DNA from: a virus
Length of the DNA: 64,000 nucleotides
IMG/VR virus record: IMGVR_UViG_3300042402_003062
Span: 5,558-69,557 of that record
Direction: 5' to 3' (one strand)
In this document: positions 1-64,000 of the stretch, in pieces
Layout of the letters: the number at the start of each line of letters is the position of its first letter
How positions within the stretch are numbered: position 1 is the first letter of the stretch
The notes under the pieces: generated by a model
Databases searched by the model: none
Told to the model about the DNA's origin: nothing
Seen by the model: only the letters and a program-made list of their open reading frames with translations
Position numbers and translations under genes: made by a program

Positions 1-227
1 CCGTACGCAGAGATCAACCACATACAGTCGTTAGGTAATAAGTACTCATTATTAGGTACTGTATTTAATTCTAACACAACTTCTTTAATGCTTAGTGGAA
101 AGCGCTTATACAACTCGATAAGACCCAAGTTTAGGTAGGACACTATAGCTTTGTCTTCAAACTCACCAAGCTTTAGGTTGCGGAGCTCACCGTACTTAGC
201 CATATCAATTACTTCTTGTACAGTCAT
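1..227 (-). CDS. N4 gp67-like head-tail adaptor/virion protein, partial (runs off the window start)
   Basis: Own translation MTVQEVIDMAKYGELRNL...LNLGLIELYKRFPLSIKEVVLEL. The YGEL and NLGL..LYKRF pattern and the position downstream of the terminase match N4 gp67-like genes. GGAGG RBS upstream. Confidence 0.6.
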   Translation of the reverse strand, partial: MTVQEVIDMAKYGELRNLKLGEFEDKAIVSYLNLGLIELYKRFPLSIKEVVLELNTVPNNEYLLPNDCMWLISAY

Positions 228-250
228 GAGTCCTCCACTAACAATTTGCT

Positions 251-277
251 CTATTATATCTGGCAGAGCCTTAATCT
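251..277 (-). promoter_or_regulatory. putative sigma70-type late promoter
   Basis: Minus strand AGATTAAGG-N10-TATAATAG, with the same layout as 4115-4141. Confidence 0.6.
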
Positions 278-282
278 TGTCT

Positions 283-678
283 TTACTTTACAAGGTTATC
301 AAACCATTTGCAGTACTTATATAACCGATTGGCACCTGGTAAAGTTAACTTCCCCTCATACTTCCATTTATCAAGTACTATTTCAATAGCATTAAGCGTG
401 TACCCTACTGTAATACTACTCACCTCACAGAACTCACCAATCTCCGCATGAATCCCAGCATTACCCCACATTCTATTAATTGCAGTACACCCATCTGTTA
501 CAGATTCTACACCCAACAGCATCACTATACCTGTATCGATACCATCCTTGTATAAGTGGTACAGCACAGCATGCCCACTAACTCCAAGTCTTACACTACC
601 TAGTATGTCTGTTGCAGTCTTATCAAGTTCTTCGTCGCTAAACCACTCATCCGGTAATCTGTCCTGTGCTTCAATCAT
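283..678 (-). CDS. hypothetical protein
   Basis: 131 aa ORF whose start overlaps the terminase stop codon. Confidence 0.6.
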   Translation of the reverse strand: MIEAQDRLPDEWFSDEELDKTATDILGSVRLGVSGHAVLYHLYKDGIDTGIVMLLGVESVTDGCTAINRMWGNAGIHAEIGEFCEVSSITVGYTLNAIEIVLDKWKYEGKLTLPGANRLYKYCKWFDNLVK

Positions 679-2558
679 TAGAATACTGTACTCCCTTTGT
701 AATTTTCTTCTTCTTTTTCAAAGTTCATATCACTATAGATACTTCGTTTTATGTTATCTTGCTTATCAATACGTGCTGCTTGCGTCGGTTGTACAACCAC
801 CATATGATTTAGCATACTCACTAAGTCTGGTCCGTCATCCGCTCTAGCAAAGTTCATATGGGTCGCTCCTCGGACTTGCTCAAGGAATTCTTTCATATCC
901 TGTGTATCTTTTAGGTGCTCAGGCAACCATAACTTTTGTGGCAGCATAAACTGAGTAACAGCAATTCTAAATCGTTCATGCTTACTTCCTCCGGCTTTTC
1001 TACTAAGGATCCCTTTACGGATTTCATCCTTATCCACGCCTTTTTGCCTAGCAAATGTGTGCCAATCACTACGCTCCATCATTATCTTTTCTAGACTAAA
1101 GATATGTGCAGTCTGACTTCCATCTACCTCAACACCAATCTCCACATGTTTGCCCATACGTCGGTAGCGTGCAGCCCAGTCAAGTACAGTTGTGTACTGT
1201 TCAGTCATACTCATTTTGCGTAGTGCGAGGTCAAGCATGAACCAGTCGCCATTATTTCCTAATGCCCAAGCAGCAGCTCCACTATTATCCGATGTTTCTC
1301 CACTAGTCGTCGTGAAGTCGGTGGTAATGTATATGTTATATGCATAGAGATTATCTTGTATGAAGGTTGTGTCACAAAACTGTAGGCACTTCTCCGGGAC
1401 CAATCGGTCCGCATCACTAGATAGACGTAACATACGCTCTTGTAAAAATGACTTTAACTTGTTTGCTTTTTTAGCATTACGTACCATCTTCGCTATCGAT
1501 ACTGCTGGATGCATATCTTCCCAACTACTCTCAATATCTCTAGCAGTTAGACCTTCCTTCTCAACATCAAAGTCTCGCGCAATTGGGATGACAGCTGGAG
1601 TAAACGCCCCATTAAGTAAAGCTTTTGTGTTTACATCATTGTAGTGGAATGGCGTAAACGTTAGGATCAATCGTCCTTGACCTCCACCTTTTAAGGCCGC
1701 AAGCGCATCACTATATATAATATCCTCTAGGTTCGATGTCATAACCTTTGAGTACGCTGCTGCAGTATTGAGGATAGCATCATCAGCCCCAATTAAGTCA
1801 GGTCTTCGTTCACCATACCTTGATCCACGCACCCCGGTATTTATACCTTGATAACGTATTAGGAAGGATCGATTCTTCTTAGGCCCTGGACCCTTACGAA
1901 CAAACTCAGATTCTGTTTCTGTAAATCGCATCTCCTCAAAGTAATCTTTTAAGTAGGCAGACTCTTCACACATTGCGCGTACTGCCAAGGCATTGATCCT
2001 CGCCCCACCTTTACTTGACGCAGCAAGCCATAGGTAAAAGTACACTTTACCAATTCCGTTAGGGAGCGTACCTTTAATAGCGCTGTACACACCAAAAAAA
2101 GAGATAACAATTGTTGACTTTGCAAGACCCCGTGATTCCATAAATCCTATAGCCAATGGGTCAATCTCAATACTCTTACACACATCTTCAGAGTATGGGA
2201 AGCTTAACGGATCTGTAATATACCCAAGTAGCAAGTCCACCATGAAGTAGTGCGCGATCGGTGTTGCAAAGTCAAAATCTTTACCTTCCACTAATCGCAT
2301 TAGTGTGAAGAACTCAAATGCTTCAACACTAGGTGTGTACCGTGGGAATGTTGGATCATAACTATCTAGTGCTGCGTCAAGGTCAAACACCGCATTAGCT
2401 TTTGTCTCAGCCTCTAGTGCATGTGCAGCTTCCATCTCCTCTTCATCAACAATATTGTTTATTAAGTGCTCCGCGCTAGCCCCAAGTGTAGCAAGTAAGT
2501 ATTCCTTATCCTCTACACTAAGATCTTCTACTTTGTACTCATCATTATAGCCTCTCAT
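678..2558 (-). CDS. terL: terminase large subunit (N4 gp68-like)
   Basis: Walker A ESRGLAKST, GVRGSR, Walker B IGADD, and RNase H-like nuclease motifs TTDFT and DDGPD. 626 aa. Confidence 0.92.
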   Translation of the reverse strand: MRGYNDEYKVEDLSVEDKEYLLATLGASAEHLINNIVDEEEMEAAHALEAETKANAVFDLDAALDSYDPTFPRYTPSVEAFEFFTLMRLVEGKDFDFATPIAHYFMVDLLLGYITDPLSFPYSEDVCKSIEIDPLAIGFMESRGLAKSTIVISFFGVYSAIKGTLPNGIGKVYFYLWLAASSKGGARINALAVRAMCEESAYLKDYFEEMRFTETESEFVRKGPGPKKNRSFLIRYQGINTGVRGSRYGERRPDLIGADDAILNTAAAYSKVMTSNLEDIIYSDALAALKGGGQGRLILTFTPFHYNDVNTKALLNGAFTPAVIPIARDFDVEKEGLTARDIESSWEDMHPAVSIAKMVRNAKKANKLKSFLQERMLRLSSDADRLVPEKCLQFCDTTFIQDNLYAYNIYITTDFTTTSGETSDNSGAAAWALGNNGDWFMLDLALRKMSMTEQYTTVLDWAARYRRMGKHVEIGVEVDGSQTAHIFSLEKIMMERSDWHTFARQKGVDKDEIRKGILSRKAGGSKHERFRIAVTQFMLPQKLWLPEHLKDTQDMKEFLEQVRGATHMNFARADDGPDLVSMLNHMVVVQPTQAARIDKQDNIKRSIYSDMNFEKEEENYKGSTVF

Positions 2559-2561
2559 TTA

Positions 2562-3344
2562 CTACTCCTCAATCTCAGTATCGATTACTATACCAACTCT
2601 TTGTACCTCTCTAAGTGATCTTCCGGACTGGAACTGTTGGCGCATTAACTCAGCACTCTCTGCAATTTGCTTAGCCAAGTTCTGTTGCATCTGCATTGCT
2701 TCTTCATTCAACCCAACCTTTAACTCAATACTCTTATCTTCCGGTGGACGTAGGTAATCCAACGCTCCAAGGGCCGCATTTAACTGCACAGTTGGGCTAA
2801 CGTAGTCATCCACTTTAGCACCAACCCCATTGGTAAGATCCACCAACTTCTTAATTAGCTGATTACGCACCGGTAAGAACTCAATATGTGCATGAATCGC
2901 AGATCTGCTTAGGATCTCCACAACAGTCTTTGACTTAGCATACTCCGTAGCAAAACTACTAGTATCACTCTTCCGTGCTTTAATCTCTAATGTCTTTACA
3001 GGAAACACAAGCTCATAGGCTCTTGTATTAGAGCACCCGGTCTGCACATGTGACACAAACTTAATCGCATTAATCAATCGATCAACCGATACCCCAGGCC
3101 CAATCAAGTCTGTGTATGATAGAAACTTCTCTTCAAAGTAATCTTGCAGCAGCCCATCAGATTCTTCAATATTATGGATACGTTCTAGTGTTGCTCGAAT
3201 TGTTTCATCATTTACTTGGCCCTTCATTACACTACGTAATAGTTCTTCTGTGATTAAGGACTCATTAGACTCAGCAGCCTGGCGCATCTCACCTTTTACA
3301 TTCTTTACTAAATTTTTTACTGAATTATTTATAACTTCTTTTGC
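2562..3344 (-). CDS. N4 gp69-like protein (candidate small terminase)
   Basis: Directly upstream of terL. NAIKFVSH..GCSNTRAYELVFP and SPTVQLNAA...L.PPE resemble N4 gp69-like proteins. Probable GTG start at 3344 after an AGGAG RBS; the ORF is open from 3407. Confidence 0.6.
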   Translation of the reverse strand, partial: AKEVINNSVKNLVKNVKGEMRQAAESNESLITEELLRSVMKGQVNDETIRATLERIHNIEESDGLLQDYFEEKFLSYTDLIGPGVSVDRLINAIKFVSHVQTGCSNTRAYELVFPVKTLEIKARKSDTSSFATEYAKSKTVVEILSRSAIHAHIEFLPVRNQLIKKLVDLTNGVGAKVDDYVSPTVQLNAALGALDYLRPPEDKSIELKVGLNEEAMQMQQNLAKQIAESAELMRQQFQSGRSLREVQRVGIVIDTEIEE

Positions 3345-3355
3345 CACAGTATCTC

Positions 3356-3742
3356 CTATATTTCTATTAAATTTCGTACTTGTGCAGGGTAATCCGCATT
3401 CATACACTCTACATACGCAAGTTCCACTATAGTAAGGTCACACTCCACCAATTCACTGCATCCATCAAACTCAAATGCTGGGTAGTATCGATGTTCTTTT
3501 AGTCGTTCCAGTAATGCAGCCTCAACTACATAGTTATTATGTGTTCGATCATTGCGCAGTATCTCTATCTTTGGGAGAAACTTATACACCCCATGAATAG
3601 CTTCTGATAACTCCAATGCTCGCTTAAGCGCACACCGATTGGTAGTCCCAATCTTTATAACAGATTTACCATCCAACTCTATACGCAACAGGTACACTTC
3701 ACCATCGATCTTGCGCGGCTCCCTAGCTTTACCTCGTGCCAT
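3356..3742 (-). CDS. GIY-YIG / T5orf172-like nuclease
   Basis: VYLLR...IKIGTTNR, a conserved E and FDGCSE motifs. Confidence 0.6.
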   Translation of the reverse strand: MARGKAREPRKIDGEVYLLRIELDGKSVIKIGTTNRCALKRALELSEAIHGVYKFLPKIEILRNDRTHNNYVVEAALLERLKEHRYYPAFEFDGCSELVECDLTIVELAYVECMNADYPAQVRNLIEI

Positions 3743-3743
3743 C

Positions 3744-3899
3744 TTAGATCCACCCAAGTAACAGCAATATCTTTTCTACACCCAAGTACCATGCATAAGG
3801 AATAAAGAATATAGCAAAAAACGTAGACCAGAACCCTTTAGCTAGGACAATCCCAACAAGCCAACTAATAACACATAGTGCAGTAAATACGTTACTCAT
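3744..3899 (-). CDS. small membrane protein (51 aa)
   Basis: Own translation MSNVFTALCVISWLVGIVLAKGFWSTFFAIFFIPYAWYLGVEKILLLLGWI. Fills the gap between its neighbours. Confidence 0.6.
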   Translation of the reverse strand: MSNVFTALCVISWLVGIVLAKGFWSTFFAIFFIPYAWYLGVEKILLLLGWI

Positions 3900-3901
3900 A
3901 G

Positions 3902-4087
3902 TTAGTCCGCCCTTTCCACAAAGAATTTACCGTACATAGCCCAAGGCGCACGACCAGACCACAATGACCGCAACTCGCGGGTGACTGTGGCCTCTGAGCC
4001 TAAGCAGGCGCACTTAACGATTGACCGGGCCGCCTCCCTAATACTCTCGTACTCTACACCATTAACCTTCATTCTCTTCTTCTTCAT
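3902..4087 (-). CDS. small NUMOD1-like DNA-binding protein
   Basis: VNGVEYESIREAARSI helix-turn-helix motif. Confidence 0.5.
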   Translation of the reverse strand: MKKKRMKVNGVEYESIREAARSIVKCACLGSEATVTRELRSLWSGRAPWAMYGKFFVERAD

Positions 4088-4114
4088 TACATACCTTTGG
4101 TAATATCATTGGTC

Positions 4115-4141
4115 CTATTGTACTTTAGGTAACCTTAATCT
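4115..4141 (-). promoter_or_regulatory. putative sigma70-type late promoter
   Basis: Minus strand AGATTAAGG-N10-TACAATAG, upstream of the terminase operon. Confidence 0.6.
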
Positions 4142-4276
4142 AACATGAGGGGGTACGTATGGTTAATTTTTAAATTTTCGGGGAGGTTGGCAATATCACC
4201 ACCCAGCCCAGCCACAACCCGGACCCCCCCCGTACTTCCAACTGCTCCAGACAAATAACCTTACAAAACCCCAAGG

Positions 4277-4355
4277 CTTTTACAGTCTATCGGTGACTTC
4301 GGTCAAGTTGTGTTAGTTGTTGCTGTTTTTGGTCCGTACCTTCTACAGTCTATTG
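4277..4355 (+). repeat. two copies of a CTTYTACRGTYTAT(TG) motif (candidate phage promoter)
   Basis: Copies at 4277-4290 and 4340-4355; further copies at 5175-5190 and 6977-6992. Confidence 0.55.
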
Positions 4356-4406
4356 TTCTCCATTATTGTGTCCGCGAACGACCTTAAACTAAGTAAAGGA
4401 TTAATT

Positions 4407-4706
4407 ATGTTAAAGAAACAAGAAGGCCTCTTGGGCACAACCAGTACTACCGTTATCGTTGGCTTCAATGCAGTACAGTCTGTTGTGAAAGCCGGTGCTA
4501 AAGTAATGGACGCTTTGGATATTAACTCAATGACTAACCTCGTTGAGACTGCATCAGACGCAATTGATGTGGCTATGTCTAATATGCACTCCATCCTTGA
4601 GGATACTGCGACTACCACAGACCCTGTTATGCTAGAGTTCCTTGCTATCAAGCAAAACTTGTGGTTGGGGTCAGCTAAGTACGCGTCTAAGATTGCGTCT
4701 AAGTAA
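4407..4706 (+). CDS. hypothetical early protein
   Basis: ATG at 4407 after AAGGA; first plus-strand gene. Confidence 0.7.
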   Translation: MLKKQEGLLGTTSTTVIVGFNAVQSVVKAGAKVMDALDINSMTNLVETASDAIDVAMSNMHSILEDTATTTDPVMLEFLAIKQNLWLGSAKYASKIASK

Positions 4707-4781
4707 TAACCTCTTACTGTGTGTTGGTGCCTTCGGGCTAACTCTCTGGGCCCATGCGGGCTCTACTATAAGGATTTAATT

Positions 4782-5102
4782 ATGAAAAAGCTTACTCTTA
4801 CCGAAACCCAAGTCTCTGAAGTTCTCAACAAACTTACTCCATCGTGGGTTGGTTGTATTAACGCAGTAGATTTAGAGCGTGCTCAAGTTGCGAAGTCTCA
4901 AACCCGTAATTGGTTGTTCGGGACTATCATCAACCAAAAGTTTATTAAGTTAAACAAAAACTTTGCTACCTTTAAGGCAGGGGAGTTGGTGTCTATCGCC
5001 GACATATATGATACCGATTCAGCCCAGTCTTTGGCCGGTCTCATCATATACCGACTAGCCCACTCAGGCTTAGTCAAAGCACCAAGTATCGTTGGTGTTT
5101 AA
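4782..5102 (+). CDS. hypothetical early protein
   Basis: ATG at 4782 after TAAGGA. Confidence 0.7.
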   Translation: MKKLTLTETQVSEVLNKLTPSWVGCINAVDLERAQVAKSQTRNWLFGTIINQKFIKLNKNFATFKAGELVSIADIYDTDSAQSLAGLIIYRLAHSGLVKAPSIVGV

Positions 5103-5134
5103 CAAGCTCTTCGGAGTTTGTTTACCTTTTTTTT
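5101..5134 (+). terminator. rho-independent terminator
   Basis: AACAAGCTC-TTCG-GAGTTTGTT hairpin (UUCG loop) followed by a T run. Confidence 0.8.
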
Positions 5135-5218
5135 ATCACATCTCACTTCGCAGACTGTTTAATAAATCTTTATACTTTTACAGTTTATTGATTATTTTTA
5201 TTGTTCGGTGGACTCAGG

Positions 5219-5554
5219 TTAAGAATAGTTGCTAAGCAAGGATTTCTTTTGACCTTCTGTAATTCCACCTCTATCTTGATAGAACTTAGACACACTTAGT
5301 GTAAAACTATTAGATGGAAGCATAGGTAAACCTACCAACACAGCTAGCTTATCCAAATCCTCTTGCTCTTTAACAAGCTGTTCAGCTCTCATGATTTTAG
5401 CAAGCTCTAGTGCTACCGCTTTATTTATTTCCACAAGTTGTTTATCTTTATCAGACTCTTTGACCTGCAAGCTAACCAACAGAAACTCCTCTGATGGTAA
5501 CTCCTTGCGGAGTATATCTTGTGCCTTAAGTTTAATTCTATCTTTATCAGTCAT
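5219..5554 (-). CDS. hypothetical protein, last gene of the ParB-like cassette
   Basis: 111 aa, overlaps the upstream gene, AAGGAG RBS. Confidence 0.65.
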   Translation of the reverse strand: MTDKDRIKLKAQDILRKELPSEEFLLVSLQVKESDKDKQLVEINKAVALELAKIMRAEQLVKEQEDLDKLAVLVGLPMLPSNSFTLSVSKFYQDRGGITEGQKKSLLSNYS

Positions 5555-6329
5555 TTGTGATCTCCTTTAGCTTGTATTTTAGATTGAGCAATTCACACAT
5601 AAGTTTTTTAACTTCTATCGATACTGAATCATTCTTTCCAATGGTTGTCCAGAAGATATCCTTAGCAGTTTCAGTATTCAAATACTCATTGAAGTCTACT
5701 TGTGCTTCTTCAATTACTTCTGTTTCATCAACGATTAACATTTCTTGCTCCTCTAATTTAGCAATTTGAGTTCTAATACTCTTTAGGGCCACTCCTAAAT
5801 ACACCACTTCACCGGTTAAAGATTTAATCTCAGCCTTTCCACCCTCTGCTTCTAAGTGTTCAATCACTTTAGCATGTCTAGTATCGGCAATGTATCGCAC
5901 ATACCCAATTGCTTTTGGGTCTTTTAACCCAGTTATTCTAACTGCCATAACATCAGTGTACCCAAATTGCTTAACTAGCTTGTATGCTTTGATTGCCATC
6001 TGTGTTGGTGTTGGATTTCTCACACCAAATATGTTGCTGTTACATAAACGTATGTACACATCATCAGGAGTACTTGGGTCAACATGTTGAATTAACAATT
6101 TTCTACCCAATTCTTGTGCAATCTGAAGTCTATTTCTTCCATCACCTAATAAATCTCCTCGCATCAGCACCGGATTTGTTTGGCCATCTCGTTCAATGGT
6201 ATCCTTAAGTGCACCATATCCTGCAGGATCTTTGGCGGGATTAAACCCTGCTATCTTCTCATCAATCTTCACATTATGCGGACTAATCCATTCCGGTTCT
6301 CCAATGTAGTACTTACTTATTATGTTCAT
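5547..6329 (-). CDS. ParB/Sulfiredoxin N-terminal-domain protein
   Basis: LKDTIERDGQTNPV...LGDGRNRL (GxxR motif), then N...RN and a helical region. Confidence 0.7.
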   Translation of the reverse strand: MNIISKYYIGEPEWISPHNVKIDEKIAGFNPAKDPAGYGALKDTIERDGQTNPVLMRGDLLGDGRNRLQIAQELGRKLLIQHVDPSTPDDVYIRLCNSNIFGVRNPTPTQMAIKAYKLVKQFGYTDVMAVRITGLKDPKAIGYVRYIADTRHAKVIEHLEAEGGKAEIKSLTGEVVYLGVALKSIRTQIAKLEEQEMLIVDETEVIEEAQVDFNEYLNTETAKDIFWTTIGKNDSVSIEVKKLMCELLNLKYKLKEITND

Positions 6330-6495
6330 TTATGTACCTTTTATATGTGTAGCCCAATCGTTTTAACTCTGTGTCTACCAAGTTTCCTATGAGTGCACTC
6401 TGTGTCTCTTTATTACCACGAATGTTACTAAGCATCTTCAACCTCTTGGTCAAATCCTTAGTGACTGCTACTCTAACAGTTTCATTGTCAGTCAT
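6313..6495 (-). CDS. small ribbon-helix-helix-like DNA-binding protein
   Basis: TVRVAV strand followed by two helices; AAGGAG RBS. Confidence 0.45.
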   Translation of the reverse strand: MTDNETVRVAVTKDLTKRLKMLSNIRGNKETQSALIGNLVDTELKRLGYTYKRYINEHNK

Positions 6496-7091
6496 TTACT
6501 ACTCCTTCAGCCAAATATTCATAATTTTGCCACCATCTAGCTTTAACTTAGCTTAAATATGTACATATTAATACCACTAGATTGTACAATGTAGTAATTA
6601 CCACCATCCAAAAACATCATGGTAGTAATTTTGTCAAACAATTCAGACTGTCTATATAGTATATATTAAGCATTGGGGAAGCTTTTACGAAATTATTTGC
6701 TTAATCTAATCTTAACCAAACAACTCTTCGCGTAGCAGTGTCTCGCTGTTGTTGGATTTCAATGAACCCACCACCCAACTAAGCAAGCCACCAACCAGAA
6801 TGACCTCAACCTTAACCAAACCTTAAGACAAATTCAAGAATTTTACCTAAATTCCTCAACACTCACTCAACAATGCCTATTATCTGTACAACTACCTGTA
6901 TAAATTTTATACAACTTTAGTGGTCACTATTTCATCACTAGTTGTTTATTATTTATACAGTGTATTAGTTCATAACCTTTTACGGTCTATTGTTGTTCTA
7001 ATTTATTTATATTTTAGTACATCCATATTATCTACAGCCGTCCGCGCCCAACCACAAGCGCCTACCCACACCAAACCATAAGGATTTAACA

Positions 7092-7430
7092 ATGACCAAA
7101 GATTTAACAAAAATCGCAAAGCGCATTACCAAAGACCTAAGTGACACACGTATTATCGAGTATATTCGCATGGAGGGAGTTACTGAATTCCCAGGTATAC
7201 ATGTATATGAAGCAGGCACACCAGCCCTAAAAGTAACATCAATATCACAATTCATGCGTGGTGTTGAGTTATATGTAGTGGCATACGCTCCAAAGCAATA
7301 CCGAATCCACACGAGTTCGGGCTTTAGCAGTGTGAAGGCAATCAAACACATCATAATTGAGCTAGCAGTAATGCTAGAGTCAACACGTCTCAAAAACATT
7401 TACAAGGAGCCAGAATGCCCAAATACGTAA
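7092..7430 (+). CDS. hypothetical early protein
   Basis: TAAGGA RBS, 112 aa. Confidence 0.65.
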   Translation: MTKDLTKIAKRITKDLSDTRIIEYIRMEGVTEFPGIHVYEAGTPALKVTSISQFMRGVELYVVAYAPKQYRIHTSSGFSSVKAIKHIIIELAVMLESTRLKNIYKEPECPNT

Positions 7431-7593
7431 TCAAACTCATACAGGCCCAAGACATTGTAGTCTTAACCGAGTGTGGCTTCCACCACATAGTTGCACATAT
7501 CAATCACTATTTCAACCTATACAAGGAGGAATTAGTTTAATCAGCTCATGTTGTGTCTAGTACACTAACCTACCACAAAATAAGGACTTAGCA

Positions 7594-7761
7594 ATGCAAA
7601 CCTACAAAGTAATCGGCTCAATCGGCATCAAAAACAATCGTCCAGTTGGTCGTCGCTCAACAGCTACACGAACTCGTCTTACAAACCCAACTATGTCAGA
7701 CCTTAAAGCATTGGGTTATAACACCAAACAAGCTCAACGTATCCTCGATCTAGTCGCGTAA
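7594..7761 (+). CDS. small basic hypothetical protein (55 aa)
   Basis: Own translation MQTYKVIGSIGIKNNRPVGRRSTATRTRL...; TAAGGA RBS. Confidence 0.6.
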   Translation: MQTYKVIGSIGIKNNRPVGRRSTATRTRLTNPTMSDLKALGYNTKQAQRILDLVA

Positions 7762-7820
7762 GCAACCCAAGACGTCCGCAACGACGTTAAATCTACACAT
7801 CAAATTTGGAGATTCACACA

Positions 7821-8111
7821 ATGTTACAAACACGAACCCGTAAACCAGGCGTATTAGGAAAAACTTATGACCGTATCGGTAACGCCGCAGATAATTCATT
7901 GGCAGTAGTAGACCACGGCACAAACGCACTAGCAATTGGCACAAGCTCATTGGTTCCAATGGCAGAAGAGTTAGTCAATAACTCCAAGGCAGACCTAGTT
8001 GAGTCTATCGTAAACTTGGGTCTTGTCCGCAAAAATGCAATGCTTACTTTGACAGAGGCTGGCTACACAGACCTCGAAATCGCAGAAATGCTAGCACCAA
8101 CGCGGCATTAA
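7821..8111 (+). CDS. hypothetical early protein
   Basis: GGAG RBS before ATG 7821. Confidence 0.65.
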   Translation: MLQTRTRKPGVLGKTYDRIGNAADNSLAVVDHGTNALAIGTSSLVPMAEELVNNSKADLVESIVNLGLVRKNAMLTLTEAGYTDLEIAEMLAPTRH

Positions 8112-8186
8112 TTAGTACATCCGGCCAATCCCATAAACGTTGCAGAAATGCCAAGCTACACAACAATCAAAAAGGAACTTTAATTT

Positions 8187-8837
8187 ATGAAAAATACTAA
8201 CACTCTAACATTCGAACAACAACTACAAGAAGCAGTAGCAAACGCACAAGTTGCCCGTGATCAACAACACCTTGAGTCTCTTCAAAGTCTCCTTACGAAT
8301 AGTGCATTTATTGAAGCACAGCGCACATTGTCCGCTAAAGACCATGAACTTACCCGTCTTAACACAATCATGAATCAGCTTAACCAAATCAAGCCATTCG
8401 TTGCAAAAGACGGCACAAAGTACGCCATCAAGTGCTTCCCTGTAAGCTTCTTTGGCACAGGACTTAGCCAAGTTCTTGGTATTATCAGCGCATCTCGTGG
8501 TGCATTTACCGATGAGCTTGCTTTGCAGTACTCAGCAATATGTGGTATTAGCATGATTGAGCTTGCGGAAGCAAACGACGCTATGGGTTCACCAATGTAC
8601 CTTAGCAAAGACGGCACTGTATCAGTACCAACTCCACCAAACTTGGGCAAATTGCGCCAACTTCTTGCATCTATTATGCTTAAGCTTAACATCAAAGAAT
8701 TCTCGCCTGAAGTAATAACTCAAGACCGTATGGACTTGTGGTTTGCCAAAGCAGAACTTGCTGTATCTAAGAAGCAGGAAGAAATCGCAACAACTGCACA
8801 AATCGACGAGTCGTCAGCCTTCACAATCGAAGACTAA
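8187..8837 (+). CDS. hypothetical protein upstream of the RNA polymerase
   Basis: 216 aa, AAGGA RBS, coiled-coil-like N terminus. Confidence 0.75.
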   Translation: MKNTNTLTFEQQLQEAVANAQVARDQQHLESLQSLLTNSAFIEAQRTLSAKDHELTRLNTIMNQLNQIKPFVAKDGTKYAIKCFPVSFFGTGLSQVLGIISASRGAFTDELALQYSAICGISMIELAEANDAMGSPMYLSKDGTVSVPTPPNLGKLRQLLASIMLKLNIKEFSPEVITQDRMDLWFAKAELAVSKKQEEIATTAQIDESSAFTIED

Positions 8838-8880
8838 ACTAAGCCCTATATAGAGGGCTTTACACACATAAGGATTTAAT

Positions 8881-10779
8881 ATGAATACAATTCGTCAGCA
8901 AATACTAACCAATCGTTTGGAGCTACCAGTCATACGTGACCTACAAGTAACTCCTGAAGTCCAAGCTATGTTCCGCTCTATGTGGAATCATTACGTGGCT
9001 CGTGGGGCCGGAGAACCCACTTCTATGACGTTTTGGGCACAACAAATCCGTAACCCTAAACTACACAATCAAGTATTACGTATTTTAAGCGACGCAGGAT
9101 GGATCACAGTATCCACTAAGCCTAACTCAAATTGGTCAGAAGCATTCCTAAACGAGGCAAAACTCCTTAAGTACTGTACTCGTGAAGAATTGGACCGTAC
9201 TCGTATGTTCCACAAATTCACCAAGTACCAACTTGAGCTGCACCACGAAGACCAAGACTTCGGTGCTAATGTAACTAAAGTCCGTGGTAAACGTATGAAT
9301 ACAGGCTTATTTCGCCCAGGCTTTGCTAAATCCGGTAAAGTACAGTATTCATTCGACACACAAGCTATCTTTGATAACCAGGAATTTGTTCTATCTCAAG
9401 TAAACAAAGGTATCATCAATATGATTGACAAATACCCAGATATTCGTAATGACCACGCTAATTACGAAGAGCTCGGTAGAGAAATTCTAGAAGCATATAT
9501 GTTCTCATCTACTAACCTATACTCAGGTGGACCGCGCACAAGTGACCCACGTGGTCGCAACAATCGCGGTGATCTCAACCGTATCGGCAACCCAGTCGGC
9601 TTCAAAGTTATGCGTTCACTACTAGTTATACCTGAACAGTATCGTAACCAAGCTACTACTGCAGGCCTACGCAATAAGTTCCTGTTTATCGCTGAACTTA
9701 TGGGTTTCAAATCCGGATCGGCCCAAGCTAAAGTTGACTTCGGTCGTAAATGTTACTATACAGAAGCAACTCATCCAGGCACTACTGATGAGCATATCGT
9801 AGAGAACCTATGGATTCTACGCACATACCAAGACATTACCAACGCATTTGGTAATACGCCACTATTCGGCATACTTAGTAAGCGTGCTATAGCAGGAAAG
9901 CTTAACTTTGCTGACCCAGTCATTGTTTCATATAAATGGCAAGTCCCTATTGAAATAGATATGTCAGCATCAGTCTTAGGCTACCTGTCTTTACTATTAA
10001 ATCATCGTCCGTTCATGGAGCGTTGTAACATACTTGCAGGTGACTTATCTGATGCTTGGGGTCACCCAGTTGTCACCAATCGCAAACAGTTCAAAACAGC
10101 TATGCGCCCAATGTACGGGTCTCAGCTATCTGCTCAAGCTATGTGGAATGACATGAACATTGTGTACACACCGCAAGAAGTAGTAGCGTTCCAGCACGAA
10201 CTTGACCATGGTGAGTTCAAAGTTGCCACAGCATTTAAAGATTTCTTAATCAACAATGCCAAAATGCAACCAGAAATGAACCTAGTTGTAAACGGTCAAA
10301 CAGTGCATACCTATTGTAACCGCTTCCACAATGTTGGTGAGCAAACTCTCACATATGACTTATTCGACACAGCTACAGGTCGTATTCGCCGTATCCAGAA
10401 CACTACAACTACTCGCGTACCTGATCTTAAATCGTTTAAGCGTTACAGCATAACAGGCCTTATTCATGGTCTTGATAACCAACCTATGGATAACACTATC
10501 GGTCATGTCATTGATACATATGGCTTTGCTATTGATATTCATGACGCTATCATCTGTTGTGCTGAATCAGCTGACTTTGCTCGTAATGTATATGCTAACG
10601 GCAAAACTCAAGACGAACCAAGCCTTAAGCAAATTCACACCAATCGTAACTCTATCTTGCAAGACTACATCCGTAGCCTTAATATTCCAGCATCTGCTAT
10701 GGCAGAATGGAAGCAAGTCCAAGCTCTTGTAGAACCTCTCACAGAAGAGCTACATATCTCTCCATTAGTCCTCAAGTAG
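8881..10779 (+). CDS. single-subunit T7/N4 RNAPII-like RNA polymerase
   Basis: DPRGR, motif A EIDMSAS, motif B RKQFKTAMRPMYGS, IHGLD and motif C IHDA. Confidence 0.85.
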   Translation: MNTIRQQILTNRLELPVIRDLQVTPEVQAMFRSMWNHYVARGAGEPTSMTFWAQQIRNPKLHNQVLRILSDAGWITVSTKPNSNWSEAFLNEAKLLKYCTREELDRTRMFHKFTKYQLELHHEDQDFGANVTKVRGKRMNTGLFRPGFAKSGKVQYSFDTQAIFDNQEFVLSQVNKGIINMIDKYPDIRNDHANYEELGREILEAYMFSSTNLYSGGPRTSDPRGRNNRGDLNRIGNPVGFKVMRSLLVIPEQYRNQATTAGLRNKFLFIAELMGFKSGSAQAKVDFGRKCYYTEATHPGTTDEHIVENLWILRTYQDITNAFGNTPLFGILSKRAIAGKLNFADPVIVSYKWQVPIEIDMSASVLGYLSLLLNHRPFMERCNILAGDLSDAWGHPVVTNRKQFKTAMRPMYGSQLSAQAMWNDMNIVYTPQEVVAFQHELDHGEFKVATAFKDFLINNAKMQPEMNLVVNGQTVHTYCNRFHNVGEQTLTYDLFDTATGRIRRIQNTTTTRVPDLKSFKRYSITGLIHGLDNQPMDNTIGHVIDTYGFAIDIHDAIICCAESADFARNVYANGKTQDEPSLKQIHTNRNSILQDYIRSLNIPASAMAEWKQVQALVEPLTEELHISPLVLK

Positions 10780-10803
10780 GGCTATTACTCATAAGGATTT
10801 AAT

Positions 10804-11118
10804 ATGTTAATCAATCTTACACCACACACAATCACTGAAGTAACTACAGGCGTAGCAATCCCTGCATCAGGCAGAGTTGTCCGTATCAAAACATCCACTG
10901 TCAAAACATCAGACTTCCTAGGATTTCCTATATTTGAATCTATTCTAGGTTCAATTGAAGGCTTACCAGAGCCAGAGGAAGGTGTTATGTACCTAGTCTC
11001 AGCTCTTGTTATGTCAGCATGTCCACACCGTATGGACTTACTCGCACCAGGCAACGCAGTTCGTAATGAACACGGCCAAACTTGTGGCTGTGTAGGATTT
11101 CGTAGCAATCAAAAGTAG
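10804..11118 (+). CDS. conserved phage hypothetical protein
   Basis: NLTPH...GLPEPEEGVMYLVS pattern, common in phage proteins. Confidence 0.7.
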   Translation: MLINLTPHTITEVTTGVAIPASGRVVRIKTSTVKTSDFLGFPIFESILGSIEGLPEPEEGVMYLVSALVMSACPHRMDLLAPGNAVRNEHGQTCGCVGFRSNQK

Positions 11119-11145
11119 TAGCCCATTTGGGTTACCCTTTTTTTT
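11118..11145 (+). terminator. rho-independent terminator
   Basis: GTAGCCC-ATTT-GGGTTAC hairpin followed by a T run. Confidence 0.75.
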
Positions 11146-11185
11146 ATTTGTTACAAAAGATAGAACCCCACATATCGGAGCATTT

Positions 11186-11707
11186 ATGGCTTATATTATA
11201 TTCGTCCTCGTTGTCGTATTCTGGTGGCTATGGCTACCACCTTTAATTAACTTATTGCTGTACTTCACAAAGAATCTCCCATTTTCTTTTTTTGTACCAG
11301 CCAGAGCCCCATTTATTGAGCATTCCACAGAACCTAAACCACCTCGCTACATTGGTACAACATTTGATTCATTTATGAACCCAGATCCCTATAATGGTAC
11401 TAGTATGGGCCAATTTATGTCAGCTGATGCCAAAGCTCACTACCTACGTTCAGAGAAATGGCAGGAACTACGCAAAATCATACTTGAACGCGATGCGCAT
11501 AGGTGTCAATCTTGTTGGTCACGCACCAATCTACAAGTACACCATATATCCTATCTTAATCTTGGCAACGAATTGCAGGATGACTTAGTATGTTTATGCA
11601 GTACATGTCACGAAAAACTCCATTTAGACCTAGGGTATGACAGAGAAACGACTTTCGATATCTCAACAACCAAAAACCCTTTTTTCCCTCAACAAGCCCT
11701 CAACTAA
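11186..11707 (+). CDS. HNH endonuclease with an N-terminal hydrophobic segment
   Basis: ERDAHRCQSC...LQVHH...LCSTCHEKLH; the first ~28 aa are hydrophobic. Confidence 0.8.
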   Translation: MAYIIFVLVVVFWWLWLPPLINLLLYFTKNLPFSFFVPARAPFIEHSTEPKPPRYIGTTFDSFMNPDPYNGTSMGQFMSADAKAHYLRSEKWQELRKIILERDAHRCQSCWSRTNLQVHHISYLNLGNELQDDLVCLCSTCHEKLHLDLGYDRETTFDISTTKNPFFPQQALN

Positions 11708-11716
11708 GGATTCACT

Positions 11717-11935
11717 ATGTCAAACGATTTACACACAATTTTACAAACTATTAATATAGTCAATTATGAAGGTCTCAAGAACATAAATATAAAAGTGGAA
11801 GACCTATTATTGCTACGAGCAACAATTCTTGATCAACAGGTTGCATTAACTAGAGTAAGCAGAGAATTAACAAACGCTCAAAACCGAGCTCTAGCACGAA
11901 TAGTAGAAACACATCACTTCGACACATACGTATAA
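11717..11935 (+). CDS. hypothetical protein
   Basis: TAAGGA RBS. Confidence 0.55.
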   Translation: MSNDLHTILQTINIVNYEGLKNINIKVEDLLLLRATILDQQVALTRVSRELTNAQNRALARIVETHHFDTYV

Positions 11936-11946
11936 AGGAGCAAGAA

Positions 11947-12336
11947 ATGGACACATCATTTAAAGTTGGAGACAAAGTCTTTAGTTACGCTAGACAAGAA
12001 TGGGGAACAGTTAAAAATATTGATACTACCCATTATCCAGTAAAAGTATACTTTTTATCTGGGAATCTAGAAAACTACACCAAGTCAGGGACATACCAAA
12101 TAACTGATAAAGCTCCAGATTTATTTTTTGATGAAGTATCAATAGACCCTCCACTAAGACCCGTCACAAATCTTGCGATTGATACAAAAGTATTGGTACG
12201 AGAAGACGGAGCCACGCACAGACGTTACTTCTCTCATTTTTCAGATGGAGAGATATACTGTTTTAACAATGGTCAAACTTCTTGGACAGCAAGTGGTGCA
12301 TCATCCTGGCCTTACTGGGAACTAGCCGACAAATAA
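11947..12336 (+). CDS. hypothetical protein (FKVGD family)
   Basis: AAGGAG RBS; FKVGD start shared with the 14046 and 17715 genes. Confidence 0.7.
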   Translation: MDTSFKVGDKVFSYARQEWGTVKNIDTTHYPVKVYFLSGNLENYTKSGTYQITDKAPDLFFDEVSIDPPLRPVTNLAIDTKVLVREDGATHRRYFSHFSDGEIYCFNNGQTSWTASGASSWPYWELADK

Positions 12337-12376
12337 AAAACCAACCCAACCTTAATTCAAATATAAAGGAATCCAC

Positions 12377-12511
12377 ATGTCATTTAAAATATTCGCAGAT
12401 GCAGTTAATGCTAAATTTATTGAGCTTTCAAAGCAAGGAGAGTTATTCTCCACCAATGTGAGTAAAGAGGAATTGCACGTTTACAGAATAACCTGTAAAG
12501 GACTCCTATGA
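12377..12511 (+). pseudogene. probable truncated remnant of a larger phage protein
   Basis: MSFKIFADAVNAKFIELSKQGELF...KEEL resembles, from memory, the N terminus of a much longer phage protein family, but the ORF stops after 44 aa. Confidence 0.35.
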
Positions 12512-12906
12512 AACTCTATCATTTTGATTTTAATTCATCATTTACGTACAAAGAGTTACAAAAACATAAAGTATTGGAGTCTTTAGACATTCATTGGGAA
12601 CGTAAATCAAATCATCCTGAATATGTGCATGTGTCAAATCCTACTGAAGCTCACACTGATCACATGGAAGAACTTCAAGCTAATTGGCAAATATTTCCAA
12701 TGGACTATATCATTGAACACTTTCCACAAGGTCTTGAAATGCCTTGGTCAGGACGCAAGCATTTACTCACCCATGAACAATTTGAGTGTGTGTATAAATT
12801 TGGTACATTAGACCAAATTATCACTACCCCAGAAACACAACAAATCGATCTTGATAAATTATCAGATCTCATTGTTAACAAACTTAAACCACTCCTAAAG
12901 GATTAA
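12508..12906 (+). CDS. hypothetical protein
   Basis: AAGGA RBS, 132 aa. Confidence 0.65.
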   Translation: MKLYHFDFNSSFTYKELQKHKVLESLDIHWERKSNHPEYVHVSNPTEAHTDHMEELQANWQIFPMDYIIEHFPQGLEMPWSGRKHLLTHEQFECVYKFGTLDQIITTPETQQIDLDKLSDLIVNKLKPLLKD

Positions 12907-12908
12907 CT

Positions 12909-13298
12909 ATGCAAATCACAACCGCCGCAGCAATTGCAGGTCTTCATACACGCTACGATGTCGCTACAAAGTGCAAGATCGTTTCATTTATCATGAGCTC
13001 TAGCTACCCAACTAAAGCAGCTCTCAACCTACGCATCGAAGGTCTTGCTGTTCAGTTTGGGGTAAACCCAGTATCGATCAAAGTTTGGTGTGCCAAATAT
13101 GCTACAACATACATGCAAGGAATGGCACTCCCAGCAGGAGTTATGTCATTCGTAGCAACACCAATCCTCAACGCAGAAATTAATGTTGTCTCACAAAAAC
13201 TTGCCACAATCCGCAGCAACCTACTCGTTGTCCAACGTCAGTACCATCCAGGGTCTACAAACAAATCCACAGAAATCCTTGGAAAACTTATCAAGTAA
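12909..13298 (+). CDS. HTH-like DNA-binding protein
   Basis: YDVATKCKIV...LAVQFGVNPVSIKVW helix-turn-helix pattern. Confidence 0.5.
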   Translation: MQITTAAAIAGLHTRYDVATKCKIVSFIMSSSYPTKAALNLRIEGLAVQFGVNPVSIKVWCAKYATTYMQGMALPAGVMSFVATPILNAEINVVSQKLATIRSNLLVVQRQYHPGSTNKSTEILGKLIK

Positions 13299-13498
13299 CA
13301 AACTATCTTAAAGGTCTGGCATATGAAACAAAATACTAAGCAAATATTAGAATTGCTTCCAGTTATAGGCCTAATGCTAGCCCTTGCTATAATAATTGAA
13401 CTGGCAAACTCTACAACGTTTTAGGAATAAATTTCTATAAAGCACATTACTTAACTGCTGTGATGCTTAGAGTTATATTTTTACACTAAAGGAACAAT

Positions 13499-14046
13499 AT
13501 GATTAAACATATCATTGGATACTCATTAATAGTATCAGTAGCAATCTACACAATCAACTTACAAGAACAGACAATTACAGAATTGGACCATAATAATTAC
13601 TCACTAGCAGCTCAGTTATCTGTATGCAATGCAGAGTATAATGATAGTGACGAGATTATAGCTCATCAGCAACTTGTCATTAAGATTATGGAAGATGGTG
13701 CTTCACTTAAAGAAGCTAATATAATTGTTGATACTGCTGAGGATAACAATGTATCCCCAAAGTTTTAGCATCTATCTGTAAGTCAGAGAGTGACTATAGA
13801 CAAGATGTTACTCATGCTGTACCTTATGTGATAGGTGCTTTTGGTATATCAATTAAAGATGGAGACCTATTGCCTTGTAGTCCTTATACGTTTAAAGGCA
13901 ATGCTGAATGTTCAGCAGTACGATTAAGACGTAACCTAAATAAGTATCAAGGTAATTATATGAAAGCTCTTACTGCTTATAAGGGTATATGTAAGCTAGG
14001 TAGAGAACAAGCACGAGATGTGCTAAATCATTCAAAGGAGTTATGA
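13499..14046 (+). pseudogene. lytic transglycosylase (SLT) with an N-terminal membrane anchor, split by a 1-nt frameshift
   Basis: Frame 1 ends NVSPKF* (TAG 13766-13768). The -1 frame continues LASICKSESDY...GNAECSAVRL...GNYMKALTAY, giving the SLT ES and ALxAY motifs. Confidence 0.65.
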
Positions 14047-14375
14047 TGGAATTTAAAGTAGGCGATTGGGTTAGAAGTAATGTATTCGGTATAGGCAAAA
14101 TAGATTCTTTACATAAAGGGTGCACTACTACTGTTCGTGTAAAAGGTTGGCATACTAGAGACACCAGAGACAACACTAGAAACTATGATATTAATATACA
14201 ACACTGTGAACTTTGGCAACCAAAAGTAGGCGAATGGGTTTGGTCACAAGTTTTAGACTACAAAATTCCAACCATTATAGAGGTAACTCAACAACATATT
14301 GATGAAGATTGGTTAAATTATAGTAACTGTGAGCCATTTATAGGTACATTACCTAGTTTTATAAAGGAGTTATGA
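14046..14375 (+). CDS. hypothetical protein (WxPKxGEW / EPFIGxLP family)
   Basis: FKVGDWV, WQPKVGEWVW, CEPFIGTLPSF. Confidence 0.7.
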   Translation: MEFKVGDWVRSNVFGIGKIDSLHKGCTTTVRVKGWHTRDTRDNTRNYDINIQHCELWQPKVGEWVWSQVLDYKIPTIIEVTQQHIDEDWLNYSNCEPFIGTLPSFIKEL

Positions 14376-14725
14376 TGACAATATCAATGGACAAACAATA
14401 CACATCAAACGGTAAACCAGTACGTATTTTATGTACTGATAGACCATGTAATAAATCAGTAGTAACTATGGATGAAGATGGTTGTATTGGTACTTTTACA
14501 TTAGAAGGAAAATGGCTTTGTTCAGAAGATAGTTCCAATGACCTAAAAGAAGTATGGACTCCTAAGTGTGGAGAGTTATGCTATTTTTGGGAAGATGGCT
14601 ATTCAAGAATTGTAGTTGATGTGTTCCAAAAGAAGCGTGAGCTATTTTATATAGATAGTTTGAATAGTTCTTGGCAATACTGTGCTCCATTTGATGGTAC
14701 GCTTCCAGAAGGATTTGTGAAATGA
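14372..14725 (+). CDS. hypothetical protein (WxPKxGE family)
   Basis: WTPKCGELCYFW, CAPFDGTLP. Confidence 0.7.
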   Translation: MMTISMDKQYTSNGKPVRILCTDRPCNKSVVTMDEDGCIGTFTLEGKWLCSEDSSNDLKEVWTPKCGELCYFWEDGYSRIVVDVFQKKRELFYIDSLNSSWQYCAPFDGTLPEGFVK

Positions 14726-14994
14726 CACAAGATGAATTTTATAGCAAGTTAATGCAAGATGTAGAATATATATTCAGAACTGGTTTCAAACTATCACCTG
14801 AGATATTTATGCAAACAATGTCTTATGCTAGTGAACAATATGAGCTATTAAGTAAGCGCATTGCAGAACTTGAAGCACTGCAAGCTCCTAAAAGTTGTGA
14901 TGGGTGTAAATGGGAAGATACTATTATTCATCTAATTTGTATGCATTGTAGTAGAGATGGTGAAGATTTATACGAACCAAAGGACTCAAAATGA
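14722..14994 (+). CDS. small Cys-rich hypothetical protein
   Basis: CDGC...CMHC; ATGA overlap with the upstream gene. Confidence 0.6.
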   Translation: MTQDEFYSKLMQDVEYIFRTGFKLSPEIFMQTMSYASEQYELLSKRIAELEALQAPKSCDGCKWEDTIIHLICMHCSRDGEDLYEPKDSK

Positions 14995-15206
14995 CTGAAA
15001 CATACACATTTAGTAGAGCCCTACATTTGATGCGATATGGTCGGAAGAAGATGAAGTGTTTAGAAAGCGAAAACAACGAGATGGTTAAATATTTATTTGT
15101 TAATGAGTGTCAATTATATGGAATGACGGATGATGATATTCAATTTGTTGCTAATATACATTCTCGTTTAATTATGGGAAGTTGGATTGAGGTTAAAGAT
15201 GCTTGA
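14991..15206 (+). CDS. small protein, weakly DUF2829/Tad2-like
   Basis: YTFSRAL..M..G.K at the N terminus and LIMGSWIEV at the C terminus. Confidence 0.4.
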   Translation: MTETYTFSRALHLMRYGRKKMKCLESENNEMVKYLFVNECQLYGMTDDDIQFVANIHSRLIMGSWIEVKDA

Positions 15207-15527
15207 ACTATCATTCTCAATACTACTGCTATCAATGTCAGTGCTATGCTTATCAGCATCAATAGCAATATTTCTAAACAAGGAGACAGAAGATGACCAA
15301 GCAAGAGATGATTAGTATGCTTATCCTACTATCACAGATGGAAGGATTCATACTAGGTAAGGTTGGAATGCATACTCTACCAGATTATGTAGCAGAGTCT
15401 CTATCAGATATGTGTGAGCTATTAGCTAAGAAGATAAAGGATGAAGAATGACAGTAACACTACTACTATCTGCTTCAGCATTATGTATAGCAGCAGTTAT
15501 ATCAATGCTTACAACAAAGGACTCAAA

Positions 15528-15743
15528 ATGACTTGTAAGGACTTATCTAGCGAAGTAGTAATATTTGTAGTAATAGTAGTAACAATATTAACAATATCTA
15601 CAGCAATACAGTATATGTCTTGGCTAACTGCAATCCCAATCGAATGTATTGATGGCGAACTATATGAAGTTACTTATGAAGGTAACATAAAAATACTAGA
15701 CAAACAATATGGCGACATATGTATTGCAGAGAAAACGAAATAA
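15528..15743 (+). CDS. small membrane protein
   Basis: AAGGA RBS before ATG 15528; hydrophobic helix. Confidence 0.55.
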   Translation: MTCKDLSSEVVIFVVIVVTILTISTAIQYMSWLTAIPIECIDGELYEVTYEGNIKILDKQYGDICIAEKTK

Positions 15744-15773
15744 CAATATGAAAAATAAACTAAAGGATAAACC

Positions 15774-16535
15774 ATGTTAGAACCACAATGTAAAGTGCGA
15801 TTGTTACATAATTCACCACTTTGGATCGGAGCAAATGGAGCTCGTACTTGTTGGGACTCAGGAGATAAATCAGATACTTGCATCCATCAACTTAAAAACA
15901 AATGGAATGGAAATAAAAAATGTTATTATTCAGAATGCAAATTATGCGGCAAAACAACTTCAGCAAACATTCTTGAACCACAATGTGGACCTAAAGATGC
16001 AGAACTCTTAGATCGTGTTGGCAATAAATTCAAGCATGCTTCGATTTTGGAACACTTAACATATTGTTTCTATATCACAGACATTAGTCGTGCTCTGCTT
16101 CAAGAGCTTAGTCGCCATCGTATGACATCACCAAGCGTAAAATCTACACGATACACTCTCAAAGAGTTAAAAGAAGAAGATTCATTTACTGACGAAGAAG
16201 GATATTTTGAAAAAGATGAAAAAGCTAGAGCTCATAAATATCTTGTTTTCACTGGAAATGATCTAGTAGATCTTATGAGTATCCGTGCTCTTGAAAATCT
16301 TAGACAATGTATCCAATCTGGAACAAGCAATGATCTTGCAAAGTATTGTCTTCCAGAAGCCTACAAGACAGAAGAACAACTCACTATCAATGCTCGCAGC
16401 CTTCAGAATCTTCTATCTCTACGTAGCGATAAATCAGCTCTATGGGAGATTCGTCAATTAGCACATGCCATTTACGATGCATTGCCAGAAGAACATACAT
16501 ATCTATTTGCAGACCATCTCAAGGAAGAGTTATGA
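15774..16535 (+). CDS. thyX: flavin-dependent thymidylate synthase
   Basis: HASILEH, SRALLQELSRHRMTSPSVKSTRY (ThyX motif), INARSL, LWEIR. Confidence 0.95.
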   Translation: MLEPQCKVRLLHNSPLWIGANGARTCWDSGDKSDTCIHQLKNKWNGNKKCYYSECKLCGKTTSANILEPQCGPKDAELLDRVGNKFKHASILEHLTYCFYITDISRALLQELSRHRMTSPSVKSTRYTLKELKEEDSFTDEEGYFEKDEKARAHKYLVFTGNDLVDLMSIRALENLRQCIQSGTSNDLAKYCLPEAYKTEEQLTINARSLQNLLSLRSDKSALWEIRQLAHAIYDALPEEHTYLFADHLKEEL

Positions 16536-16789
16536 AAATAGAAACTAAATTTAATATAGGTGATGAAATATTCATTCTAAATGGTGGCTCTATTGAGCAT
16601 AGAAGAATAAATGGAATAAAGATAGACTGTTCTCAAGTAAATCCAATAACTAATGCTAGTATCAAAACAGCTACCATTATTACATACCTTCTTAATGGAA
16701 TTTCAGCAAAAGAAGATAGTTGCTATGAAAAAAAAGAAGATGCTGCCAAACACTGGTTAAGAAAACAAGGCATCAACGATCTAAAATAA
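16532..16789 (+). CDS. hypothetical protein
   Basis: MKIETKFNIGD start, overlapping the thyX stop. Confidence 0.65.
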   Translation: MKIETKFNIGDEIFILNGGSIEHRRINGIKIDCSQVNPITNASIKTATIITYLLNGISAKEDSCYEKKEDAAKHWLRKQGINDLK

Positions 16790-16834
16790 TCATTAAACCC
16801 TCATATGGGTTGTGACTAATTTTTAATCATTAGA

Positions 16835-17351
16835 GCCACCATCTTAGGATGGTTGTGTGGAGTACACTATAGCAGAGACCCAACTAAATGCAAATTGGAG
16901 TGTACTCTCCACAGTCATCTAGAGAAGATACTGTCACAAACCAATCTATGTGTGTTTAATCGTATAGCAGTGGTCTCAATTGGTTGAGATTGCAACTGTT
17001 ATCCTCGCTGATAGCACGAGGTATTAGCTATCAAAAAACTTACAGTGATAAACTTTTAAATAAAAGTCTAAAGATTTAGTCACGATATAGGAATGTTTCA
17101 CTGTCATTCGCTATATCACATTAAATATTTAATGAAGTATACTGCTAATACAGTTAATGACTACAGCACCCTAAGAAGTGTTAAAACCTGTATAGATGTT
17201 TGACTTGGTAGTAGTAGCCAAGCCCTGAAAAGTCAGGGAGCAGTATGTTTCACAAAATATTTAATGAAGCATACTTGTAAAATCCGTGTTATTGTGCCAT
17301 CGTTCGAGTTGGGTAAGCAAGACTTAGGCTAGTATGTTTCACAAAATATTT
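16835..17351 (+). ncRNA. structured non-coding RNA cluster (unidentified)
   Basis: ORF-free ~520 nt with a long hairpin (16848-16919), a pseudoknot (17003-17033) and two repeated closing stems (17123-17262 and 17255-17351). Confidence 0.55.
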
Positions 17352-17364
17352 ACTAGGAGCTATC

Positions 17365-17472
17365 ATGAAGAAATTCTTCGGAGAACGTGACTCCTTAACA
17401 TTTATCATTGGAGCAGATTGTTACAAACCAGGAATCTCTGGTGAAAATATTACTGACGGTGGTGACATCTAA
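17365..17472 (+). CDS. 35-aa peptide
   Basis: AGGAG RBS; MKKFFGERDSLTFIIGADCYKPGISGENITDGGDI. Confidence 0.45.
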   Translation: MKKFFGERDSLTFIIGADCYKPGISGENITDGGDI

Positions 17473-17477
17473 ATAAC

Positions 17478-17630
17478 TACATAGTGGCGGAAGAATAAGT
17501 TTGAGCGGACCCGCTTGGTGGGTTGCCAGCCTCTCTTTATAGACGCAAGGCAAAGTGACTAAGTGACAAACCATAGATAACCAACTAGGGCTTAGTATCA
17601 TCCAAGAGTGTGAGTCTCTTGGCTATGTAC
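17478..17630 (+). ncRNA. tRNA-like RNA with insertions
   Basis: Acceptor stem TACATAG/CTATGTA, D-arm ends TGGCGGAA...TAGACGC, T-like arm CCAAGAG-TGTGAGT-CTCTTGG. Confidence 0.55.
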
Positions 17631-17714
17631 ATTCTAGTACTTACTAGAGAGCATTGGAACATTAGCATCTTACTAATTGCATTGCCCCCCAATAAATACT
17701 ATAAAGGAACTATA

Positions 17715-18008
17715 ATGAAATTTAAAATAGGTGACTGGGTAATAGACCAATATGATAAACATTTACAACTAAATAATTCACACTTTTATGGAGTATCTTC
17801 TCGTACTCCGAATTGGTTTGATAATTTAAAACCTTGGCATCCAAAAGAAGGCGAATGGTGCTGGTTAAATAATAGTAGTTTCAAGAAACAAGCATCAGCA
17901 AAATTACATTTGATTAAATATAGCTATATATTTTTACCTGATTTTAATCAAGGAATACTAGAGCCATTTATTGGTGAACTACCATCATTTATAAGGGAAA
18001 CACAATGA
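17715..18008 (+). CDS. hypothetical protein (WxPKxGEW / EPFIGxLP family)
   Basis: FKIGDWV, WHPKEGEWCW, LEPFIGELPSF. Confidence 0.7.
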   Translation: MKFKIGDWVIDQYDKHLQLNNSHFYGVSSRTPNWFDNLKPWHPKEGEWCWLNNSSFKKQASAKLHLIKYSYIFLPDFNQGILEPFIGELPSFIRETQ

Positions 18009-18241
18009 AAACTATAGAATACTACTGCAGTCACCACTTCGATCCAGCATCAGCTGCTACTATGCTAGCTCCTGATTGGCTTGAAGCTAAGATTAATGCA
18101 GCACACCTTACAATCACAGACTTATTATTCATTGACTATATGCACCGTGACAACGGACGTATAGGTAAGATATCTAAAGCTGTTAAACACTGGATGAAAC
18201 TCCTCGATGAAATTAATGGAGTACATTCCAGTATTGACTAA
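18005..18241 (+). CDS. hypothetical protein
   Basis: ATGA overlap, 78 aa. Confidence 0.6.
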   Translation: MKTIEYYCSHHFDPASAATMLAPDWLEAKINAAHLTITDLLFIDYMHRDNGRIGKISKAVKHWMKLLDEINGVHSSID

Positions 18242-18248
18242 AACACCA

Positions 18249-18625
18249 TGTTACTGATTATGACTAGAGAGAGTAACAGTCGTTGGAGAGTCATAGCTCG
18301 TGAACGATACGTTGGATGTGATATTCCTCAAGTAGAGTACGTCATTGGTAGTTGTCTTAATTGACTACATCAAAGCTCTACCCGTTACTGCTAATAACGG
18401 CCTTCTTTTGTCTACATTCTAGATACCTTCTGTCCAATACTAACAGACACAATAAGTATTACTACGCTACGTCACTGCATGCACACGTAGCTTGTGTTGT
18501 CTTAAACTCAATTAATACATACACACCTGTCTAATCCGCCATTCTATATGTCTGAATAGCTTAATACAGAACAAAGCGCTGGTCGTCACTGACTAGAGAT
18601 GAGGTGCAATTCCTCTGACGACACC
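18249..18625 (+). ncRNA. structured non-coding RNA ending in a tRNA-like minihelix
   Basis: Pseudoknot at 18249-18295, several hairpins, and GTCGTCA/TGACGAC plus GAGG-TGCAATT-CCTC at 18582-18622. Confidence 0.45.
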
Positions 18626-18658
18626 TAACAAACATCACACAATATCATAAGGACTCAA

Positions 18659-19840
18659 ATGAACCAACAAGAATTAACCATTATCACAAACAACATCAAA
18701 GGTCAAATCACAGACAAGCTAATCGCTCCTTTGTGTATAGCTGGAGCACCTGGAACAGGTAAATCTACTCAAATTCGTCTCATCGCAGAAGAACTTCGAA
18801 TGAACCTAATCACTCAGTCAGCGCCATGTTTAACCGTGGAATCCCTCAGCGGCTTACCAAACGAGTACGCAGCACCGCAGTATCAAGCATTTGCTATTGA
18901 TGGAGCACCCCCTCAAGCAACAGCTTGGTCTATTCCGGAACTCATTGCCGCAACACTTCGCGCAGCATCTGAAAAGCCTACCATCTTGCTTTTAGATGAT
19001 TTCCATATGGTTCCTCCACACCTTCAGGCGTACTTTTACAGCCTCCTACTCGAACGTCGTCTCGGTAACTATCGTCTCGCAGACAATGTAGCAATCATTC
19101 TTACCATGAATGACTCAGAACTCGCAGGATTTTCCGGTATTTCATCACCAGTACGTAATCGTTTATCTATCCTACCTATCGAATTTAACTTCGAGCATTG
19201 GTTAAACACATTTGGTAATCGTCTGCACTACTTGGTGGCCTCATTTCTTCGTGCCAAACCCCACTTTTGTATTGAGCCAGAAACTACTTCTGTTGAGGGA
19301 TTTGCTTCAGCTCGTGCTTGGACATCGATTGCAGCTGAATTATCAGTACACACCGATGACTTCCTACAAGCTAACGCAAAACGCATCGCAGGTATGCAAG
19401 TATCACACAGTGCCGCTCAAGCATTTCAAACTCATGTCAACTACGTAGGAGCAATCGACTTTACAAAAACAGTAACATCCCGTACGCTAGTTGATCTAGC
19501 TAAACAAGATCCACTTGACTCAATCATTTACGCGTATATCACAAATTTCATTAATACAGTGGATGATGGGTTATACCTATTTGATCTTCTAACAACCAAC
19601 AAAAACCAATCAGTATTCGTTGGCTTTATCTTTGGAGAACTGTACACAAAGTACATCAACGTCTCTGCAGATCATCCATTATCCGATGGACTTTTATTTG
19701 TCATTGATAAGCTTCTTAACATGCCTATGGAACACTCAAAGTACGCGCACACATCAAAAGAAAAACTCACTAAAGTCTTCGCAGAAGAAATTCCAAACCG
19801 CTCACATTTCATGGGCATAGCTCAGGAATACCTGCTTTAA
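18659..19840 (+). CDS. MoxR-like AAA+ ATPase
   Basis: GAPGTGKS, ILLLDD, SSPVRNR, SARAW. Confidence 0.85.
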   Translation: MNQQELTIITNNIKGQITDKLIAPLCIAGAPGTGKSTQIRLIAEELRMNLITQSAPCLTVESLSGLPNEYAAPQYQAFAIDGAPPQATAWSIPELIAATLRAASEKPTILLLDDFHMVPPHLQAYFYSLLLERRLGNYRLADNVAIILTMNDSELAGFSGISSPVRNRLSILPIEFNFEHWLNTFGNRLHYLVASFLRAKPHFCIEPETTSVEGFASARAWTSIAAELSVHTDDFLQANAKRIAGMQVSHSAAQAFQTHVNYVGAIDFTKTVTSRTLVDLAKQDPLDSIIYAYITNFINTVDDGLYLFDLLTTNKNQSVFVGFIFGELYTKYINVSADHPLSDGLLFVIDKLLNMPMEHSKYAHTSKEKLTKVFAEEIPNRSHFMGIAQEYLL

Positions 19841-19854
19841 GGAAACTTTAAGAA

Positions 19855-20374
19855 ATGGCGTTATACAACCTTCAAGACGTTCTCCCACTAGGAGTACTAA
19901 CAGGCTCTCGCGCATTTAACTGTGCCACAGCTGAGTCTTGACTGGGACATTGTTATATTGCGTCGTCACTGTCCAGTATTAACTGAAGAAGCAATAGAAA
20001 TTATCAGCAATACTAATTTTATTGATGATAGTTTAGATATTAAAGAATACTATGATGACGAATCAAATACTACTTTTTCAATTGCCGGATATGATTTGTC
20101 TGATCACCCAGAATTTGAGGACGAGCCATTCATTGGGTATGATAAACCAACAATTTGGGGCCCTCTACTACAAATTATCAAGTATGTAGATGACTACGAT
20201 AACATCATAAATTTATTTGTTTATGAGGGGAAGGATGCTATAATACTGGATAAGTTTAAGGAACTAAATCAACTCATGGTATTTCTTTACAGCCACACAA
20301 ATCACGACAAACAGGCACGTATCGAATCATTCATAAAACTCTGTGCCAATTGTAAAATCACAGATCACACATAA
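19855..20374 (+). pseudogene. nucleotidyltransferase-fold protein split by a +1 frameshift
   Basis: ATG 19855 gives ...LTGSRAFNCATAES* (TGA 19939-19941). The +1 frame continues DWDIVI, completing a GS...SDxD motif. Confidence 0.65.
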
Positions 20375-20384
20375 GGAGTCTTAA

Positions 20385-21800
20385 ATGACTAAACCAGAAT
20401 TTCTATACGAAGCAAAGTCTTTTATTTTTAAAGAAGTTGCTAAATCTACCAACCAATTAGTCGGGCAAAGCAAAACCTCATCAATGATCGCAAATTTATT
20501 TGTCAATCTACCAATCACAGTTGAAGCCCGCTTCATCGAAGATCTACCAAAGCCAACAAAACAACTCAACCAACTGGAAGAATTTGTTACGGCTTACCTT
20601 AAACACGATGATACTTCTAAAGTAGTCATTGCATTTTTCTATTCATCTGAAAAACACCTTACAAAAATCATGAAACGTATCGAAAAGTTTCCACTTTACT
20701 TTGCATACTTGTACATGCGTGAAGCCCTAAAAGTAACACGACTTATGAACACTGCAACTCATTACCGCATGATGTCAAATATCATCAAACATCATAAACC
20801 TAGCCTATCACCAACTGAGCACTATCGCTACAGCATCATGGCAAACGAATATGTTGTCAACGCAACACTTACAAAATTGTTTGCTGCGTCAGCAATTCAG
20901 TCTAAGTTATCTGACATCCTTACCCACCAACGTTACAAAACGGAATGGGAAACTTTGTCTGAAATGGACATTCTTGTTGAACTTTTAAAATCTGCTGAAG
21001 TATCAAACACAACGATATTCGACGGATTCATGTTTGATGAAAGCAACGGGTTACTTGCTCCAGAACAAACTGAATGGGATCGTACTATCAACACCAATGA
21101 GTCAATCATCACAGATCTTGGGGAATCAGTTACAAACGCACTTGCTTCAGCATCTCGCGGAACTGGTACAGAATCAATCTTCGAAGCAGCATTTGCAGCA
21201 AAGAAAGTAAAAACTGGATGGTTCAAAAAACTCAGCGCTAAGTTTAGCAAAGACGTTTTCCACACAACAAGCTCATTCCGTTCAGAATGGTCTAGCCTAA
21301 ACATCGTATACCGTCATAAGTTTAAATCTCCAAAACACACGTTTGAAGATCACAAACTTTCAGTCATCTTGTCAATCGATCACTCCGGTTCAGTATCGAC
21401 CGATGGTTTGCAAAAGCTATTTTATCTGTTCACAAAACACTCCAAATCAATCGCAGACTTGCACATTCTTATCCATGATACGGAAATTGTTAAAGAGTTC
21501 CATATCAAATCGGACTATGACATCGCAACTCAGCCAGAATTTACACAAGCACTTGGTAATCGTATTGCCTGTGGTGGAACAAGTCACTTTAAAGTATTTG
21601 AACGTATCTCAGATATGATCAAAACTAAAATAGTTGATCCAGAAAAAACGTTGTACATTTCATTCAGTGACAATTACAGCGATATCCAAGCATCTTGGAG
21701 TAAGCTTCCAATCATGCGAAAACTTTACACAACTATCTTCCTAGCTCCAGTTGATAACCCTATGGCAATCACTGGAACTATGGACATTGCAATGAGCTAA
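20385..21800 (+). CDS. vWA-domain protein (DUF2201-like partner of the AAA ATPase)
   Basis: MIDAS motif IDHSGS, plus HDTEI, GGTS and FSD. Confidence 0.75.
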   Translation: MTKPEFLYEAKSFIFKEVAKSTNQLVGQSKTSSMIANLFVNLPITVEARFIEDLPKPTKQLNQLEEFVTAYLKHDDTSKVVIAFFYSSEKHLTKIMKRIEKFPLYFAYLYMREALKVTRLMNTATHYRMMSNIIKHHKPSLSPTEHYRYSIMANEYVVNATLTKLFAASAIQSKLSDILTHQRYKTEWETLSEMDILVELLKSAEVSNTTIFDGFMFDESNGLLAPEQTEWDRTINTNESIITDLGESVTNALASASRGTGTESIFEAAFAAKKVKTGWFKKLSAKFSKDVFHTTSSFRSEWSSLNIVYRHKFKSPKHTFEDHKLSVILSIDHSGSVSTDGLQKLFYLFTKHSKSIADLHILIHDTEIVKEFHIKSDYDIATQPEFTQALGNRIACGGTSHFKVFERISDMIKTKIVDPEKTLYISFSDNYSDIQASWSKLPIMRKLYTTIFLAPVDNPMAITGTMDIAMS

Positions 21801-21835
21801 GGATTTTTCCTTAGCTCCACTCTAAGGACTTAATT

Positions 21836-22798
21836 ATGATCAACCCTATCACAGTAGCACAAGCAATTAACAAACTCAAACCAGATCTAAAAGAATTCTG
21901 GGAAGAACTTGAAGCATCTAGCAACTATCAGTCACTTGAAGGATTTAACCCAGTTTCAGATTTGGATAAATTCAAAATGGAACTCCGTATAATCTACCTT
22001 CAACTACACTCTCAACGATACCTATCTTCACGTATGAAAATCCCAGCTTTTGACTATATTAGCTACACCAAAACCATGCAACTACCGAATCAAAAAACTA
22101 TAGGTTTACCTAAAGAATTTATTCTCGGTCATGTAGAAAATCCTGGGCAGTACCTAAACAAGTATCTCCGTACTAAGTTAGAACTCACAGCAGGAACCAA
22201 ACGCGCTCCAACCGCAGTATCATCCAACCTTCAAGCTAATGCATTTTCTTTACAACTCTTTGATCAAGCACTTGCTAAACAGAAAAAAGTATCATCTGCT
22301 GACGCTATCAAGTACTTTGAACAAATCAAAAAATTTCCTGAGCCAATATTCACACAGTTTCTGGACACGATTTGTAAATATCTACCAGAACCTTCACAAA
22401 AATTTCAAGATACGTTAGCAAATTCTAGTACACTAACAACATTGCATCAAGCTACACCTAATACTACGTACATACGTTTGCAGCGTTGGCATATACGACA
22501 TATTGCTAGTCAATTCGTGGTGCCATTGCTTTCTGCATCTTTTGGAGAAACAGATTCTGCTTTTGTACCATTTATTTGTGGTATTCCTCGAAAACCAACA
22601 CCTACCCAAGCAGAAGTGGATGCTCTTGTGCAAACTGTTATTGTTATCGGTGCATCTAATAATCCAGCAAAAGAGTACATCATTTCTTGTCTCAAAACTC
22701 ATTTAGCCCATCCGGCATATAAAGAGTATTACGCTGCCACACGCAAAGCTTTATTAAGTAATGCACAAATAACAATTGACTTACTTAAGGACGTATAA
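21836..22798 (+). CDS. hypothetical protein
   Basis: 320 aa, TAAGGA RBS. Confidence 0.7.
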   Translation: MINPITVAQAINKLKPDLKEFWEELEASSNYQSLEGFNPVSDLDKFKMELRIIYLQLHSQRYLSSRMKIPAFDYISYTKTMQLPNQKTIGLPKEFILGHVENPGQYLNKYLRTKLELTAGTKRAPTAVSSNLQANAFSLQLFDQALAKQKKVSSADAIKYFEQIKKFPEPIFTQFLDTICKYLPEPSQKFQDTLANSSTLTTLHQATPNTTYIRLQRWHIRHIASQFVVPLLSASFGETDSAFVPFICGIPRKPTPTQAEVDALVQTVIVIGASNNPAKEYIISCLKTHLAHPAYKEYYAATRKALLSNAQITIDLLKDV

Positions 22799-23472
22799 TG
22801 AATGAATTTCAATACCAACTCATGCTGCAAAAAATTGACGATTGTAAGTACTTAAAAGATCTAAAAACTCTTATTTATGGGCTACCTCTAAACGCATATA
22901 ACTTTAACTCCAGTAATATCCAAATAGAAATTTATAAGTATAAACTATTTGCAAAAGCTTTTACAAAGTTTCGAACTGAGTCTAAAAGTATTTTACCTGA
23001 CAAGTTTTATGAACGTCGAGTATATGTGCAAAACAGACTTATTAATTATATTACAACAGAAGAATCATTAGTAGACAGAAAGCAATTTCTCTCACTTTTT
23101 GAATATGACGACCATGTTCAAGTCCCTTCACTCAGTGATACACAAGTAAAAGCGCTAACATACATTATCGGTAATGAGATAGTACCTTTTGACATGCACA
23201 CAAGCATTCGCTCATCCTCATTAGAACCAAGTAGTCTATTCCGTTTATATACTAAGGTAGATAGCACATATATACTTGAAACTTGGATCCGTTTTTATAC
23301 TATACCAAGAGATCATATTTTGGTTAAATTACTACAACGTCAATTTTTAGCTGAACATAACCCTACAGTATTTGCCACAGAAGCTGAAAAATTAGCAACT
23401 CATAAGATATTGTTACAGCATGCTATCGACGCAATTGATGCACTAGACGGAAAATTTTATGAGCAACAGTGA
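22798..23472 (+). CDS. hypothetical protein
   Basis: 224 aa, TAATG overlap. Confidence 0.65.
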   Translation: MNEFQYQLMLQKIDDCKYLKDLKTLIYGLPLNAYNFNSSNIQIEIYKYKLFAKAFTKFRTESKSILPDKFYERRVYVQNRLINYITTEESLVDRKQFLSLFEYDDHVQVPSLSDTQVKALTYIIGNEIVPFDMHTSIRSSSLEPSSLFRLYTKVDSTYILETWIRFYTIPRDHILVKLLQRQFLAEHNPTVFATEAEKLATHKILLQHAIDAIDALDGKFYEQQ

Positions 23473-23953
23473 ATCAACTCTTCAGATGACAACAGTCTCA
23501 ATGGTTAATCAGCTTTACCCAAGCTTATTACTAAATCTTTCTCTAAATGGTGTGACTCTACTTGGATCACCAACACAAAAAGCTCAGATCATTCAGCAAG
23601 CTCGTCGTGAAGGGCTTACTCCAGGCATTCCAGATCTGTTGGTATATTTACCAGAAGGCAAAGTTCTTAACTGGGAGTTCAAACGTCCTAAAGGCGGAGT
23701 TCAATCGCAGGAACAACTCAATATCCAGCAACAACTCACTAACCTTGGACATCACTACGAAATCATCCGCTCCACTGAAGCAGCATTTGTTTCTATTACT
23801 GCACACACAACAGAAGTATTTCGCCAAGCACAGTATGACTCTATCAAACCGAAGTCTATAAATGAACGCACCATAGAAAAATTCCAGCATTGGCCAGTTG
23901 GTACTCATATTGCTCCAATCCTGATCAATCTGCAAAAACTCTATGGTCTATAG
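23459..23953 (+). CDS. VRR-NUC nuclease
   Basis: GLTPGIPDL...WEFKRPKGGVQSQEQ. Confidence 0.85.
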   Translation: MSNSESTLQMTTVSMVNQLYPSLLLNLSLNGVTLLGSPTQKAQIIQQARREGLTPGIPDLLVYLPEGKVLNWEFKRPKGGVQSQEQLNIQQQLTNLGHHYEIIRSTEAAFVSITAHTTEVFRQAQYDSIKPKSINERTIEKFQHWPVGTHIAPILINLQKLYGL

Positions 23954-24257
23954 CGGATAAGAGCCACACTATATCGTTAAGATCATGGGGCCGGCAGCCT
24001 AAAGCTACCAAAAGTTTTAAACTCTTGAACTAATTGAGCCCATTTTTATGGGTTCTATTTAGTTTAACTTTTACACTCACTGGAGCATCGAATGAAAACT
24101 ATAAACGGAACAAAAATCCAACAAATTAATGGTAAGTTTCATGTAGTATTACTTAAACATCGCACAGTTACACATACTTACAAAATATTTGACACATTTC
24201 AAGAAGCAGCTCACTATAAACGATATACACTCCACATCACTATTTAAGGACTCAATT

Positions 24258-24767
24258 ATGTCAATTGGATACTATGACTACGCAGGATTATGCAGAAATT
24301 TTTTATACCCAAATCAATTATCTGGTAAAACTGCAGAAAATCGAATGTCTTTTCGAGCTAGAACTATATACTCTTACAGTTCAGTCTTAGCAGAATTTGA
24401 TACTGCTAACAATATACTTTGGGTTAACAAACATATTGCAAACTATTCTAACACAAGCCGTAAACACGCAAACGCATTGTACACCGCAGCTAAAGGATTA
24501 CGCAACAGTCCAGAAATAATGCAAACTGATCTTGATCAAACACCTATCCAAAATCTTAACCAGTACTGGGAAGATATACAAACCGATACTGCTTCTTATC
24601 TAAGAGCACGTACTCGTAAAGAACAGCTCAAAGGGATCATTCATGCAACATACCAAGAAGCCCTTAGATACGCAGATATTAAATGCATTGATAAACGTTT
24701 AGCTGTATACAAACACAAAAATGTAATATTCGCAAAACTCATGGAACACAAATTACTTTACCGGTAA
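24258..24767 (+). CDS. hypothetical protein
   Basis: TAAGGA RBS before ATG 24258. Confidence 0.65.
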   Translation: MSIGYYDYAGLCRNFLYPNQLSGKTAENRMSFRARTIYSYSSVLAEFDTANNILWVNKHIANYSNTSRKHANALYTAAKGLRNSPEIMQTDLDQTPIQNLNQYWEDIQTDTASYLRARTRKEQLKGIIHATYQEALRYADIKCIDKRLAVYKHKNVIFAKLMEHKLLYR

Positions 24768-24817
24768 AAATAAGGTAGACAATAAAACAATTTACACAAA
24801 ATTTTAAAGGAGCAACA

Positions 24818-26659
24818 ATGCAGTCTAGACCATATCAAACTTCAGCAGTTGAGCAAATCCAGTTGCATAAAGCTAATCTCATCATTTCACCCCAGCGTTC
24901 TGGTAAGTCCTTTATGATGGAATTAGCAATTGATACCCATCAGTTCCGCAAGGTATTGATCATTGTTGGTTTCCGCAAAATTGTCACCCAACTAGCAAGT
25001 TACTTCCCAAATGATCACACATTTATCCTTGCAGGAAAACAATATGATCACAACAACCGAGTTCATCTTGCCAGTTTCCAAACATTCGCCAACCGGGATA
25101 TTCAGCTTGACCAATACGACTGCATCATCATTGACGAGTTCCATTCACGAACCTCTCAAGCAGTTTATGAACTAGTCAACCAACCAGACTGCACCAAGCT
25201 TTTATTCACAGGAACCCCATTAACAAACTCAAATAAGCTAATCACCAAAGGAATTGATCATTATATTCAGCCAACCTCCGTAAAGGAGTTACTGGATAAT
25301 AACTGGCTAGCACCAACACGATTCATGTCTAACTCAAATATATTGGGGGATCACGCAGCTGAACTACAAACTAACAAAACTGATTTTGATGAGTCAATGG
25401 TTCGTCAAATCATCAAAAAAGAGGACTTACTTCAGAATGTACTTAACCTCATCATCGAGCATGACCTTGACACACAGCATAAAGCAGTTGTATACGTAAA
25501 CTTTATTGCTACAGCAGACGAGTTATATGAGCTCATCAAACATCGCACAAACGTCTTTATTGTTCACTCTAAACTTACTTCAGCCCAGCAAGAAACAGCT
25601 CTCACACAGTACGAACAAGCTCAATCAGCAATCCTTATCAACGTCAGAGCCCTTTCTCTTGGGTGGGATTCTCCAACCACTGATACAATCATTTATGCAA
25701 TGTTTACAAAAATTCATTCACTTGCATTGCAAATTATGTGGCGCGCATCAACAATCAATCCAGCCAATCCGCACAAAGTAGCAACAGTCTACGATCTTGT
25801 GGGACAATTAGCAATAATCAACCCTTACACAGATTTCAAAGCTTACTCCAAAAAGAAATCTTGCAGAGACTTATGTAATGAACAGTATGCCAACAGTCCT
25901 ATGGAACACTACTTCTGTATGGAAGCATGCGCAGGTGAACCAATTCTTATCAAGTGTAATGGAGAACTTGCTTATTCACACCAATCTAATCCATTTATTT
26001 CAAACTTTCAAGTAACAGCTGGTGTGCCTTGCCAACAATCTCGCCCAAGTTGGGAGTTTCAATTCAAACAAACTGATAACGGTATAGGATCGATCACTAA
26101 GTGGTCTAAATGCTCATGTGGCACAACAACTCGCTACGATGTACAAACACTTGCAGAACCATCACAAATGATCCCTGTATACGACGATTCAATCCGTCGG
26201 AACACTGTGACAATCGTATACTCACAAGCTCACAAAAAAGCTCTGGCACTGTTTGATGATGTATCTAAACCACGTTACAAAATTCTTATGTTTAATTCAT
26301 CAGAGGAATTATATACTCAAGCTTGTACATTTTTCCGTCCACAACAATTCCAAATCATCTCTAACCGTGCCCTACCTAAATTACCTAATGTCGCAGTCAA
26401 CAAACAACTTGACGCAGCAATGGATCTAATCTCATGGGAATCGCAGAACACTGGGTTTGTTAGGAAGTTAATCCGCATGAAATTTGAGCACATAGTAAAC
26501 TTTTTCGGACTAAAATCAGGTATGGTATTTTACGTAATGAAAGCAGTTACTACGGATAATGAAAAATCCATTCTTGCACATTTAAGCAACACAACATTTG
26601 AACGTACAGATTTTATCCGATATTGCACAAAACTACAAAATACTATTAAGGAGAAATAA
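24818..26659 (+). CDS. superfamily 2 DNA helicase
   Basis: RPYQ, RSGKS, DEFH, TGTP and LGWDSP motifs; Cys-rich C-terminal part. Confidence 0.88.
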   Translation: MQSRPYQTSAVEQIQLHKANLIISPQRSGKSFMMELAIDTHQFRKVLIIVGFRKIVTQLASYFPNDHTFILAGKQYDHNNRVHLASFQTFANRDIQLDQYDCIIIDEFHSRTSQAVYELVNQPDCTKLLFTGTPLTNSNKLITKGIDHYIQPTSVKELLDNNWLAPTRFMSNSNILGDHAAELQTNKTDFDESMVRQIIKKEDLLQNVLNLIIEHDLDTQHKAVVYVNFIATADELYELIKHRTNVFIVHSKLTSAQQETALTQYEQAQSAILINVRALSLGWDSPTTDTIIYAMFTKIHSLALQIMWRASTINPANPHKVATVYDLVGQLAIINPYTDFKAYSKKKSCRDLCNEQYANSPMEHYFCMEACAGEPILIKCNGELAYSHQSNPFISNFQVTAGVPCQQSRPSWEFQFKQTDNGIGSITKWSKCSCGTTTRYDVQTLAEPSQMIPVYDDSIRRNTVTIVYSQAHKKALALFDDVSKPRYKILMFNSSEELYTQACTFFRPQQFQIISNRALPKLPNVAVNKQLDAAMDLISWESQNTGFVRKLIRMKFEHIVNFFGLKSGMVFYVMKAVTTDNEKSILAHLSNTTFERTDFIRYCTKLQNTIKEK

Positions 26660-26714
26660 TTCAGATGCTACAGCAATGGATTGCTACTCCAACAATCACA
26701 CAAAAGGAATCAGA

Positions 26715-27677
26715 ATGAGCACCCTTCTACAAGCTTCACAGTCCGCTACTGATATTATTATCAAAGGCCAAACATTTACAAATAACGGAAATCTCCCAAA
26801 AGAACTTGGAATCTTCGCAGCATACCACTCAACACTTTACTCAGGTAACCCAGCCCGTGCTGGAAAAGTTTCTACAACTGGTATCATTAGCCCACTGCGT
26901 AAACTCCTTCTAGCAATTAAGCACCCTGAGCAACCAGCTAAAGACGTGGCTGATCTCATGGCGTCATCTAAAGGTACAGCTATGCATGAGGGGATGACTC
27001 GTGCACTTACTACACATGATTCTGGGTATATCTGTGAAATGCGCCTTGAACGAGAGATCAATGGTTGGAAAATTTCCGGAGAATTCGACATCTTAACTCC
27101 AAACAAACAAATCAAAGATCTTAAACACGTATCCAATTACAATTTGAAATCACTTGAAGAAGATCGTTCAATCCTTGATTCAGCTTGGTCTATGGAAGAA
27201 ATGCTTACATTCGTTCCAACCTATGCTAAGTTTGTATTGCAGCTATCCATTTATCGATACCTGTTGAATGATGAAGAGATTCTCCCATACGGATCAATTC
27301 TATTCTCATTGAACAATGGCTCAGATATGGGTAAATACAAAATTGACTCAGAAGTTACATTCCCATTATTCCCTAATGACGCTGTTGAAGAATTTCTATC
27401 AAATCGTATACAAGTCCTTAAAGAGCACCTTGAAGCAGATACACTACCTTTCTGTACAGATGTTGAACGGGGTTATCGAGCAGGAGAGTGGAAACTTCAA
27501 CGTATGGGAACAACTGGAAAACTTGCTACTGTTCGTGGATCTAAATGCAACAGTGCTCTTGAACTCGCAGCATTTATTCGTTCCAGCGGAAAACCAGGGG
27601 ATATTGAGTCAATCACAGAACCTAGCTACATCATGTGTAATTACTGTAACGTACGATCCGTCTGTACCCAAGTTTAA
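26715..27677 (+). CDS. PD-(D/E)XK Cas4-like exonuclease
   Basis: GTAMH, ISGEFD...IKDLK, QLSIY and C-terminal CNYC...C. Confidence 0.8.
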   Translation: MSTLLQASQSATDIIIKGQTFTNNGNLPKELGIFAAYHSTLYSGNPARAGKVSTTGIISPLRKLLLAIKHPEQPAKDVADLMASSKGTAMHEGMTRALTTHDSGYICEMRLEREINGWKISGEFDILTPNKQIKDLKHVSNYNLKSLEEDRSILDSAWSMEEMLTFVPTYAKFVLQLSIYRYLLNDEEILPYGSILFSLNNGSDMGKYKIDSEVTFPLFPNDAVEEFLSNRIQVLKEHLEADTLPFCTDVERGYRAGEWKLQRMGTTGKLATVRGSKCNSALELAAFIRSSGKPGDIESITEPSYIMCNYCNVRSVCTQV

Positions 27678-27685
27678 TTCAAGAA

Positions 27686-27856
27686 CCGGGTAAGGAAACT
27701 ATTGACCCTCAAGCTGCACGCCTAAACTGGTAGGATTTGAAAGAGCAGATCGTAAACGACAACCAATTTTTGCTTCCGGGTATGGTCGGCTAGGAAGAGC
27801 AATCAGCTGATGGAGCACATTTAACTTTTACCAATCGGTATAGTTAATGTACTCTA
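27686..27856 (+). ncRNA. putative structured intergenic RNA
   Basis: Series of hairpins including a GAAA loop and CCTAAAC..GGTAGG. Confidence 0.35.
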
Positions 27857-27888
27857 GTGAGTTTATTTTAACATTTTAAAGGCCATAT

Positions 27889-28086
27889 ATGACAATCACA
27901 ATTGTATTAGATACAGCTGTATCAATTCCAATCACTATTACTATTATCTCATTCTTCTGGGCTATAGTCCTTGTAGGAAGAGATGATAGAGGAGGTATGT
28001 TCTCAGGACTAGAGAATCTTCTAGCTTGTGTACCTGCCAGTATCATATCTATGATCGCCTGGATCATATACGCTACTTTTAAATAA
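27889..28086 (+). CDS. small two-TM membrane protein
   Basis: Two hydrophobic segments. Confidence 0.55.
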   Translation: MTITIVLDTAVSIPITITIISFFWAIVLVGRDDRGGMFSGLENLLACVPASIISMIAWIIYATFK

Positions 28087-28285
28087 GGAACACACTATGC
28101 AAGAAATTCTAGAATCAATCAAAAATGGACAACGTAAACAATCCTTGGAACAACTTAAAGAGTCTGCGTATATTTTGGAAGACCTTTTTGAAGTTCTTTT
28201 AAATCACGGAGAACCTGAAGAAGTTATTCGTATGTACCGAGTAGCAGTAAGTCAGGGCTATATCAAATTTAACTAAAGGTTTATT

Positions 28286-28606
28286 ATGCAATTTAATACA
28301 ATTGATGACGCACTAAAATTCATAGATTTTGACGCTATCGCTACAGCTATGCGTGTGCTAAACTGGAAAGTTTTGCAACAACGTGACATAGTAGATCTAT
28401 ACTACCCAACGGCAGAAGAGCTTAAAACAGATTTGGCAAAATTATACAATAGCATAGTTTTGTACCCAGAACCTACAAACCCTACACATTTGTACGGCAG
28501 CTCTGAATCAGGTGCATTTAAAGTCAGCAAATCCAAATACAAAGAATCCGAGCTAGTTGGAGTACGTTTTATGATTTCTGCTGACGTACTAATAACAAAG
28601 GAGTAA
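28286..28606 (+). CDS. hypothetical protein
   Basis: 106 aa ORF within the operon. Confidence 0.6.
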   Translation: MQFNTIDDALKFIDFDAIATAMRVLNWKVLQQRDIVDLYYPTAEELKTDLAKLYNSIVLYPEPTNPTHLYGSSESGAFKVSKSKYKESELVGVRFMISADVLITKE

Positions 28607-28608
28607 TT

Positions 28609-28872
28609 ATGTACACATACAAAGAACTCTATGGAGCAGATGCAGATGGTAATCGGGGTCAAATGGTAACTGAAGCAGTCTTAGAACCAAGTGACACACC
28701 AACTATCAAAGAACTTATCTTAAAACAATATGAAGAAGGTGTGGACACTTATACAATTATCTTAATGGATCAGTTTGACGAAGACATTGAATTTGATGTC
28801 CTAGCCTCAGACTACTTTAACCAAGACGAACTAGAGGCTTTAGATGACAGTACTATTAACCCATTACCCTGA
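28609..28872 (+). CDS. acidic hypothetical protein
   Basis: AAGGAG RBS; YGADADGNRG. Confidence 0.6.
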   Translation: MYTYKELYGADADGNRGQMVTEAVLEPSDTPTIKELILKQYEEGVDTYTIILMDQFDEDIEFDVLASDYFNQDELEALDDSTINPLP

Positions 28873-30956
28873 TCTATACAGAGAAACTATTGTAGCTCTT
28901 GTAGAAGAACGATACGGTATCAAAAATGCAACCTTTAACATCAAGTTCATTAATCAACTTGTTTACGCAGACGGCTACCAAGTCACCGGGTTAGTCCACC
29001 CAATCATCACAGATTACTGGGGCATCCAAGGTGACGGAGTTGTCCGGGTAGAAGATGTTGAAGACTTTTCAGCAATGACAGACATTGTTGCATCACAGTA
29101 CATCAAACCAATTATCACATGGACTGATGAACTCGCAACAGCAGCCAAATGGTTAGCAACAATCGCTACCAAGTACCCAACTATCGCAGTAGACTTTGAG
29201 TCCAAAGACCTTACACTTCCACAGTTTAACCATTTAACAATGGTAACTATCGGATGGCACCGCACAAAATCTATTGTTATTGTGTTTAAAGATCAAGCAA
29301 TCCAAGACTATGTTCTTAATTGGCTTGTCACTACAGACTGTGTTCAAGTCTATCATAACGCATTGTTTGATACTCGTTTAATTCATCATGCAACTGGGAA
29401 ACTCCCCAAGCATATTGAAGACTCCCAACTACTTGCTGCAGTTTACCGTAACCATGTAGACCAATCCAAACGTTCATCAGGTCTTAAGGAACTAGCCAAA
29501 TTTCCGTATTTAGACTGGGCTTCGGATAAAACCTCATTTGAACTCTACCTTGATTCTTCAACATACGTAAATTCAAACCTTGTCTATGTCGGGAATAACC
29601 AAACACCGCACATGTATAACCTTCCACTCATTTACTACTGTGGAGTGGACTCATGTGCAACTCATCACGTTTGGACTAAGTTTGACACAGAGCCAGCAGT
29701 TCCATCACAATGGATCTTCCAACACAGCGAACCACGTTACAACACAGAACAGTTCAACCAACGGTATTACTATGAGTTCATTCTCAAGCCTGCAATCCCA
29801 GTAGTTGTTCGAATGTTAAACCAAGGTCAAGCCATCGATATTGCTGAAGTTCAAGCACTATCTGACCAAGTAGAGGAAGTTAAATCTCGGTGTCTTGGAG
29901 AAATTAATAAATTCAAAATTATCCAGGATTTTATGAAGCCTTTGGACGACGAACGTCTTGCTAAATTCCTTGAACCAATTCATAAAGTATGGAAACATCC
30001 ACAATATACTGGGTTTAAAGCAAACCCTGATATGCGCGCATTTGTTGTCAATCATTTAATCGGTTCAACATATGAAACACTTTCAGACAAAGAACTGAAG
30101 CTATTAGTAGATCCTGTACTTCAACCTTTGAAAGACAAAAACTATGATGCACCAGAAATTCTAGCTGCTTGTAATCTTTACGCAGAAGCGGAAGCACTAC
30201 GTCAAAACACACAAGCCAACCGAATAGACAAAGTTACGCACCCAGAAAAATACATCGATCTGGGGTTTAACCCATACAACTACGTCCAACTCACAAAAAT
30301 GTGGCTCACATTTGGACTTGAGTCAGATGAAATTTCAAAGAAAACCGGTCAAATGTCTTTTTCTGGAACAGTTCTAAAAACGTTATCTAAAACAACAACC
30401 GGGGATCTTCAACAAATAATCAAACTCTACCTAGAAATCGCCGAATCTAAGAACATGGTCACACAGTATATTCCCAAATACATCGGGTCTACATTAAATG
30501 ATCGTGTTTATGGATCTATCCGCCTAATGGGCACAATTTCAGGTAGACTATCTGGAAAAGCTGCAAAAATGACTGATGAAGAATCTAGACATCGCACAGG
30601 TATTAACTTAGTAACCCAACCAGCTTCATCATCAGCGTTCGCCAAACCTGTTAAAAAACTCTTTATTGCTCCAAAAGGTAAATTAATCATCGCAATCGAT
30701 TACGCAAATCTTGAGGGCCATGTGGGAGCCATCCTTACACATGACGAAACGTCTGTCAGAAATCTCCAACAGAATTTTGATACACACTGTCTTCACTCCG
30801 CTGCTTATTGGACACAAGCTTGGGAAGATTTATCAGGTATACCATTTGATAAAACTTCACTGACGGTAAACAAACAATACAAAGCGCTTTGTAGCACAGA
30901 TCCGGCAGCAGATAAATTACGCTCTAAGTCAAAAGGAGTTTCCTTTGGTCTCGCGT
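28844..30956 (+). CDS. polA: family A DNA polymerase, exon 1
   Basis: 3'-5' exonuclease motifs DFES, HNALFD and YCGVD; TISGRLS; motif A DYANLE; first part of motif B, RSKSKGVSFGLA. Confidence 0.93.
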
Positions 30957-31983
30957 TAACTACTAGCCTAGCAGCTTAGTTATAGCGCCTTCATACAGTA
31001 ATGTATGTCGAATAATTGTATATATGCTGGAAACCCGTAGTATTAATTTACCGGCAATCAGCAGACCAAGATATTAAGTTTTGTCTAAGTAGAACCCTGG
31101 TACCAGTACCCAAAACAAAGGAGTTTTATATGACAAAAATAATTACTGATTTTCCAAACTACTCTATCAATATAGAGGGTGCAGTAGTCAACACAGTAAC
31201 AAACACAACCAAAAAAGCATGGTTAGGAAAAAATGGGTACTATCATGTAGACCTATATAATAATAATATGAATAAAAAAGTAGCAATTCATAGATTACTT
31301 GCTATTCACTTTATACCTAACCCAGACAATAAACGAACAGTCAACCACATAGATGGAGATAAAACTAACAACACTTTATCAAATCTAGAATGGGCATCAG
31401 ACTCTGAAAATATTCAACATGCGTATGATAATGATCTTAATAGATGTACTACTAAGAAAATATCAGAAGACGCTATGGATGAAATTTTAGTTCGTTTTTA
31501 CAATGGGGAAAATTTAACAACTATTGTTAAGGATTACTCATTCAGTTTACCTACTTTAAGCACATATTTAGAAAAATATGTTATTTCTAAAGGAGAGCTG
31601 GACAAATTTAGTAATACGAAAAAAGAGCAGAAATTTAAACGAGCAGCTACAGCTAATCATAATAAATCTGCGATTACGGGAACTAGCTTGACTGACCCAG
31701 AGGATATTATTAAGTTTAACAGCTTATCAGAAGCATCTAAAGTATTAGGAAAGTCCACAAGTGGACCTATTTCTAATTGTTTGTCAGGTAGACAAAAGTC
31801 AGCTTATGGTTATAGTTGGAAACGATCTTGATCTCAACGACTATCCCGCAAGGGAGTAGGACCAAGTGGTCCGAAACGTACAACAACCAGAAATGGTTGA
31901 TGATATAGTCTAGCCTGTATAGAAATATGCAGATGCACGTAATGGTGCTGGCATGAACTAACGACTCATGTTGAATATACGCG
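30957..31983 (+). mobile_element. group I intron in the DNA polymerase gene
   Basis: The 5' exon ends in T and the intron ends in G; splicing restores FGLA-Y-GAY. P ATGCTGGAAA 31024, Q AATCAGCAG 31056, R TCAACGACTA 31834, S GATATAGTCTA 31902. Confidence 0.92.
31130..31831 (+). CDS. intron-encoded HNH homing endonuclease (I-HmuI-like, with NUMOD domains)
   Basis: IHRLLA...VNHIDGDKTNN...NLEW...NIQHA; C-terminal FNSLSEAS...SAYGYSW; AAGGAG RBS. Confidence 0.92.
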   Translation: MTKIITDFPNYSINIEGAVVNTVTNTTKKAWLGKNGYYHVDLYNNNMNKKVAIHRLLAIHFIPNPDNKRTVNHIDGDKTNNTLSNLEWASDSENIQHAYDNDLNRCTTKKISEDAMDEILVRFYNGENLTTIVKDYSFSLPTLSTYLEKYVISKGELDKFSNTKKEQKFKRAATANHNKSAITGTSLTDPEDIIKFNSLSEASKVLGKSTSGPISNCLSGRQKSAYGYSWKRS

Positions 31984-32531
31984 ACGGTGCATACCCACCA
32001 AAAGTAGCCAAGTCCATTGGTTGTTCCATAGAAGAAGCCCAAGTCATATTCGACAATTATCACAACGTACTTTACCCCGGTGTCACAGCATATCGGGAAG
32101 AGTATGTCCAACCAACAGTCCAAGATAACGGGTTTATTCACCTAAACTGGGGTCTTCGTCTCTATTCTACTGACGCTCGTAAAGATATTCGGACTTTAAA
32201 CAACTCAACCATGCAGGGATACTCCAATCTCACACAAATTGCAGCAGTAGAGTTTGATAAAGTGTTACAATCCAGCCCCTATGCAGATGATATCAAGCTT
32301 ACAAACATTGTCCATGACTGTCTATATTATGAGGTGACAGATGCTTTAGATATTATCAAGTTTATTAACGATACACTTCCACCCATCATGTGCAGACCCT
32401 TCATTACTGACCAAGCATTAACACTTAAAGCAGAAATCGATATTGGCACTAGTTTAGGGCATGTTGTGACTCTTCCAAACAATGCAGATCTACAAACCAT
32501 TCAAGAAAAATTATCCACTCTTAAGGAGTAA
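31984..32531 (+). CDS. polA: family A DNA polymerase, exon 2
   Basis: (Y)GAYPPKVA, NSTMQG, motif C VHDCL. The spliced product would be 886 aa. Confidence 0.92.
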
Positions 32532-32534
32532 TCA

Positions 32535-32729
32535 ATGACTCAACGTGATGTATACAATATGCTATATGCACTGGCCTTTGTTAATGCGCCTACTAGTCTA
32601 GATGAAGATAAAGCTCGTCGCTTAGCAACAAAAGTTGCTGTACTAGGAACATGGAAAGTTTATACGGACCCAAAACTATTATTGACTCTTTATAAGAACT
32701 CGTTACCATTGTTCAAGGACATACAATGA
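32535..32729 (+). CDS. hypothetical protein
   Basis: TAAGGAG RBS. Confidence 0.55.
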   Translation: MTQRDVYNMLYALAFVNAPTSLDEDKARRLATKVAVLGTWKVYTDPKLLLTLYKNSLPLFKDIQ

Positions 32730-33106
32730 GCTTTTTTAACGTACATAATAACTCGCTTAATACCATACACCAAAATCAAGCTATACATAGCCAAGATGTT
32801 GTCGGCCCTCGAGTTACAATAGATGCGTCTTTTCGACTATCTAATGAAGAAGCTATTCAATTAAAATTTGCTCAAACTTTGGATGAGGTAGTGATGCATA
32901 AGCTATGTGCAGAATTAATTAAACGGGCTCTAAGAGAAAATTTAATAACCATCCACAGGCATATAACTCCGTTTGATCCTAAATCTAGTATACAACATTA
33001 CACAACTTTTTACACAACTTTAACAATAATAAAACCAATAACGGAAAAGGATTCAAATGAAAATCGAACAACAAATTTTATCGGACCTGCAACGGCTTAT
33101 CGTTGA
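32726..33106 (+). CDS. hypothetical protein
   Basis: ATGA overlap, 126 aa. Confidence 0.5.
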   Translation: MSFFNVHNNSLNTIHQNQAIHSQDVVGPRVTIDASFRLSNEEAIQLKFAQTLDEVVMHKLCAELIKRALRENLITIHRHITPFDPKSSIQHYTTFYTTLTIIKPITEKDSNENRTTNFIGPATAYR

Positions 33107-35312
33107 ATATGAAGACCAACTAGAATTTCTTCAAAATCGCAGTATGGGCCACTTTGACACAACCGTTCTACCCACCGTTCTTCAAGATATGATCCGTATT
33201 GCAAATGCAAAAACACCATCATTCTCAAATATCTCAGCGCTTGCTGTATCCAATTTTGTGCTATCGCATATGTTTGGTCAAGTACGTCCACACCTAAACG
33301 ATGGTGTATACTCAGACGATCCAATTGGTCTTAACACCTATGCAATCATCCTAGCACGTTCAGGATCTGGTAAAGACTCCACTTATCAAGCTTTGTTAAA
33401 AACCACTCAATCGGCTCTTGCATTAGTGAAAACTAAACAAGACCAAGAAGCAACAGAAAAAGCTCGTGCTAAGTATATCCGGGAAATGAGCCGCGCCAAC
33501 GCTAATTTTGACGAATCTAAAGTCGTCCCAGATGACTACATTCATTCCATCCCAAAACCTGAAGCAACGATTACATCCCTTGCATCTACTCGGGGTGGAC
33601 TCAGTACGTCGCTGAATCGTATGGCTCACTCATCATTCGGAATCAAATCTTTATTTGCTTCAGAACTGGCTTTAGCCATTCAGTCAAATCCAACAGTCCT
33701 TGAAGTTCTTGAATTGTTCTCAGTTTTGTTTGATATGGGACAATCAGTTAGCCCAGAATTCAAAACTCAGGAGTCTAAAGAAGAGTCCATCCAGGGGATG
33801 TTTCCAAACTTACTTGGTATTTCTTCACCAGCCCCATTTTATCAAGAAGGCAATGTCCGTAAATTACTTGTACCAATGTTGCTTACGTCTCTTGCCAGAC
33901 GAATCACCGTTGTGTTTAGTACAGCCAAAGAGGAATTTGAAAACGAGTCAATCGCAGTCAATATCCTTGAACAACGTAAACTTCAGGATCAAGCAAGAGT
34001 CACATTACAAAATCTCACACCAAAGCTTGATGAGCATTTCCATGTATGTATGCGCGGTTTATTAAGCAACCCATCTCTGATGTTTGATGATGATGCATCT
34101 AATATATACAATGACTACAAATCCTACACACAACAAAAGTCAAAGTACTTACTACTTAAGGATGGAGATTCTGTCGAAGGTATTGAAATGTCTGGTCGAG
34201 CATTCAAAATGGGTCGTATTGCAGCATTATGGACTATCGCACAAAACAAGTACATTATCGATGAAGCCACTCTCAAAGCAGCAATTTATTTTGTGGACTA
34301 TACCGCATCTCATTTAGTTCGCTTTGCAGCCACTCTTGCACTCAAAGATTATGAATTATTCATTGATGACTGGCAGCAAGGTTTCTTTGAAAACAATTTA
34401 CCAGTCGATCAAGCAATCACTCGTGGATACATCACCACTAAACAGCTCAATGAACAATCTCTTCGTAACTTCCTAAAGCCTGTAAACTCACGCTTAGAAG
34501 GTACAGCAACCGTCTCATATAACGACAAGTCTAATGCTTTTGTATTCACACCAGTTACCAAAAATCTTGAGTCTACTTATACATATCGCGCAGTACCAGG
34601 AATTGTGGTTGACAAACCATTGTCAAACATTGCTAAGGACAAACCTATTGAAGCTCTTGGTAAATTACTATCGCTTAGCTGTACATTCAACCCATTTGCA
34701 GACACTTCTGCTAAATTCGTTGTCATACCACTTAACGGAGCAGTTTTACCAGCAGCATTACTTAGCAAGTACTTAGAGTCTGTACACCACTTTATGACCG
34801 AGTCCACACTAATTCTGCCTCTCAACGCAGTTATTACTACTGAGCAGTATAAGTATGTCACAATGAGCATTGCTAACCAGTTAATGATCAAAGCTGCCCC
34901 AACAGATTGTGAGGCCGGCTCCCTACATCACGGGTCTACAAATGCCCTAGTATTTAGCTCGCCACATACAACACCAAATTTATTTGACGTTAGTGGTATT
35001 CTTGGGAATTTTGCTTCAGGACTGGACACACCAATTCTTTATACCAAACCGGATCTCAAACCAACTCCAATTACTATCGCAAAATACCTTAGAGATGACA
35101 TCTACCCACACAAGCAAGCACTAGTCGAAGCTCTTGACGCGGCTAGTTTGCCAATCTTGTTATTTAGCTCTATTGTGCACGATATGTTCGCACACTCCGT
35201 GGAGCCGGAACGCATTGCAGAATTTGTTAACTCGGTAAATTCATTGCTCACAGAGTCATTTCCAGAGGATGTTATCACTACTTACATCCTAAACCCATTT
35301 AACCAAATTTAG
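33057..35312 (+). CDS. DUF3987-like P-loop helicase with a degenerate primase-like C terminus
   Basis: ARSGSGKDS Walker A, ASEL and LARR; adjacent to the primase. Confidence 0.65.
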   Translation: MKIEQQILSDLQRLIVEYEDQLEFLQNRSMGHFDTTVLPTVLQDMIRIANAKTPSFSNISALAVSNFVLSHMFGQVRPHLNDGVYSDDPIGLNTYAIILARSGSGKDSTYQALLKTTQSALALVKTKQDQEATEKARAKYIREMSRANANFDESKVVPDDYIHSIPKPEATITSLASTRGGLSTSLNRMAHSSFGIKSLFASELALAIQSNPTVLEVLELFSVLFDMGQSVSPEFKTQESKEESIQGMFPNLLGISSPAPFYQEGNVRKLLVPMLLTSLARRITVVFSTAKEEFENESIAVNILEQRKLQDQARVTLQNLTPKLDEHFHVCMRGLLSNPSLMFDDDASNIYNDYKSYTQQKSKYLLLKDGDSVEGIEMSGRAFKMGRIAALWTIAQNKYIIDEATLKAAIYFVDYTASHLVRFAATLALKDYELFIDDWQQGFFENNLPVDQAITRGYITTKQLNEQSLRNFLKPVNSRLEGTATVSYNDKSNAFVFTPVTKNLESTYTYRAVPGIVVDKPLSNIAKDKPIEALGKLLSLSCTFNPFADTSAKFVVIPLNGAVLPAALLSKYLESVHHFMTESTLILPLNAVITTEQYKYVTMSIANQLMIKAAPTDCEAGSLHHGSTNALVFSSPHTTPNLFDVSGILGNFASGLDTPILYTKPDLKPTPITIAKYLRDDIYPHKQALVEALDAASLPILLFSSIVHDMFAHSVEPERIAEFVNSVNSLLTESFPEDVITTYILNPFNQI

Positions 35313-35343
35313 CTCATTCACCCTATTTTGTAAGGAGGTATTT

Positions 35344-36123
35344 TTGGACATTCGCTTATCAATTCATCCAGTCCCAGGTTTATCTAAAGATGAACGAGCA
35401 GATTTCACACACTTTACCAAGTACTTTCAATGTTCGTTTAAACAGCTCATTCATCTATTGACTAAAGACTACATGTACTCTCCATTTGCATTCTTAGGAA
35501 ATCATAGATTAACCTCAAATATTTGTTCAACTACACAGTTTGTTGTTATTGATGTTGATAGCACCAGTCTCACCATCCACCAGAGGCTTACCCAACTCCT
35601 TGATGAGGACTTACAATGTATCATTGGAACAACAAGTTCTCAGCATAATTTAACCAAATATAGGGTATTATTACCTCTTTCGACACCTGTCACACGTGAC
35701 GAATATCGCAGACTTATTAAAGGTATTCAGTACCATGGATTAATATCTGATATGGATCCAGCTAGTGCAAAACCTGCTCAAGTATTTTACTCATATGCGG
35801 ACTCAATTGTCCTATCAAGTTTCAGTGGTCATCCCCTCATAGTCGAGGATTATATCCTCCCACCACCACAACCCGGTGAACATAGCCCAGATATATCTAT
35901 GGACTTATCTGAACTTATTGACCAAGTGCCATTCTACCCATACGCTTCCAAAGGCAGTCGTACCAGAGTCCTACTTCGTGCAGGATTTGAACTACTGGAA
36001 CTTGGAGCCTCAGACCAACAATTGGAGCAAGCTTTAACTCAGTTAAATCAACGCTTCTTAGTACCAAAAGATCAACACTCCCTAAAAAGACGAGTAATCA
36101 ATTTTATTAAATCAAGGAGGTAA
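35344..36123 (+). CDS. AEP/PrimPol-type primase
   Basis: FVVIDVD, TTSSQH...KYRVLLPL, D......QVFY and a PriCT-like GSRTRVL; TTG start after TAAGGAGG. Confidence 0.7.
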   Translation: MDIRLSIHPVPGLSKDERADFTHFTKYFQCSFKQLIHLLTKDYMYSPFAFLGNHRLTSNICSTTQFVVIDVDSTSLTIHQRLTQLLDEDLQCIIGTTSSQHNLTKYRVLLPLSTPVTRDEYRRLIKGIQYHGLISDMDPASAKPAQVFYSYADSIVLSSFSGHPLIVEDYILPPPQPGEHSPDISMDLSELIDQVPFYPYASKGSRTRVLLRAGFELLELGASDQQLEQALTQLNQRFLVPKDQHSLKRRVINFIKSRR

Positions 36124-36128
36124 CTTAT

Positions 36129-36860
36129 ATGTTACTAGAAAATCTCGACCTAACAGCACGCAAAAAACTCACTAGTCAGTACCCAGTTCTATTCGCATCG
36201 GAAACAGGTTCAGGTAAAAGCTACGCATTCTCACAACTTGCTCCAGAAGAAAAGAAACGTACAGTAATCTTTAACTTTGATAACAAATCCATCAGTGATG
36301 ATGACTCAGAATTTCTTTTCATCTACCACAGTTTCGACATCAACGATATTGAAATGGTGGATAAAATCGAAGCTTCTATCTACAAATCATTTGCTTCAGA
36401 CAAAGTTGATCGTATCCTCATCGATACATTTACTCTTATGACAAAGTTATTCAATCGTTGGGCTGCAGAACACTCTTCTGGGTTTGATGTATGGAACGCC
36501 TACAACAACTCAATCACACGTATCATTGAAGCCATTAAGTCATCAACACTCACTTACGGTAAATTCTCATATGTCACAGCTCATTACCCTCCACGTTTGG
36601 GACACACTCCAAACACTAAACGGTACGTTACAACAAAAGGTAAAGAACACACCAACGTTATTGAAGAGTCATTCTCAACTGTTGTTGAAACTATCATGGA
36701 AGATCGTCAATTCAAGTACACGGCAGATGTATTCTCAGATACAGACACAACAAAAACAAAACTGCCTGAAGGCCACTTCAAATTTGTACGCAAATCTGTT
36801 GATGATCTTGAGCAGATTCTCACAAAATCAAAAAAAATTGTGGATGAACAAGTAGTATGA
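36129..36860 (+). CDS. AAA_24 / Sak4-like ATPase (N4 gp44-like)
   Basis: ETGSGKS, ILIDTFT, VTAH; lies upstream of SSB. Confidence 0.75.
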   Translation: MLLENLDLTARKKLTSQYPVLFASETGSGKSYAFSQLAPEEKKRTVIFNFDNKSISDDDSEFLFIYHSFDINDIEMVDKIEASIYKSFASDKVDRILIDTFTLMTKLFNRWAAEHSSGFDVWNAYNNSITRIIEAIKSSTLTYGKFSYVTAHYPPRLGHTPNTKRYVTTKGKEHTNVIEESFSTVVETIMEDRQFKYTADVFSDTDTTKTKLPEGHFKFVRKSVDDLEQILTKSKKIVDEQVV

Positions 36861-37093
36861 GCACCCTATCCTCCAAACAAATCCGGGACTTAATGAGTGA
36901 ATTCTCACCAAAGCCTGGATATGTTCTAAAATTAACTCGTATTGAATTTGAAGATGCTGTAGAAGCAGCAATTGGAATTGACATATCGGATGAGCCTGGC
37001 TCAAACGGAGCTCGTCTCAAAACTGTTCTACAAACATCCACCCCAGAGCAAGTAAATGATTTAGTGTTATATCTTCGCTCGTTGTCAGCCTGA
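36857..37093 (+). CDS. small protein resembling an AbiJ-type N-terminal domain
   Basis: GYVL...F......GIDI....GSNGARLK...V..L..L pattern. Confidence 0.45.
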   Translation: MSTLSSKQIRDLMSEFSPKPGYVLKLTRIEFEDAVEAAIGIDISDEPGSNGARLKTVLQTSTPEQVNDLVLYLRSLSA

Positions 37094-37172
37094 CCTTAAC
37101 TGCCAACCACTCGCAATTTAGTCGCAGCATAGCTGGAACCATTTTAATTTAACTAAACAAGGAAACACAACT

Positions 37173-37925
37173 ATGAGTATAATTCTCAACGTAATGAACA
37201 ACATGTCAGATGAAGACAAAGCAAAATTAGGTCGCAGCGGATCAAAGATCAACACAGCTGGAGCACACTTAGTAACAATCGTAGAAGCATACGAGATTGA
37301 CAACCAACGTTTCTGCCTCAAACTGGAAGATGCTGAAGGTAAAACCGTAGATTGGACTGGCTTCTTCAAAATGAAAGTCGGAAAAGATGACAAAGGTGTT
37401 GTTAAAGCAGGAGAGTATTCTGTTAACGGAGTCAAAACATTCCTTGATACTGAAGGCGCAGAGTACGATAACCTCCGTTCAATTGGACAAATCAAAAACC
37501 TTTGGAAAATCGTTGGTAATGACGAAGCAACATTCGGTGCAGGTATCACTAAAGGTACTGTTACATTCGCAAAAGCCGGTACAAAAGAAGTTGAACACTG
37601 GAAAGGTCTTGTTGGAAAACAATTTACAGCTGTTACATCATTCCTTGTAACTCTTGATACAGATGGTAAACGTACATGGCGTAACCAAGACATCAACATG
37701 GACGCAATGTTCACTAAAGATCGTCTTTCACAAACAGAAAAAGATGCAGGAAAAACTGAGCCAGTAGCAATCGATGCTGCTATCGCAACTGCACTTGCTA
37801 ACCCATCAATTGAGTACAAAAATCGTAACAACAAAATTTGTATTCAAGAGCTTAACCTAATCAAAGGTGCCGGTAAAGCTCCAGCTATTGAAGTAGCTAC
37901 TGAAACTGCAGCGGATCCATTTTAA
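37173..37925 (+). CDS. single-stranded DNA-binding protein (N4 gp45-like position)
   Basis: Follows the Sak4-like gene; acidic/aromatic C terminus ADPF. Confidence 0.6.
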   Translation: MSIILNVMNNMSDEDKAKLGRSGSKINTAGAHLVTIVEAYEIDNQRFCLKLEDAEGKTVDWTGFFKMKVGKDDKGVVKAGEYSVNGVKTFLDTEGAEYDNLRSIGQIKNLWKIVGNDEATFGAGITKGTVTFAKAGTKEVEHWKGLVGKQFTAVTSFLVTLDTDGKRTWRNQDINMDAMFTKDRLSQTEKDAGKTEPVAIDAAIATALANPSIEYKNRNNKICIQELNLIKGAGKAPAIEVATETAADPF

Positions 37926-38125
37926 TGGTGGATCTACCACTATTATATCAGCGAGTAGAGGCTCTTGAAGCCGAACTCGGGTCCATTACTGCTTTTATCC
38001 TTGTACAATCCAAGGAAGCTAGTAAAACAGTCCGAGACTGCACAAAGATCACTGACTCTTTGAGTATTGAACTCCGCAGATCTCTAGTCGACTTTGACAA
38101 ATCACTCACTACACAGGAGTCCTAG
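37925..38125 (+). CDS. hypothetical protein
   Basis: TAATG overlap, 66 aa. Confidence 0.5.
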   Translation: MVDLPLLYQRVEALEAELGSITAFILVQSKEASKTVRDCTKITDSLSIELRRSLVDFDKSLTTQES

Positions 38126-38126
38126 T

Positions 38127-38435
38127 ATGATTAACGAAACACAACTCGAAGCCGAAATCCAGTCAAAAGGTCTTAACGCACCACGTTTAACTCCCGAGCA
38201 TATTGACTCGTGCATTAAATACGTAGAGTATTGGGTTGTCCCTAACACTACTTCCACGGTATGTGCAATGGTCTTACAAAATAACTTTGTTATTATTGGA
38301 AAATCTGCTGCAGCTTCTATGGCAAACTTCGACGAAGAAATTGGCAAGAAGATTGCATACAGCGATGCGCGAGAACAGATTTGGGCTTTAGAAGGTTATC
38401 TACTAAAAGACAAGCTTTTTAATGAAGCCCATTAA
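38127..38435 (+). CDS. Phage_gp49_66 family protein
   Basis: APRLTPEHID...TVCAMVLQNNFVIIGKSA...NFDEEIGKKIA...IWALEGYLLK. Confidence 0.85.
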   Translation: MINETQLEAEIQSKGLNAPRLTPEHIDSCIKYVEYWVVPNTTSTVCAMVLQNNFVIIGKSAAASMANFDEEIGKKIAYSDAREQIWALEGYLLKDKLFNEAH

Positions 38436-38466
38436 CTATTACCACCATATTTTAAAAGGGATCCAC

Positions 38467-38808
38467 ATGGAAATTATCAAATCTGAAATTCAAATTACAC
38501 TCACTAAAGCACAGTTGCTTGACCTTATTCAAGAAGCACTTACAACTGATGCAGGCCCAGCAATCAAACGCGCTATTACACCAATGCTGCAAGATGCTTT
38601 CCCACAATTCCCAGACTTCACTAATATCTCCATCGGAGAAACTGATGAGTCCGGTCAAACAACAGTAACCTTACGTCAACCAGCCGCACCTAAAGCAAAA
38701 GCCGCTGCTGCACCTAAAGCATCATCCGACCTCAAATCTCTTGAGCCTTTGGAAATTGCACCACAATCAGAGCCAGAATTAGTAGACGATATTGATTCAG
38801 TTCTATAA
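38467..38808 (+). CDS. hypothetical protein
   Basis: Probable start MEIIK at 38467; Ala/Pro/Lys-rich linker and acidic tail. Confidence 0.6.
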   Translation: MEIIKSEIQITLTKAQLLDLIQEALTTDAGPAIKRAITPMLQDAFPQFPDFTNISIGETDESGQTTVTLRQPAAPKAKAAAAPKASSDLKSLEPLEIAPQSEPELVDDIDSVL

Positions 38809-38871
38809 TCACTCTTGAGTGATCATACAGTACTCTTTAGAGTATTGTATTAATTACTTAAAGGATCACAT

Positions 38872-39171
38872 ATGCAACATAAAGTTATTTTACGCTACTC
38901 CGATGGATCTATTAGAAATTTAGACTTATATGATCTTAACTCAAATTTCAGACGTCCTTCAAAAGCAAATGTTATATCATTTATTTGGAAACAATCTACA
39001 GAATCGCCACACCCAGATACAATTGTTGAGTACATACATACGAGTCTTCTTCCAAGACTTAACACTAACCCAATACTCTTTGCAATTAGCATCAACACTT
39101 GTCCAGAATCTATTCGTCATCTGTTTGTCCTACCGCCAGAACAACTTACTTTTAAAGGCGCAATACAATGA
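38872..39171 (+). CDS. hypothetical protein
   Basis: AAGGA RBS. Confidence 0.55.
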   Translation: MQHKVILRYSDGSIRNLDLYDLNSNFRRPSKANVISFIWKQSTESPHPDTIVEYIHTSLLPRLNTNPILFAISINTCPESIRHLFVLPPEQLTFKGAIQ

Positions 39172-39542
39172 ATTCATCGTTTTCTTTTCATGAAAAACAT
39201 ATGAACATTCCCTTATACATAGATGAAGAATCTTTTATGACTTGTCAAGCCTCAAGAGCAACCCATAGACCTTGTATCGAACTCATATTTGAAAATGGTT
39301 ATAGTTTACAATTACCACTACTTGCAACAGTTAGAGGTTTAAAAATGGGAATACTTAGACCAAAAACTTTTAAATTTATACATTGTGAAAACATCCCAGT
39401 GACTAAGGAACTATATACCTGGGTTCTAACACAAGTATTACCGTCTTTAGACAGTAAATTAGACCCATTTATACTAACAGTTGTTCTAACTACTCTTCGT
39501 CCTTACTTAACACCAATTTCACTACATCAGCAGGAGTTTTAA
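39168..39542 (+). CDS. hypothetical protein
   Basis: Overlaps both neighbours. Confidence 0.5.
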   Translation: MNSSFSFHEKHMNIPLYIDEESFMTCQASRATHRPCIELIFENGYSLQLPLLATVRGLKMGILRPKTFKFIHCENIPVTKELYTWVLTQVLPSLDSKLDPFILTVVLTTLRPYLTPISLHQQEF

Positions 39543-40993
39543 TGTCATTCGTTTGGTCCAACCAACAACTAGAAATCTTTGATGAATTTCTAAACCCCAC
39601 AAGCCCCGTTCTTGCTATCGAAGCTGTCGCAGGAGCGGCAAAAAGCACATCACTAATTGAGGCTTCAGCACGGTTTAAAGCCCTTAACCCAACTAAGCTC
39701 ATACGTTATCTTATATTCGGAGCAAAAGCTTCTGCAGACGCTCGTATTGAATTTGGCACTAATGCAATGGTATCAACACTTCACGCATTCGCACACGGTC
39801 AAGTACATGCACGATACGGCTTAGGACCGGTTAAACCATTTCTAACTTGGATGGATTTACAAAACCTACCAAAACGCCCTTTTGGTAAAGACTCACTCAT
39901 TTTACAACTGATTGAATCTTACTGTAATTCTAAGTACACATCCTTAGATGACTACGTAAAAGATCAGGATGACGACTTTGAGTTTAGTCTAATCCCTCAT
40001 GCAAAGATTGTAATGAACGCAATGGCTAAGGGAGACATACCAGTTACTCACTCATTTTACCTAAAACTCTTCCATGTTTTAGTCAAACGAGGAGTCATAC
40101 AACTTCCATTTGTCGACAAATTATTAGTTGATGAAGCTCAAGATTTATCCGCAATTGCACTTGATATTATCGAAGCGATCCCAACAGGTCACTTAGTCAT
40201 TGTTGGAGATCAAAATCAACGCATCTTTGAATTCCTTGATCTAGAAAATGGCTTTGAACGTTTCGCAGACGCAAAAGTTCTTACTCTTACGCAATCCTTT
40301 CGTGTAGATAATATGTATGCCCCAGCAATACAAGAATTTCTTAATACGCACCTTAATGCTTCCGCAGAGTTCCGAGGCATGCTTTATCCAGCAGATCCAG
40401 TCATCCGTACAAAAGCCTACATATCCCGCAATAATGTCACATTGATCGGCAAGATGATTGAACTTAACTCACGTAAAGTCCCATATAATTTATCGAGTTC
40501 CGCAAAATTGGCCCAGATGTTTAAATTACCTCTCGCCTTAGCATACGCAAAACCAGGACATGTCCAACGGGATCATGAACTCAAACATCTTCAACATGAC
40601 ATTGATGAGTACGGTAAACAAACCCCACGCTTCCGTGAAACAACATCACTATTTAAGTATCTTAAAAGTCTTGATGAAGTACAACCAGCAATCAAAGCCG
40701 CTATTAATCTTATCCTGAGTTTTGGATCTGAAGAAATTATTAACGCGTACGAAAAAGCCAAAGAGCATAAAGGTACAAAACATCAGTTAACATTACTTAC
40801 TGCTCATACCAGTAAAGGTGCCACATTTGACGAAGTGGAATTGGATGATGATCTTAATCTTACTATGAAAGAAATACTAACCGGTAAATTTAAAGGTGAT
40901 GACAATGCAAAACGAGCTGAGCTATGTTTATACTTTGTCAGCGTGACACGACACAGGCATAATCTCATAAACGCTCAATATCTTAACTTGTAA
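39542..40993 (+). CDS. UvrD/Rep-like superfamily 1 helicase
   Basis: AVAGAAKS, VDEAQD, VGDQNQRI, LTQSFR, TAHTSKG, YFVSVTR. Confidence 0.92.
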   Translation: MSFVWSNQQLEIFDEFLNPTSPVLAIEAVAGAAKSTSLIEASARFKALNPTKLIRYLIFGAKASADARIEFGTNAMVSTLHAFAHGQVHARYGLGPVKPFLTWMDLQNLPKRPFGKDSLILQLIESYCNSKYTSLDDYVKDQDDDFEFSLIPHAKIVMNAMAKGDIPVTHSFYLKLFHVLVKRGVIQLPFVDKLLVDEAQDLSAIALDIIEAIPTGHLVIVGDQNQRIFEFLDLENGFERFADAKVLTLTQSFRVDNMYAPAIQEFLNTHLNASAEFRGMLYPADPVIRTKAYISRNNVTLIGKMIELNSRKVPYNLSSSAKLAQMFKLPLALAYAKPGHVQRDHELKHLQHDIDEYGKQTPRFRETTSLFKYLKSLDEVQPAIKAAINLILSFGSEEIINAYEKAKEHKGTKHQLTLLTAHTSKGATFDEVELDDDLNLTMKEILTGKFKGDDNAKRAELCLYFVSVTRHRHNLINAQYLNL

Positions 40994-41003
40994 GGCCTCT
41001 TTA

Positions 41004-42083
41004 ATGACTCAAATACTCTACAAATCCACGAAATTAGGCGCCACTCAACAATGGTCAGTTTCCACTGAAGGAGCAACTTTTACATGTACGTTTGGACAAC
41101 TCGGAGGTAAACTTCAGTCACAAACAACAACGTGTACACCAAAAAATACCGGCCGTGCAAATGAAACAACTCCTGAACAACAAGCCATACTCGAAGCTGA
41201 AGCTCTTGTCACCAAGAAGCTCAAGTCGGGTTATTCAACAAGCCTTACTTGTGATAGTGAAGTTAAACTGCCTATGAAAGTAAAAGCTTATCAAGACCAA
41301 TTAAACAATGTTAAATTTCCCTGTGTATCAACTCCTAAACTAGACGGAGTTAACGCTATTGTTCGCCGAACCGGTCAAACACTTACTTGGTACAGTCGTG
41401 GCGGAGAAGTTTACCCATCTGTCAAACACCTCCACGAACAAGTCTTTGAAGCTATGGCTGCACTCAGATCAGAGGAGCTCAACTGTGAATTATATATTCA
41501 TGGAAAGTACCTTCAAGAGATCCAATCTGCAGTTAAAAAACCTAATGAACTTTCAAAAGATCTAACAGCTGGAATCTTTGATATCGCAGACTCAGAACAC
41601 GTATACAGCCAACGTAGAGCTTTCATGGCCAATTGGAAATCCTCTCAATTAAATCCAACAGTATTCGCTATTATTGGAACTATGTGTTACTCCCACGAAG
41701 ATATAGAAATCTGTTATAACAAAGCAATTGCTGAGGGCTATGAGGGGACAGTTATCAAAAACTTAGACGGTCTATATCAGCACAATATTCGTTCATCCGA
41801 TCAGTTTAAGTACAAAAAAGCACAGTCTGCTGAATTTATGATTGTCGGGTTTGACTTAGATAAACGCAATCATCCAGTATTCAATTTACGTAGTAAAGCT
41901 TCAACAGTATTTAGTGCAAAGCCCAAAGGTACGCATGAATTCTTAAGTTCAATTGATCCAGAGACTTATGTCGGAAAATATGCAACAGTTGAGTATGAAA
42001 CTTTGAGCATGGCTGGGACGCCGCTGAAACCAATTTTTGTATCCCTAAGAGAATGTAATTCTCTTGGTGAACCAACGGAGTAA
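41004..42083 (+). CDS. ATP-dependent DNA ligase
   Basis: PKLDG, ELY, FDI, EGTVIK, KYK. Confidence 0.92.
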   Translation: MTQILYKSTKLGATQQWSVSTEGATFTCTFGQLGGKLQSQTTTCTPKNTGRANETTPEQQAILEAEALVTKKLKSGYSTSLTCDSEVKLPMKVKAYQDQLNNVKFPCVSTPKLDGVNAIVRRTGQTLTWYSRGGEVYPSVKHLHEQVFEAMAALRSEELNCELYIHGKYLQEIQSAVKKPNELSKDLTAGIFDIADSEHVYSQRRAFMANWKSSQLNPTVFAIIGTMCYSHEDIEICYNKAIAEGYEGTVIKNLDGLYQHNIRSSDQFKYKKAQSAEFMIVGFDLDKRNHPVFNLRSKASTVFSAKPKGTHEFLSSIDPETYVGKYATVEYETLSMAGTPLKPIFVSLRECNSLGEPTE

Positions 42084-42287
42084 ACTATGCGCAAAGACAA
42101 AACACCACCCACTTTTATGTTTTTCAAAGAAGAAGATATCACTATTCTATACGATTTAAAGCAATTTAAGCTAACTGTATACATTGGACTGGGTATAATC
42201 CTGCTCTGCGGAATAGCCTGGTTTTTTTAACCTATGGCTACGTCTTGAAGGACGTAAACCACAACATTAACCTCAAAGGACTTTCAC

Positions 42288-42575
42288 ATGGAAAGAATCT
42301 CAAAATCAGACCTCATCAAAGCAGTTGCAGCAGCAACTAACTCAACCCAAGCAACAGTTGGCGACATTCTTGACGCAGCTTTTACAACAATCGCTTCTAC
42401 AGTTGCATCAGGAAAAGCAGTTCACATTGGTAATGAATTCGGTTCATTCGCACCTAAACGTACCAAAGCTGTTACAAAACAAATCCCAGGAACTACTAAA
42501 ACAGTAGACGTACCTGCTAAAAATGTTATCAAGTTTTTGCCTTCCACTGCTCTTAAATCTACTGTGAATCAGTAG
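42288..42575 (+). CDS. HU-like DNA-binding protein
   Basis: SKSDLIKAVA...FGSF...PGT...VPAK...KF.PS.ALK. Confidence 0.9.
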   Translation: MERISKSDLIKAVAAATNSTQATVGDILDAAFTTIASTVASGKAVHIGNEFGSFAPKRTKAVTKQIPGTTKTVDVPAKNVIKFLPSTALKSTVNQ

Positions 42576-42584
42576 GTTTTGCAA

Positions 42585-44810
42585 ATGTCTGGTATCAATG
42601 TAGTCAAACACGACGGGACCACGGAACCATTGTTGATTGACAAAGCCACACTATCTCTTCAGTGGGCTGTTGGAGATCTTTCAGGAGTATCGGTATCAGA
42701 CATTGAAATGCAGTCCAAACTGCACTTCTACGACGGTATTCACACTTCCTACATTTTAGATGTATTTATCAAAACCTGTGAGGATTTAGCTGATTTACGC
42801 CATATTAACTATGACGCAGTAGCTCGTAATCTCAAGTTACAAAAACTCTACAAACAAGTATTTAACTCAATTACTCCACCCTCTCTACAAAGTTTTTTAT
42901 CAGATCGAGTACTGGACAATCATTACTCTCCTGAACTTAACCCAGCTCGTCTTATTTACAATGGAATTGATTTCGCTCAACTTGAAGCCGCTATGGATCA
43001 CTCCAGAGACTTTACATTTACCGCTTCTGGTCTTGACTTACTAGTAAATGGATATGGAGTTTGTAAAAAAGAAACACCTCAATTTATGTTTATGGCTATT
43101 GCAATTGATATCTTCAGAGATTATCATATTGCTCCAACCCAACATATTGTTGATTTTTACCACGCTCTATCAACGTTCAAAATTACTCTCCCATCTCCAG
43201 AAATGCGTGCTTTACGAACAATCTCTACCGATTACGCATCTTGTATCACATTCCGTATAGGAGATTCTATTGACTCTTGGAAAGTTGGCGCAAATGCACT
43301 TATCGATCACACTGTAGCTTCTGCTGGAGTTGGTGTAGATATTGCAGATATAGCATCACTCGGAGATAAAGTAAAAAAAGGTAAAATCATTCACTCTGGA
43401 AAAGGTCCAATTATTCGCTCAATTGATGCAGATATTGCAAAAGCTTCACAAAACGGCCGCAGAGGTTCTGCAACTCCTTATGTAAACTTCTTTGATCCTG
43501 AGATTGAAACAATCTTCGCACTTAAATCGCCTCGAATGCCTGTCGAAGACAGAGTTAATGCCTTATCGTATGGCATTAAACTAAACCAACTTGCGTACGA
43601 TCGCGCTAAAGCCGGAGGAGTTATTTCTCTATTTTCAGTCCGTATGGCTCCACGTCTGCTTGACTTATTCTATTCAGATAATATAACAGCGTTCACAGAG
43701 TACTATGAAGAATGTGAAGCAGCTAATTTATTTACTTCACAAATCGACGCCCGGTACTTCTGGGAACGTTTAGTTGCTGTAGAATCTGCTGAAACATCGG
43801 CTTATTACATCATGAACATCGATGAAATGAATGCAAACTCACATATTCCTCGTCCGATTAATATGGCAAATATTTGCATCGAGTACATGACAGCAGTAGA
43901 ACCACTGGACTCACAATACCCAGATCGTCCGGATATCGGCGTTTGTGTCTTATCAAATGCCAATCAAGGTCTTGTTTCTATTGAGGATATTCCTCATATT
44001 ACAAATCTTATGGTTCGGGCACAATCCCATATTATGACACGTCAAAATCATCCGACACCACAAGCAAATGCTTATGTAGATATTTATCATGACATTGGGC
44101 TTGGTTTATCAAATCATGCATTCTGGTTAGCTAATCAAGGTCTTCGTTATGGGCAACAAGAAGCACTAGACAAACACAACGAGTGGATGGAGCACTTTAG
44201 CTTCAATTGTCACTTTGTGTCTATGCAGCTAGCAATGGAACTCGGCGCCGCTACCGGATTTGTGTACCACGATAAATTACTACCGATAGATCGATACAAG
44301 GCCACAGTCGATGAATTAGTCAGCCCAGATCTTTACTGTGATTGGAGTACTCTTCGTACCCTAATAAAACAATTTGGTATGTATAATGTTGGACTTATGA
44401 TGGTTCCACCTGCTGAAACATCTGCAGGTCCATCTAACCAAGTTACGTCATTGGAACCAGTACGTGATCTCATCACTATCAAAGACAAATCAGGGATGAA
44501 CTACAAACAGTTTGCTCCTGATGCAATTCGCTTGGCAGACAAGTATGATTTCGCGTTCGATCGAGAAATTAACACAGACTTTATCAAGCATGTGGCAATC
44601 ACACAAAAATGGACTGACAAAGGTATCTCTGCAAATACATTTCATAATCCAGAACACAATAATGGAAAAATCTTAGCAACTGATGTCATTAAAGATTTAT
44701 TTTTAATGAAATACTATGGTTGTAAAGGTCGTTACTACATGAATGTTAAACTACCAGATGAAATGGAAGCACAAACCCCAGTATGCGGAAACGGAGGCTG
44801 CAATGTCTAA
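42585..44810 (+). CDS. nrdA: ribonucleotide reductase class Ia alpha subunit
   Basis: ATP-cone-like N terminus, ASC, NICIE, GVCVL, PPAETS, YY and C-terminal CxxxxC. Confidence 0.95.
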   Translation: MSGINVVKHDGTTEPLLIDKATLSLQWAVGDLSGVSVSDIEMQSKLHFYDGIHTSYILDVFIKTCEDLADLRHINYDAVARNLKLQKLYKQVFNSITPPSLQSFLSDRVLDNHYSPELNPARLIYNGIDFAQLEAAMDHSRDFTFTASGLDLLVNGYGVCKKETPQFMFMAIAIDIFRDYHIAPTQHIVDFYHALSTFKITLPSPEMRALRTISTDYASCITFRIGDSIDSWKVGANALIDHTVASAGVGVDIADIASLGDKVKKGKIIHSGKGPIIRSIDADIAKASQNGRRGSATPYVNFFDPEIETIFALKSPRMPVEDRVNALSYGIKLNQLAYDRAKAGGVISLFSVRMAPRLLDLFYSDNITAFTEYYEECEAANLFTSQIDARYFWERLVAVESAETSAYYIMNIDEMNANSHIPRPINMANICIEYMTAVEPLDSQYPDRPDIGVCVLSNANQGLVSIEDIPHITNLMVRAQSHIMTRQNHPTPQANAYVDIYHDIGLGLSNHAFWLANQGLRYGQQEALDKHNEWMEHFSFNCHFVSMQLAMELGAATGFVYHDKLLPIDRYKATVDELVSPDLYCDWSTLRTLIKQFGMYNVGLMMVPPAETSAGPSNQVTSLEPVRDLITIKDKSGMNYKQFAPDAIRLADKYDFAFDREINTDFIKHVAITQKWTDKGISANTFHNPEHNNGKILATDVIKDLFLMKYYGCKGRYYMNVKLPDEMEAQTPVCGNGGCNV

Positions 44811-45894
44811 TCATTTATTTAACCTAAACCCTATCGACTTTACTAAAGAACCGTTATTCCTTGGTACAGGCCGCAACATCTCAAGACTTGACTTATCTAT
44901 TGAACCGCATATTACCAAAATGCACAACGATGCATTAGGGAAGCTTTGGTTCGGTGGAGATTTCAGTCCATCAAAAGATGCTAAAAGCTACATGGAATGT
45001 TCTATAGAACTAAATTCTCTCTATATGAAGAATCTCAAGTTCCAAACATTACTTGATGCAGTTGCTGGCCGTTCAGTGGCAGAAGTATTTCTACCGATCA
45101 CCACTAACCCACAACTTGCTTCTTGGTGGTACCAACATGCATTCTTTGAAGATTGTATTCATTCCCAGTCATACGCAGACATTCTAAAAGGTTTACCGGT
45201 CGACGCTAAAGCCATCTTTGATGATATTATGATCAACCCAAATATTCTTCGACGTGCTGCTTCTATTACAGCATGCTTTGAAGATACCGTACAGCACAAT
45301 TGTCGTATGATCCTTAAAGATCCTTCATACAACAAAGAGCTGCACAAAAAATCAATTGTTATGTCATTGTATGCGTTAAATATCCTTGAAGCTGTTTTGT
45401 TTAAATCTTCATTTCTAACCTCATTTGCTTTTAAAGAAAATGGGCTGTACTCAGTAACCGCTGATATTGTTTCAAAGATTGCTCAAGATGAGTCAGGGCA
45501 CTACGCAATGACTATTAATCTACTTAACAGACTCCGTAAAGATCCTGACTGGGCTTATATCTTCCATACAAATTCAGATCAAATCGGGGCTTTGTACCAG
45601 AGTGCCTTAGACGCAGACTACCTATGGATTGACTATTTATTTGAAGATGGCGCACGTCTTTTAGGACTGAATGCAGCAGTTGCAAAACAATATGTCACAC
45701 ATAACCTACACTCTGTTATGATTTCTGTTGGTCATCCCCCAATCGTAGAAAAAGTACAAAACCCATGTGTTTGGGCTAATAAGTACACTCGTCCATCATC
45801 GATACAAACGGCACAGAAAGAAAAAACTTCTGGAAATTACCTACTCGGAGTTGTTAACACAAATACTACTCCAGAATTTTGGAGCAGCTTATGA
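44803..45894 (+). CDS. nrdB: ribonucleotide reductase class Ia beta subunit
   Basis: QTLLD, EDCIHSQSY, ILEAVLF, DESGH. Confidence 0.95.
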   Translation: MSNHLFNLNPIDFTKEPLFLGTGRNISRLDLSIEPHITKMHNDALGKLWFGGDFSPSKDAKSYMECSIELNSLYMKNLKFQTLLDAVAGRSVAEVFLPITTNPQLASWWYQHAFFEDCIHSQSYADILKGLPVDAKAIFDDIMINPNILRRAASITACFEDTVQHNCRMILKDPSYNKELHKKSIVMSLYALNILEAVLFKSSFLTSFAFKENGLYSVTADIVSKIAQDESGHYAMTINLLNRLRKDPDWAYIFHTNSDQIGALYQSALDADYLWIDYLFEDGARLLGLNAAVAKQYVTHNLHSVMISVGHPPIVEKVQNPCVWANKYTRPSSIQTAQKEKTSGNYLLGVVNTNTTPEFWSSL

Positions 45895-46202
45895 CACAAG
45901 ACCAATTCGAAGACTGGTACAACAAATTACCAATCTTAACGTATGGAGAACTAGATGATTTAGAACTGCTAGCGCATTTTAAAACCATTTTATCATGGAA
46001 AGCGAATGATAAATTCATTTCAGACAAAATACCAAATAATGAATTCACAGTTCGAGAATACTGGTTACTGCTTGGCTTGCTCCGTGACTGCATTGACTAC
46101 GGAACATCGCCTAGAGGCGCATGGTTAAGCGCCTTTGGAAAAGACTTGCTTCAGTTTTTAACAGATGATCTTCATATCAATTCATTCCAGGAGTGCCAAT
46201 GA
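45891..46202 (+). CDS. hypothetical protein
   Basis: ATGA overlap with the nrdB stop. Confidence 0.6.
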   Translation: MTQDQFEDWYNKLPILTYGELDDLELLAHFKTILSWKANDKFISDKIPNNEFTVREYWLLLGLLRDCIDYGTSPRGAWLSAFGKDLLQFLTDDLHINSFQECQ

Positions 46203-46340
46203 CCAAAGCAGAGTATTTAAAACTACGCTTTAACTATGAAATGTCAGATGCTCCAATTGAAGTACGTGAAGAAGCAATCCGGAAGCTTGATGCTAGATGG
46301 GTTGCACAAAACGAATCTATGGTTGAAGGAGGAGACTTAG

Positions 46341-46868
46341 ATGATCTCACATAAAAGCGTTCATACAATTCCAGTAGATGGTTGTGTGTATAACTATGCA
46401 GTTGAAATCCATGCAGGGAACTCAACACAAACGTCATATATAACATCTTTAGATTCATTGTTCACAAGAATAACCCATACTTTTGAACATAATGAAGCAG
46501 TCGAACATATACTAGAATGGGCAGAAACTGCTGTTGACAAACTTATTAGTCATATAATTTACAGTTCAACAGAACAAACTACTTCACAAATTCCTACCGC
46601 GTTATTTAACAAACTCAATTACCTTGGGTTAATTCCAAATGAAGTGAGAGATTACAATGTCGGAGCGTCTAATTACAGTAAGCATCTTATTCAACCTTGG
46701 ACAATCTGGTTAGACTATCCAGCCTTATCGTCTTGGGATCATGATATTATCAAACGTATTCTACGTGATAAATCTACTGAGCCACGCATAACAGACTATG
46801 AGAAAGTTATTCATATCTGCAACGAACGTATTCGACAAATCAACACACTTAATCCAAAGGACAATTAA
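46341..46868 (+). CDS. protein with a C-terminal DUF3310-like domain
   Basis: NVGASNY...IQPW...IIKRILR.K...DYEKVIH. Confidence 0.55.
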   Translation: MISHKSVHTIPVDGCVYNYAVEIHAGNSTQTSYITSLDSLFTRITHTFEHNEAVEHILEWAETAVDKLISHIIYSSTEQTTSQIPTALFNKLNYLGLIPNEVRDYNVGASNYSKHLIQPWTIWLDYPALSSWDHDIIKRILRDKSTEPRITDYEKVIHICNERIRQINTLNPKDN

Positions 46869-47452
46869 TGGAACTTATTCTCGAACCGGTTAAACCTAAA
46901 TCTGACTCCATCTGGGAAGATTACACACCGATTATTCATAAGGGTAATACCTATGATGTGTACTTAACAGATAACATTGCGTCCCCTGCTGAGTATAACC
47001 AATTGGTACACTTACTCAATTCTTTGGAATCGTACCATCAAGTGAACATGTTCATTAACAATGGTGGCGGAGCTGTTGACTCAGCATTTATGATCCGTGA
47101 ATGTATGCTTCGTTGTCCTGCAACAATTAATGCACATTTATCCGGTACTGTTGCCTCTGCTGCAACAATTATTGCGTTAGCTAGTGATAATTTATACACA
47201 AGCCCATTTCTATCTTTCATGGCGCACAATTATTACCACGGTGTTCAGGGTACGGGAAATCAGGTTAAAGACTATGTAGACTTTACCGATCGTGAACTCA
47301 AACGTGCCTTCAAAAGCATTTACAACCACTTCTTAACTCCAGAAGAAATTCAATTAGTCACAGAACGTGACAAAGAGGTATGGCTTAATGACCTTGAGGT
47401 CATGGAGCGATGGGAAAACTACAAAGCTAAATCTCTAGAGCATAGTGAGTAA
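46868..47452 (+). CDS. ClpP-like serine protease
   Basis: INNGGGAV, VASAAT, FMAHN, EVWL. Confidence 0.85.
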   Translation: MELILEPVKPKSDSIWEDYTPIIHKGNTYDVYLTDNIASPAEYNQLVHLLNSLESYHQVNMFINNGGGAVDSAFMIRECMLRCPATINAHLSGTVASAATIIALASDNLYTSPFLSFMAHNYYHGVQGTGNQVKDYVDFTDRELKRAFKSIYNHFLTPEEIQLVTERDKEVWLNDLEVMERWENYKAKSLEHSE

Positions 47453-47455
47453 CGG

Positions 47456-48733
47456 ATGAAAATTTCACTTGATACTAACATACTTATCAATGACCCATCA
47501 ATTGTTTTTAAAGCAGATCATGAATTTGTCATATCATTCACAGTCCTTCGTGAACTTGACAAACTCAAGCGTAATCCTGATCTTAAACGTGCTGCACAAG
47601 ATGCTATTAAAAACATTTGGGCCCAAGTACAATCTGGCAACCTTAAAGTATTGAATGTGCCTACTCACCTGGGAGATTCCCCAGATGAGTGTATCATTCG
47701 TGACACCCTTGAGTCTCCAGATACAGCAATTCTCAGCGACGATATCGGAGCTAGACTCATCGCAAACGTCGTAGGAGTTCCAATCTATGACTTGGATACA
47801 AACCAAATTGACTACACCTATACCGGCTATGTTCAAATTGATGGTAATCTACTATACGAACGCGACTGTGTTGCTGTTCAGGAGATGCAACTTGAAGAAT
47901 TTAACGAAGTATTCGAAGTATCTTTACATGAAAATGAATACTGTATCGTTAATCGAATTACCGGGAAGTACGATATTTGGGTAAATCACCGAGGCACAGT
48001 CAATCGTATCTCACAATCCAACAAACCTTACGGTGACGCAGGAATCACACTACAGCCTATGGACGCGATCCAGGCTTGTGTTCTTGACGCTGTCTACCGA
48101 GCACCTAGTCCTCTTGTTATCATCGATGGCAAACTTGGTACCGGTAAAACTTTATTAACGCTTATGGGTGCCTTAGCTGCAACCACAGGCGGAGTCCGTA
48201 ATCGACAATACTACAAAATCCTTGTCACTAAACCACCGGTTTCTATTAATAAAAATATGTATACTGGATTCAAACCAGGAACTTCCGAAGACAAAATGTC
48301 AGGACATCTAGGAGGGCTTAAGTCAAATCTCAAGTACCTATTGGACAAACGTACCCCTCGTCAAGAGAAACGCAAGGAAGAAGTTGCTGAAGATAAGCTC
48401 AAATCCACAGAAGTCTGGAACGATTTTTTTGAAGTTAAAGAAATCGATGAAATCCAAGGCGAATCTATCCATGAATCAATTTTCATAGTTGATGAATGGC
48501 AGCTACTCGATGAGGATAGTGTCAAGCTGATTCTCTCCCGTATCGCCAAAGGCTCTAAAATCATCTTAGTCGGTGATACAAAAGGTCAAACCTACGGAAT
48601 GAACCGTGCCAGAGAAGGCTTTAAAGTCCTTTACAAACACTTCGGGACAGCTCCAGAATTCAGCTATATTAAACTTGAGAACATTTACCGTTCAGAGCTA
48701 GCCGAATTTGTTGCTCGCATCTTTCCAGACTAA
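47456..48733 (+). CDS. phoH: PIN + PhoH ATPase (PhoH2-like)
   Basis: LDTNIL and ELDKLK (PIN domain); GKLGTGKT, VDEWQ, SKIILVGD, YRSELA. Confidence 0.92.
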   Translation: MKISLDTNILINDPSIVFKADHEFVISFTVLRELDKLKRNPDLKRAAQDAIKNIWAQVQSGNLKVLNVPTHLGDSPDECIIRDTLESPDTAILSDDIGARLIANVVGVPIYDLDTNQIDYTYTGYVQIDGNLLYERDCVAVQEMQLEEFNEVFEVSLHENEYCIVNRITGKYDIWVNHRGTVNRISQSNKPYGDAGITLQPMDAIQACVLDAVYRAPSPLVIIDGKLGTGKTLLTLMGALAATTGGVRNRQYYKILVTKPPVSINKNMYTGFKPGTSEDKMSGHLGGLKSNLKYLLDKRTPRQEKRKEEVAEDKLKSTEVWNDFFEVKEIDEIQGESIHESIFIVDEWQLLDEDSVKLILSRIAKGSKIILVGDTKGQTYGMNRAREGFKVLYKHFGTAPEFSYIKLENIYRSELAEFVARIFPD

Positions 48734-48811
48734 CCAGTCACGCCTCGTTTTTAACGGTACTCGAGGCCTTGTTGAATCCGTTACCCACACATAAACTTAA
48801 CAAGGACCATT

Positions 48812-49207
48812 ATGAAAATTTACACAACTACATATGATGCCATGAGCCCTGATCTTGAAAATCAACTTATGCTTGAAGCACAAGTAAAATATGCTATCGC
48901 TACCGATCACACACACATCATTGATAGCAATGAAATGCTCTTTACAGTCCATTTTGACGGAGACGAATACTCTCTTGTAGAGGTTGAACAAGAGTATACT
49001 TGCAGCCCGGATGCTCCAGATGAGACAGATGATGATTCTGAAGACGTAGTTACTGAAGACTTTACCAACCCAGAATTAATTGATCTTATCATCAATAACT
49101 CACTCAATTCTCGTCATCCAATCACTCTTGAGCAAGCACAAACTATGCTCGTTTTGGCGAAAACTAAATCTGTGCTTATAGACATTGAGGAGCGCCCAAA
49201 TGCTTAA
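48812..49207 (+). CDS. acidic hypothetical protein
   Basis: AAGGA RBS. Confidence 0.6.
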   Translation: MKIYTTTYDAMSPDLENQLMLEAQVKYAIATDHTHIIDSNEMLFTVHFDGDEYSLVEVEQEYTCSPDAPDETDDDSEDVVTEDFTNPELIDLIINNSLNSRHPITLEQAQTMLVLAKTKSVLIDIEERPNA

Positions 49208-49661
49208 TCCTATTAAGGAGATCTACAAGTTTAATCAACAAGCCGGTCTCTTAGGAAAAGGGTACGATGACTTTTTGGAGTCATCTTTTCAAATCGAAGA
49301 AGCCCTTGAAGGTTTCAATCTAGATGTGCTACCAACTTTATTAAGTATGGTCCCAGAAGATGGAATACCATCGCCTAAGACTATCTCTCGTAAAATCATT
49401 TGGCATACTAATGGCCATACTATGACTGATGTAGATCGTCTTGACAAAGCATGCGACGCAGTCGTATTCGCAGTAGGGTCTATGGCTAAACTTGGCCTTA
49501 CCCCACATGAAATCACCAAAGCGCTTAACATTGTTATGTCAGCAAACTTCTCAAAACTTGGAGCACCGAAAGATGCATTTGGTAAACAGCTCAAGCCTGA
49601 AGGCTGGACTGGTCCAGAACCTGAATTGCAAAAACTACTCGATACAAGAGGCACAAAATGA
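49200..49661 (+). CDS. MazG-like / PRA-PH NTP pyrophosphohydrolase
   Basis: IEEALE, DKACD, ANFSK...GKQLKPEGW.GPE. Confidence 0.85.
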   Translation: MLNPIKEIYKFNQQAGLLGKGYDDFLESSFQIEEALEGFNLDVLPTLLSMVPEDGIPSPKTISRKIIWHTNGHTMTDVDRLDKACDAVVFAVGSMAKLGLTPHEITKALNIVMSANFSKLGAPKDAFGKQLKPEGWTGPEPELQKLLDTRGTK

Positions 49662-49984
49662 CTTCCTTAGACTCAATCCTTGCAGAAGGACTGACTACGG
49701 AGGAGTGTACTCAAGTCTTAGCGTACATCGAACGATTTAATGCTTTTGGGGATTACTGCAAACGCAACATAACTCGTGATGAAGCACTTGAGGTACTTAT
49801 ACAACACGATGATTTTCCTGAACATATTGTCCAGCACATTGACTTTACCGGAGATATACTAGCAAGTGCAATCACTCACGCTAACATCAATGACATTGTG
49901 CACTCATTAGTAGCAATAGATCATACGTTAGCTGCCGCAATGCTTGCAGAATTGACTTACTATCGTTCAAAAGGAGTTATCTAA
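49658..49984 (+). CDS. hypothetical protein
   Basis: Overlaps both neighbours. Confidence 0.6.
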   Translation: MTSLDSILAEGLTTEECTQVLAYIERFNAFGDYCKRNITRDEALEVLIQHDDFPEHIVQHIDFTGDILASAITHANINDIVHSLVAIDHTLAAAMLAELTYYRSKGVI

Positions 49985-50223
49985 TGGAACTTATAATTAT
50001 TGGATTAGCTGTTGCATTTAATTTCATCATTGTTCTGTATAAATTTCAAGCAGGGCAGTATCTAAATGCAATTGTTGATGGCGGTATCTTAATCATTGTC
50101 ACAATATTCTTTAGTATGTCTACAGCGGCTCTTACCATCGGCACCATTGGTTCCCTTGTGGTGTCGTTGTACTTAATTAAGTTTCCATTTAAGTTTAATG
50201 GAGCTACTCGTGTCCGCTCTTAA
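49984..50223 (+). CDS. small multi-TM membrane protein (holin-like size)
   Basis: Three hydrophobic segments and a basic tail; AAGGAG RBS. Confidence 0.55.
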   Translation: MELIIIGLAVAFNFIIVLYKFQAGQYLNAIVDGGILIIVTIFFSMSTAALTIGTIGSLVVSLYLIKFPFKFNGATRVRS

Positions 50224-50362
50224 AGCAATTGGTATTACCTTTGCTTTACTCATATTTGTAGCATTACTTGTTGCTTCTTGGTACATTATTTTACTTATCG
50301 CAGCAATTGCGGTTTTGTATACCTTAGCACGTAGCTATGTGTACGTTAGGAGCATTAAATGA
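50198..50362 (+). CDS. small membrane protein (54 aa)
   Basis: Own translation MELLVSALKAIGITFALLIFVALLVASWYIILLIAAIAVLYTLARSYVYVRSIK. Confidence 0.55.
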   Translation: MELLVSALKAIGITFALLIFVALLVASWYIILLIAAIAVLYTLARSYVYVRSIK

Positions 50363-50440
50363 GTGCAGTAGTAGCTTTCTTAGTCTTTCTTACATTCTTA
50401 ATCATTATGGAGCACGTAACTCGTTCTCCAGAGGAGTAAC

Positions 50441-53400
50441 TTATTCAATTACTGCTCGCACCAAGCCACCTTCAAACAGTGTGCCAAATATATTTTCCGG
50501 TCGAGTCCATAGACTTGTTTTATGTGACAACGTTCCGATCGGATCAAAAAACTGATCTAATGGTGTTTCTACATTGATACCAGTCAAACTTTGAGCTGTT
50601 TCAGTCATCGCTACTGTCAAACCTTTCGTTGCAACCATTCTAGCCATAGCAGGTAAAATCCTGAAGAAGTATTTAGTAAACACCAATCCCCCCATATCAT
50701 TGGCGTATTTTATGTACTTATTATCCAAATATCCATAGTTTACATGTAACCCATCCATATGACTTAACCAACTCTTTGGAATATCTCCGCTCTTGAAAAA
50801 TACCTCCATCTCCTTCTCTGTTGCACCAAACAACAACTCCCCAATTACCTGATTACTTTCACCTCTATTTCTTAGCTTTACTGCTTGCTCCTTTGCGTCC
50901 ATCAGTATTATCATTTTGTTAATCGCATCTGAATACGTAGTTGCTTTCATAATTGAATCATGTATCGCAGTATCTTTTCGTAAATAAATTACATCTACTA
51001 CTGACTTCAGTATATTTCTACCCCGCTTATCCTCCGCTTTTTTAAGCATCTCATTTATTTTACCTTCAATAATCCCCTCTTTATCAAAGTAAGACGTATT
51101 TAAGTCTTCAAATATTACATTGTACTGTCCATCTTCAACTATCACATGCACTGGGTTTGCACGCATACTAGCGTCTAACGCAGCAATTCTTCTGTCCAAC
51201 CCTTTCTCACCAGCTCTGCGTTTCAGATCCAGGTCAATACGTTCTCTACGGAGCTTTTGGTAGTCATTCATCATACCCCAAACTTGTCGATACTTATTCA
51301 TGTACGTCAACGGATTTTTAAACGATGTGTACTGCAGCGCAATGAACATATTGGATATATTATTACCAACTACTGTTGATCCTGTAAACGCTACTATCTG
51401 TAATTTCCAGTTACGCAACAACTCCATTACAATCTGCTCAAATTTCTTCGCAACCAGTTGTCGTTTTTTACTATCTCGTATCCACGGTGCATTGATTATA
51501 CTCGCATCGTGATACCCAAAAAAGTCCGTTAACATCGTTTCTGTAACCATTAGTGGTTCTTTTTTCTTGTTAATTTCAGATTTTATGTAGTACGGAAGCA
51601 TGTCCCAATACTCTTTGAATTTGCCTTCACTTCTTGGCCCAATTTCCACAAACTTGTGCTCTGCATCTGTTTTATACATCTGGTGGAATCTTTTCAAATA
51701 CGCTAATGATGCATAATTACTCAACATAGCTTGTTGCTTATGTGTTAAGTTTGCCACAGTTGCCGCAACAGTCGCAATTATGTCATTATCCATTTCCATC
51801 AGCAATGTTTTATCAGCATGCGCCACTCGGATTCTATAGTCATATATCTCACCCATTCCGCTACGTTCTGGGACCAATGAGCTCTTCGCGCCACCTTTGC
51901 GTTTGCGTAACATCTCGAGTCTGACGTCTACATCTTCCTCCGTGTATTCTGTCAATTTCATCAACATACTTTTAAGGCTATCCCCTTCATTGGATAGTTG
52001 TACTACTTTAAGGAGTCCTTCACTATATTTTGTATCCAGACTATCACCAATCATCACGTATATTGGTTGCCCAGCAATTTCACTTAACTCTTGGTCTTTA
52101 CCCAAGTTATGTATTTTTGCTTTGCTTAATGCTTTCATCTCTGCTTCGCCCACCAAGTATCGTTTTCTGTCTTTGGTGTAGTACTCTTGCTTTGCACCTT
52201 TTGTCACATATAACTTGTTCCCTTTATATGCTTTTTCAAGGATCATTGCTTGTTCCTCACGAACTAATTCCATAGCAGCATCAAGTCCCTTTGGGTTCTG
52301 CTCTAGTGCTTGCAGTGCTCCGGCTCGTTCTTCAGCACTAAGCTTTTGCAATGCTCGTAGTGTAATAGCTTTGTCAATATTAGCTATTGTTTCTTTAGTG
52401 GAATTTGCTGTTCGCTCAAACGCTATTTGATGTGCATTGGTATACACATTTGCTGAGTTACTGTAGTTATTAACTAGTAACTCTGCCGTATTATCAATAT
52501 CTAGTATCACCGTAGGGCTTAATCCTGCAGTTGACTCATTTAGCTCTCGCTCAATCTTTGCGTCATCCCGTAAATATTCTGCTATCGCAGCACTGTCCCC
52601 AAGCATTTGTGCATCTGCATCTATCAGCACGCGTTTAGCAGCCTCTCTAGCCCCTTTCTGAACTTTACCCAATCCATATACCTCATCCAGGTTTTTGGCT
52701 GTCCTCTGGCGTATCGCAACAACTTCCTTCTCTACAAACTCTTTACTATGTCGAAACATTTCGTAGAATTTTGCAATATCCGGGTTTTTCATATTTTTTG
52801 CAAGACTGCTGAACACATTGTTTTGTAGGGCAAAACTTCTGGCTTTCGCCAATGCTTTAATATTCCACAACTTTGCAACAATCTGTTTAGCCTTACCACG
52901 TTTTGTATTTTCGATCATTTCTTGATATGTTTTGTACTCACCATCAATCTCTTCAGTTATCTTTGCAATTTTTGAATCTGTACGAGCAATGGTATCAAGT
53001 AGTTTTTCATAGCTACTTCGATCCTCTAATCGCTGCACTCTATGTTCCACTTCAAGTAACTTGTGCACCATACTTACAGCATGTTCATGTGCACTCTTTC
53101 CATCAAGCATTATGTCAGCATAAGCCTTATTCACCAAAGCTACCAATTGATTCCATAGTTTTGCCCACATACGCCCTTTTTCTTCAATAGGGCTCAGCAA
53201 CTCCAGCTTTTCTGTAGTACTGATGCCAATTAGTCCACGTACTAAGGCCTGATTAGTTGTTGCATGTGCTAAGAACTCATCAATCGGCCAATCTTTATTG
53301 TTGAATGCATAGTTCCACTGTCCAACAGCTTCATCAATTTGTGTTTGTGTAGGAGTTTCTATCCCCTCAAGGAATACTTTGTACCCTGCTCCATCATACT

Positions 53401-54208
53401 TTTTGTTTAGCTCTGCTTTCATAGCAGTACGGAACTGATCTGCTTTATAGGCCAAGACATCATTATTCTTAATCGCATTTTTCATAAGTACGTGTTGCAT
53501 TTCTTCAGCAAGAATTTCAGTATGTGTACGAAGTCTTGTATTACCTATCATCAGACGAATCTTGCCATTTTGTGGATTAGCATCACCGAATGCTTTAGTC
53601 GATTCATCCAACGCTTTGAAGAATTCTACATTCAGATCAATATCTTTTCCGGCTTCTTGCAGGACCCCCTCATACATCTTGAAAATGTTTCCTAAGTAAT
53701 CTTTGAACTCTGGGGATAATTTATCCCCGTCTAAGGCATGCACATCAGCAATTAGGGTATCCATGTTTTCCAGCAATGTACCACTAATTTCATTCACCTT
53801 CAGCTTGGCTTTAAATTCTGTCCCTTCTTTGGCACTACCAAGGACTTTCTTTTCCAATATTACATAGTGCGATCCATCAGTTGTTACACCATCTTTTAGG
53901 TTAATTTTATATGCTCCACCATTAATTGTCACAACATCTTCTGATACTGCAGAAGCATTACGCACTGTCACAAATTTTGCGGTGTATCCATCAATTGTTT
54001 GGATCATTAATCGTTGCCCAACCAATTTTTGGCTATGGTCTATAAACGAATGAATTCTTTGTGATGGCGCAAAATACTTCCCAGTTTTACGCTTACGCCC
54101 CTCTGCTTCAGCCATTCGTTTACCGTAATTTGCTCGATCAACTACTCTGTCCAAGTAGCTTATATCATCATTATCTTTGATCAATTCATTTAGTGCAGCA
54201 CATTCCAT
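50441..54208 (-). CDS. virion protein equivalent to the C-terminal part of N4 vRNAP (part C)
   Basis: Degenerate zincin EILAEEMQH...DEFLAHATTN, plus FFGYHDASI and VNY...YANDMG..FTKYFFRI, resembling the vRNAP C terminus. The only Cys is residue 3. Confidence 0.7.
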   Translation of the reverse strand: MECAALNELIKDNDDISYLDRVVDRANYGKRMAEAEGRKRKTGKYFAPSQRIHSFIDHSQKLVGQRLMIQTIDGYTAKFVTVRNASAVSEDVVTINGGAYKINLKDGVTTDGSHYVILEKKVLGSAKEGTEFKAKLKVNEISGTLLENMDTLIADVHALDGDKLSPEFKDYLGNIFKMYEGVLQEAGKDIDLNVEFFKALDESTKAFGDANPQNGKIRLMIGNTRLRTHTEILAEEMQHVLMKNAIKNNDVLAYKADQFRTAMKAELNKKYDGAGYKVFLEGIETPTQTQIDEAVGQWNYAFNNKDWPIDEFLAHATTNQALVRGLIGISTTEKLELLSPIEEKGRMWAKLWNQLVALVNKAYADIMLDGKSAHEHAVSMVHKLLEVEHRVQRLEDRSSYEKLLDTIARTDSKIAKITEEIDGEYKTYQEMIENTKRGKAKQIVAKLWNIKALAKARSFALQNNVFSSLAKNMKNPDIAKFYEMFRHSKEFVEKEVVAIRQRTAKNLDEVYGLGKVQKGAREAAKRVLIDADAQMLGDSAAIAEYLRDDAKIERELNESTAGLSPTVILDIDNTAELLVNNYSNSANVYTNAHQIAFERTANSTKETIANIDKAITLRALQKLSAEERAGALQALEQNPKGLDAAMELVREEQAMILEKAYKGNKLYVTKGAKQEYYTKDRKRYLVGEAEMKALSKAKIHNLGKDQELSEIAGQPIYVMIGDSLDTKYSEGLLKVVQLSNEGDSLKSMLMKLTEYTEEDVDVRLEMLRKRKGGAKSSLVPERSGMGEIYDYRIRVAHADKTLLMEMDNDIIATVAATVANLTHKQQAMLSNYASLAYLKRFHQMYKTDAEHKFVEIGPRSEGKFKEYWDMLPYYIKSEINKKKEPLMVTETMLTDFFGYHDASIINAPWIRDSKKRQLVAKKFEQIVMELLRNWKLQIVAFTGSTVVGNNISNMFIALQYTSFKNPLTYMNKYRQVWGMMNDYQKLRRERIDLDLKRRAGEKGLDRRIAALDASMRANPVHVIVEDGQYNVIFEDLNTSYFDKEGIIEGKINEMLKKAEDKRGRNILKSVVDVIYLRKDTAIHDSIMKATTYSDAINKMIILMDAKEQAVKLRNRGESNQVIGELLFGATEKEMEVFFKSGDIPKSWLSHMDGLHVNYGYLDNKYIKYANDMGGLVFTKYFFRILPAMARMVATKGLTVAMTETAQSLTGINVETPLDQFFDPIGTLSHKTSLWTRPENIFGTLFEGGLVRAVIE

Positions 54209-54223
54209 TTAACAGCCTTCTTT
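54200..54223 (-). repeat. gene-junction motif, copy 2 (KEGC*MEC)
   Basis: AAA GAA GGC TGT TAA ATG GAA TGT; 21 of 24 nt identical to 56834-56857. Confidence 0.9.
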
Positions 54224-56842
54224 GAGCAATTTTTGCACGGCTTCATTCTCCGTACGTTCTCGGTCTTTGAGGTGAATTGTACCCATGTTTTGTTTAGCTT
54301 TGGCTTCCGTAACCATCTGATCTTTTACTTGAACATCAGACATCACAGTTTTAGTAAGTGCATCAAATGCTTCTTTATTTGCTATACCTATACCAAACTT
54401 AGTACCCTTTACAGCAAAGCTTATATGTGGGTATGGATATGGGAATTTAGTTCCTAGCTCTTTGTTCACTGCGTCAATTAGGGCATTTACCCCAGGAGCA
54501 TCTACTAACTGAATCATAGCCTCTTCATGTACCATATGTTTACCTAAGTCTTGATTGGCCCAATCTTTAAACATTTCTATATCTCGCTCTATTTTGTATA
54601 CTTCAGGACGCTCTGTATAGCTTAAGTCTGCTTTCTCTATAAGCTTTTGCACTATTCCAGCCTTTTTTGGGTCCTCTTCAAATATTTTCTGCAATTGCTT
54701 ACCTTCAGGAAAACCCCACACTGTTAAGTGGGTCTCTTCTTTTGGAGTAAATCCAGCAGGAATATCTTTAGCAGCAGAAGGGATTTTTACTTTTATCAAC
54801 AAGGATTTAGACTTTGGACTAAATCGTGGGCCTTCTGCTTTTTTCTCAATTGCTTTCACTAGCTCATAAATTTTATCAGCGTAGACTTGACCTTCTACAC
54901 CAAACAATACTTGTTTAATTTTGTCAATCACACGTTGTAGCAAACTACGCATATCATTTCCAATTAACTTCTCTAACTCTACCTTTACATCTGGCTCAGC
55001 CATTAGAACCGCTACATTTTCTTGCAACAATCCTAACTCACCATTTTTACTATCCCAAGTTAATCGCTCGTTAAGCATATACACATCTATGCCTTCTACT
55101 CCACCACGCACTACCTTATCAAGTTTGCTACGTACTTGAGCCATCATCTTGCCAAGTCGTACCACATCTGTATCCTTTTGATTCGACTCCAGCCAACGAG
55201 CTGTTTTATCATGCGCTATCTCATGGGCCAAGTATACAGCACGTTCTCCGGCTGTTGCATCTTTGTCAAGTGTTATCGTACCATCACTCCAGTGGAACAT
55301 ATTCCCTTCTTCTACTGTCACATCTGGATTTTCCGTTAGATATGCTTTGTTATTAGCTTCTATTACAGCAATCTCTTCTTCAGTTATATTTTGCTCAAAT
55401 GTTTCACCTGCCCCAAGAGCCATTTCATAATTACTAGTAGCTGCTTGCGATGCTTCTTGGGCAATTGCAGCAATTTCAGCTCTTGTCATTGACATTAGCT
55501 TTTGTAACAATTCCTTTTCTACTTTAGTTACCTTTTTAGAATCAAATGTTAATGTTTTTTTCACGACGCGTTTTAATGAGTTTAGCTCTATCTTATTTTT
55601 AAGCAGTTGCTGCCAAAATTCTCCAGACTCACTAACTACCGCTCTATCTCGATTTCTTTTAAATGGAGTACCATCTGCATTTACTTCTCCATAAGATTTG
55701 TCAATTACATAGCTCCACTCGGCTTCGTATTCTTCTAGCATCTTCTCTAGATCACTAACTTTTAATTTAGTATTGTCCCCAGCAAATACTTCCATAATTG
55801 GACCTGTAGCTAGAATAGGTTCTACTTCAACTATACTAACAGGAGTTTCAGAAGTGCTTCTTTCTTTTTGTAACTTATCTCTAATCTGCATCAATAATTC
55901 TGGAAATTTATCTTTCCATATTTTATCTGCCACATTATGAGTTAAGTCTGCAGTTCCTGTACTAAGTAATAACTTGGTTGCTTCAGGATTTTGTTCAAAT
56001 GAACGCAACATTATTGCAGGCATAAGTGTTTTAGTATTCCAGTTATTTATAGTTTTAGTACCTTTAGTACCTCGTGCAACTAATCCACCGTTGTTCCAAT
56101 TTTTATTATATACATCCTCTTCAAGTCCAGTCCCACTCTTTAGTGACTGATAGGCATGCTCTACACTCTGAAATGTGCGACCTTGCATAGTAAATGGACG
56201 AACTGCTAAGTTACTTAACTCTTCATACCCATTTTTATCTTTTGAGTACACATTAATAGATTCTACTGGGGCTACTGAAGGCTCTACAACAGTCTGAGGC
56301 ACTATCTTTAGTGCACCAATTTTATCTTTATTCTGATTTATCGCATAAAGCAATACTAGGGCATGGGATAATGGTTGCCCTACAGCAGTTCCTTTATAGT
56401 ATAACTTTTTCTTACCATCCAGAACGGCTCTAATCTGTGGTATAGCTCGGAATGTTTTCTGCCTAGCCTCTTCCAAGGCTGTTAAGTCCCCGGTGTAGCT
56501 AGCAGGTACAATATTCCGTACCAACCAATCATAGTACATAGCCGATAGATCTCCATCGGATTTAGTATTAACATTAGTACGTTCAAATGGATTTCCAAAG
56601 AATGAGTTTGGCCCGCGCATTCCCCACACATCATTTGTTGCTTTTTTAGGTCCACCTACAATCATCTCTGCGTATGGAGCCACAGCTTTTGTTAATGCCT
56701 CAATCATCGCCGAATACGATTTATCTTTGATAATTTTTGGAAAGCTATTATCTTTAATTTCTTGGACACGTTTTTGTATCTCAGGGTACGCTTCCAATGC
56801 TAGGATCAATTTATCCACATACTCAGGTATTCTGCATGCCAT
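54209..56842 (-). CDS. polyvalent virion protein (part B): DUF4326-like, NADAR, zincin and 2H phosphoesterase domains
   Basis: RGPNSFFGNPF; LSNL...FQSVEHAYQ...LLSTG...LLMQIR; HEIAH; HLT...HIS. Cys only at residues 3 and 877. Confidence 0.7.
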   Translation of the reverse strand: MACRIPEYVDKLILALEAYPEIQKRVQEIKDNSFPKIIKDKSYSAMIEALTKAVAPYAEMIVGGPKKATNDVWGMRGPNSFFGNPFERTNVNTKSDGDLSAMYYDWLVRNIVPASYTGDLTALEEARQKTFRAIPQIRAVLDGKKKLYYKGTAVGQPLSHALVLLYAINQNKDKIGALKIVPQTVVEPSVAPVESINVYSKDKNGYEELSNLAVRPFTMQGRTFQSVEHAYQSLKSGTGLEEDVYNKNWNNGGLVARGTKGTKTINNWNTKTLMPAIMLRSFEQNPEATKLLLSTGTADLTHNVADKIWKDKFPELLMQIRDKLQKERSTSETPVSIVEVEPILATGPIMEVFAGDNTKLKVSDLEKMLEEYEAEWSYVIDKSYGEVNADGTPFKRNRDRAVVSESGEFWQQLLKNKIELNSLKRVVKKTLTFDSKKVTKVEKELLQKLMSMTRAEIAAIAQEASQAATSNYEMALGAGETFEQNITEEEIAVIEANNKAYLTENPDVTVEEGNMFHWSDGTITLDKDATAGERAVYLAHEIAHDKTARWLESNQKDTDVVRLGKMMAQVRSKLDKVVRGGVEGIDVYMLNERLTWDSKNGELGLLQENVAVLMAEPDVKVELEKLIGNDMRSLLQRVIDKIKQVLFGVEGQVYADKIYELVKAIEKKAEGPRFSPKSKSLLIKVKIPSAAKDIPAGFTPKEETHLTVWGFPEGKQLQKIFEEDPKKAGIVQKLIEKADLSYTERPEVYKIERDIEMFKDWANQDLGKHMVHEEAMIQLVDAPGVNALIDAVNKELGTKFPYPYPHISFAVKGTKFGIGIANKEAFDALTKTVMSDVQVKDQMVTEAKAKQNMGTIHLKDRERTENEAVQKLLKEGC

Positions 56843-56857
56843 TTAACAACCTTCTTT
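56834..56857 (-). repeat. gene-junction motif, copy 1 (KEGC*MAC)
   Basis: AAA GAA GGT TGT TAA ATG GCA TGC. Confidence 0.9.
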
Positions 56858-59800
56858 TAAATTCTCAAACATATCTTTAAATAGTGTTTTACCTATAGTA
56901 GTGCCAGTCATTTCGCTAGCAACTTGCTCCATTATTTTTCTAGGCCCTTTATCTCCACTTGTGAATAGATCAATAGCAAGAGCTCTAATTTCTTTAGCCA
57001 TTTTAGCACCATCTTGCTTAACAGGAGCCTCCGTAGCAACTTCCTGCACAATACCAGCTCTTACGCTATCTACTAGCCATTCAAGCCCTTCTAGCACAGC
57101 AGTATCAGCTCCTTCTTCAGCAAATACTGCGTATCGTTTATCAACTAACTCTTCTGTAGTCTTACCTTTAGCTTCATAACCTTTAATGTCTCCGGCAGCA
57201 GCGTATTGATTGACTACCAATTCTTGCTCAACCAAGTCACGTCTAGCAGTGTCTATGCTCCGTAGGGTATGAATCACATCTCCTACCAAGTCTAATACTG
57301 ACTCACCTTCTTCTACCGGTCCAAGTATACGCTCAAGGTCACCAAGTACTTGTGAAGCCATTTCAGGATCCATTTCCAAGCCTTCTCGTTTACCAAGCAT
57401 GAACTCCATTTTTTCAACGGCTTTTCCAAGCATACTATGTGTCATATTAATATCGTAGAACGACTCATTCATTTTTTGGAGTTGTTTTGTGTTCTTTGTT
57501 AAATCTGTACCCATCATCAGTGCATCATAGATATTCAATACAGCCATTACATGCCCTGTTATCATAACTGACCCATCCGCAGCATGTACTGTTGTTACAC
57601 CAATTGCTCCAACGTTAGCAACCAGCTCTTTGATTGCTTGATTATAATTTCTTGAGTACCCTGTTCCACTTTGGAAGGTGCTTGTGTTAATTGTTACGGA
57701 AATCTGGTTGGACTCACCTTCCTTATTCTCTGTTTTCCAATAATCTACCAAACCGCCTTCAATCGCTGCTTCAGTAGCGTAATAGGTACCTTCTGAAAGC
57801 ATCTCTGACTTAATATCAGTTAGCTCTGCAATTGTAAGTTCACCCATTACTCCTTTTACAGAAGTTTCTCTTCCAGCAAGTTTATCCTTCACTTTTTTGT
57901 TAAAGTTCATTTTAAAGATTGTATAGTTAACTTCTTCTACAGTTTGGAGCGCTTTTCTAAACTCAATAACCGGTCCAAATGTTGATTTGAAGCTCTCTGC
58001 AAACAAATCTCCAAGCTTTTCATCAATTGCTTTAGTAAGTAGTCCTACTTGATACTCACTCAAGTACGCATATAGCTTTTTCTCATCATCGTTTAACTCA
58101 TCTTCATTGAGTTTTGTAGATATAAGCTCACCATCTTTTATAGCGTATTTCACATACGTTGGTTTAATATCTTTTAATCCAGAAATTTCTAGCAAAGTTT
58201 CTAATTTACCTCTTGCCAATCCACCAGGAATATAGCTATTACCAACAATCAGTGACTGCGCCATTGCTTCAGTAATGTTCTTAAGCCCTGCACCATATAT
58301 AAAGATCATTACTGGGTTTTTCATGAAATTTCTCCATGCCCCACCAATAACATCATCGATTTGTGCATGAGCTTTTTTGTCAAGCAGTGTGTTTAGAATT
58401 TTTAAAGGCGCTTCATAAATATCTTTACCTTTATTTTCTTTGAATTCTCCGTGACTTGCGATATTGCTATCTCCGCCGTATACACCAGCTCGTCCTAACA
58501 TTCCTTCGGTAAATTTTGTCCAACCCATTTGCATCAGGGTAAACGCCATACCATTTGTAATACCATCTCCCTCAAGCGCTAGATTAGTTATGATTGTTTC
58601 ATCACCAGCACGGATCTTACGAAGTAATTCTACCGCTTGTACAACGTGTAGTAATGTTTTACTATCATCATGAAGTTGTGACACAGCACTTGGGTCAGTG
58701 TTTTCAAAGAGTACCCCATTCATCTCTCGAACTGATCCAAGATTAAACTCAGCATCATTCACAAGCCCTTGTAGTCGTTCGTTTTTACCCCATTTTAGAG
58801 TAAGTCCTTCAGGCCCTTTTACAATATGTACATACTTATTGCGTAGCTCTGTCAGCGCAGACTCAGGCTTTAATTTATCAATACCGATACCCATTGCTTG
58901 AGCAATTGCCAGTTCAATATGTTCTAGCTCTGCTTGGGTCACTTCTTTAGTATCAATAGTGTTCATCATATCTTCAGCTGCTACTAAAAACCGGCTAATA
59001 CCACTTGCTTGTGGATTAACAAGTTTATTAGTCATCATACTGCGCCCACTTAACGTATAATCCCAGCCTAAATAGAATTTCTGTCCATCACCAACCAGTG
59101 CATGTGCTTGGAGCATTCGCTCAATTATTAGCTCCTCTGCTTTATACTTAGCAAGTTTACTTTCCATATCCATAGCTTGTGTGCTAGCTATTAACTCTTC
59201 TAAGCTACCTAGCAATTGTTCTTTGATAATTTCCACATAATCACTACCATCTTCTGTAGTAGACATATTTTGTGCTGCATGTATATACTCTTCAAGCCCA
59301 ACAAACTCCCAAGATTGTTCTCCTTGTCTATCCAAGTAGTTTTTAGCAGGTGTTGCCAACGGTACATCGCTATTTCTAATCGTTGCATCAGCTTTCTTCT
59401 TAGCAATCGGGGTTAAGCTTATATCTCCTTCCTCTCTTGCTGTTGCAAACTCAAACACAGTACCCATCTCACCAACTTCTCGCATATAGTCTTTGCTGAG
59501 CGTTTCCAGATTCATTACACGTATACTTTTTGACTTACTTACATCTTCATCTTTTACAGCAATATGCTCATAGACAAGTTTATCATTTTTGACAAATACA
59601 ACACCTCTGCGAACAGTGTCTACATCTTTTGCTCTTTTTGGAAGTATGTTATTAATCACCAATACACCAAGAGCCATCTCTATATCCGGACGTTGTTGTA
59701 CCGTCAATTTTTTGCTCAGTTTCAGCTCTAACTCACGTAGCAGCAATCTACCAGCATTTGCACGGAACACAGCTTCAGGAACATACTTCCCACCACGTAC

Positions 59801-62800
59801 TGCCTTTTTAACGGCAGTCTTACCAACGCGAATGTTCAACTCATCATCAAACTCACCCCATAATGTTGTAAACCCATTATCTACAATATCATTCATTAAA
59901 TCATTGGTAGTTACACGCATATCAATCATTTCTTTTAGCGTGACTGCACTAGCTAGATTCATTGCTGTTTTCACAGTTGCTCGGACACCATCTTTAAGCA
60001 CTTTATACGCAGGATCTGTCAGTTCTTTAGGTTCAATTTCCCATAAATTTTCAAGAGCCACTCCACCAATTTTGATGTCTCGCAACGGATTTGTGTTATC
60101 ACCATCTTTTTGTTTTGGAAACCACTGAGCGAACCCTTCAGCTGTGCGTGCTTCAGCAAATTTCTTAAATGATCTTAAGGCACTTTCCACCATAATCTTG
60201 CCAGACTCTTTGACTTTTAGCATATTTGGCATAATGTCCATCACAGCATCAATTCCAATATCTTGTTTTAGACCAAGCATTGCACTCAAACTTTGGGTTA
60301 ATTTATTGTTAGGCTCTACAAAGTCTCCAAGCACCTCTTCCATCGGCCCACGAACTTCTTTAGCCTCATCTATCTTTTGTTGCTTTTTAGCCTTTTTAAC
60401 AGCCTGTATAGCCTCTACCTTAGCTTGTTCAGTCTTTCTGATAATACTCCCAAGCTCCATTATCTGTACACGTAAGTTATCAATCTCTTCCATCGTTTCA
60501 GTAGCAGCATCTTCTAACTTAACAATTTGTTTGTATAGTTTTGTCACAACACCTTTTAGGGATCGAATGGTGTTACGAACTTGCCCTAACAATTTTTTAA
60601 ACTCTAACTCTACTCCAGATCTCCAGTCTAGTCGATTAGCACGGAATTCTTCTTTAGCTAATCGGATATTTACAGCATGCAGTTTTGTACGCGCTTCTTT
60701 AATAGCTCTGTAGTACTCACCTTGTAACTTGAATAACACTGGAAGTTTTGATTTTTTACTTTGTATCAAAGCTTCTGTTTCACTAAGTTTATTTTCCAAC
60801 CAGATAACGTATCGTTTAGCCTTTTTAACTGCCTCTGAATCAGTTGAGTCATTAATCTCTGCTTGAGTAGGCAGTGTAGGCTCTTCATACTCTGGCTCAG
60901 CACCTTCTTTTGCAAGTTTGTACTCAGATTGTCCCTCATCACTTGTTTTAAACGCAGGAGTGGTATTAACTGGACTCACAGGAGCAGCTGGCACAACATT
61001 TGATACAGGAAGTTTAGGTTTCTTAGGTTGTTTCTTTGGAGTTTCTTTAACTACTAACAAATTACCCTCTGCATCATACATAGCATCTGGAGTATTATCT
61101 TCAATAGTTGGAGCTCTACTTGTATCCCAATCAGTACGTTCATCTAGCATCGCATCAATTACTTCTGGAGATAAGTTATTACCACGAGTTTTTTGTAACT
61201 CATGATATACACTTCTTCGAACCACAGGATCTTTTGAATTTGCTCTATCTAGCATACTTTCATGTGCAAGTTGAGAACTCCATAACTTTTCAGCCATTGC
61301 TTCAAATACCGATTTTAATGCATTACCATCTTCAAGAGTCGCTAATTTAGCGTTTATAATATCTAGCAGCTGTGCATTTTCGTACATCTTATCTACCAAA
61401 CGCCCTTTAATACCAGCGAGTCGAAATAAGTTTTTTGTACCTTTTTCATCTACTGAGTACCCAAGCACTTTTTCAATTCCACGATGAGCCACAAATTCTT
61501 GTAAATCTTCAATAGCTTTTGTCTCATCTGCTAATGGCATACCAGTACCAACAAAGGTTTCAATAGCTTCTGCATGTTCTGGAATACTCTTTTTATACTC
61601 ACCAGAATCAAGTAAGAATCCAGTCTTAGCAATCTCTGCTGTTACATCCGCAGCTGTCTTTTTACGCTTTTGTGGACCTGTTGGTGGTGCACCTTCACTT
61701 GACCCAAGTCTATTTCCTTCTGCACGCATTGCCTCTAGAGCCGATTCAATCGCACCTAGTTTTGTAGCAATCCCTGACTCTGCACTTCCCATAACTTTAA
61801 TATCTTTAATCGCCTCAACCAATGAGCTATACTGCTCCTCGCTAAGCGTTGCTATTTTAGCCATCAAGGAATTTTCTACAACAGGGTCCATATTGTACTT
61901 AGCAAGGAACTCTTTAGCTCTATCATTACTCGCCATAGAATCGAACATGGCTTTGATCTCTTCTTTTTGAGATTCAACAAATGCTAGTTCTGCCGCTCTG
62001 TTGCCTTTAGCCACTTCAACCATCTGCGCATTGATCTCTTTACGTTGTTCAGGAGTAAATTTATTTCCACCAACATCTAAGTTATGTGCTTTTGAGTAGT
62101 TTACAATCTTTTTAATAAGCATATACTCAGCAACTTGCTTCGCTTCTGGGGTAAGCCCATACACTTGAGCAATTTTATTGGTACCATCTCTGAATATATC
62201 TTCTACATTCTTTTTACCAGTCAAGGCATCTGTTTCTTTACCCATGTACCCATATTTCACTCGTGCTTCTGGGGAGAACACCAAATCAATTACAAATTCA
62301 GCAATTGTTTCACCGTATACTTCTCGTGATTTTGGATCAGTTCCAACTGAAAAGTCAGGACTTCCGACACTAGCCCACATATTTGCTTTACCATCCATGC
62401 CTAGTGGTTTTTGCACCATGTCAGGATCTGAAGTAGCGGCGCTATTCAATGCAATCTTTTCTTTTAAGTATTGCCCAGCAGGAGCAAGTAGTGTACCTAC
62501 AGCACGTGGACTTGCCATGTATCCGCCACCAGCTGCTCCTAGTAGGGTCCCGCCAATAATTGCAGATGACTCAGCATCAAGCAATTGCTTGATTGTCATA
62601 TCTTTGTACTTATCACTACCATATTTAGTATTTATTACATTAAATATTGCATCTGTACCTTCTTGTAATGACTCAACTCCCATACTTTTTGCCATCTCTG
62701 CGCCAGTTAATCCTACAGCTGTCATAAATCCTCGCGCAATCTCTTCTTTAGGCAACGCATTAGGCCCAAATGCCACACGTTTCGCAGAATAAATCTCAGC

Positions 62801-63970
62801 AATAGAAAGAGCTCGGTCAGCTAGCAAAATACTTGCTAACTTAGGAAGGTCTATCTCTCCTCCATTATTTTCTTTGTACGCTGTAATATGTTCATTTGCT
62901 CTATTAGCAAAATCTGCATTACTGAAGGTTGTTCCTTTTAGATAATGCGCCATTCGTACTGCAGGAGTTTGCATAGCCTCAAGCTTAGCGAGTCGTTCCG
63001 CCTTTACAGCAGGACTTAAGCTGCTTCTTTGCACTTGTATCATCATGTCATCAATTTTAGTATTCGTGCTTTTTAATGCTCCATTGATTGCACTTTCAGC
63101 AGCAGGTGCACTTTTCGCAAAAGTTCGTCCAGCAACTTGAGCTGCTACTTTTGTACCAATTTTTGTTACAGCTCCTAAACCTCCACCAGCACCAGCTATC
63201 TCAGCCATTCCATGCGCTATTAGGGACGGGTTTTTTGCCATTGTCAGCAAAGAATCTTGTCCGTCTTCAGTAGTAAATAATTTGTGCCATGTGGTTAGGT
63301 CTAGCAATTTTACTCCAGCATCAGTAATGCCTTGTTCAACACGTTTTTGATCGGCAGCATCAGCAGATGCGTTGTACCCAAATATGGTATCAGTACCACT
63401 AATTATTTGCTCTTTTAACTTATCATCAAACAAGTCAATATCAACTTTTTTACCAGTAATTTTATTATACGCTACCTGTGGAACATACGTAGCAAGCTCT
63501 TGGGCTGCATCAACTAACTTTACAGCTCCACCAACTGCACCACTTGCTGCTCCAGATAGTGTTTGCTGTATTTCATCAGCGGCTCTGCTGAGGAACCCAG
63601 GGTCATACTTATTGTTCTTTGGAGCGTCTTTGATCATTTTCATCATTGCTTTATTAGCAGGCTTACCAACTTCAGATACACCCAAGTATGATGTAGCATC
63701 ACCACCTTTATAGACCTCAGTACCTCGGAGCATTCCTTTTGGCTGTACTAAGTATGCTCTGTTTTTCAATGCATCTACATTACCATGTAGCGCCGCTTCA
63801 ACAGCAATTGCGTCATCTTTAAGTAGGTACATTGCCATCAGATTTGGGTCTCTGGTAGGATCCATTTGAACCTTACCTTTTTCCGTAGCAGTTTTACCAA
63901 AGTGCTTATAATTCTGTTTTACCACATCTACAGCACTAGCACCATCTCCGTAGTTGGACACATACCCCAT
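56843..63970 (-). CDS. virion-encapsidated RNA polymerase, N4 vRNAP-like (part A)
   Basis: TLSGR...NPQ, motif A EGDGITNG, motif B RNFMKNPVMIFIYGAG, motif C IYDA. 2375 aa; the only Cys is the last residue. Confidence 0.9.
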   Translation of the reverse strand: MGYVSNYGDGASAVDVVKQNYKHFGKTATEKGKVQMDPTRDPNLMAMYLLKDDAIAVEAALHGNVDALKNRAYLVQPKGMLRGTEVYKGGDATSYLGVSEVGKPANKAMMKMIKDAPKNNKYDPGFLSRAADEIQQTLSGAASGAVGGAVKLVDAAQELATYVPQVAYNKITGKKVDIDLFDDKLKEQIISGTDTIFGYNASADAADQKRVEQGITDAGVKLLDLTTWHKLFTTEDGQDSLLTMAKNPSLIAHGMAEIAGAGGGLGAVTKIGTKVAAQVAGRTFAKSAPAAESAINGALKSTNTKIDDMMIQVQRSSLSPAVKAERLAKLEAMQTPAVRMAHYLKGTTFSNADFANRANEHITAYKENNGGEIDLPKLASILLADRALSIAEIYSAKRVAFGPNALPKEEIARGFMTAVGLTGAEMAKSMGVESLQEGTDAIFNVINTKYGSDKYKDMTIKQLLDAESSAIIGGTLLGAAGGGYMASPRAVGTLLAPAGQYLKEKIALNSAATSDPDMVQKPLGMDGKANMWASVGSPDFSVGTDPKSREVYGETIAEFVIDLVFSPEARVKYGYMGKETDALTGKKNVEDIFRDGTNKIAQVYGLTPEAKQVAEYMLIKKIVNYSKAHNLDVGGNKFTPEQRKEINAQMVEVAKGNRAAELAFVESQKEEIKAMFDSMASNDRAKEFLAKYNMDPVVENSLMAKIATLSEEQYSSLVEAIKDIKVMGSAESGIATKLGAIESALEAMRAEGNRLGSSEGAPPTGPQKRKKTAADVTAEIAKTGFLLDSGEYKKSIPEHAEAIETFVGTGMPLADETKAIEDLQEFVAHRGIEKVLGYSVDEKGTKNLFRLAGIKGRLVDKMYENAQLLDIINAKLATLEDGNALKSVFEAMAEKLWSSQLAHESMLDRANSKDPVVRRSVYHELQKTRGNNLSPEVIDAMLDERTDWDTSRAPTIEDNTPDAMYDAEGNLLVVKETPKKQPKKPKLPVSNVVPAAPVSPVNTTPAFKTSDEGQSEYKLAKEGAEPEYEEPTLPTQAEINDSTDSEAVKKAKRYVIWLENKLSETEALIQSKKSKLPVLFKLQGEYYRAIKEARTKLHAVNIRLAKEEFRANRLDWRSGVELEFKKLLGQVRNTIRSLKGVVTKLYKQIVKLEDAATETMEEIDNLRVQIMELGSIIRKTEQAKVEAIQAVKKAKKQQKIDEAKEVRGPMEEVLGDFVEPNNKLTQSLSAMLGLKQDIGIDAVMDIMPNMLKVKESGKIMVESALRSFKKFAEARTAEGFAQWFPKQKDGDNTNPLRDIKIGGVALENLWEIEPKELTDPAYKVLKDGVRATVKTAMNLASAVTLKEMIDMRVTTNDLMNDIVDNGFTTLWGEFDDELNIRVGKTAVKKAVRGGKYVPEAVFRANAGRLLLRELELKLSKKLTVQQRPDIEMALGVLVINNILPKRAKDVDTVRRGVVFVKNDKLVYEHIAVKDEDVSKSKSIRVMNLETLSKDYMREVGEMGTVFEFATAREEGDISLTPIAKKKADATIRNSDVPLATPAKNYLDRQGEQSWEFVGLEEYIHAAQNMSTTEDGSDYVEIIKEQLLGSLEELIASTQAMDMESKLAKYKAEELIIERMLQAHALVGDGQKFYLGWDYTLSGRSMMTNKLVNPQASGISRFLVAAEDMMNTIDTKEVTQAELEHIELAIAQAMGIGIDKLKPESALTELRNKYVHIVKGPEGLTLKWGKNERLQGLVNDAEFNLGSVREMNGVLFENTDPSAVSQLHDDSKTLLHVVQAVELLRKIRAGDETIITNLALEGDGITNGMAFTLMQMGWTKFTEGMLGRAGVYGGDSNIASHGEFKENKGKDIYEAPLKILNTLLDKKAHAQIDDVIGGAWRNFMKNPVMIFIYGAGLKNITEAMAQSLIVGNSYIPGGLARGKLETLLEISGLKDIKPTYVKYAIKDGELISTKLNEDELNDDEKKLYAYLSEYQVGLLTKAIDEKLGDLFAESFKSTFGPVIEFRKALQTVEEVNYTIFKMNFNKKVKDKLAGRETSVKGVMGELTIAELTDIKSEMLSEGTYYATEAAIEGGLVDYWKTENKEGESNQISVTINTSTFQSGTGYSRNYNQAIKELVANVGAIGVTTVHAADGSVMITGHVMAVLNIYDALMMGTDLTKNTKQLQKMNESFYDINMTHSMLGKAVEKMEFMLGKREGLEMDPEMASQVLGDLERILGPVEEGESVLDLVGDVIHTLRSIDTARRDLVEQELVVNQYAAAGDIKGYEAKGKTTEELVDKRYAVFAEEGADTAVLEGLEWLVDSVRAGIVQEVATEAPVKQDGAKMAKEIRALAIDLFTSGDKGPRKIMEQVASEMTGTTIGKTLFKDMFENLKEGC

Positions 63971-64000
63971 TTTAGTATTACCGTCTTGTGCTTTACCGGA

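What the first reader, a model, noticed from the sequence alone, without database searches (positions are those of the whole stretch)
50441..63970. Virion RNA polymerase split into three ORFs with cysteines only at the junctions: candidate disulfide-linked ejection chain
Seen: three abutting ORFs in the same frame (2375, 877 and 1255 aa), each separated only by TAA-ATG. Both junctions read LKEGC*M(A/E)C and share 21 of 24 nt (56834-56857 and 54200-54223). Reading all three translations by eye, I find four Cys in 4507 aa: the last residue of A, residue 3 of B, the last residue of B and residue 3 of C. The free ends (A N terminus, C C terminus) have none. The three differing nucleotides preserve both Cys and the Gly. 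Known: N4 vRNAP is a single ~3500 aa Cys-free polypeptide injected with the DNA; A matches its N-terminal and polymerase regions and C matches its C-terminal region. Inference: the chains are rejoined head-to-tail by disulfides (or a Cys-metal clasp), so they are packaged and ejected as one chain and then released by reduction in the host cytoplasm. This would be a standardized, redox-cleavable connector that lets modules be inserted. The KEG codons also supply a GAAGG RBS for translational coupling, but that does not explain the Cys. I know of no description of this arrangement.
Basis: partly seen in the sequence, partly recalled or inferred. Interest (0 to 1): 0.93.

Follow-up and report, generated by a model that had tools for sequence, protein, structure and literature searches.

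The report
Cysteine-tipped pieces of split virion polymerase
This marine N4-like phage makes its giant injected RNA polymerase as three proteins whose only cysteines sit at the ends that face each other, a rule kept at nearly every such gene split in relatives, so the pieces are most likely tied end to end by disulfide bonds inside the virus particle.

Summary
On the minus strand, ORFs A (56843-63970, still open at the window end), B (877 aa) and C (1255 aa) abut as TAA-ATG. They carry 4 Cys in 4507 aa, all at the two junctions; the rest of the phage proteome has 1.14% Cys. A is cut by the contig end, so its N terminus is not visible here.

The pattern is a family rule. Of 37 adjacent junctions in 26 split vRNAP loci, including cultured Alteromonas phage AD45-P1, 36 have a Cys on both sides, 1 has none and 0 have only one. 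These fragments hold 4 other Cys in 99,641 residues. One-piece relatives, N4 gp50 included, have none.

Splits fall at the two flexible linkers of N4 vRNAP, and middle modules carry a Cys at both ends.

A solved virion gives a precedent. Cyanophage A4 gp27 (only Cys 1715 of 1717) is disulfide-bonded to Cys5 of gp26, the product of the next gene.

Best reading, 0.7: end-to-end disulfides rejoin the pieces in the virion. Threading as one chain and release by cytoplasmic reduction are inferred.

My paper searches found no description for split vRNAPs. This scan has noted the same rule before on other DNA (49 notes in at least 45 genomes).

The parts
56843..64000 (-). ORF A: N-terminal region plus RNA polymerase domain of the split virion RNA polymerase. 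It is 5'-truncated by the contig end. Its only Cys is the last residue.
   Evidence: PHROG 2206 'virion RNA polymerase' E 1e-38, A 992-2331 to profile 803-2023.
56978..60997 (-). RNAP-domain homology region of A (residues 992-2331, counted from the ATG at 63970).
   Evidence: N4 gp50 25-3499 maps to profile 5-3405, which puts the end of A at about the N4 RNAP-CTD linker (2102-2123; PMC13434306).
56834..56857 (-). Junction A|B: ..KEGC, TAA, ATG, MAC. The Cys codons are 56846-56848 (TGT, last residue of A) and 56834-56836 (TGC, B residue 3). AAAGAAGG serves as the ribosome-binding site for B.
54209..56842 (-). ORF B: 877-aa middle module with Cys only at residue 3 and at the last residue.
55916..56242 (-). 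NADAR-like domain of B (residues 201-309), below Pfam's cut-off.
   Evidence: PF08719 E 1.1e-5, 26.2 bits against a cut-off of 35.1. phrog_1017 and phrog_652, both of unknown function. Atlas structural neighbours are NADAR clusters (the model has low confidence).
55211..55225 (-). HEIAH (HExxH) motif of B, residues 540-544. It probably corresponds to the C1 subdomain motif that N4 carries at residue 2228.
   Evidence: L002 B 474-587 aligns to unsplit vRNAP L008 2198-2330 at E 0.001, which is weak. N4 C1 HExxH: PMC13434306.
54323..54835 (-). B residues 670-840: possible 2H-phosphoesterase-like domain. This is a lead only.
   Evidence: An Atlas model neighbour has TM 0.83 by the row, in a cluster where 11% of members carry PF22547 2H-SAK. 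The query model has mean pLDDT 0.53.
54212..54283 (-). Conserved C-terminal tail of B (GTIHLKDR, then about 12 residues, then LKEGC). It is shared by the B modules of L002 and L003, which are otherwise about 30% identical over the last 130 residues.
54200..54223 (-). Junction B|C: ..KEGC, TAA, ATG, MEC. The Cys codons are 54212-54214 (TGT, last residue of B) and 54200-54202 (TGT, C residue 3).
50441..54208 (-). ORF C: C-terminal domain (CTD) of the virion RNA polymerase. Its only Cys is residue 3.
   Evidence: PHROG 2206 E 8e-56, C 220-1218 to profile 2335-3371. A profile of C homologues hits N4 gp50 2714-3451 at E 8.4e-39.
53492..53506 (-). EEMQH in C (residues 235-239): a degenerate HExxH. 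The first His is Glu in the window clade, whose B modules carry an intact HExxH.

Best explanation
The locus encodes an N4-type virion RNA polymerase that is cut at the flexible RNAP-CTD linker into A (N-terminal region plus polymerase) and C (C-terminal domain). An extra module, B, is inserted between them.

Each cut is flanked by one Cys: at the very end of the upstream chain and at residue 3 of the downstream chain. Everything else is kept Cys-free.

The most likely mechanism has four steps.
1. The three chains are made in equal amounts by translational coupling.
2. They associate non-covalently and are packaged.
3. In the oxidising world outside the cell, each facing Cys pair closes into an inter-chain disulfide, giving one A-S-S-B-S-S-C thread.
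4. Because the bond sits within a few residues of both ends, the joined chain stays nearly linear. It can pass the narrow tail channel unfolded, as proposed for one-piece N4 vRNAP, and non-covalent contacts would not survive that unfolding.

Reduction in the host cytoplasm would then free the modules.

Shown here: the Cys pattern, its conservation, its co-variation with splitting, and its position at domain linkers. Shown elsewhere: such a disulfide in the cyanophage A4 virion. Inferred: disulfide formation in this phage, threading as one chain, and reductive release.
For: 1. Window: 4 Cys in 4507 aa, all at the two junctions, against 1.14% Cys in the rest of the proteome.

2. Junction tally: in 26 split loci (window, 24 IMG/VR contigs, Alteromonas phage AD45-P1) there are 37 adjacent junctions. 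36 have both Cys, 1 has neither and 0 have only one. The upstream Cys lies 0-4 residues from the C terminus. The downstream Cys is at position 3 (32 junctions) or 4 (4 junctions). The fragments hold 4 non-terminal Cys in 99,641 residues.

3. Upstream side: 15 of 15 database homologues of the A C-terminal region have a Cys within the last 3 residues and none inside. The two that also have Cys4 are middle pieces.

4. Downstream side: 17 of 17 full-length C homologues have Cys at position 3 or 4. Among the 150 best CTD representatives:
- 76 of 89 proteins of 1000-1999 aa have a Cys in the first 7 residues, 75 of them with no other Cys;
- 18 of 30 proteins of 2000-3199 aa do;
- 1 of 20 proteins of 3200 aa or more does, and 18 of those 20 have no Cys at all.

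5. One-piece vRNAPs have no Cys: N4 gp50, 3500 aa; L008; L026, L029, L031, L036 and L038. L007, whose frame runs off the locus end, has none in the 3438 residues visible.

6. Two frame breaks in genes whose ends match one-piece relatives (L037 against L029, L042 against L026) have no Cys at the break. They serve as natural negative controls.

7. On a CTD tree, split and whole forms need at least 10 changes, of which at least 5 are forced by well-supported branches. One example is the sister pair P0146 (3287 aa, no Cys) and P0148 (2401 aa, MANC).

8. Splits lie at both N4 inter-domain linkers. L027 and L033 are NTD|RNAP|CTD, with Cys pairs at both cuts (linkers from PMC13434306).

9. Precedent: the cryo-EM structure of cyanophage A4 shows a disulfide between Cys1715 of gp27 and Cys5 of gp26 (PMC12002296). 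In GenBank KF356198, gp27 (1717 aa) and gp26 (1114 aa) are consecutive genes and each has exactly that one Cys.

10. Control ORFs of the same contigs: 22 of 436 have a Cys in the first 7 residues and 42 of 436 in the last 5. These counts still include the B modules.
Against: - There is no direct evidence of a disulfide in any split vRNAP. The AltAD45 paper reports two separate bands of 270 and 175 kDa (PMC3821669), with gel conditions not given in the passages I read.
- Assembly takes place in a reducing cytoplasm, so the bond must form late, and nothing here shows how.
- With three chains, correct pairing (A to B, B to C) needs docking specificity that I could not demonstrate.
- The phylogenetically independent-pairs test is weak. 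Of 10 pairs, the N-terminal Cys goes the expected way in 4-5, never the other way, and does not differ in 5-6 (median p 0.06). The tree is a FastTree tree with long-branch warnings.
- 13 of 89 CTD representatives of 1000-1999 aa lack an N-terminal Cys. Many sit inside clades of one-piece forms and may be truncated gene calls. One small clade (P0052, P0057, P0064) remains unexplained.
- Three N-Cys fragments (L035, L040, L041) have no adjacent partner.
- One junction (L021) has no Cys on either side, so a split can exist without the pair.
Confidence: 0.7

Rival explanations
1. The same disulfides form but act only as static staples. They hold the packaged pieces in a fixed assembly inside the capsid, as in the A4 pre-ejectosome. 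The chains are ejected separately or after the bond is broken, and there is no tow-rope function.
For: In A4 the bond stabilises a docked helix-in-cleft contact in an ordered pre-ejectosome (PMC12002296). The conserved tail of B suggests docking. In N4 the RNAP and CTD form a tight non-covalent complex (PMC13434306).
Against: The extreme terminal placement of both Cys (0-4 residues from the C terminus, position 3-4 from the N terminus) is what a threadable link needs and is not required for a staple. The cuts fall in linkers that are flexible in N4. N4 vRNAP appears loosely folded or unfolded in the virion (PMC13434306).
Confidence: 0.15
2. The facing thiols bind a metal ion (a Cys-metal-Cys clasp, or a four-Cys site built from all junction ends) instead of forming a disulfide.
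For: The window has exactly four Cys, enough for one tetrahedral site. Metal clasps between chains exist in other systems (general knowledge).
Against: Two-piece systems have only two Cys (L005, AD45-P1, L013 and others). No CxxC, and no conserved His or Asp, lies next to the Cys. The solved analogue shows a disulfide.
Confidence: 0.06
3. Each terminal Cys works on its own and the two do not pair. Examples are lipid or other covalent attachment for membrane anchoring, a bond to another virion component, or a redox sensor.
For: N4 vRNAP associates with the membrane (PMC13434306). Many downstream pieces begin MGC, MAC or MSC.
Against: Strict co-occurrence: 0 of 37 junctions have a Cys on one side only, and the single exception lacks both. 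The first fragment never has an N-terminal Cys and the last never has a C-terminal one.
Confidence: 0.05
4. The Cys codons are a by-product of nucleotide signals for translational coupling. Alternatively, the stops are read through or are sequencing errors, so that one polypeptide is made.
For: The last codons of each upstream gene hold the ribosome-binding site of the next gene, and the two window junctions share 21 of 24 nt.
Against: Both TGT and TGC are used at the window's and relatives' junctions. Spacers range from -11 to +26 nt, the stops are TAA 27, TAG 8 and TGA 2, and the downstream frame is 0, +1 or +2 in 8, 10 and 19 junctions, so read-through cannot make a fusion in most. In AD45-P1 the stop was re-sequenced and two polypeptides were seen on gels (PMC3821669). 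Accidental breaks lack the Cys.
Confidence: 0.03

Closest known systems
Cyanopodophage A4 / Anabaena phage A-4L ejection proteins gp27 and gp26 (cryo-EM, PNAS 2025, PMC12002296; GenBank KF356198)
   Same: These are two giant ejection proteins encoded by consecutive genes. The upstream one has its only Cys 2 residues from the C terminus (1715 of 1717). The downstream one has its only Cys at residue 5. The disulfide between them is seen in the virion.
   Different: They do not match the vRNAP family; the PHROG hits are phrog_33290 and phrog_19395. The phage belongs to a different family. In the passages I read, the bond is described as stabilising an ordered pre-ejectosome, not as a general rule or a rejoined split protein. 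There is no middle module with two Cys.
Coliphage N4 gp50 and other Schitoviridae virion RNA polymerases (for example Pseudomonas phage DEV gp71)
   Same: Homologous RNAP and C-terminal domains. They are Cys-free: N4 gp50 has 0 Cys in 3500 aa, and DEV-type homologues have 0.00075% Cys against 0.865% in the proteomes (PMC11445570). They are thought to be ejected unfolded as beads on a string (PMC13434306).
   Different: They are single polypeptides of about 3400-3500 aa with peptide linkers. Here there are three chains, the linkers are replaced by Cys-tipped ends, and an extra module is inserted.
Alteromonas phages AltAD45-P1 to P4, split vRNAP ORF127/ORF126 (Bacteriophage 2013, PMC3821669; KF005317)
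   Same: A split at the RNAP-CTD boundary in a roughly 100-kb N4-related podovirus. In my reading of the record, a 2481-aa piece has its only Cys 2 residues from the end and a 1409-aa piece has its only Cys at residue 4. Both polypeptides were seen on gels.
   Different: It has two pieces and no middle module. The authors took the cysteines as a sign that the protein is not injected, and in the passages I read they did not note where the cysteines sit.

Membership tests
N4-type virion RNA polymerase (PHROG 2206; Schitoviridae gp50 family) | Homologous single-subunit RNAP domain | tested here: met
   A 992-2331 to profile 803-2023, E 1e-38. Negative results: single-sequence phmmer of A, B and C against N4 gp50 found nothing at E 1e-3, and my own profile of A homologues did not hit gp50.
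N4-type virion RNA polymerase (PHROG 2206; Schitoviridae gp50 family) | Homologous C-terminal (encapsidation) domain | tested here: met
   C 220-1218 to profile 2335-3371, E 8e-56. A profile of C homologues hits N4 gp50 2714-3451 at E 8.4e-39.
N4-type virion RNA polymerase (PHROG 2206; Schitoviridae gp50 family) | One polypeptide of about 3500 aa | tested here: not met
   Three ORFs separated by TAA. The same three-part layout occurs in L002-L004.
N4-type virion RNA polymerase (PHROG 2206; Schitoviridae gp50 family) | No cysteine at all | tested here: not met
   There are no internal Cys but four terminal ones. N4 gp50 has 0.
N4-type virion RNA polymerase (PHROG 2206; Schitoviridae gp50 family) | Packaged in the virion and ejected into the host | not testable with these tools
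   Relevant evidence is indirect: AD45-P1 pieces were identified on gels (PMC3821669).
Terminal-Cys, disulfide-coupled consecutive ejection proteins (A4 gp27-gp26 type) | Consecutive genes; the upstream product's only Cys lies within a few residues of its C terminus | tested here: met
   A and B end in Cys and have no internal Cys. 36 of 37 junctions in relatives follow the rule.
Terminal-Cys, disulfide-coupled consecutive ejection proteins (A4 gp27-gp26 type) | The downstream product's only N-terminal-side Cys lies within the first few residues | tested here: met
   B and C have Cys3. In relatives it is at position 3 (32 junctions) or 4 (4 junctions).
Terminal-Cys, disulfide-coupled consecutive ejection proteins (A4 gp27-gp26 type) | Disulfide observed in the virion | not testable with these tools
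   This needs non-reducing gels, cross-link mass spectrometry or cryo-EM.
Terminal-Cys, disulfide-coupled consecutive ejection proteins (A4 gp27-gp26 type) | Sequence homology to A4 gp27/gp26 | tested here: not met
   A4 gp27 and gp26 hit phrog_33290 and phrog_19395, not phrog_2206. The likeness is one of design, not descent.
Split intein / protein trans-splicing | Intein halves (tens of residues) after the upstream Cys and before the downstream Cys | tested here: not met
   Only 0-4 residues follow the upstream Cys and 2-3 precede the downstream one.
Zinc hook / CxxC metal clasp | Paired Cys (CxxC) on each chain | tested here: not met
   There is a single Cys per chain end.

The most novel reading that the evidence does not exclude
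Terminal cysteines may act as a general, modular coupling system for proteins that tailed phages inject. On this reading, any domain given a Cys at both ends can be clipped into the ejection train. The train passes the tail as one unfolded disulfide-linked polymer and is uncoupled by the reducing cytoplasm.

This would let phages shuffle injected payloads between the polymerase beads. Here the payload would be a NADAR-like, HExxH and possibly 2H-phosphoesterase module. Elsewhere it would be helicase or DprA-like domains.
Probability: 0.35. Interest if true: 0.9.

Novelty: new variant of a known kind. Interest (0 to 1): 0.8.

Why it matters
How a 3500-residue polymerase gets through a channel of about 35 Å is an open question for N4-like phages. 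Recent structures propose an unfolded 'beads on a string' passage.

Natural variants in which the string is cut and each cut is flanked by a Cys pair give a direct genetic and biochemical handle on that model. If only a covalent link lets the downstream pieces follow, the chain is indeed threaded.

The finding also corrects an earlier inference that cysteines in the split Alteromonas-phage polymerase mean it is not injected.

It further suggests how phages add injected counter-defence modules without disturbing the polymerase. It points to a simple, redox-releasable way to load foreign proteins into phage particles for delivery into laboratory bacteria.

Tried and rejected
- Structure prediction of a complex: C residues 1-340 (alignment A2) with the last 130 residues of B (alignment A6). 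Result: no verdict (score 0.02, mark 0.32; the partner's own fold was uncertain). This is not used as evidence either way.
- Mapping to N4 by sequence: single-sequence phmmer of A, B, C and relatives against N4 gp50 gave no hit at E 1e-3. A profile of A homologues against gp50 gave no hit. I mapped A through PHROG 2206 instead.
- GenBank phages: megablast of 53000-58000 found no match. tblastn of C and of P0018 found only relatives of about 21% identity.
- One very diverse alignment (A3, 55 rows) could not be used for a contig scan. I used two subclade alignments instead.
- B against C and against unsplit vRNAPs by BLASTP: the only hit at E 0.001 or better was L002 B 474-587 to L008 2198-2330, and it is treated as weak.
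- Rejected readings: split intein, CxxC clasp, read-through fusion and coupling by-product. The reasons are given under rivals and the membership test.
- The 21-of-24 nt junction similarity as proof that B was inserted by duplication of the junction is not supported beyond shared constraints.
- Supplementary files were not opened. The DEV paper's supplementary tables (which vRNAP homologues hold the rare Cys) and the A4 paper's SI figures could bear on the claims.
- For PMC11445570, PMC3821669, PMC13434306, PMC10654107, PMC10172136 and PMC12002296 I read only the passages returned by 'find'. For all other papers I saw search listings only.
- Not-in-print claim: the searches listed no paper whose title or abstract start describes terminal Cys pairs at split vRNAPs. 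Subscription journals are mostly outside that library.
Full report
**1. What is in the window**

The minus strand carries three abutting ORFs in one frame: 56843-63970, 54209-56842 and 50441-54208. Each boundary is TAA followed at once by ATG.

Translation gives ..NLKEGC*MACRIPE.. and ..LLKEGC*MECAALN... The two 24-nt junction stretches share 21 positions.

Cys occurs only at the last residue of A, at residue 3 and the last residue of B, and at residue 3 of C. That is 4 of 4507 residues. A rough gene set for the rest of the contig has 181 Cys in 15,918 residues, or 1.14%, so about 51 Cys would be expected.

The A frame is still open at base 64000 and the contig ends there. A is therefore 5'-truncated and its true N terminus is not in the window.

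**2. Identity of the three ORFs**

PHROG 2206 'virion RNA polymerase' matches two of them:
- A 992-2331 to profile 803-2023, E 1e-38;
- C 220-1218 to profile 2335-3371, E 8e-56.

N4 gp50 25-3499 spans profile 5-3405. A profile of C homologues hits gp50 2714-3451 at E 8.4e-39.

By these coordinates A ends, and C begins, near the N4 RNAP-CTD linker. That linker is residues 2102-2123 and is invisible in the 2026 N4 structure, which describes vRNAP as three globular units joined by flexible linkers (PMC13434306, passages).

B is extra. It has the following features:
- a weak NADAR-like match (PF08719, E 1.1e-5, below the cut-off);
- an HEIAH motif at residue 540;
- possibly a 2H-phosphoesterase-like end, from Atlas model neighbours of low confidence.

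Negative results: single-sequence phmmer against gp50 found nothing, and my own profile of A homologues did not hit gp50.

**3. Close relatives**

Two IMG/VR contigs (C 64% and 56% identical) have the same three-part layout. Their B modules are 661 and 430 aa. Their only Cys are at the end of A, at residue 3 and the end of B, and at residue 3 of C.

L004 has a 210-aa B module (MAC...KIC). L005 has no B at all: A ends ..IQC and C starts MVC.

Spacers differ between junctions (TAAATG, TAGTATG, TAATG), and both TGT and TGC are used. The constraint is therefore on the amino acid, not the nucleotides.

L008, a complete one-piece vRNAP of 3489 aa, has no Cys. L007, whose frame runs off the locus end, has none in the 3438 residues visible.

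**4. The wider family**

*Downstream side.* 17 of 17 full-length C homologues, down to 24% identity, have Cys at position 3 or 4. 15 of them have no other Cys. The eighteenth hit is a shortened gene call of the window's own C.

A profile search of 1.84 billion representatives gave 1233 hits. Among the best 150:

| Length class | With Cys in first 7 residues | Notes |
|---|---|---|
| 1000-1999 aa | 76 of 89 | 75 of them have no other Cys |
| 2000-3199 aa | 18 of 30 | |
| 3200 aa or more | 1 of 20 | 18 of 20 have no Cys at all |

*Upstream side.* 15 of 15 homologues of the A C-terminal region have a Cys within the last three residues and none inside. Two of them also have Cys4. These are middle pieces that carry a superfamily-1 helicase domain.

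**5. Junction tally**

Two further contig scans gave 35 loci, which I read ORF by ORF. tallies 26 split loci: the window, L002-L005, 20 of these 35, and Alteromonas phage AD45-P1.

- Of 37 adjacent junctions, 36 have both Cys, 1 has neither and 0 have one only.
- The upstream Cys lies 0, 1, 2, 3 or 4 residues from the end in 10, 8, 10, 7 and 1 junctions.
- The downstream Cys is at position 3 in 32 junctions and at position 4 in 4.
- Stop codons are TAA 27, TAG 8 and TGA 2.
- The downstream frame relative to the upstream one is 0, +1 or +2 in 8, 10 and 19 junctions.
- There are 4 non-terminal Cys in 99,641 residues.

Junctions left out of the tally:
- L006: both Cys are present, but only about 30 upstream codons are visible.
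- The first junction of L034: the upstream piece ends in Cys, a 600-nt gap follows, and the downstream start is ambiguous.

The other 15 of the 35 loci are:
- 5 complete one-piece genes with no Cys (L026, L029, L031, L036, L038);
- 3 5'-open frames with no Cys (L017, L025, L032);
- L023, 5'-open with 3 Cys, unclassified;
- L028, a small fragment;
- 2 broken genes whose ends match one-piece relatives and which have no Cys at the break (L037 against L029, L042 against L026);
- 3 N-Cys fragments without an adjacent partner (L035, L040, L041). In L041 a candidate partner whose only Cys is 4 residues from its end lies 2.8 kb upstream.

The single Cys-less junction, in L021, reads ..IDGA*MGSIITELN. 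It has Ser where B-like N termini of other loci have Cys, so both partners are missing together.

As a control, among 436 other ORFs of 100-999 aa on the same contigs, 22 have a Cys in the first 7 residues and 42 in the last 5. These counts still include the B modules.

**6. Where the cuts fall, and how often they arose**

L027 and L033 are three-part NTD|RNAP|CTD systems. Their middle pieces match profile positions 865-1916 and 764-2042, and their last pieces match from about 2239 or 2590. There is a Cys pair at both cuts. The cuts correspond to the two N4 linkers, 907-1007 and 2102-2123.

I built a FastTree tree of the conserved CTD region from 139 of the 150 representatives, dropping 11 that are shorter than 1000 aa. 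On it, split-with-N-Cys and whole-without-Cys need at least 10 changes. At least 5 are forced by starred branches, and the shuffled mean is 17.9.

The independent-pairs test is weaker. Of 10 pairs, the Cys goes the expected way in 4-5, never the opposite way, and shows no difference in 5-6 (median p 0.06). The tree carries long-branch warnings.

Most short, Cys-less rows sit inside clades of one-piece forms, as truncated calls would.

**7. What is in print**

The absence of Cys from N4 vRNAP and its homologues is known. It has been explained by passage through the oxidising periplasm (PMC11445570; PMC3821669). I confirmed 0 Cys in N4 gp50, gp51 and gp52.

The AltAD45 paper described a split vRNAP (2481 + 1404 aa), re-sequenced the stop and saw both polypeptides on gels. 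It took the cysteines as a sign that the protein is not injected. In the GenBank record the 2481-aa piece has one Cys, 2 residues from its end, and the next ORF (1409 aa in my reading) has one Cys at residue 4.

The closest precedent is the cryo-EM structure of cyanophage A4. There the C-terminal helix of ejection protein gp27 docks in gp26 and is fixed by a disulfide between Cys1715 and Cys5 (PMC12002296). In KF356198, gp27 (1717 aa) and gp26 (1114 aa) are consecutive genes and each has only that Cys. They are not vRNAP homologues by PHROG.

Six searches listed no paper whose title or abstract start states the rule for split vRNAPs.

**8. Mechanism**

Best reading (0.7): the facing Cys close into inter-chain disulfides once the virion is outside the cell, which restores one nearly linear chain.

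The rationale is inference. Unfolding during ejection would abolish non-covalent contacts between the pieces. In N4 the N-terminal domain is proposed to lead ejection (PMC13434306), and, from recalled earlier N4 work cited in PMC3821669, the C-terminal domain is needed for encapsidation. The pieces therefore depend on each other. A bond within a few residues of both ends keeps the chain threadable.

Release by cytoplasmic reduction is plausible but untested. The rivals (static staple only, metal clasp, independent roles for each Cys, coupling by-product or read-through) are listed with the evidence for and against each.

**9. Module B**

The B modules of the window, L002 and L003 share little beyond three elements:
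- an N-terminal MAC-helix;
- an HExxH region;
- a conserved tail (GTIHL[K/E]DR, about 12 residues, then LKE(G)C).

In this clade the C piece has EExxH where L004-L006 and more distant C pieces keep HExxH. The HExxH subdomain, called C1 in N4, seems to have moved to or been replaced in B. The only sequence link is weak (E 0.001).

Other middle or extended pieces carry NADAR (P0034, E 6.7e-20), helicase (P0175) or DprA-like (P0043, P0087) domains.

**10. Earlier notes of this scan**

After my own searches had reached the A4 paper, a look-up showed 49 earlier notes in at least 45 genomes with the same reading. They cover N4-like and crAss-like phages and name the same closest precedent. They agree with what I tested. 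I did not test the crAss claims.

**11. Verdict**

This is a new variant of a known kind. The known kinds are Cys-free injected vRNAP and the A4 terminal disulfide. New here are the rule that every evolved split of the vRNAP is flanked by a terminal Cys pair, and the middle modules tipped with a Cys at both ends.

Noticed in passing
window 55211-55225 (B) and 53492-53506 (C); L002-L006: The HExxH motif of the N4 C1 subdomain is intact in the B modules of the window, L002 and L003, while their C pieces have EExxH. L004, L005 and L006, whose B lacks HExxH or which have no B visible, keep HExxH in C. This looks like a hand-over of the motif between neighbouring modules.
   Followed up: partly
L021 1060-1150: This is the only junction without Cys: ..IDGA, TGA, then MGSIITELN, with Ser where B-like N termini elsewhere have Cys. 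Both partners of the pair are missing together. The upstream ORF is cut by the contig end.
   Followed up: partly
L037 (against L029) and L042 (against L026): These vRNAP genes are broken into two frames. Their outer ends match one-piece relatives and there is no Cys at the break. They are probably frameshifts, assembly errors or recent pseudogenes, and they are useful as negative controls.
   Followed up: partly
P0175, P0176 (database proteins); P0043, P0087; P0034: Cys-tipped vRNAP pieces carry extra domains. A superfamily-1 helicase (AAA_30, UvrD_C_2) sits at the end of a 2522-aa middle piece. DprA-like domains (phrog_768) and a strong NADAR domain lie in long N-terminal extensions of CTD pieces.
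   Followed up: partly
window 54323-54835: The Atlas model of B residues 670-840 resembles a small cluster in which some members carry the 2H-SAK family. Together with the NADAR-like domain this hints at an injected counter-defence payload. The model has low confidence.
   Followed up: no
L041 1-5954; L035; L040: In three loci the N-Cys-bearing polymerase piece is not preceded by its partner. In L041 a 1034-aa (5'-open) ORF whose only Cys is 4 residues from its end lies 2.8 kb upstream, with several small Cys-containing genes in between.
   Followed up: no
G000 contig 39-5140 (upstream of the window): Three further minus-strand ORFs of 207, 451 and 809 aa have no Cys at all. They may be other virion or ejection proteins. 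Their identity was not determined.
   Followed up: no
L047 (Anabaena phage A-4L) 16766-29652: In A-4L, gp29 (380 aa) has no Cys. gp28 (1058 aa) has only a Cys pair at 1036 and 1039, near its C terminus. Whether this also serves coupling is unknown.
   Followed up: no

Follow-up and report, generated by a model that had tools for sequence, protein, structure and literature searches.

Organization of the split polymerase locus

ORF B is directly abutted on both sides in the window (the whole 64,000-nucleotide stretch of DNA that was analysed) by two ORFs, A and C, which profile comparison identifies as two parts of one N4-type virion RNA polymerase (vRNAP) (Table 1). Against the PHROG virion-RNAP profile phrog_2206, ORF A matched profile positions 803-2023 (E 1e-38) and ORF C matched positions 2335-3371 (E 8e-56); the PHROG profile search returned no match of ORF B to phrog_2206. 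The placement of ORF B between the polymerase and the C-terminal part of the vRNAP, as proposed in the initial annotation, agrees with these matches. The phage falls in a group of marine phages to which Alteromonas phage AD45-P1 also belongs, and its ejected polymerase is encoded as separate, translationally coupled proteins in the order A, B, C, with Shine-Dalgarno (SD)-like sites located 6-9 nt upstream of the ATG of both ORF B and ORF C. The 5' end of ORF A is open, as the frame runs off the window and the contig. A search of the ESM Atlas with residues 1-195 of B gave no usable match.

A split vRNAP has been reported for Alteromonas phages AltAD45-P1 to P4, in which it is encoded by two adjacent ORFs, as confirmed by PCR, and both polypeptides were observed on gels (Garcia-Heredia et al. 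2013, PMC3821669). The locus described here resembles that of the AltAD45 phages in the split itself, in the RNR and ClpP-like genes adjoining the locus, and in the single cysteines at the junction ends, whereas the AltAD45 phages lack the middle module and show about 20-33% identity to the A and C proteins of the window.

Table 1. Positions of the ORFs, junctions and predicted domains of the split vRNAP locus (window coordinates).
Feature	Position	Strand	Description
ORF A	56843..63970	(-)	At least 2375 aa; N-terminal region and RNA polymerase core; sole cysteine is the last residue (aa 2375)
Junction A/B	56835..56857	(-)	SD-like GAAGG, Cys codon, TAA, ATG, one codon, Cys codon
ORF B	54209..56842	(-)	877 aa; probable optional cargo module; cysteines at aa 3 and aa 877 only
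B N-terminal connector	56753..56842	(-)	M-A-C and helix-like stretch, about aa 1-30
Extended NADAR unit (predicted)	55871..56614	(-)	aa 77-324; core NADAR aa 196-324 with E228/K235
B middle region	55427..55765	(-)	aa 360-472; common to modules P0003 and L003_B
Zincin-like metallopeptidase domain (predicted)	54773..55399	(-)	aa 482-690
2H phosphoesterase domain (predicted)	54347..54757	(-)	aa 696-832; tetrad H705/T707 and H806/S808
B C-terminal connector	54212..54283	(-)	aa 854-877, G-T-I-H-L-K-D-R ... E-G-C; equals the A-protein tail in L007, which lacks B
Junction B/C	54201..54223	(-)	Layout identical to junction A/B
ORF C	50441..54208	(-)	1255 aa; vRNAP C-terminal part; only cysteine is aa 3

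The A/B and B/C junctions both read ...L-K-E-G-C, stop, M-(A/E)-C, so that the same connector is indeed found at both ends of ORF B, as had been noted from the sequence. The two junctions have 21 of 23 bases in common at the DNA level, and their local alignment score of 19 exceeds that of 300 shuffles (mean 10.8, maximum 17), a modest margin given the shuffle maximum. The connector shared at this level is largely an SD-like site together with the stop and start codons. Homologues of the module start with M-x-C or M-x-x-C, like the N-terminal connector of B. The stop and start codons are adjacent in the window (TAA-ATG) and are arranged as a TAATG overlap or as TAG-T-ATG in relatives. Three other explanations of the junctions were considered and dropped, namely stop-codon read-through or recoding, as the junction frames vary among relatives; a split intein, as the cysteine is the last residue and intein-sized flanking segments are therefore absent; and a lipidation box, as there is neither a signal peptide nor CaaX spacing.

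Predicted enzyme domains of ORF B

NADAR, zincin and 2H domains are predicted to occur together in this single ORF inside the vRNAP operon, giving several unrelated enzymatic domains per polypeptide. The NADAR-like domain had been placed at about 55870-56250, and the match of B to E. coli YbiA (PDB 2b3w; E 2.7e-5) extends over aa 196-324, corresponding to 55871-56257. Further matches were obtained to phrog_1017 (E 8.3e-9), to Pfam PF08719 (aa 201-309; E 1.1e-5, 26.2 bits against a gathering score of 35.1) and to TIGR02464 (28.7 bits, below the 73.7 cut-off), the assignment being significant by sequence but below the curated cut-offs. Matches to Pfam Phage_30_3 are weak in B and stronger in the relative P0004. 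Bacillus phage AgentSmith encodes a stand-alone protein of 237 aa (AgentSmith_46) that is matched by the whole extended unit. The putative catalytic Glu-x6-Lys dyad, E228 and K235, lies in S-V-E-H-A-Y-Q-S-L-K and aligns to the YbiA motif; catalytic Glu and Lys residues spaced by seven have been described for AdfN (E36/K43; PMC11257639) and for E. coli C7 (E88/K95; residue roles in PMC11257639 and PMC11543638). The position of the third catalytic acid, which is Glu in the YbiA type and Asp in the DarT1-linked type, is occupied by T301/H302 in B, and D306 and W309 are retained; according to Schuller et al., phage NADARs have His at this position (PMC11543638). The NADAR homology and the Glu/Lys spacing are shared with T4 AdfN (gp30.3), NADAR-Bas32 and NADAR-Bas60 (Johannesman et al. 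2024, PMC11257639). These are small, free, expressed proteins, whereas the predicted NADAR of B resides within an 877-aa, presumably packaged protein and carries an N-terminal extension. An anti-DarT1 activity of the predicted NADAR unit is plausible.

The HEIAH zincin motif was found exactly where it had been annotated (aa 540-544, 55211-55225). HExxH is expected 0.014 times per shuffle, so that even one occurrence is unlikely by chance, and H540, E541, H544, N554 and E608 do not vary across an alignment of 11 homologues, E608 presumably being the zinc-site ligand downstream of HExxH. Two MAFFT alignments in which this fragment was combined with long proteins of several domains were set aside, as HExxH was misaligned in them. 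The structural model contains helices at 9-25, 52-74 and 79-100 and strands at 30-34, 37-40 and 43-47 (pLDDT 74-90 in these elements, 65 overall), with HExxH falling in helix 52-74; this predicted topology agrees with the zincin core described for polyvalent proteins, i.e. an N-terminal helix, a three-stranded sheet and two helices (PMC5512222). A wide fold search with the model retrieved 3dl1 (Z 4.8), PPEP-3 (4.5), ArdC (4.2) and lethal factor (4.1), all Z-scores being 5.0 or lower and channels and unrelated helical proteins being interleaved. In a pdb_via search, 34 of the 36 top rows were zincins, including ArdC (4.5), PPEP-1 (4.5) and lethal factor (4.3). Foldseek against PDB was uninformative with the zincin model, and an IMG/VR scan with the zincin alignment gave no match.

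A peptidase domain of N4-type vRNAPs has been described previously (PMC5512222), and the zincin-like peptidase of B may, on sequence comparison, be a paralogue of the polymerase's own peptidase domain. Residues 265-373 of L004_B, the middle module of a related locus, match the HExxH region of the phi50-12 vRNAP (1985-2104) with an E-value of 0.004, and it is only through a profile shared with L004_B that the B zincin is tied to the vRNAP peptidase. A direct hhalign comparison of the B zincin with the N-terminus of C aligned the motif at a probability of 4.4%; the peptidase motif of ORF C reads E-E-x-x-H, against H-E-x-x-H in other vRNAPs.

The coordinates of the two motifs on which the 2H assignment was originally based, HLT (aa 705-707, 54722-54730) and HIS (aa 806-808, 54419-54427), are likewise exact, and the assignment is backed by both the model and the fold search. 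Three Hx[ST] motifs occur in B against 1.19 expected by shuffle, so the count itself is unremarkable. H705/T707 and H806/S808 are, however, the most conserved columns in a 72-sequence alignment of the family, where the full HxT/HxS tetrad is present in 69 sequences and H806 is invariant, and both motifs have hydrophobic flanks (H705-L-T-V and H806-I-S-F). The model (pLDDT 91.6) was searched against PDB using VIA: rows 1-21 were of 2H type with Z-scores of 7.5-4.1, all below 8 and including three (9q2y, 6hiv_DQ, 2fsq) whose titles carry no fold name, and the next row scored 2.9. The confident model therefore predicts a 2H fold for this domain. Usb1 was the best match (Z 7.5, rmsd 3.8, 131 aligned residues), the model being closest to Usb1, CPDase, LigT-type enzymes and viral 2'-5' phosphodiesterases (PDEs; Z 7.5-6.2); the nearest 2H structures thus act on RNA ends and cyclic phosphates. 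The penguinpox cGAMP PDE scored Z 5.5. Foldseek searches of PDB and BFVD gave no match at E <= 0.001, the E-values being 0.05 or weaker. A search of PDB sequences with the 2H family profile (E <= 10) returned neither Acb1 nor anything meaningful, and a word-index search with the 2H fragment gave no match. PHROGs held no common family for the 72 family members, and Pfam left 40 of 41 short homologues without a family, the remaining one showing a weak ART-PolyVal match. The 2H domain of B has 104 homologues, is covered by no Pfam model and constitutes a new, widespread family.

A specific likeness to Acb1, suggested at first, did not hold. Like Acb1, B is phage-encoded and has a predicted 2H fold, and the Acb1 tetrad is HxT/HxT (Hobbs et al. 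2022, PMC9117128). However, the His motifs are spaced by 101 residues in B and by 69 in Acb1, Acb1 (7t27) ranked 16th in the VIA search at Z 5.2, more than 2 Z units under Usb1, and 42nd in the BFVD search, and searches of PDB, Pfam and PHROGs detected no sequence similarity between the two. An anti-CBASS function is only one among several possible activities of the modelled 2H domain.

Exchange of the middle module among relatives

The search for related loci yielded only four independent relatives. An IMG/VR scan with B gave only one dubious match of 18 residues, and a scan with an alignment of the C N-terminus recovered two already known loci and no others. The middle ORF is missing from L007, in which A is directly followed by C; L003 and L004 have modules of 661 and 430 aa, respectively, in its place, with different contents. 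L007 and L003 share 87% DNA identity over C and 68.5% protein identity over A. A profile search gave 17 matches, among them modules of 382-740 aa whose ends are the same, and homologues of the module span 382-1437 aa with other contents. These comparisons agree with the plug-in character originally proposed for ORF B. The boundaries of the exchange differ from those proposed, which would have had a deletion of B between the two connectors leave an intact A-C junction: the A protein of L007 ends with the tail that closes B in the window, so that the natural breakpoints lie elsewhere and the insert comprises an A tail of about 50 aa together with B minus its last 25-40 or so residues. Of the initial reading as a whole, the module status and the three domain types stand, and the connector breakpoints and the likeness to Acb1 do not.

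In other phages, the vRNAP proteins P0012, P0013 and P0015 contain these 2H and NADAR domains as fused parts, and in P0027 the domains are joined to ART-PolyVal. Together, it is fairly likely that ORF B serves a split N4-type vRNAP as a cargo module that can be absent or exchanged, i.e. a free-standing 'polyvalent protein' with three predicted enzyme domains, which is presumably packaged. That vRNAPs can be 'polyvalent' and carry zincin and 2H domains was described in 2017 (Iyer, Burroughs, Anand, de Souza and Aravind, PMC5512222). The arrangement is like that of N4 gp50-type vRNAPs in combining an ejected giant polymerase with a zincin-like peptidase and variable effector domains (PMC5512222), and unlike it in that the effectors are not fused and occupy an optional ORF of their own, the ends of which are conserved. 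The terms NADAR, YbiA and DUF1768 do not occur in PMC5512222.

Cysteines at the protein junctions

Cysteines in A, B and C are confined to the junctions, as the last residue of one protein and residue 3 of the next, where about 47 would be expected in total; this confinement is a new observation. At the window cysteine frequency of 1.04%, the probability of B having no internal cysteine is about 1e-4. Junction-only cysteines are likewise found in the relatives and in the cultured Alteromonas phage (AD45-P1). The ejected vRNAPs of N4 (gp50) and phi50-12 are cysteine-free (PMC11445570), and the cysteine-free interior of B resembles them. The authors of the AltAD45 study took the cysteines there as a sign of a non-injected protein (PMC3821669).

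We tentatively suggest, as a possibility falling somewhat short of an even chance, that the pattern reflects a disulfide-stitched linear, threadable conjugate, A-S-S-B-S-S-C, the links of which would come undone once the cytoplasm reduces them. The junction cysteines of adjacent proteins would form disulfides in the virion, and the linked chain could be threaded through the tail channel as the N4 protein is as a single chain. To plug in, a cassette such as B would need only its own Cys-capped ends. No description of a redox-cleavable modular delivery chain was found for phage ejection proteins in the literature searched, and the words 'cysteine' and 'disulfide' do not occur in PMC5512222, which makes no mention of the junction cysteines.

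Proposed function of ORF B

It is proposed that B is packaged and ejected alongside the polymerase, in which case its enzymes would act ahead of any phage gene expression. The NADAR unit may reverse DarT1-type damage by taking ADP-ribose off nucleic-acid bases. The 2H domain may cut either immune signals made of nucleotides or RNA ends with 2',3'-cyclic/2'-5' phosphodiesters, and the peptidase may release domains or attack host proteins. B probably disarms host defences on entry. P1 DarB, T4 IPI and T4 Alt, listed as transferred proteins in PMC5512222, represent the same concept of defence-countering proteins delivered with DNA, but these proteins and their packaging routes are unrelated to B.

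It is also conceivable, if rather unlikely, that B is delivered and that its enzymes serve RNA/NAD housekeeping or RNA repair in place of anti-DarT and anti-CBASS functions. The 2H domain could then be an RNase resembling Usb1, or it could heal or trim the 2',3'-cyclic phosphate RNA ends that anticodon nucleases of the host leave behind, and the NADAR unit could target another N-glycosidic substrate. The ranking of Usb1, CPDase, LigT-type enzymes and viral 2'-5' PDEs above Acb1 among the structure matches is in line with such roles, although Z differences of 1-2 cannot define a substrate. Iyer et al. included 2H among the polyvalent-protein domains and predicted either degradation of nucleotide signals or an RNase role (PMC5512222), and YbiA, to which the TIGR02464 match points, is a riboflavin-intermediate N-glycosidase. 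However, all phage NADARs tested (T4 AdfN, Bas32 and Bas60) counter DarTG1 (PMC11257639), and profile searches revealed no RNA ligase domain beside the 2H domain in B.

It is improbable that B is unpackaged, i.e. an ordinary cytoplasmic phage enzyme merely located between polymerase genes. Stand-alone homologues outside vRNAP loci, known for both the 2H domain (about 140-250 aa) and the NADAR unit (AgentSmith_46), would fit such an enzyme, but the lack of internal cysteines, as in ejected vRNAPs, the conservation of the B ends with those of A and C, the translational coupling within the operon and the in-frame fusion of the same domains into vRNAP proteins elsewhere all argue for delivery. That the three ORFs are an artefact, with one vRNAP gene interrupted through mistakes in sequencing or assembly, or with read-through of the stops in vivo, is most improbable. 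Although the AD45-P1 GenBank record labels the region 'potential frameshift', stop/start junctions are seen in each of four independent contigs and the frame relation differs between them, the junction residues are kept as protein ends, and the AD45-P1 stop and its two polypeptides have been confirmed experimentally (PMC3821669).

Implications for putative virion-delivered cargo

The reading of ORF B as a cargo module implies a plug-and-play natural exchange of enzyme cargo, presumably packaged, on an injected polymerase, with close relatives carrying no module or different ones. It adds the NADAR domain, which is anti-DarT1 in other phages, to the putative virion-delivered cargo, where it could shield incoming DNA ahead of any gene expression. 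The confinement of cysteines to the junctions turns an old observation, that vRNAPs are cysteine-free, into a testable hypothesis on the ordering of split ejection proteins, which, if true, would amount to a redox-cleavable, modular protein-delivery chain.

Locus organisation

The IMG/VR virus contig is 69.6 kb long (estimated completeness 65%), and the window covers its final 64 kb. Encoded there are, among others, a large terminase, DNA polymerase, primase, helicases, ligase, ribonucleotide reductase (RNR), a ClpP-like protease and PhoH. The closest isolates belong to the Schitoviridae, at an identity of only about 21%. ORFs A, B and C abut one another at the right end of the window; A and C match positions 803-2023 and 2335-3371, respectively, of the PHROG virion RNA polymerase (vRNAP) profile, and B matched neither of these parts. 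Alteromonas phage AD45-P1 shares this gene order, in which RNR and a ClpP-like gene precede a split vRNAP encoded on the other strand. Elsewhere in the window, the DNA primase is seemingly split, its adjacent ORFs matching positions 12-380 (N-terminal part) and 482-707 (C-terminal part) of phrog_2135, and an HNH endonuclease ORF directly follows a DNA polymerase ORF covering only positions 628-1072 of the 1445 of phrog_17, an arrangement which may reflect a homing-endonuclease-associated split.

Features of the window discussed in the text
Feature	Position	Strand	Description
ORF A	56843..63970	minus	at least 2375 aa, open at contig end
ORF B	54209..56842	minus	877 aa
ORF C	50441..54208	minus	1255 aa
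B tail with G-T-(I/M)-H-L-x-D-R motif	54212-54283		motif about 20 residues ahead of terminal Cys
A-E-E-(L/M)-Q-H motif	about 53490-53510		ORF C aa 234-239
DNA primase ORFs	33057-36123		751 aa and 259 aa
DNA polymerase and HNH ORFs	28844-31831		
HNH endonuclease ORF	31016-31831		

An exchangeable module within the vRNAP locus

The initial annotation had described B as a plug-in payload, deletable between two identical connectors. A search with C identified two IMG/VR relatives, L003 and L004, whose middle ORFs encode 661 and 430 aa, respectively, and a metagenome scan added two more: L008, laid out like L004, and L007, where C comes immediately after A (2477 aa). L007 is a close relative of L003: its C region is 87% identical at the DNA level and its A protein 68.5% identical. 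B is thus absent or exchanged among relatives, the comparison on which the payload idea had been staked beforehand. Additional modules, 382-1437 aa long, came from protein searches; they share these ends yet differ in content, the smallest (~390 aa) comprising the peptidase only. The largest, P0003 (1437 aa, metagenomic), combines a DprA/SLOG-like N-terminal stretch, which rests on sub-threshold Pfam and TIGR matches, with NADAR and a C-terminal HExxH, and would represent another NAD/ADP-ribose-flavoured cargo combination.

The motif positions initially assigned in B were all exact, and the connector is indeed the same at both ends, the A/B and B/C junctions each reading L-K-E-G-C, stop, M-(A/E)-C. 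At the DNA level, 21 of 23 bases are common to both junctions, although the alignment score of 19 exceeds the maximum of 300 shuffles (17) by a slight margin. The connector is first and foremost a translational-coupling site, since a large part of the repeat is a Shine-Dalgarno-like GAAGG, 7 nt upstream of ATG, with counterparts (AAGGA, GAGGAG or GGAGGA) in the equivalent junctions of relatives. The breakpoints, however, differ from those proposed. The A protein of L007 terminates in T-M-H-L-K-D-R ... E-E-C, the tail that closes the middle protein in other genomes, whereas A proteins of module-bearing genomes carry an extra, also Cys-ended tail of ~50 aa; the insert therefore does not equal the connector-to-connector interval and corresponds to the A tail, a stop and the module minus its last ~25-40 residues. 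Of the tail motif, the four genome tails (window B, L003_B, L004_B and L007_A) all retain T, H, L, D and R, and the five module proteins (window B, L003_B, L004_B, P0003 and P0004) all retain G, I, H, L and R; the motif may serve in docking, as a cleavage site or as a metal ligand.

Domain composition of B

The NADAR match of B is significant, yet below curated thresholds. B has the catalytic Glu (E228) and Lys (K235) at the correct spacing, and the third catalytic acid is replaced by T301/H302, a position at which phage NADARs are reported to carry His (Schuller et al., PMC11543638). The functional unit probably includes an N-terminal extension, as aa 77-324 match the whole 237-aa protein of Bacillus phage AgentSmith (33% identity). 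Each of the three phage NADARs that Johannesman et al. tested was reported to counter DarTG1 (PMC11257639), and the anti-DarT role proposed for B is plausible, the chances for and against being about equal.

HEIAH marks a predicted zincin-like domain. Across 11 homologues, the HExxH, an Asn after it and a Glu further downstream never vary, and the model, good in its first half only, shows a core (helix, three strands, HExxH helix, helix) with the topology that Iyer et al. describe for polyvalent zincins (PMC5512222). Fold matches were weak (Z ≤ 5.0); in a second-look search nearly all were zincins, including ArdC and lethal factor, the latter being the match given by Iyer et al. for N4 gp50 (PMC5512222). 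The L004 module aligned to the phi50-12 vRNAP around its HExxH (E 0.004). The vRNAP's own peptidase motif in C reads E-E-x-x-H, the zinc-binding first His of H-E-I-V-H in Vibrio phage phi50-12 being replaced by Glu in 4/4 C proteins (window, L003, L004 and L007), so the module may supply the sole canonical HExxH.

The HxT/HxS motifs belong to a predicted 2H phosphoesterase domain, modelled confidently with AlphaFold (pLDDT 91.6). All 72 sequences of a family alignment have H806, and 69 have the full tetrad. VIA-align against 48,161 chains placed 2H-type entries at ranks 1-21, the next falling to 2.9, with all Z scores below 8 (Usb1 7.5, CPDase 7.3, coronavirus ns2 7.0, LigT-type 6.9-6.7, Burkholderia phage PDE 6.8, rotavirus VP3 6.2, penguinpox cGAMP PDE 5.5 and Acb1 5.2); Foldseek E-values were 0.05 or weaker. 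An exhaustive phmmer search with aa 683-850 of B retrieved 104 proteins at E ≤ 0.001 (13 at E ≤ 1e-30), a profile search against PDB sequences gave no match, and none of 41 short homologues checked had a confident Pfam family. The domain is thus assigned to a new family of the 2H superfamily. The specific likeness to Acb1 did not hold, Usb1 scoring higher, and anti-CBASS activity is one option of several and rather unlikely. Many of the homologues are stand-alone proteins of ~140-250 aa (P0021-P0110), a large family with a low cysteine frequency (0.34%).

The 2H domain recurs inside vRNAP proteins at 48-61% identity, as in P0012 (RNAP core, DUF7831, NADAR and 2H), P0015 (NADAR, 2H and RNAP core) and P0013 (2H and C part), and adjoins GNAT and ART-PolyVal domains in P0027. 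This is the arrangement that Iyer et al. (2017) described for 'polyvalent proteins'; N4-type vRNAPs, zincins and 2H domains already feature in their account, and NADAR is absent from that text (PMC5512222).

Junction cysteines and proposed delivery

Cysteines are confined to the junctions: A has one (last residue), B two (aa 3 and aa 877) and C one (aa 3), and L003, L004 and L007 obey the same rule. Twenty other ORFs of the window average 1.04% cysteine, a frequency that predicts 46.6 internal cysteines for A, B and C together (P about 4e-21; P about 1e-4 for B taken singly); among 33 other ORFs listed, two are cysteine-free, both short. The single-chain vRNAPs of N4 (gp50, 3500 aa) and phi50-12 (3024 aa) have none, and cysteine suppression in the Schitoviridae ejection operon has been attributed to periplasm passage (PMC11445570, PMC3821669). 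Close 2H matches carry Cys within the last four residues in 13/14 and at residues 2-5 in 9/14 cases, compared with 2/90 and 1/90 of the weaker, mostly stand-alone matches; for zincin-profile matches, the figures are 9/14 near the C-terminus and 11/14 near the N-terminus. Most of these homologues have no other cysteine.

In AD45-P1 the two vRNAP ORFs (15624-27348) likewise contain one cysteine each, third from the end in one and at residue 4 in the other. The 2013 AD45 paper gave the large ORF two cysteines, from which its authors concluded that the protein is not injected (PMC3821669); the translated record (KF005317, 19861-27348) shows a single cysteine (aa 2493; the ORF, read from GTG, is 2495 aa long). 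KF005317 annotates this region as a 'potential frameshift', not as two CDS. An inter-chain disulfide restoring a linear chain would be the simplest reading of the junction cysteines; a literature search covering few subscription journals found no earlier proposal of this kind. Composition and context suggest that B would be delivered with the virion, and the idea of a plug-in payload is largely right.
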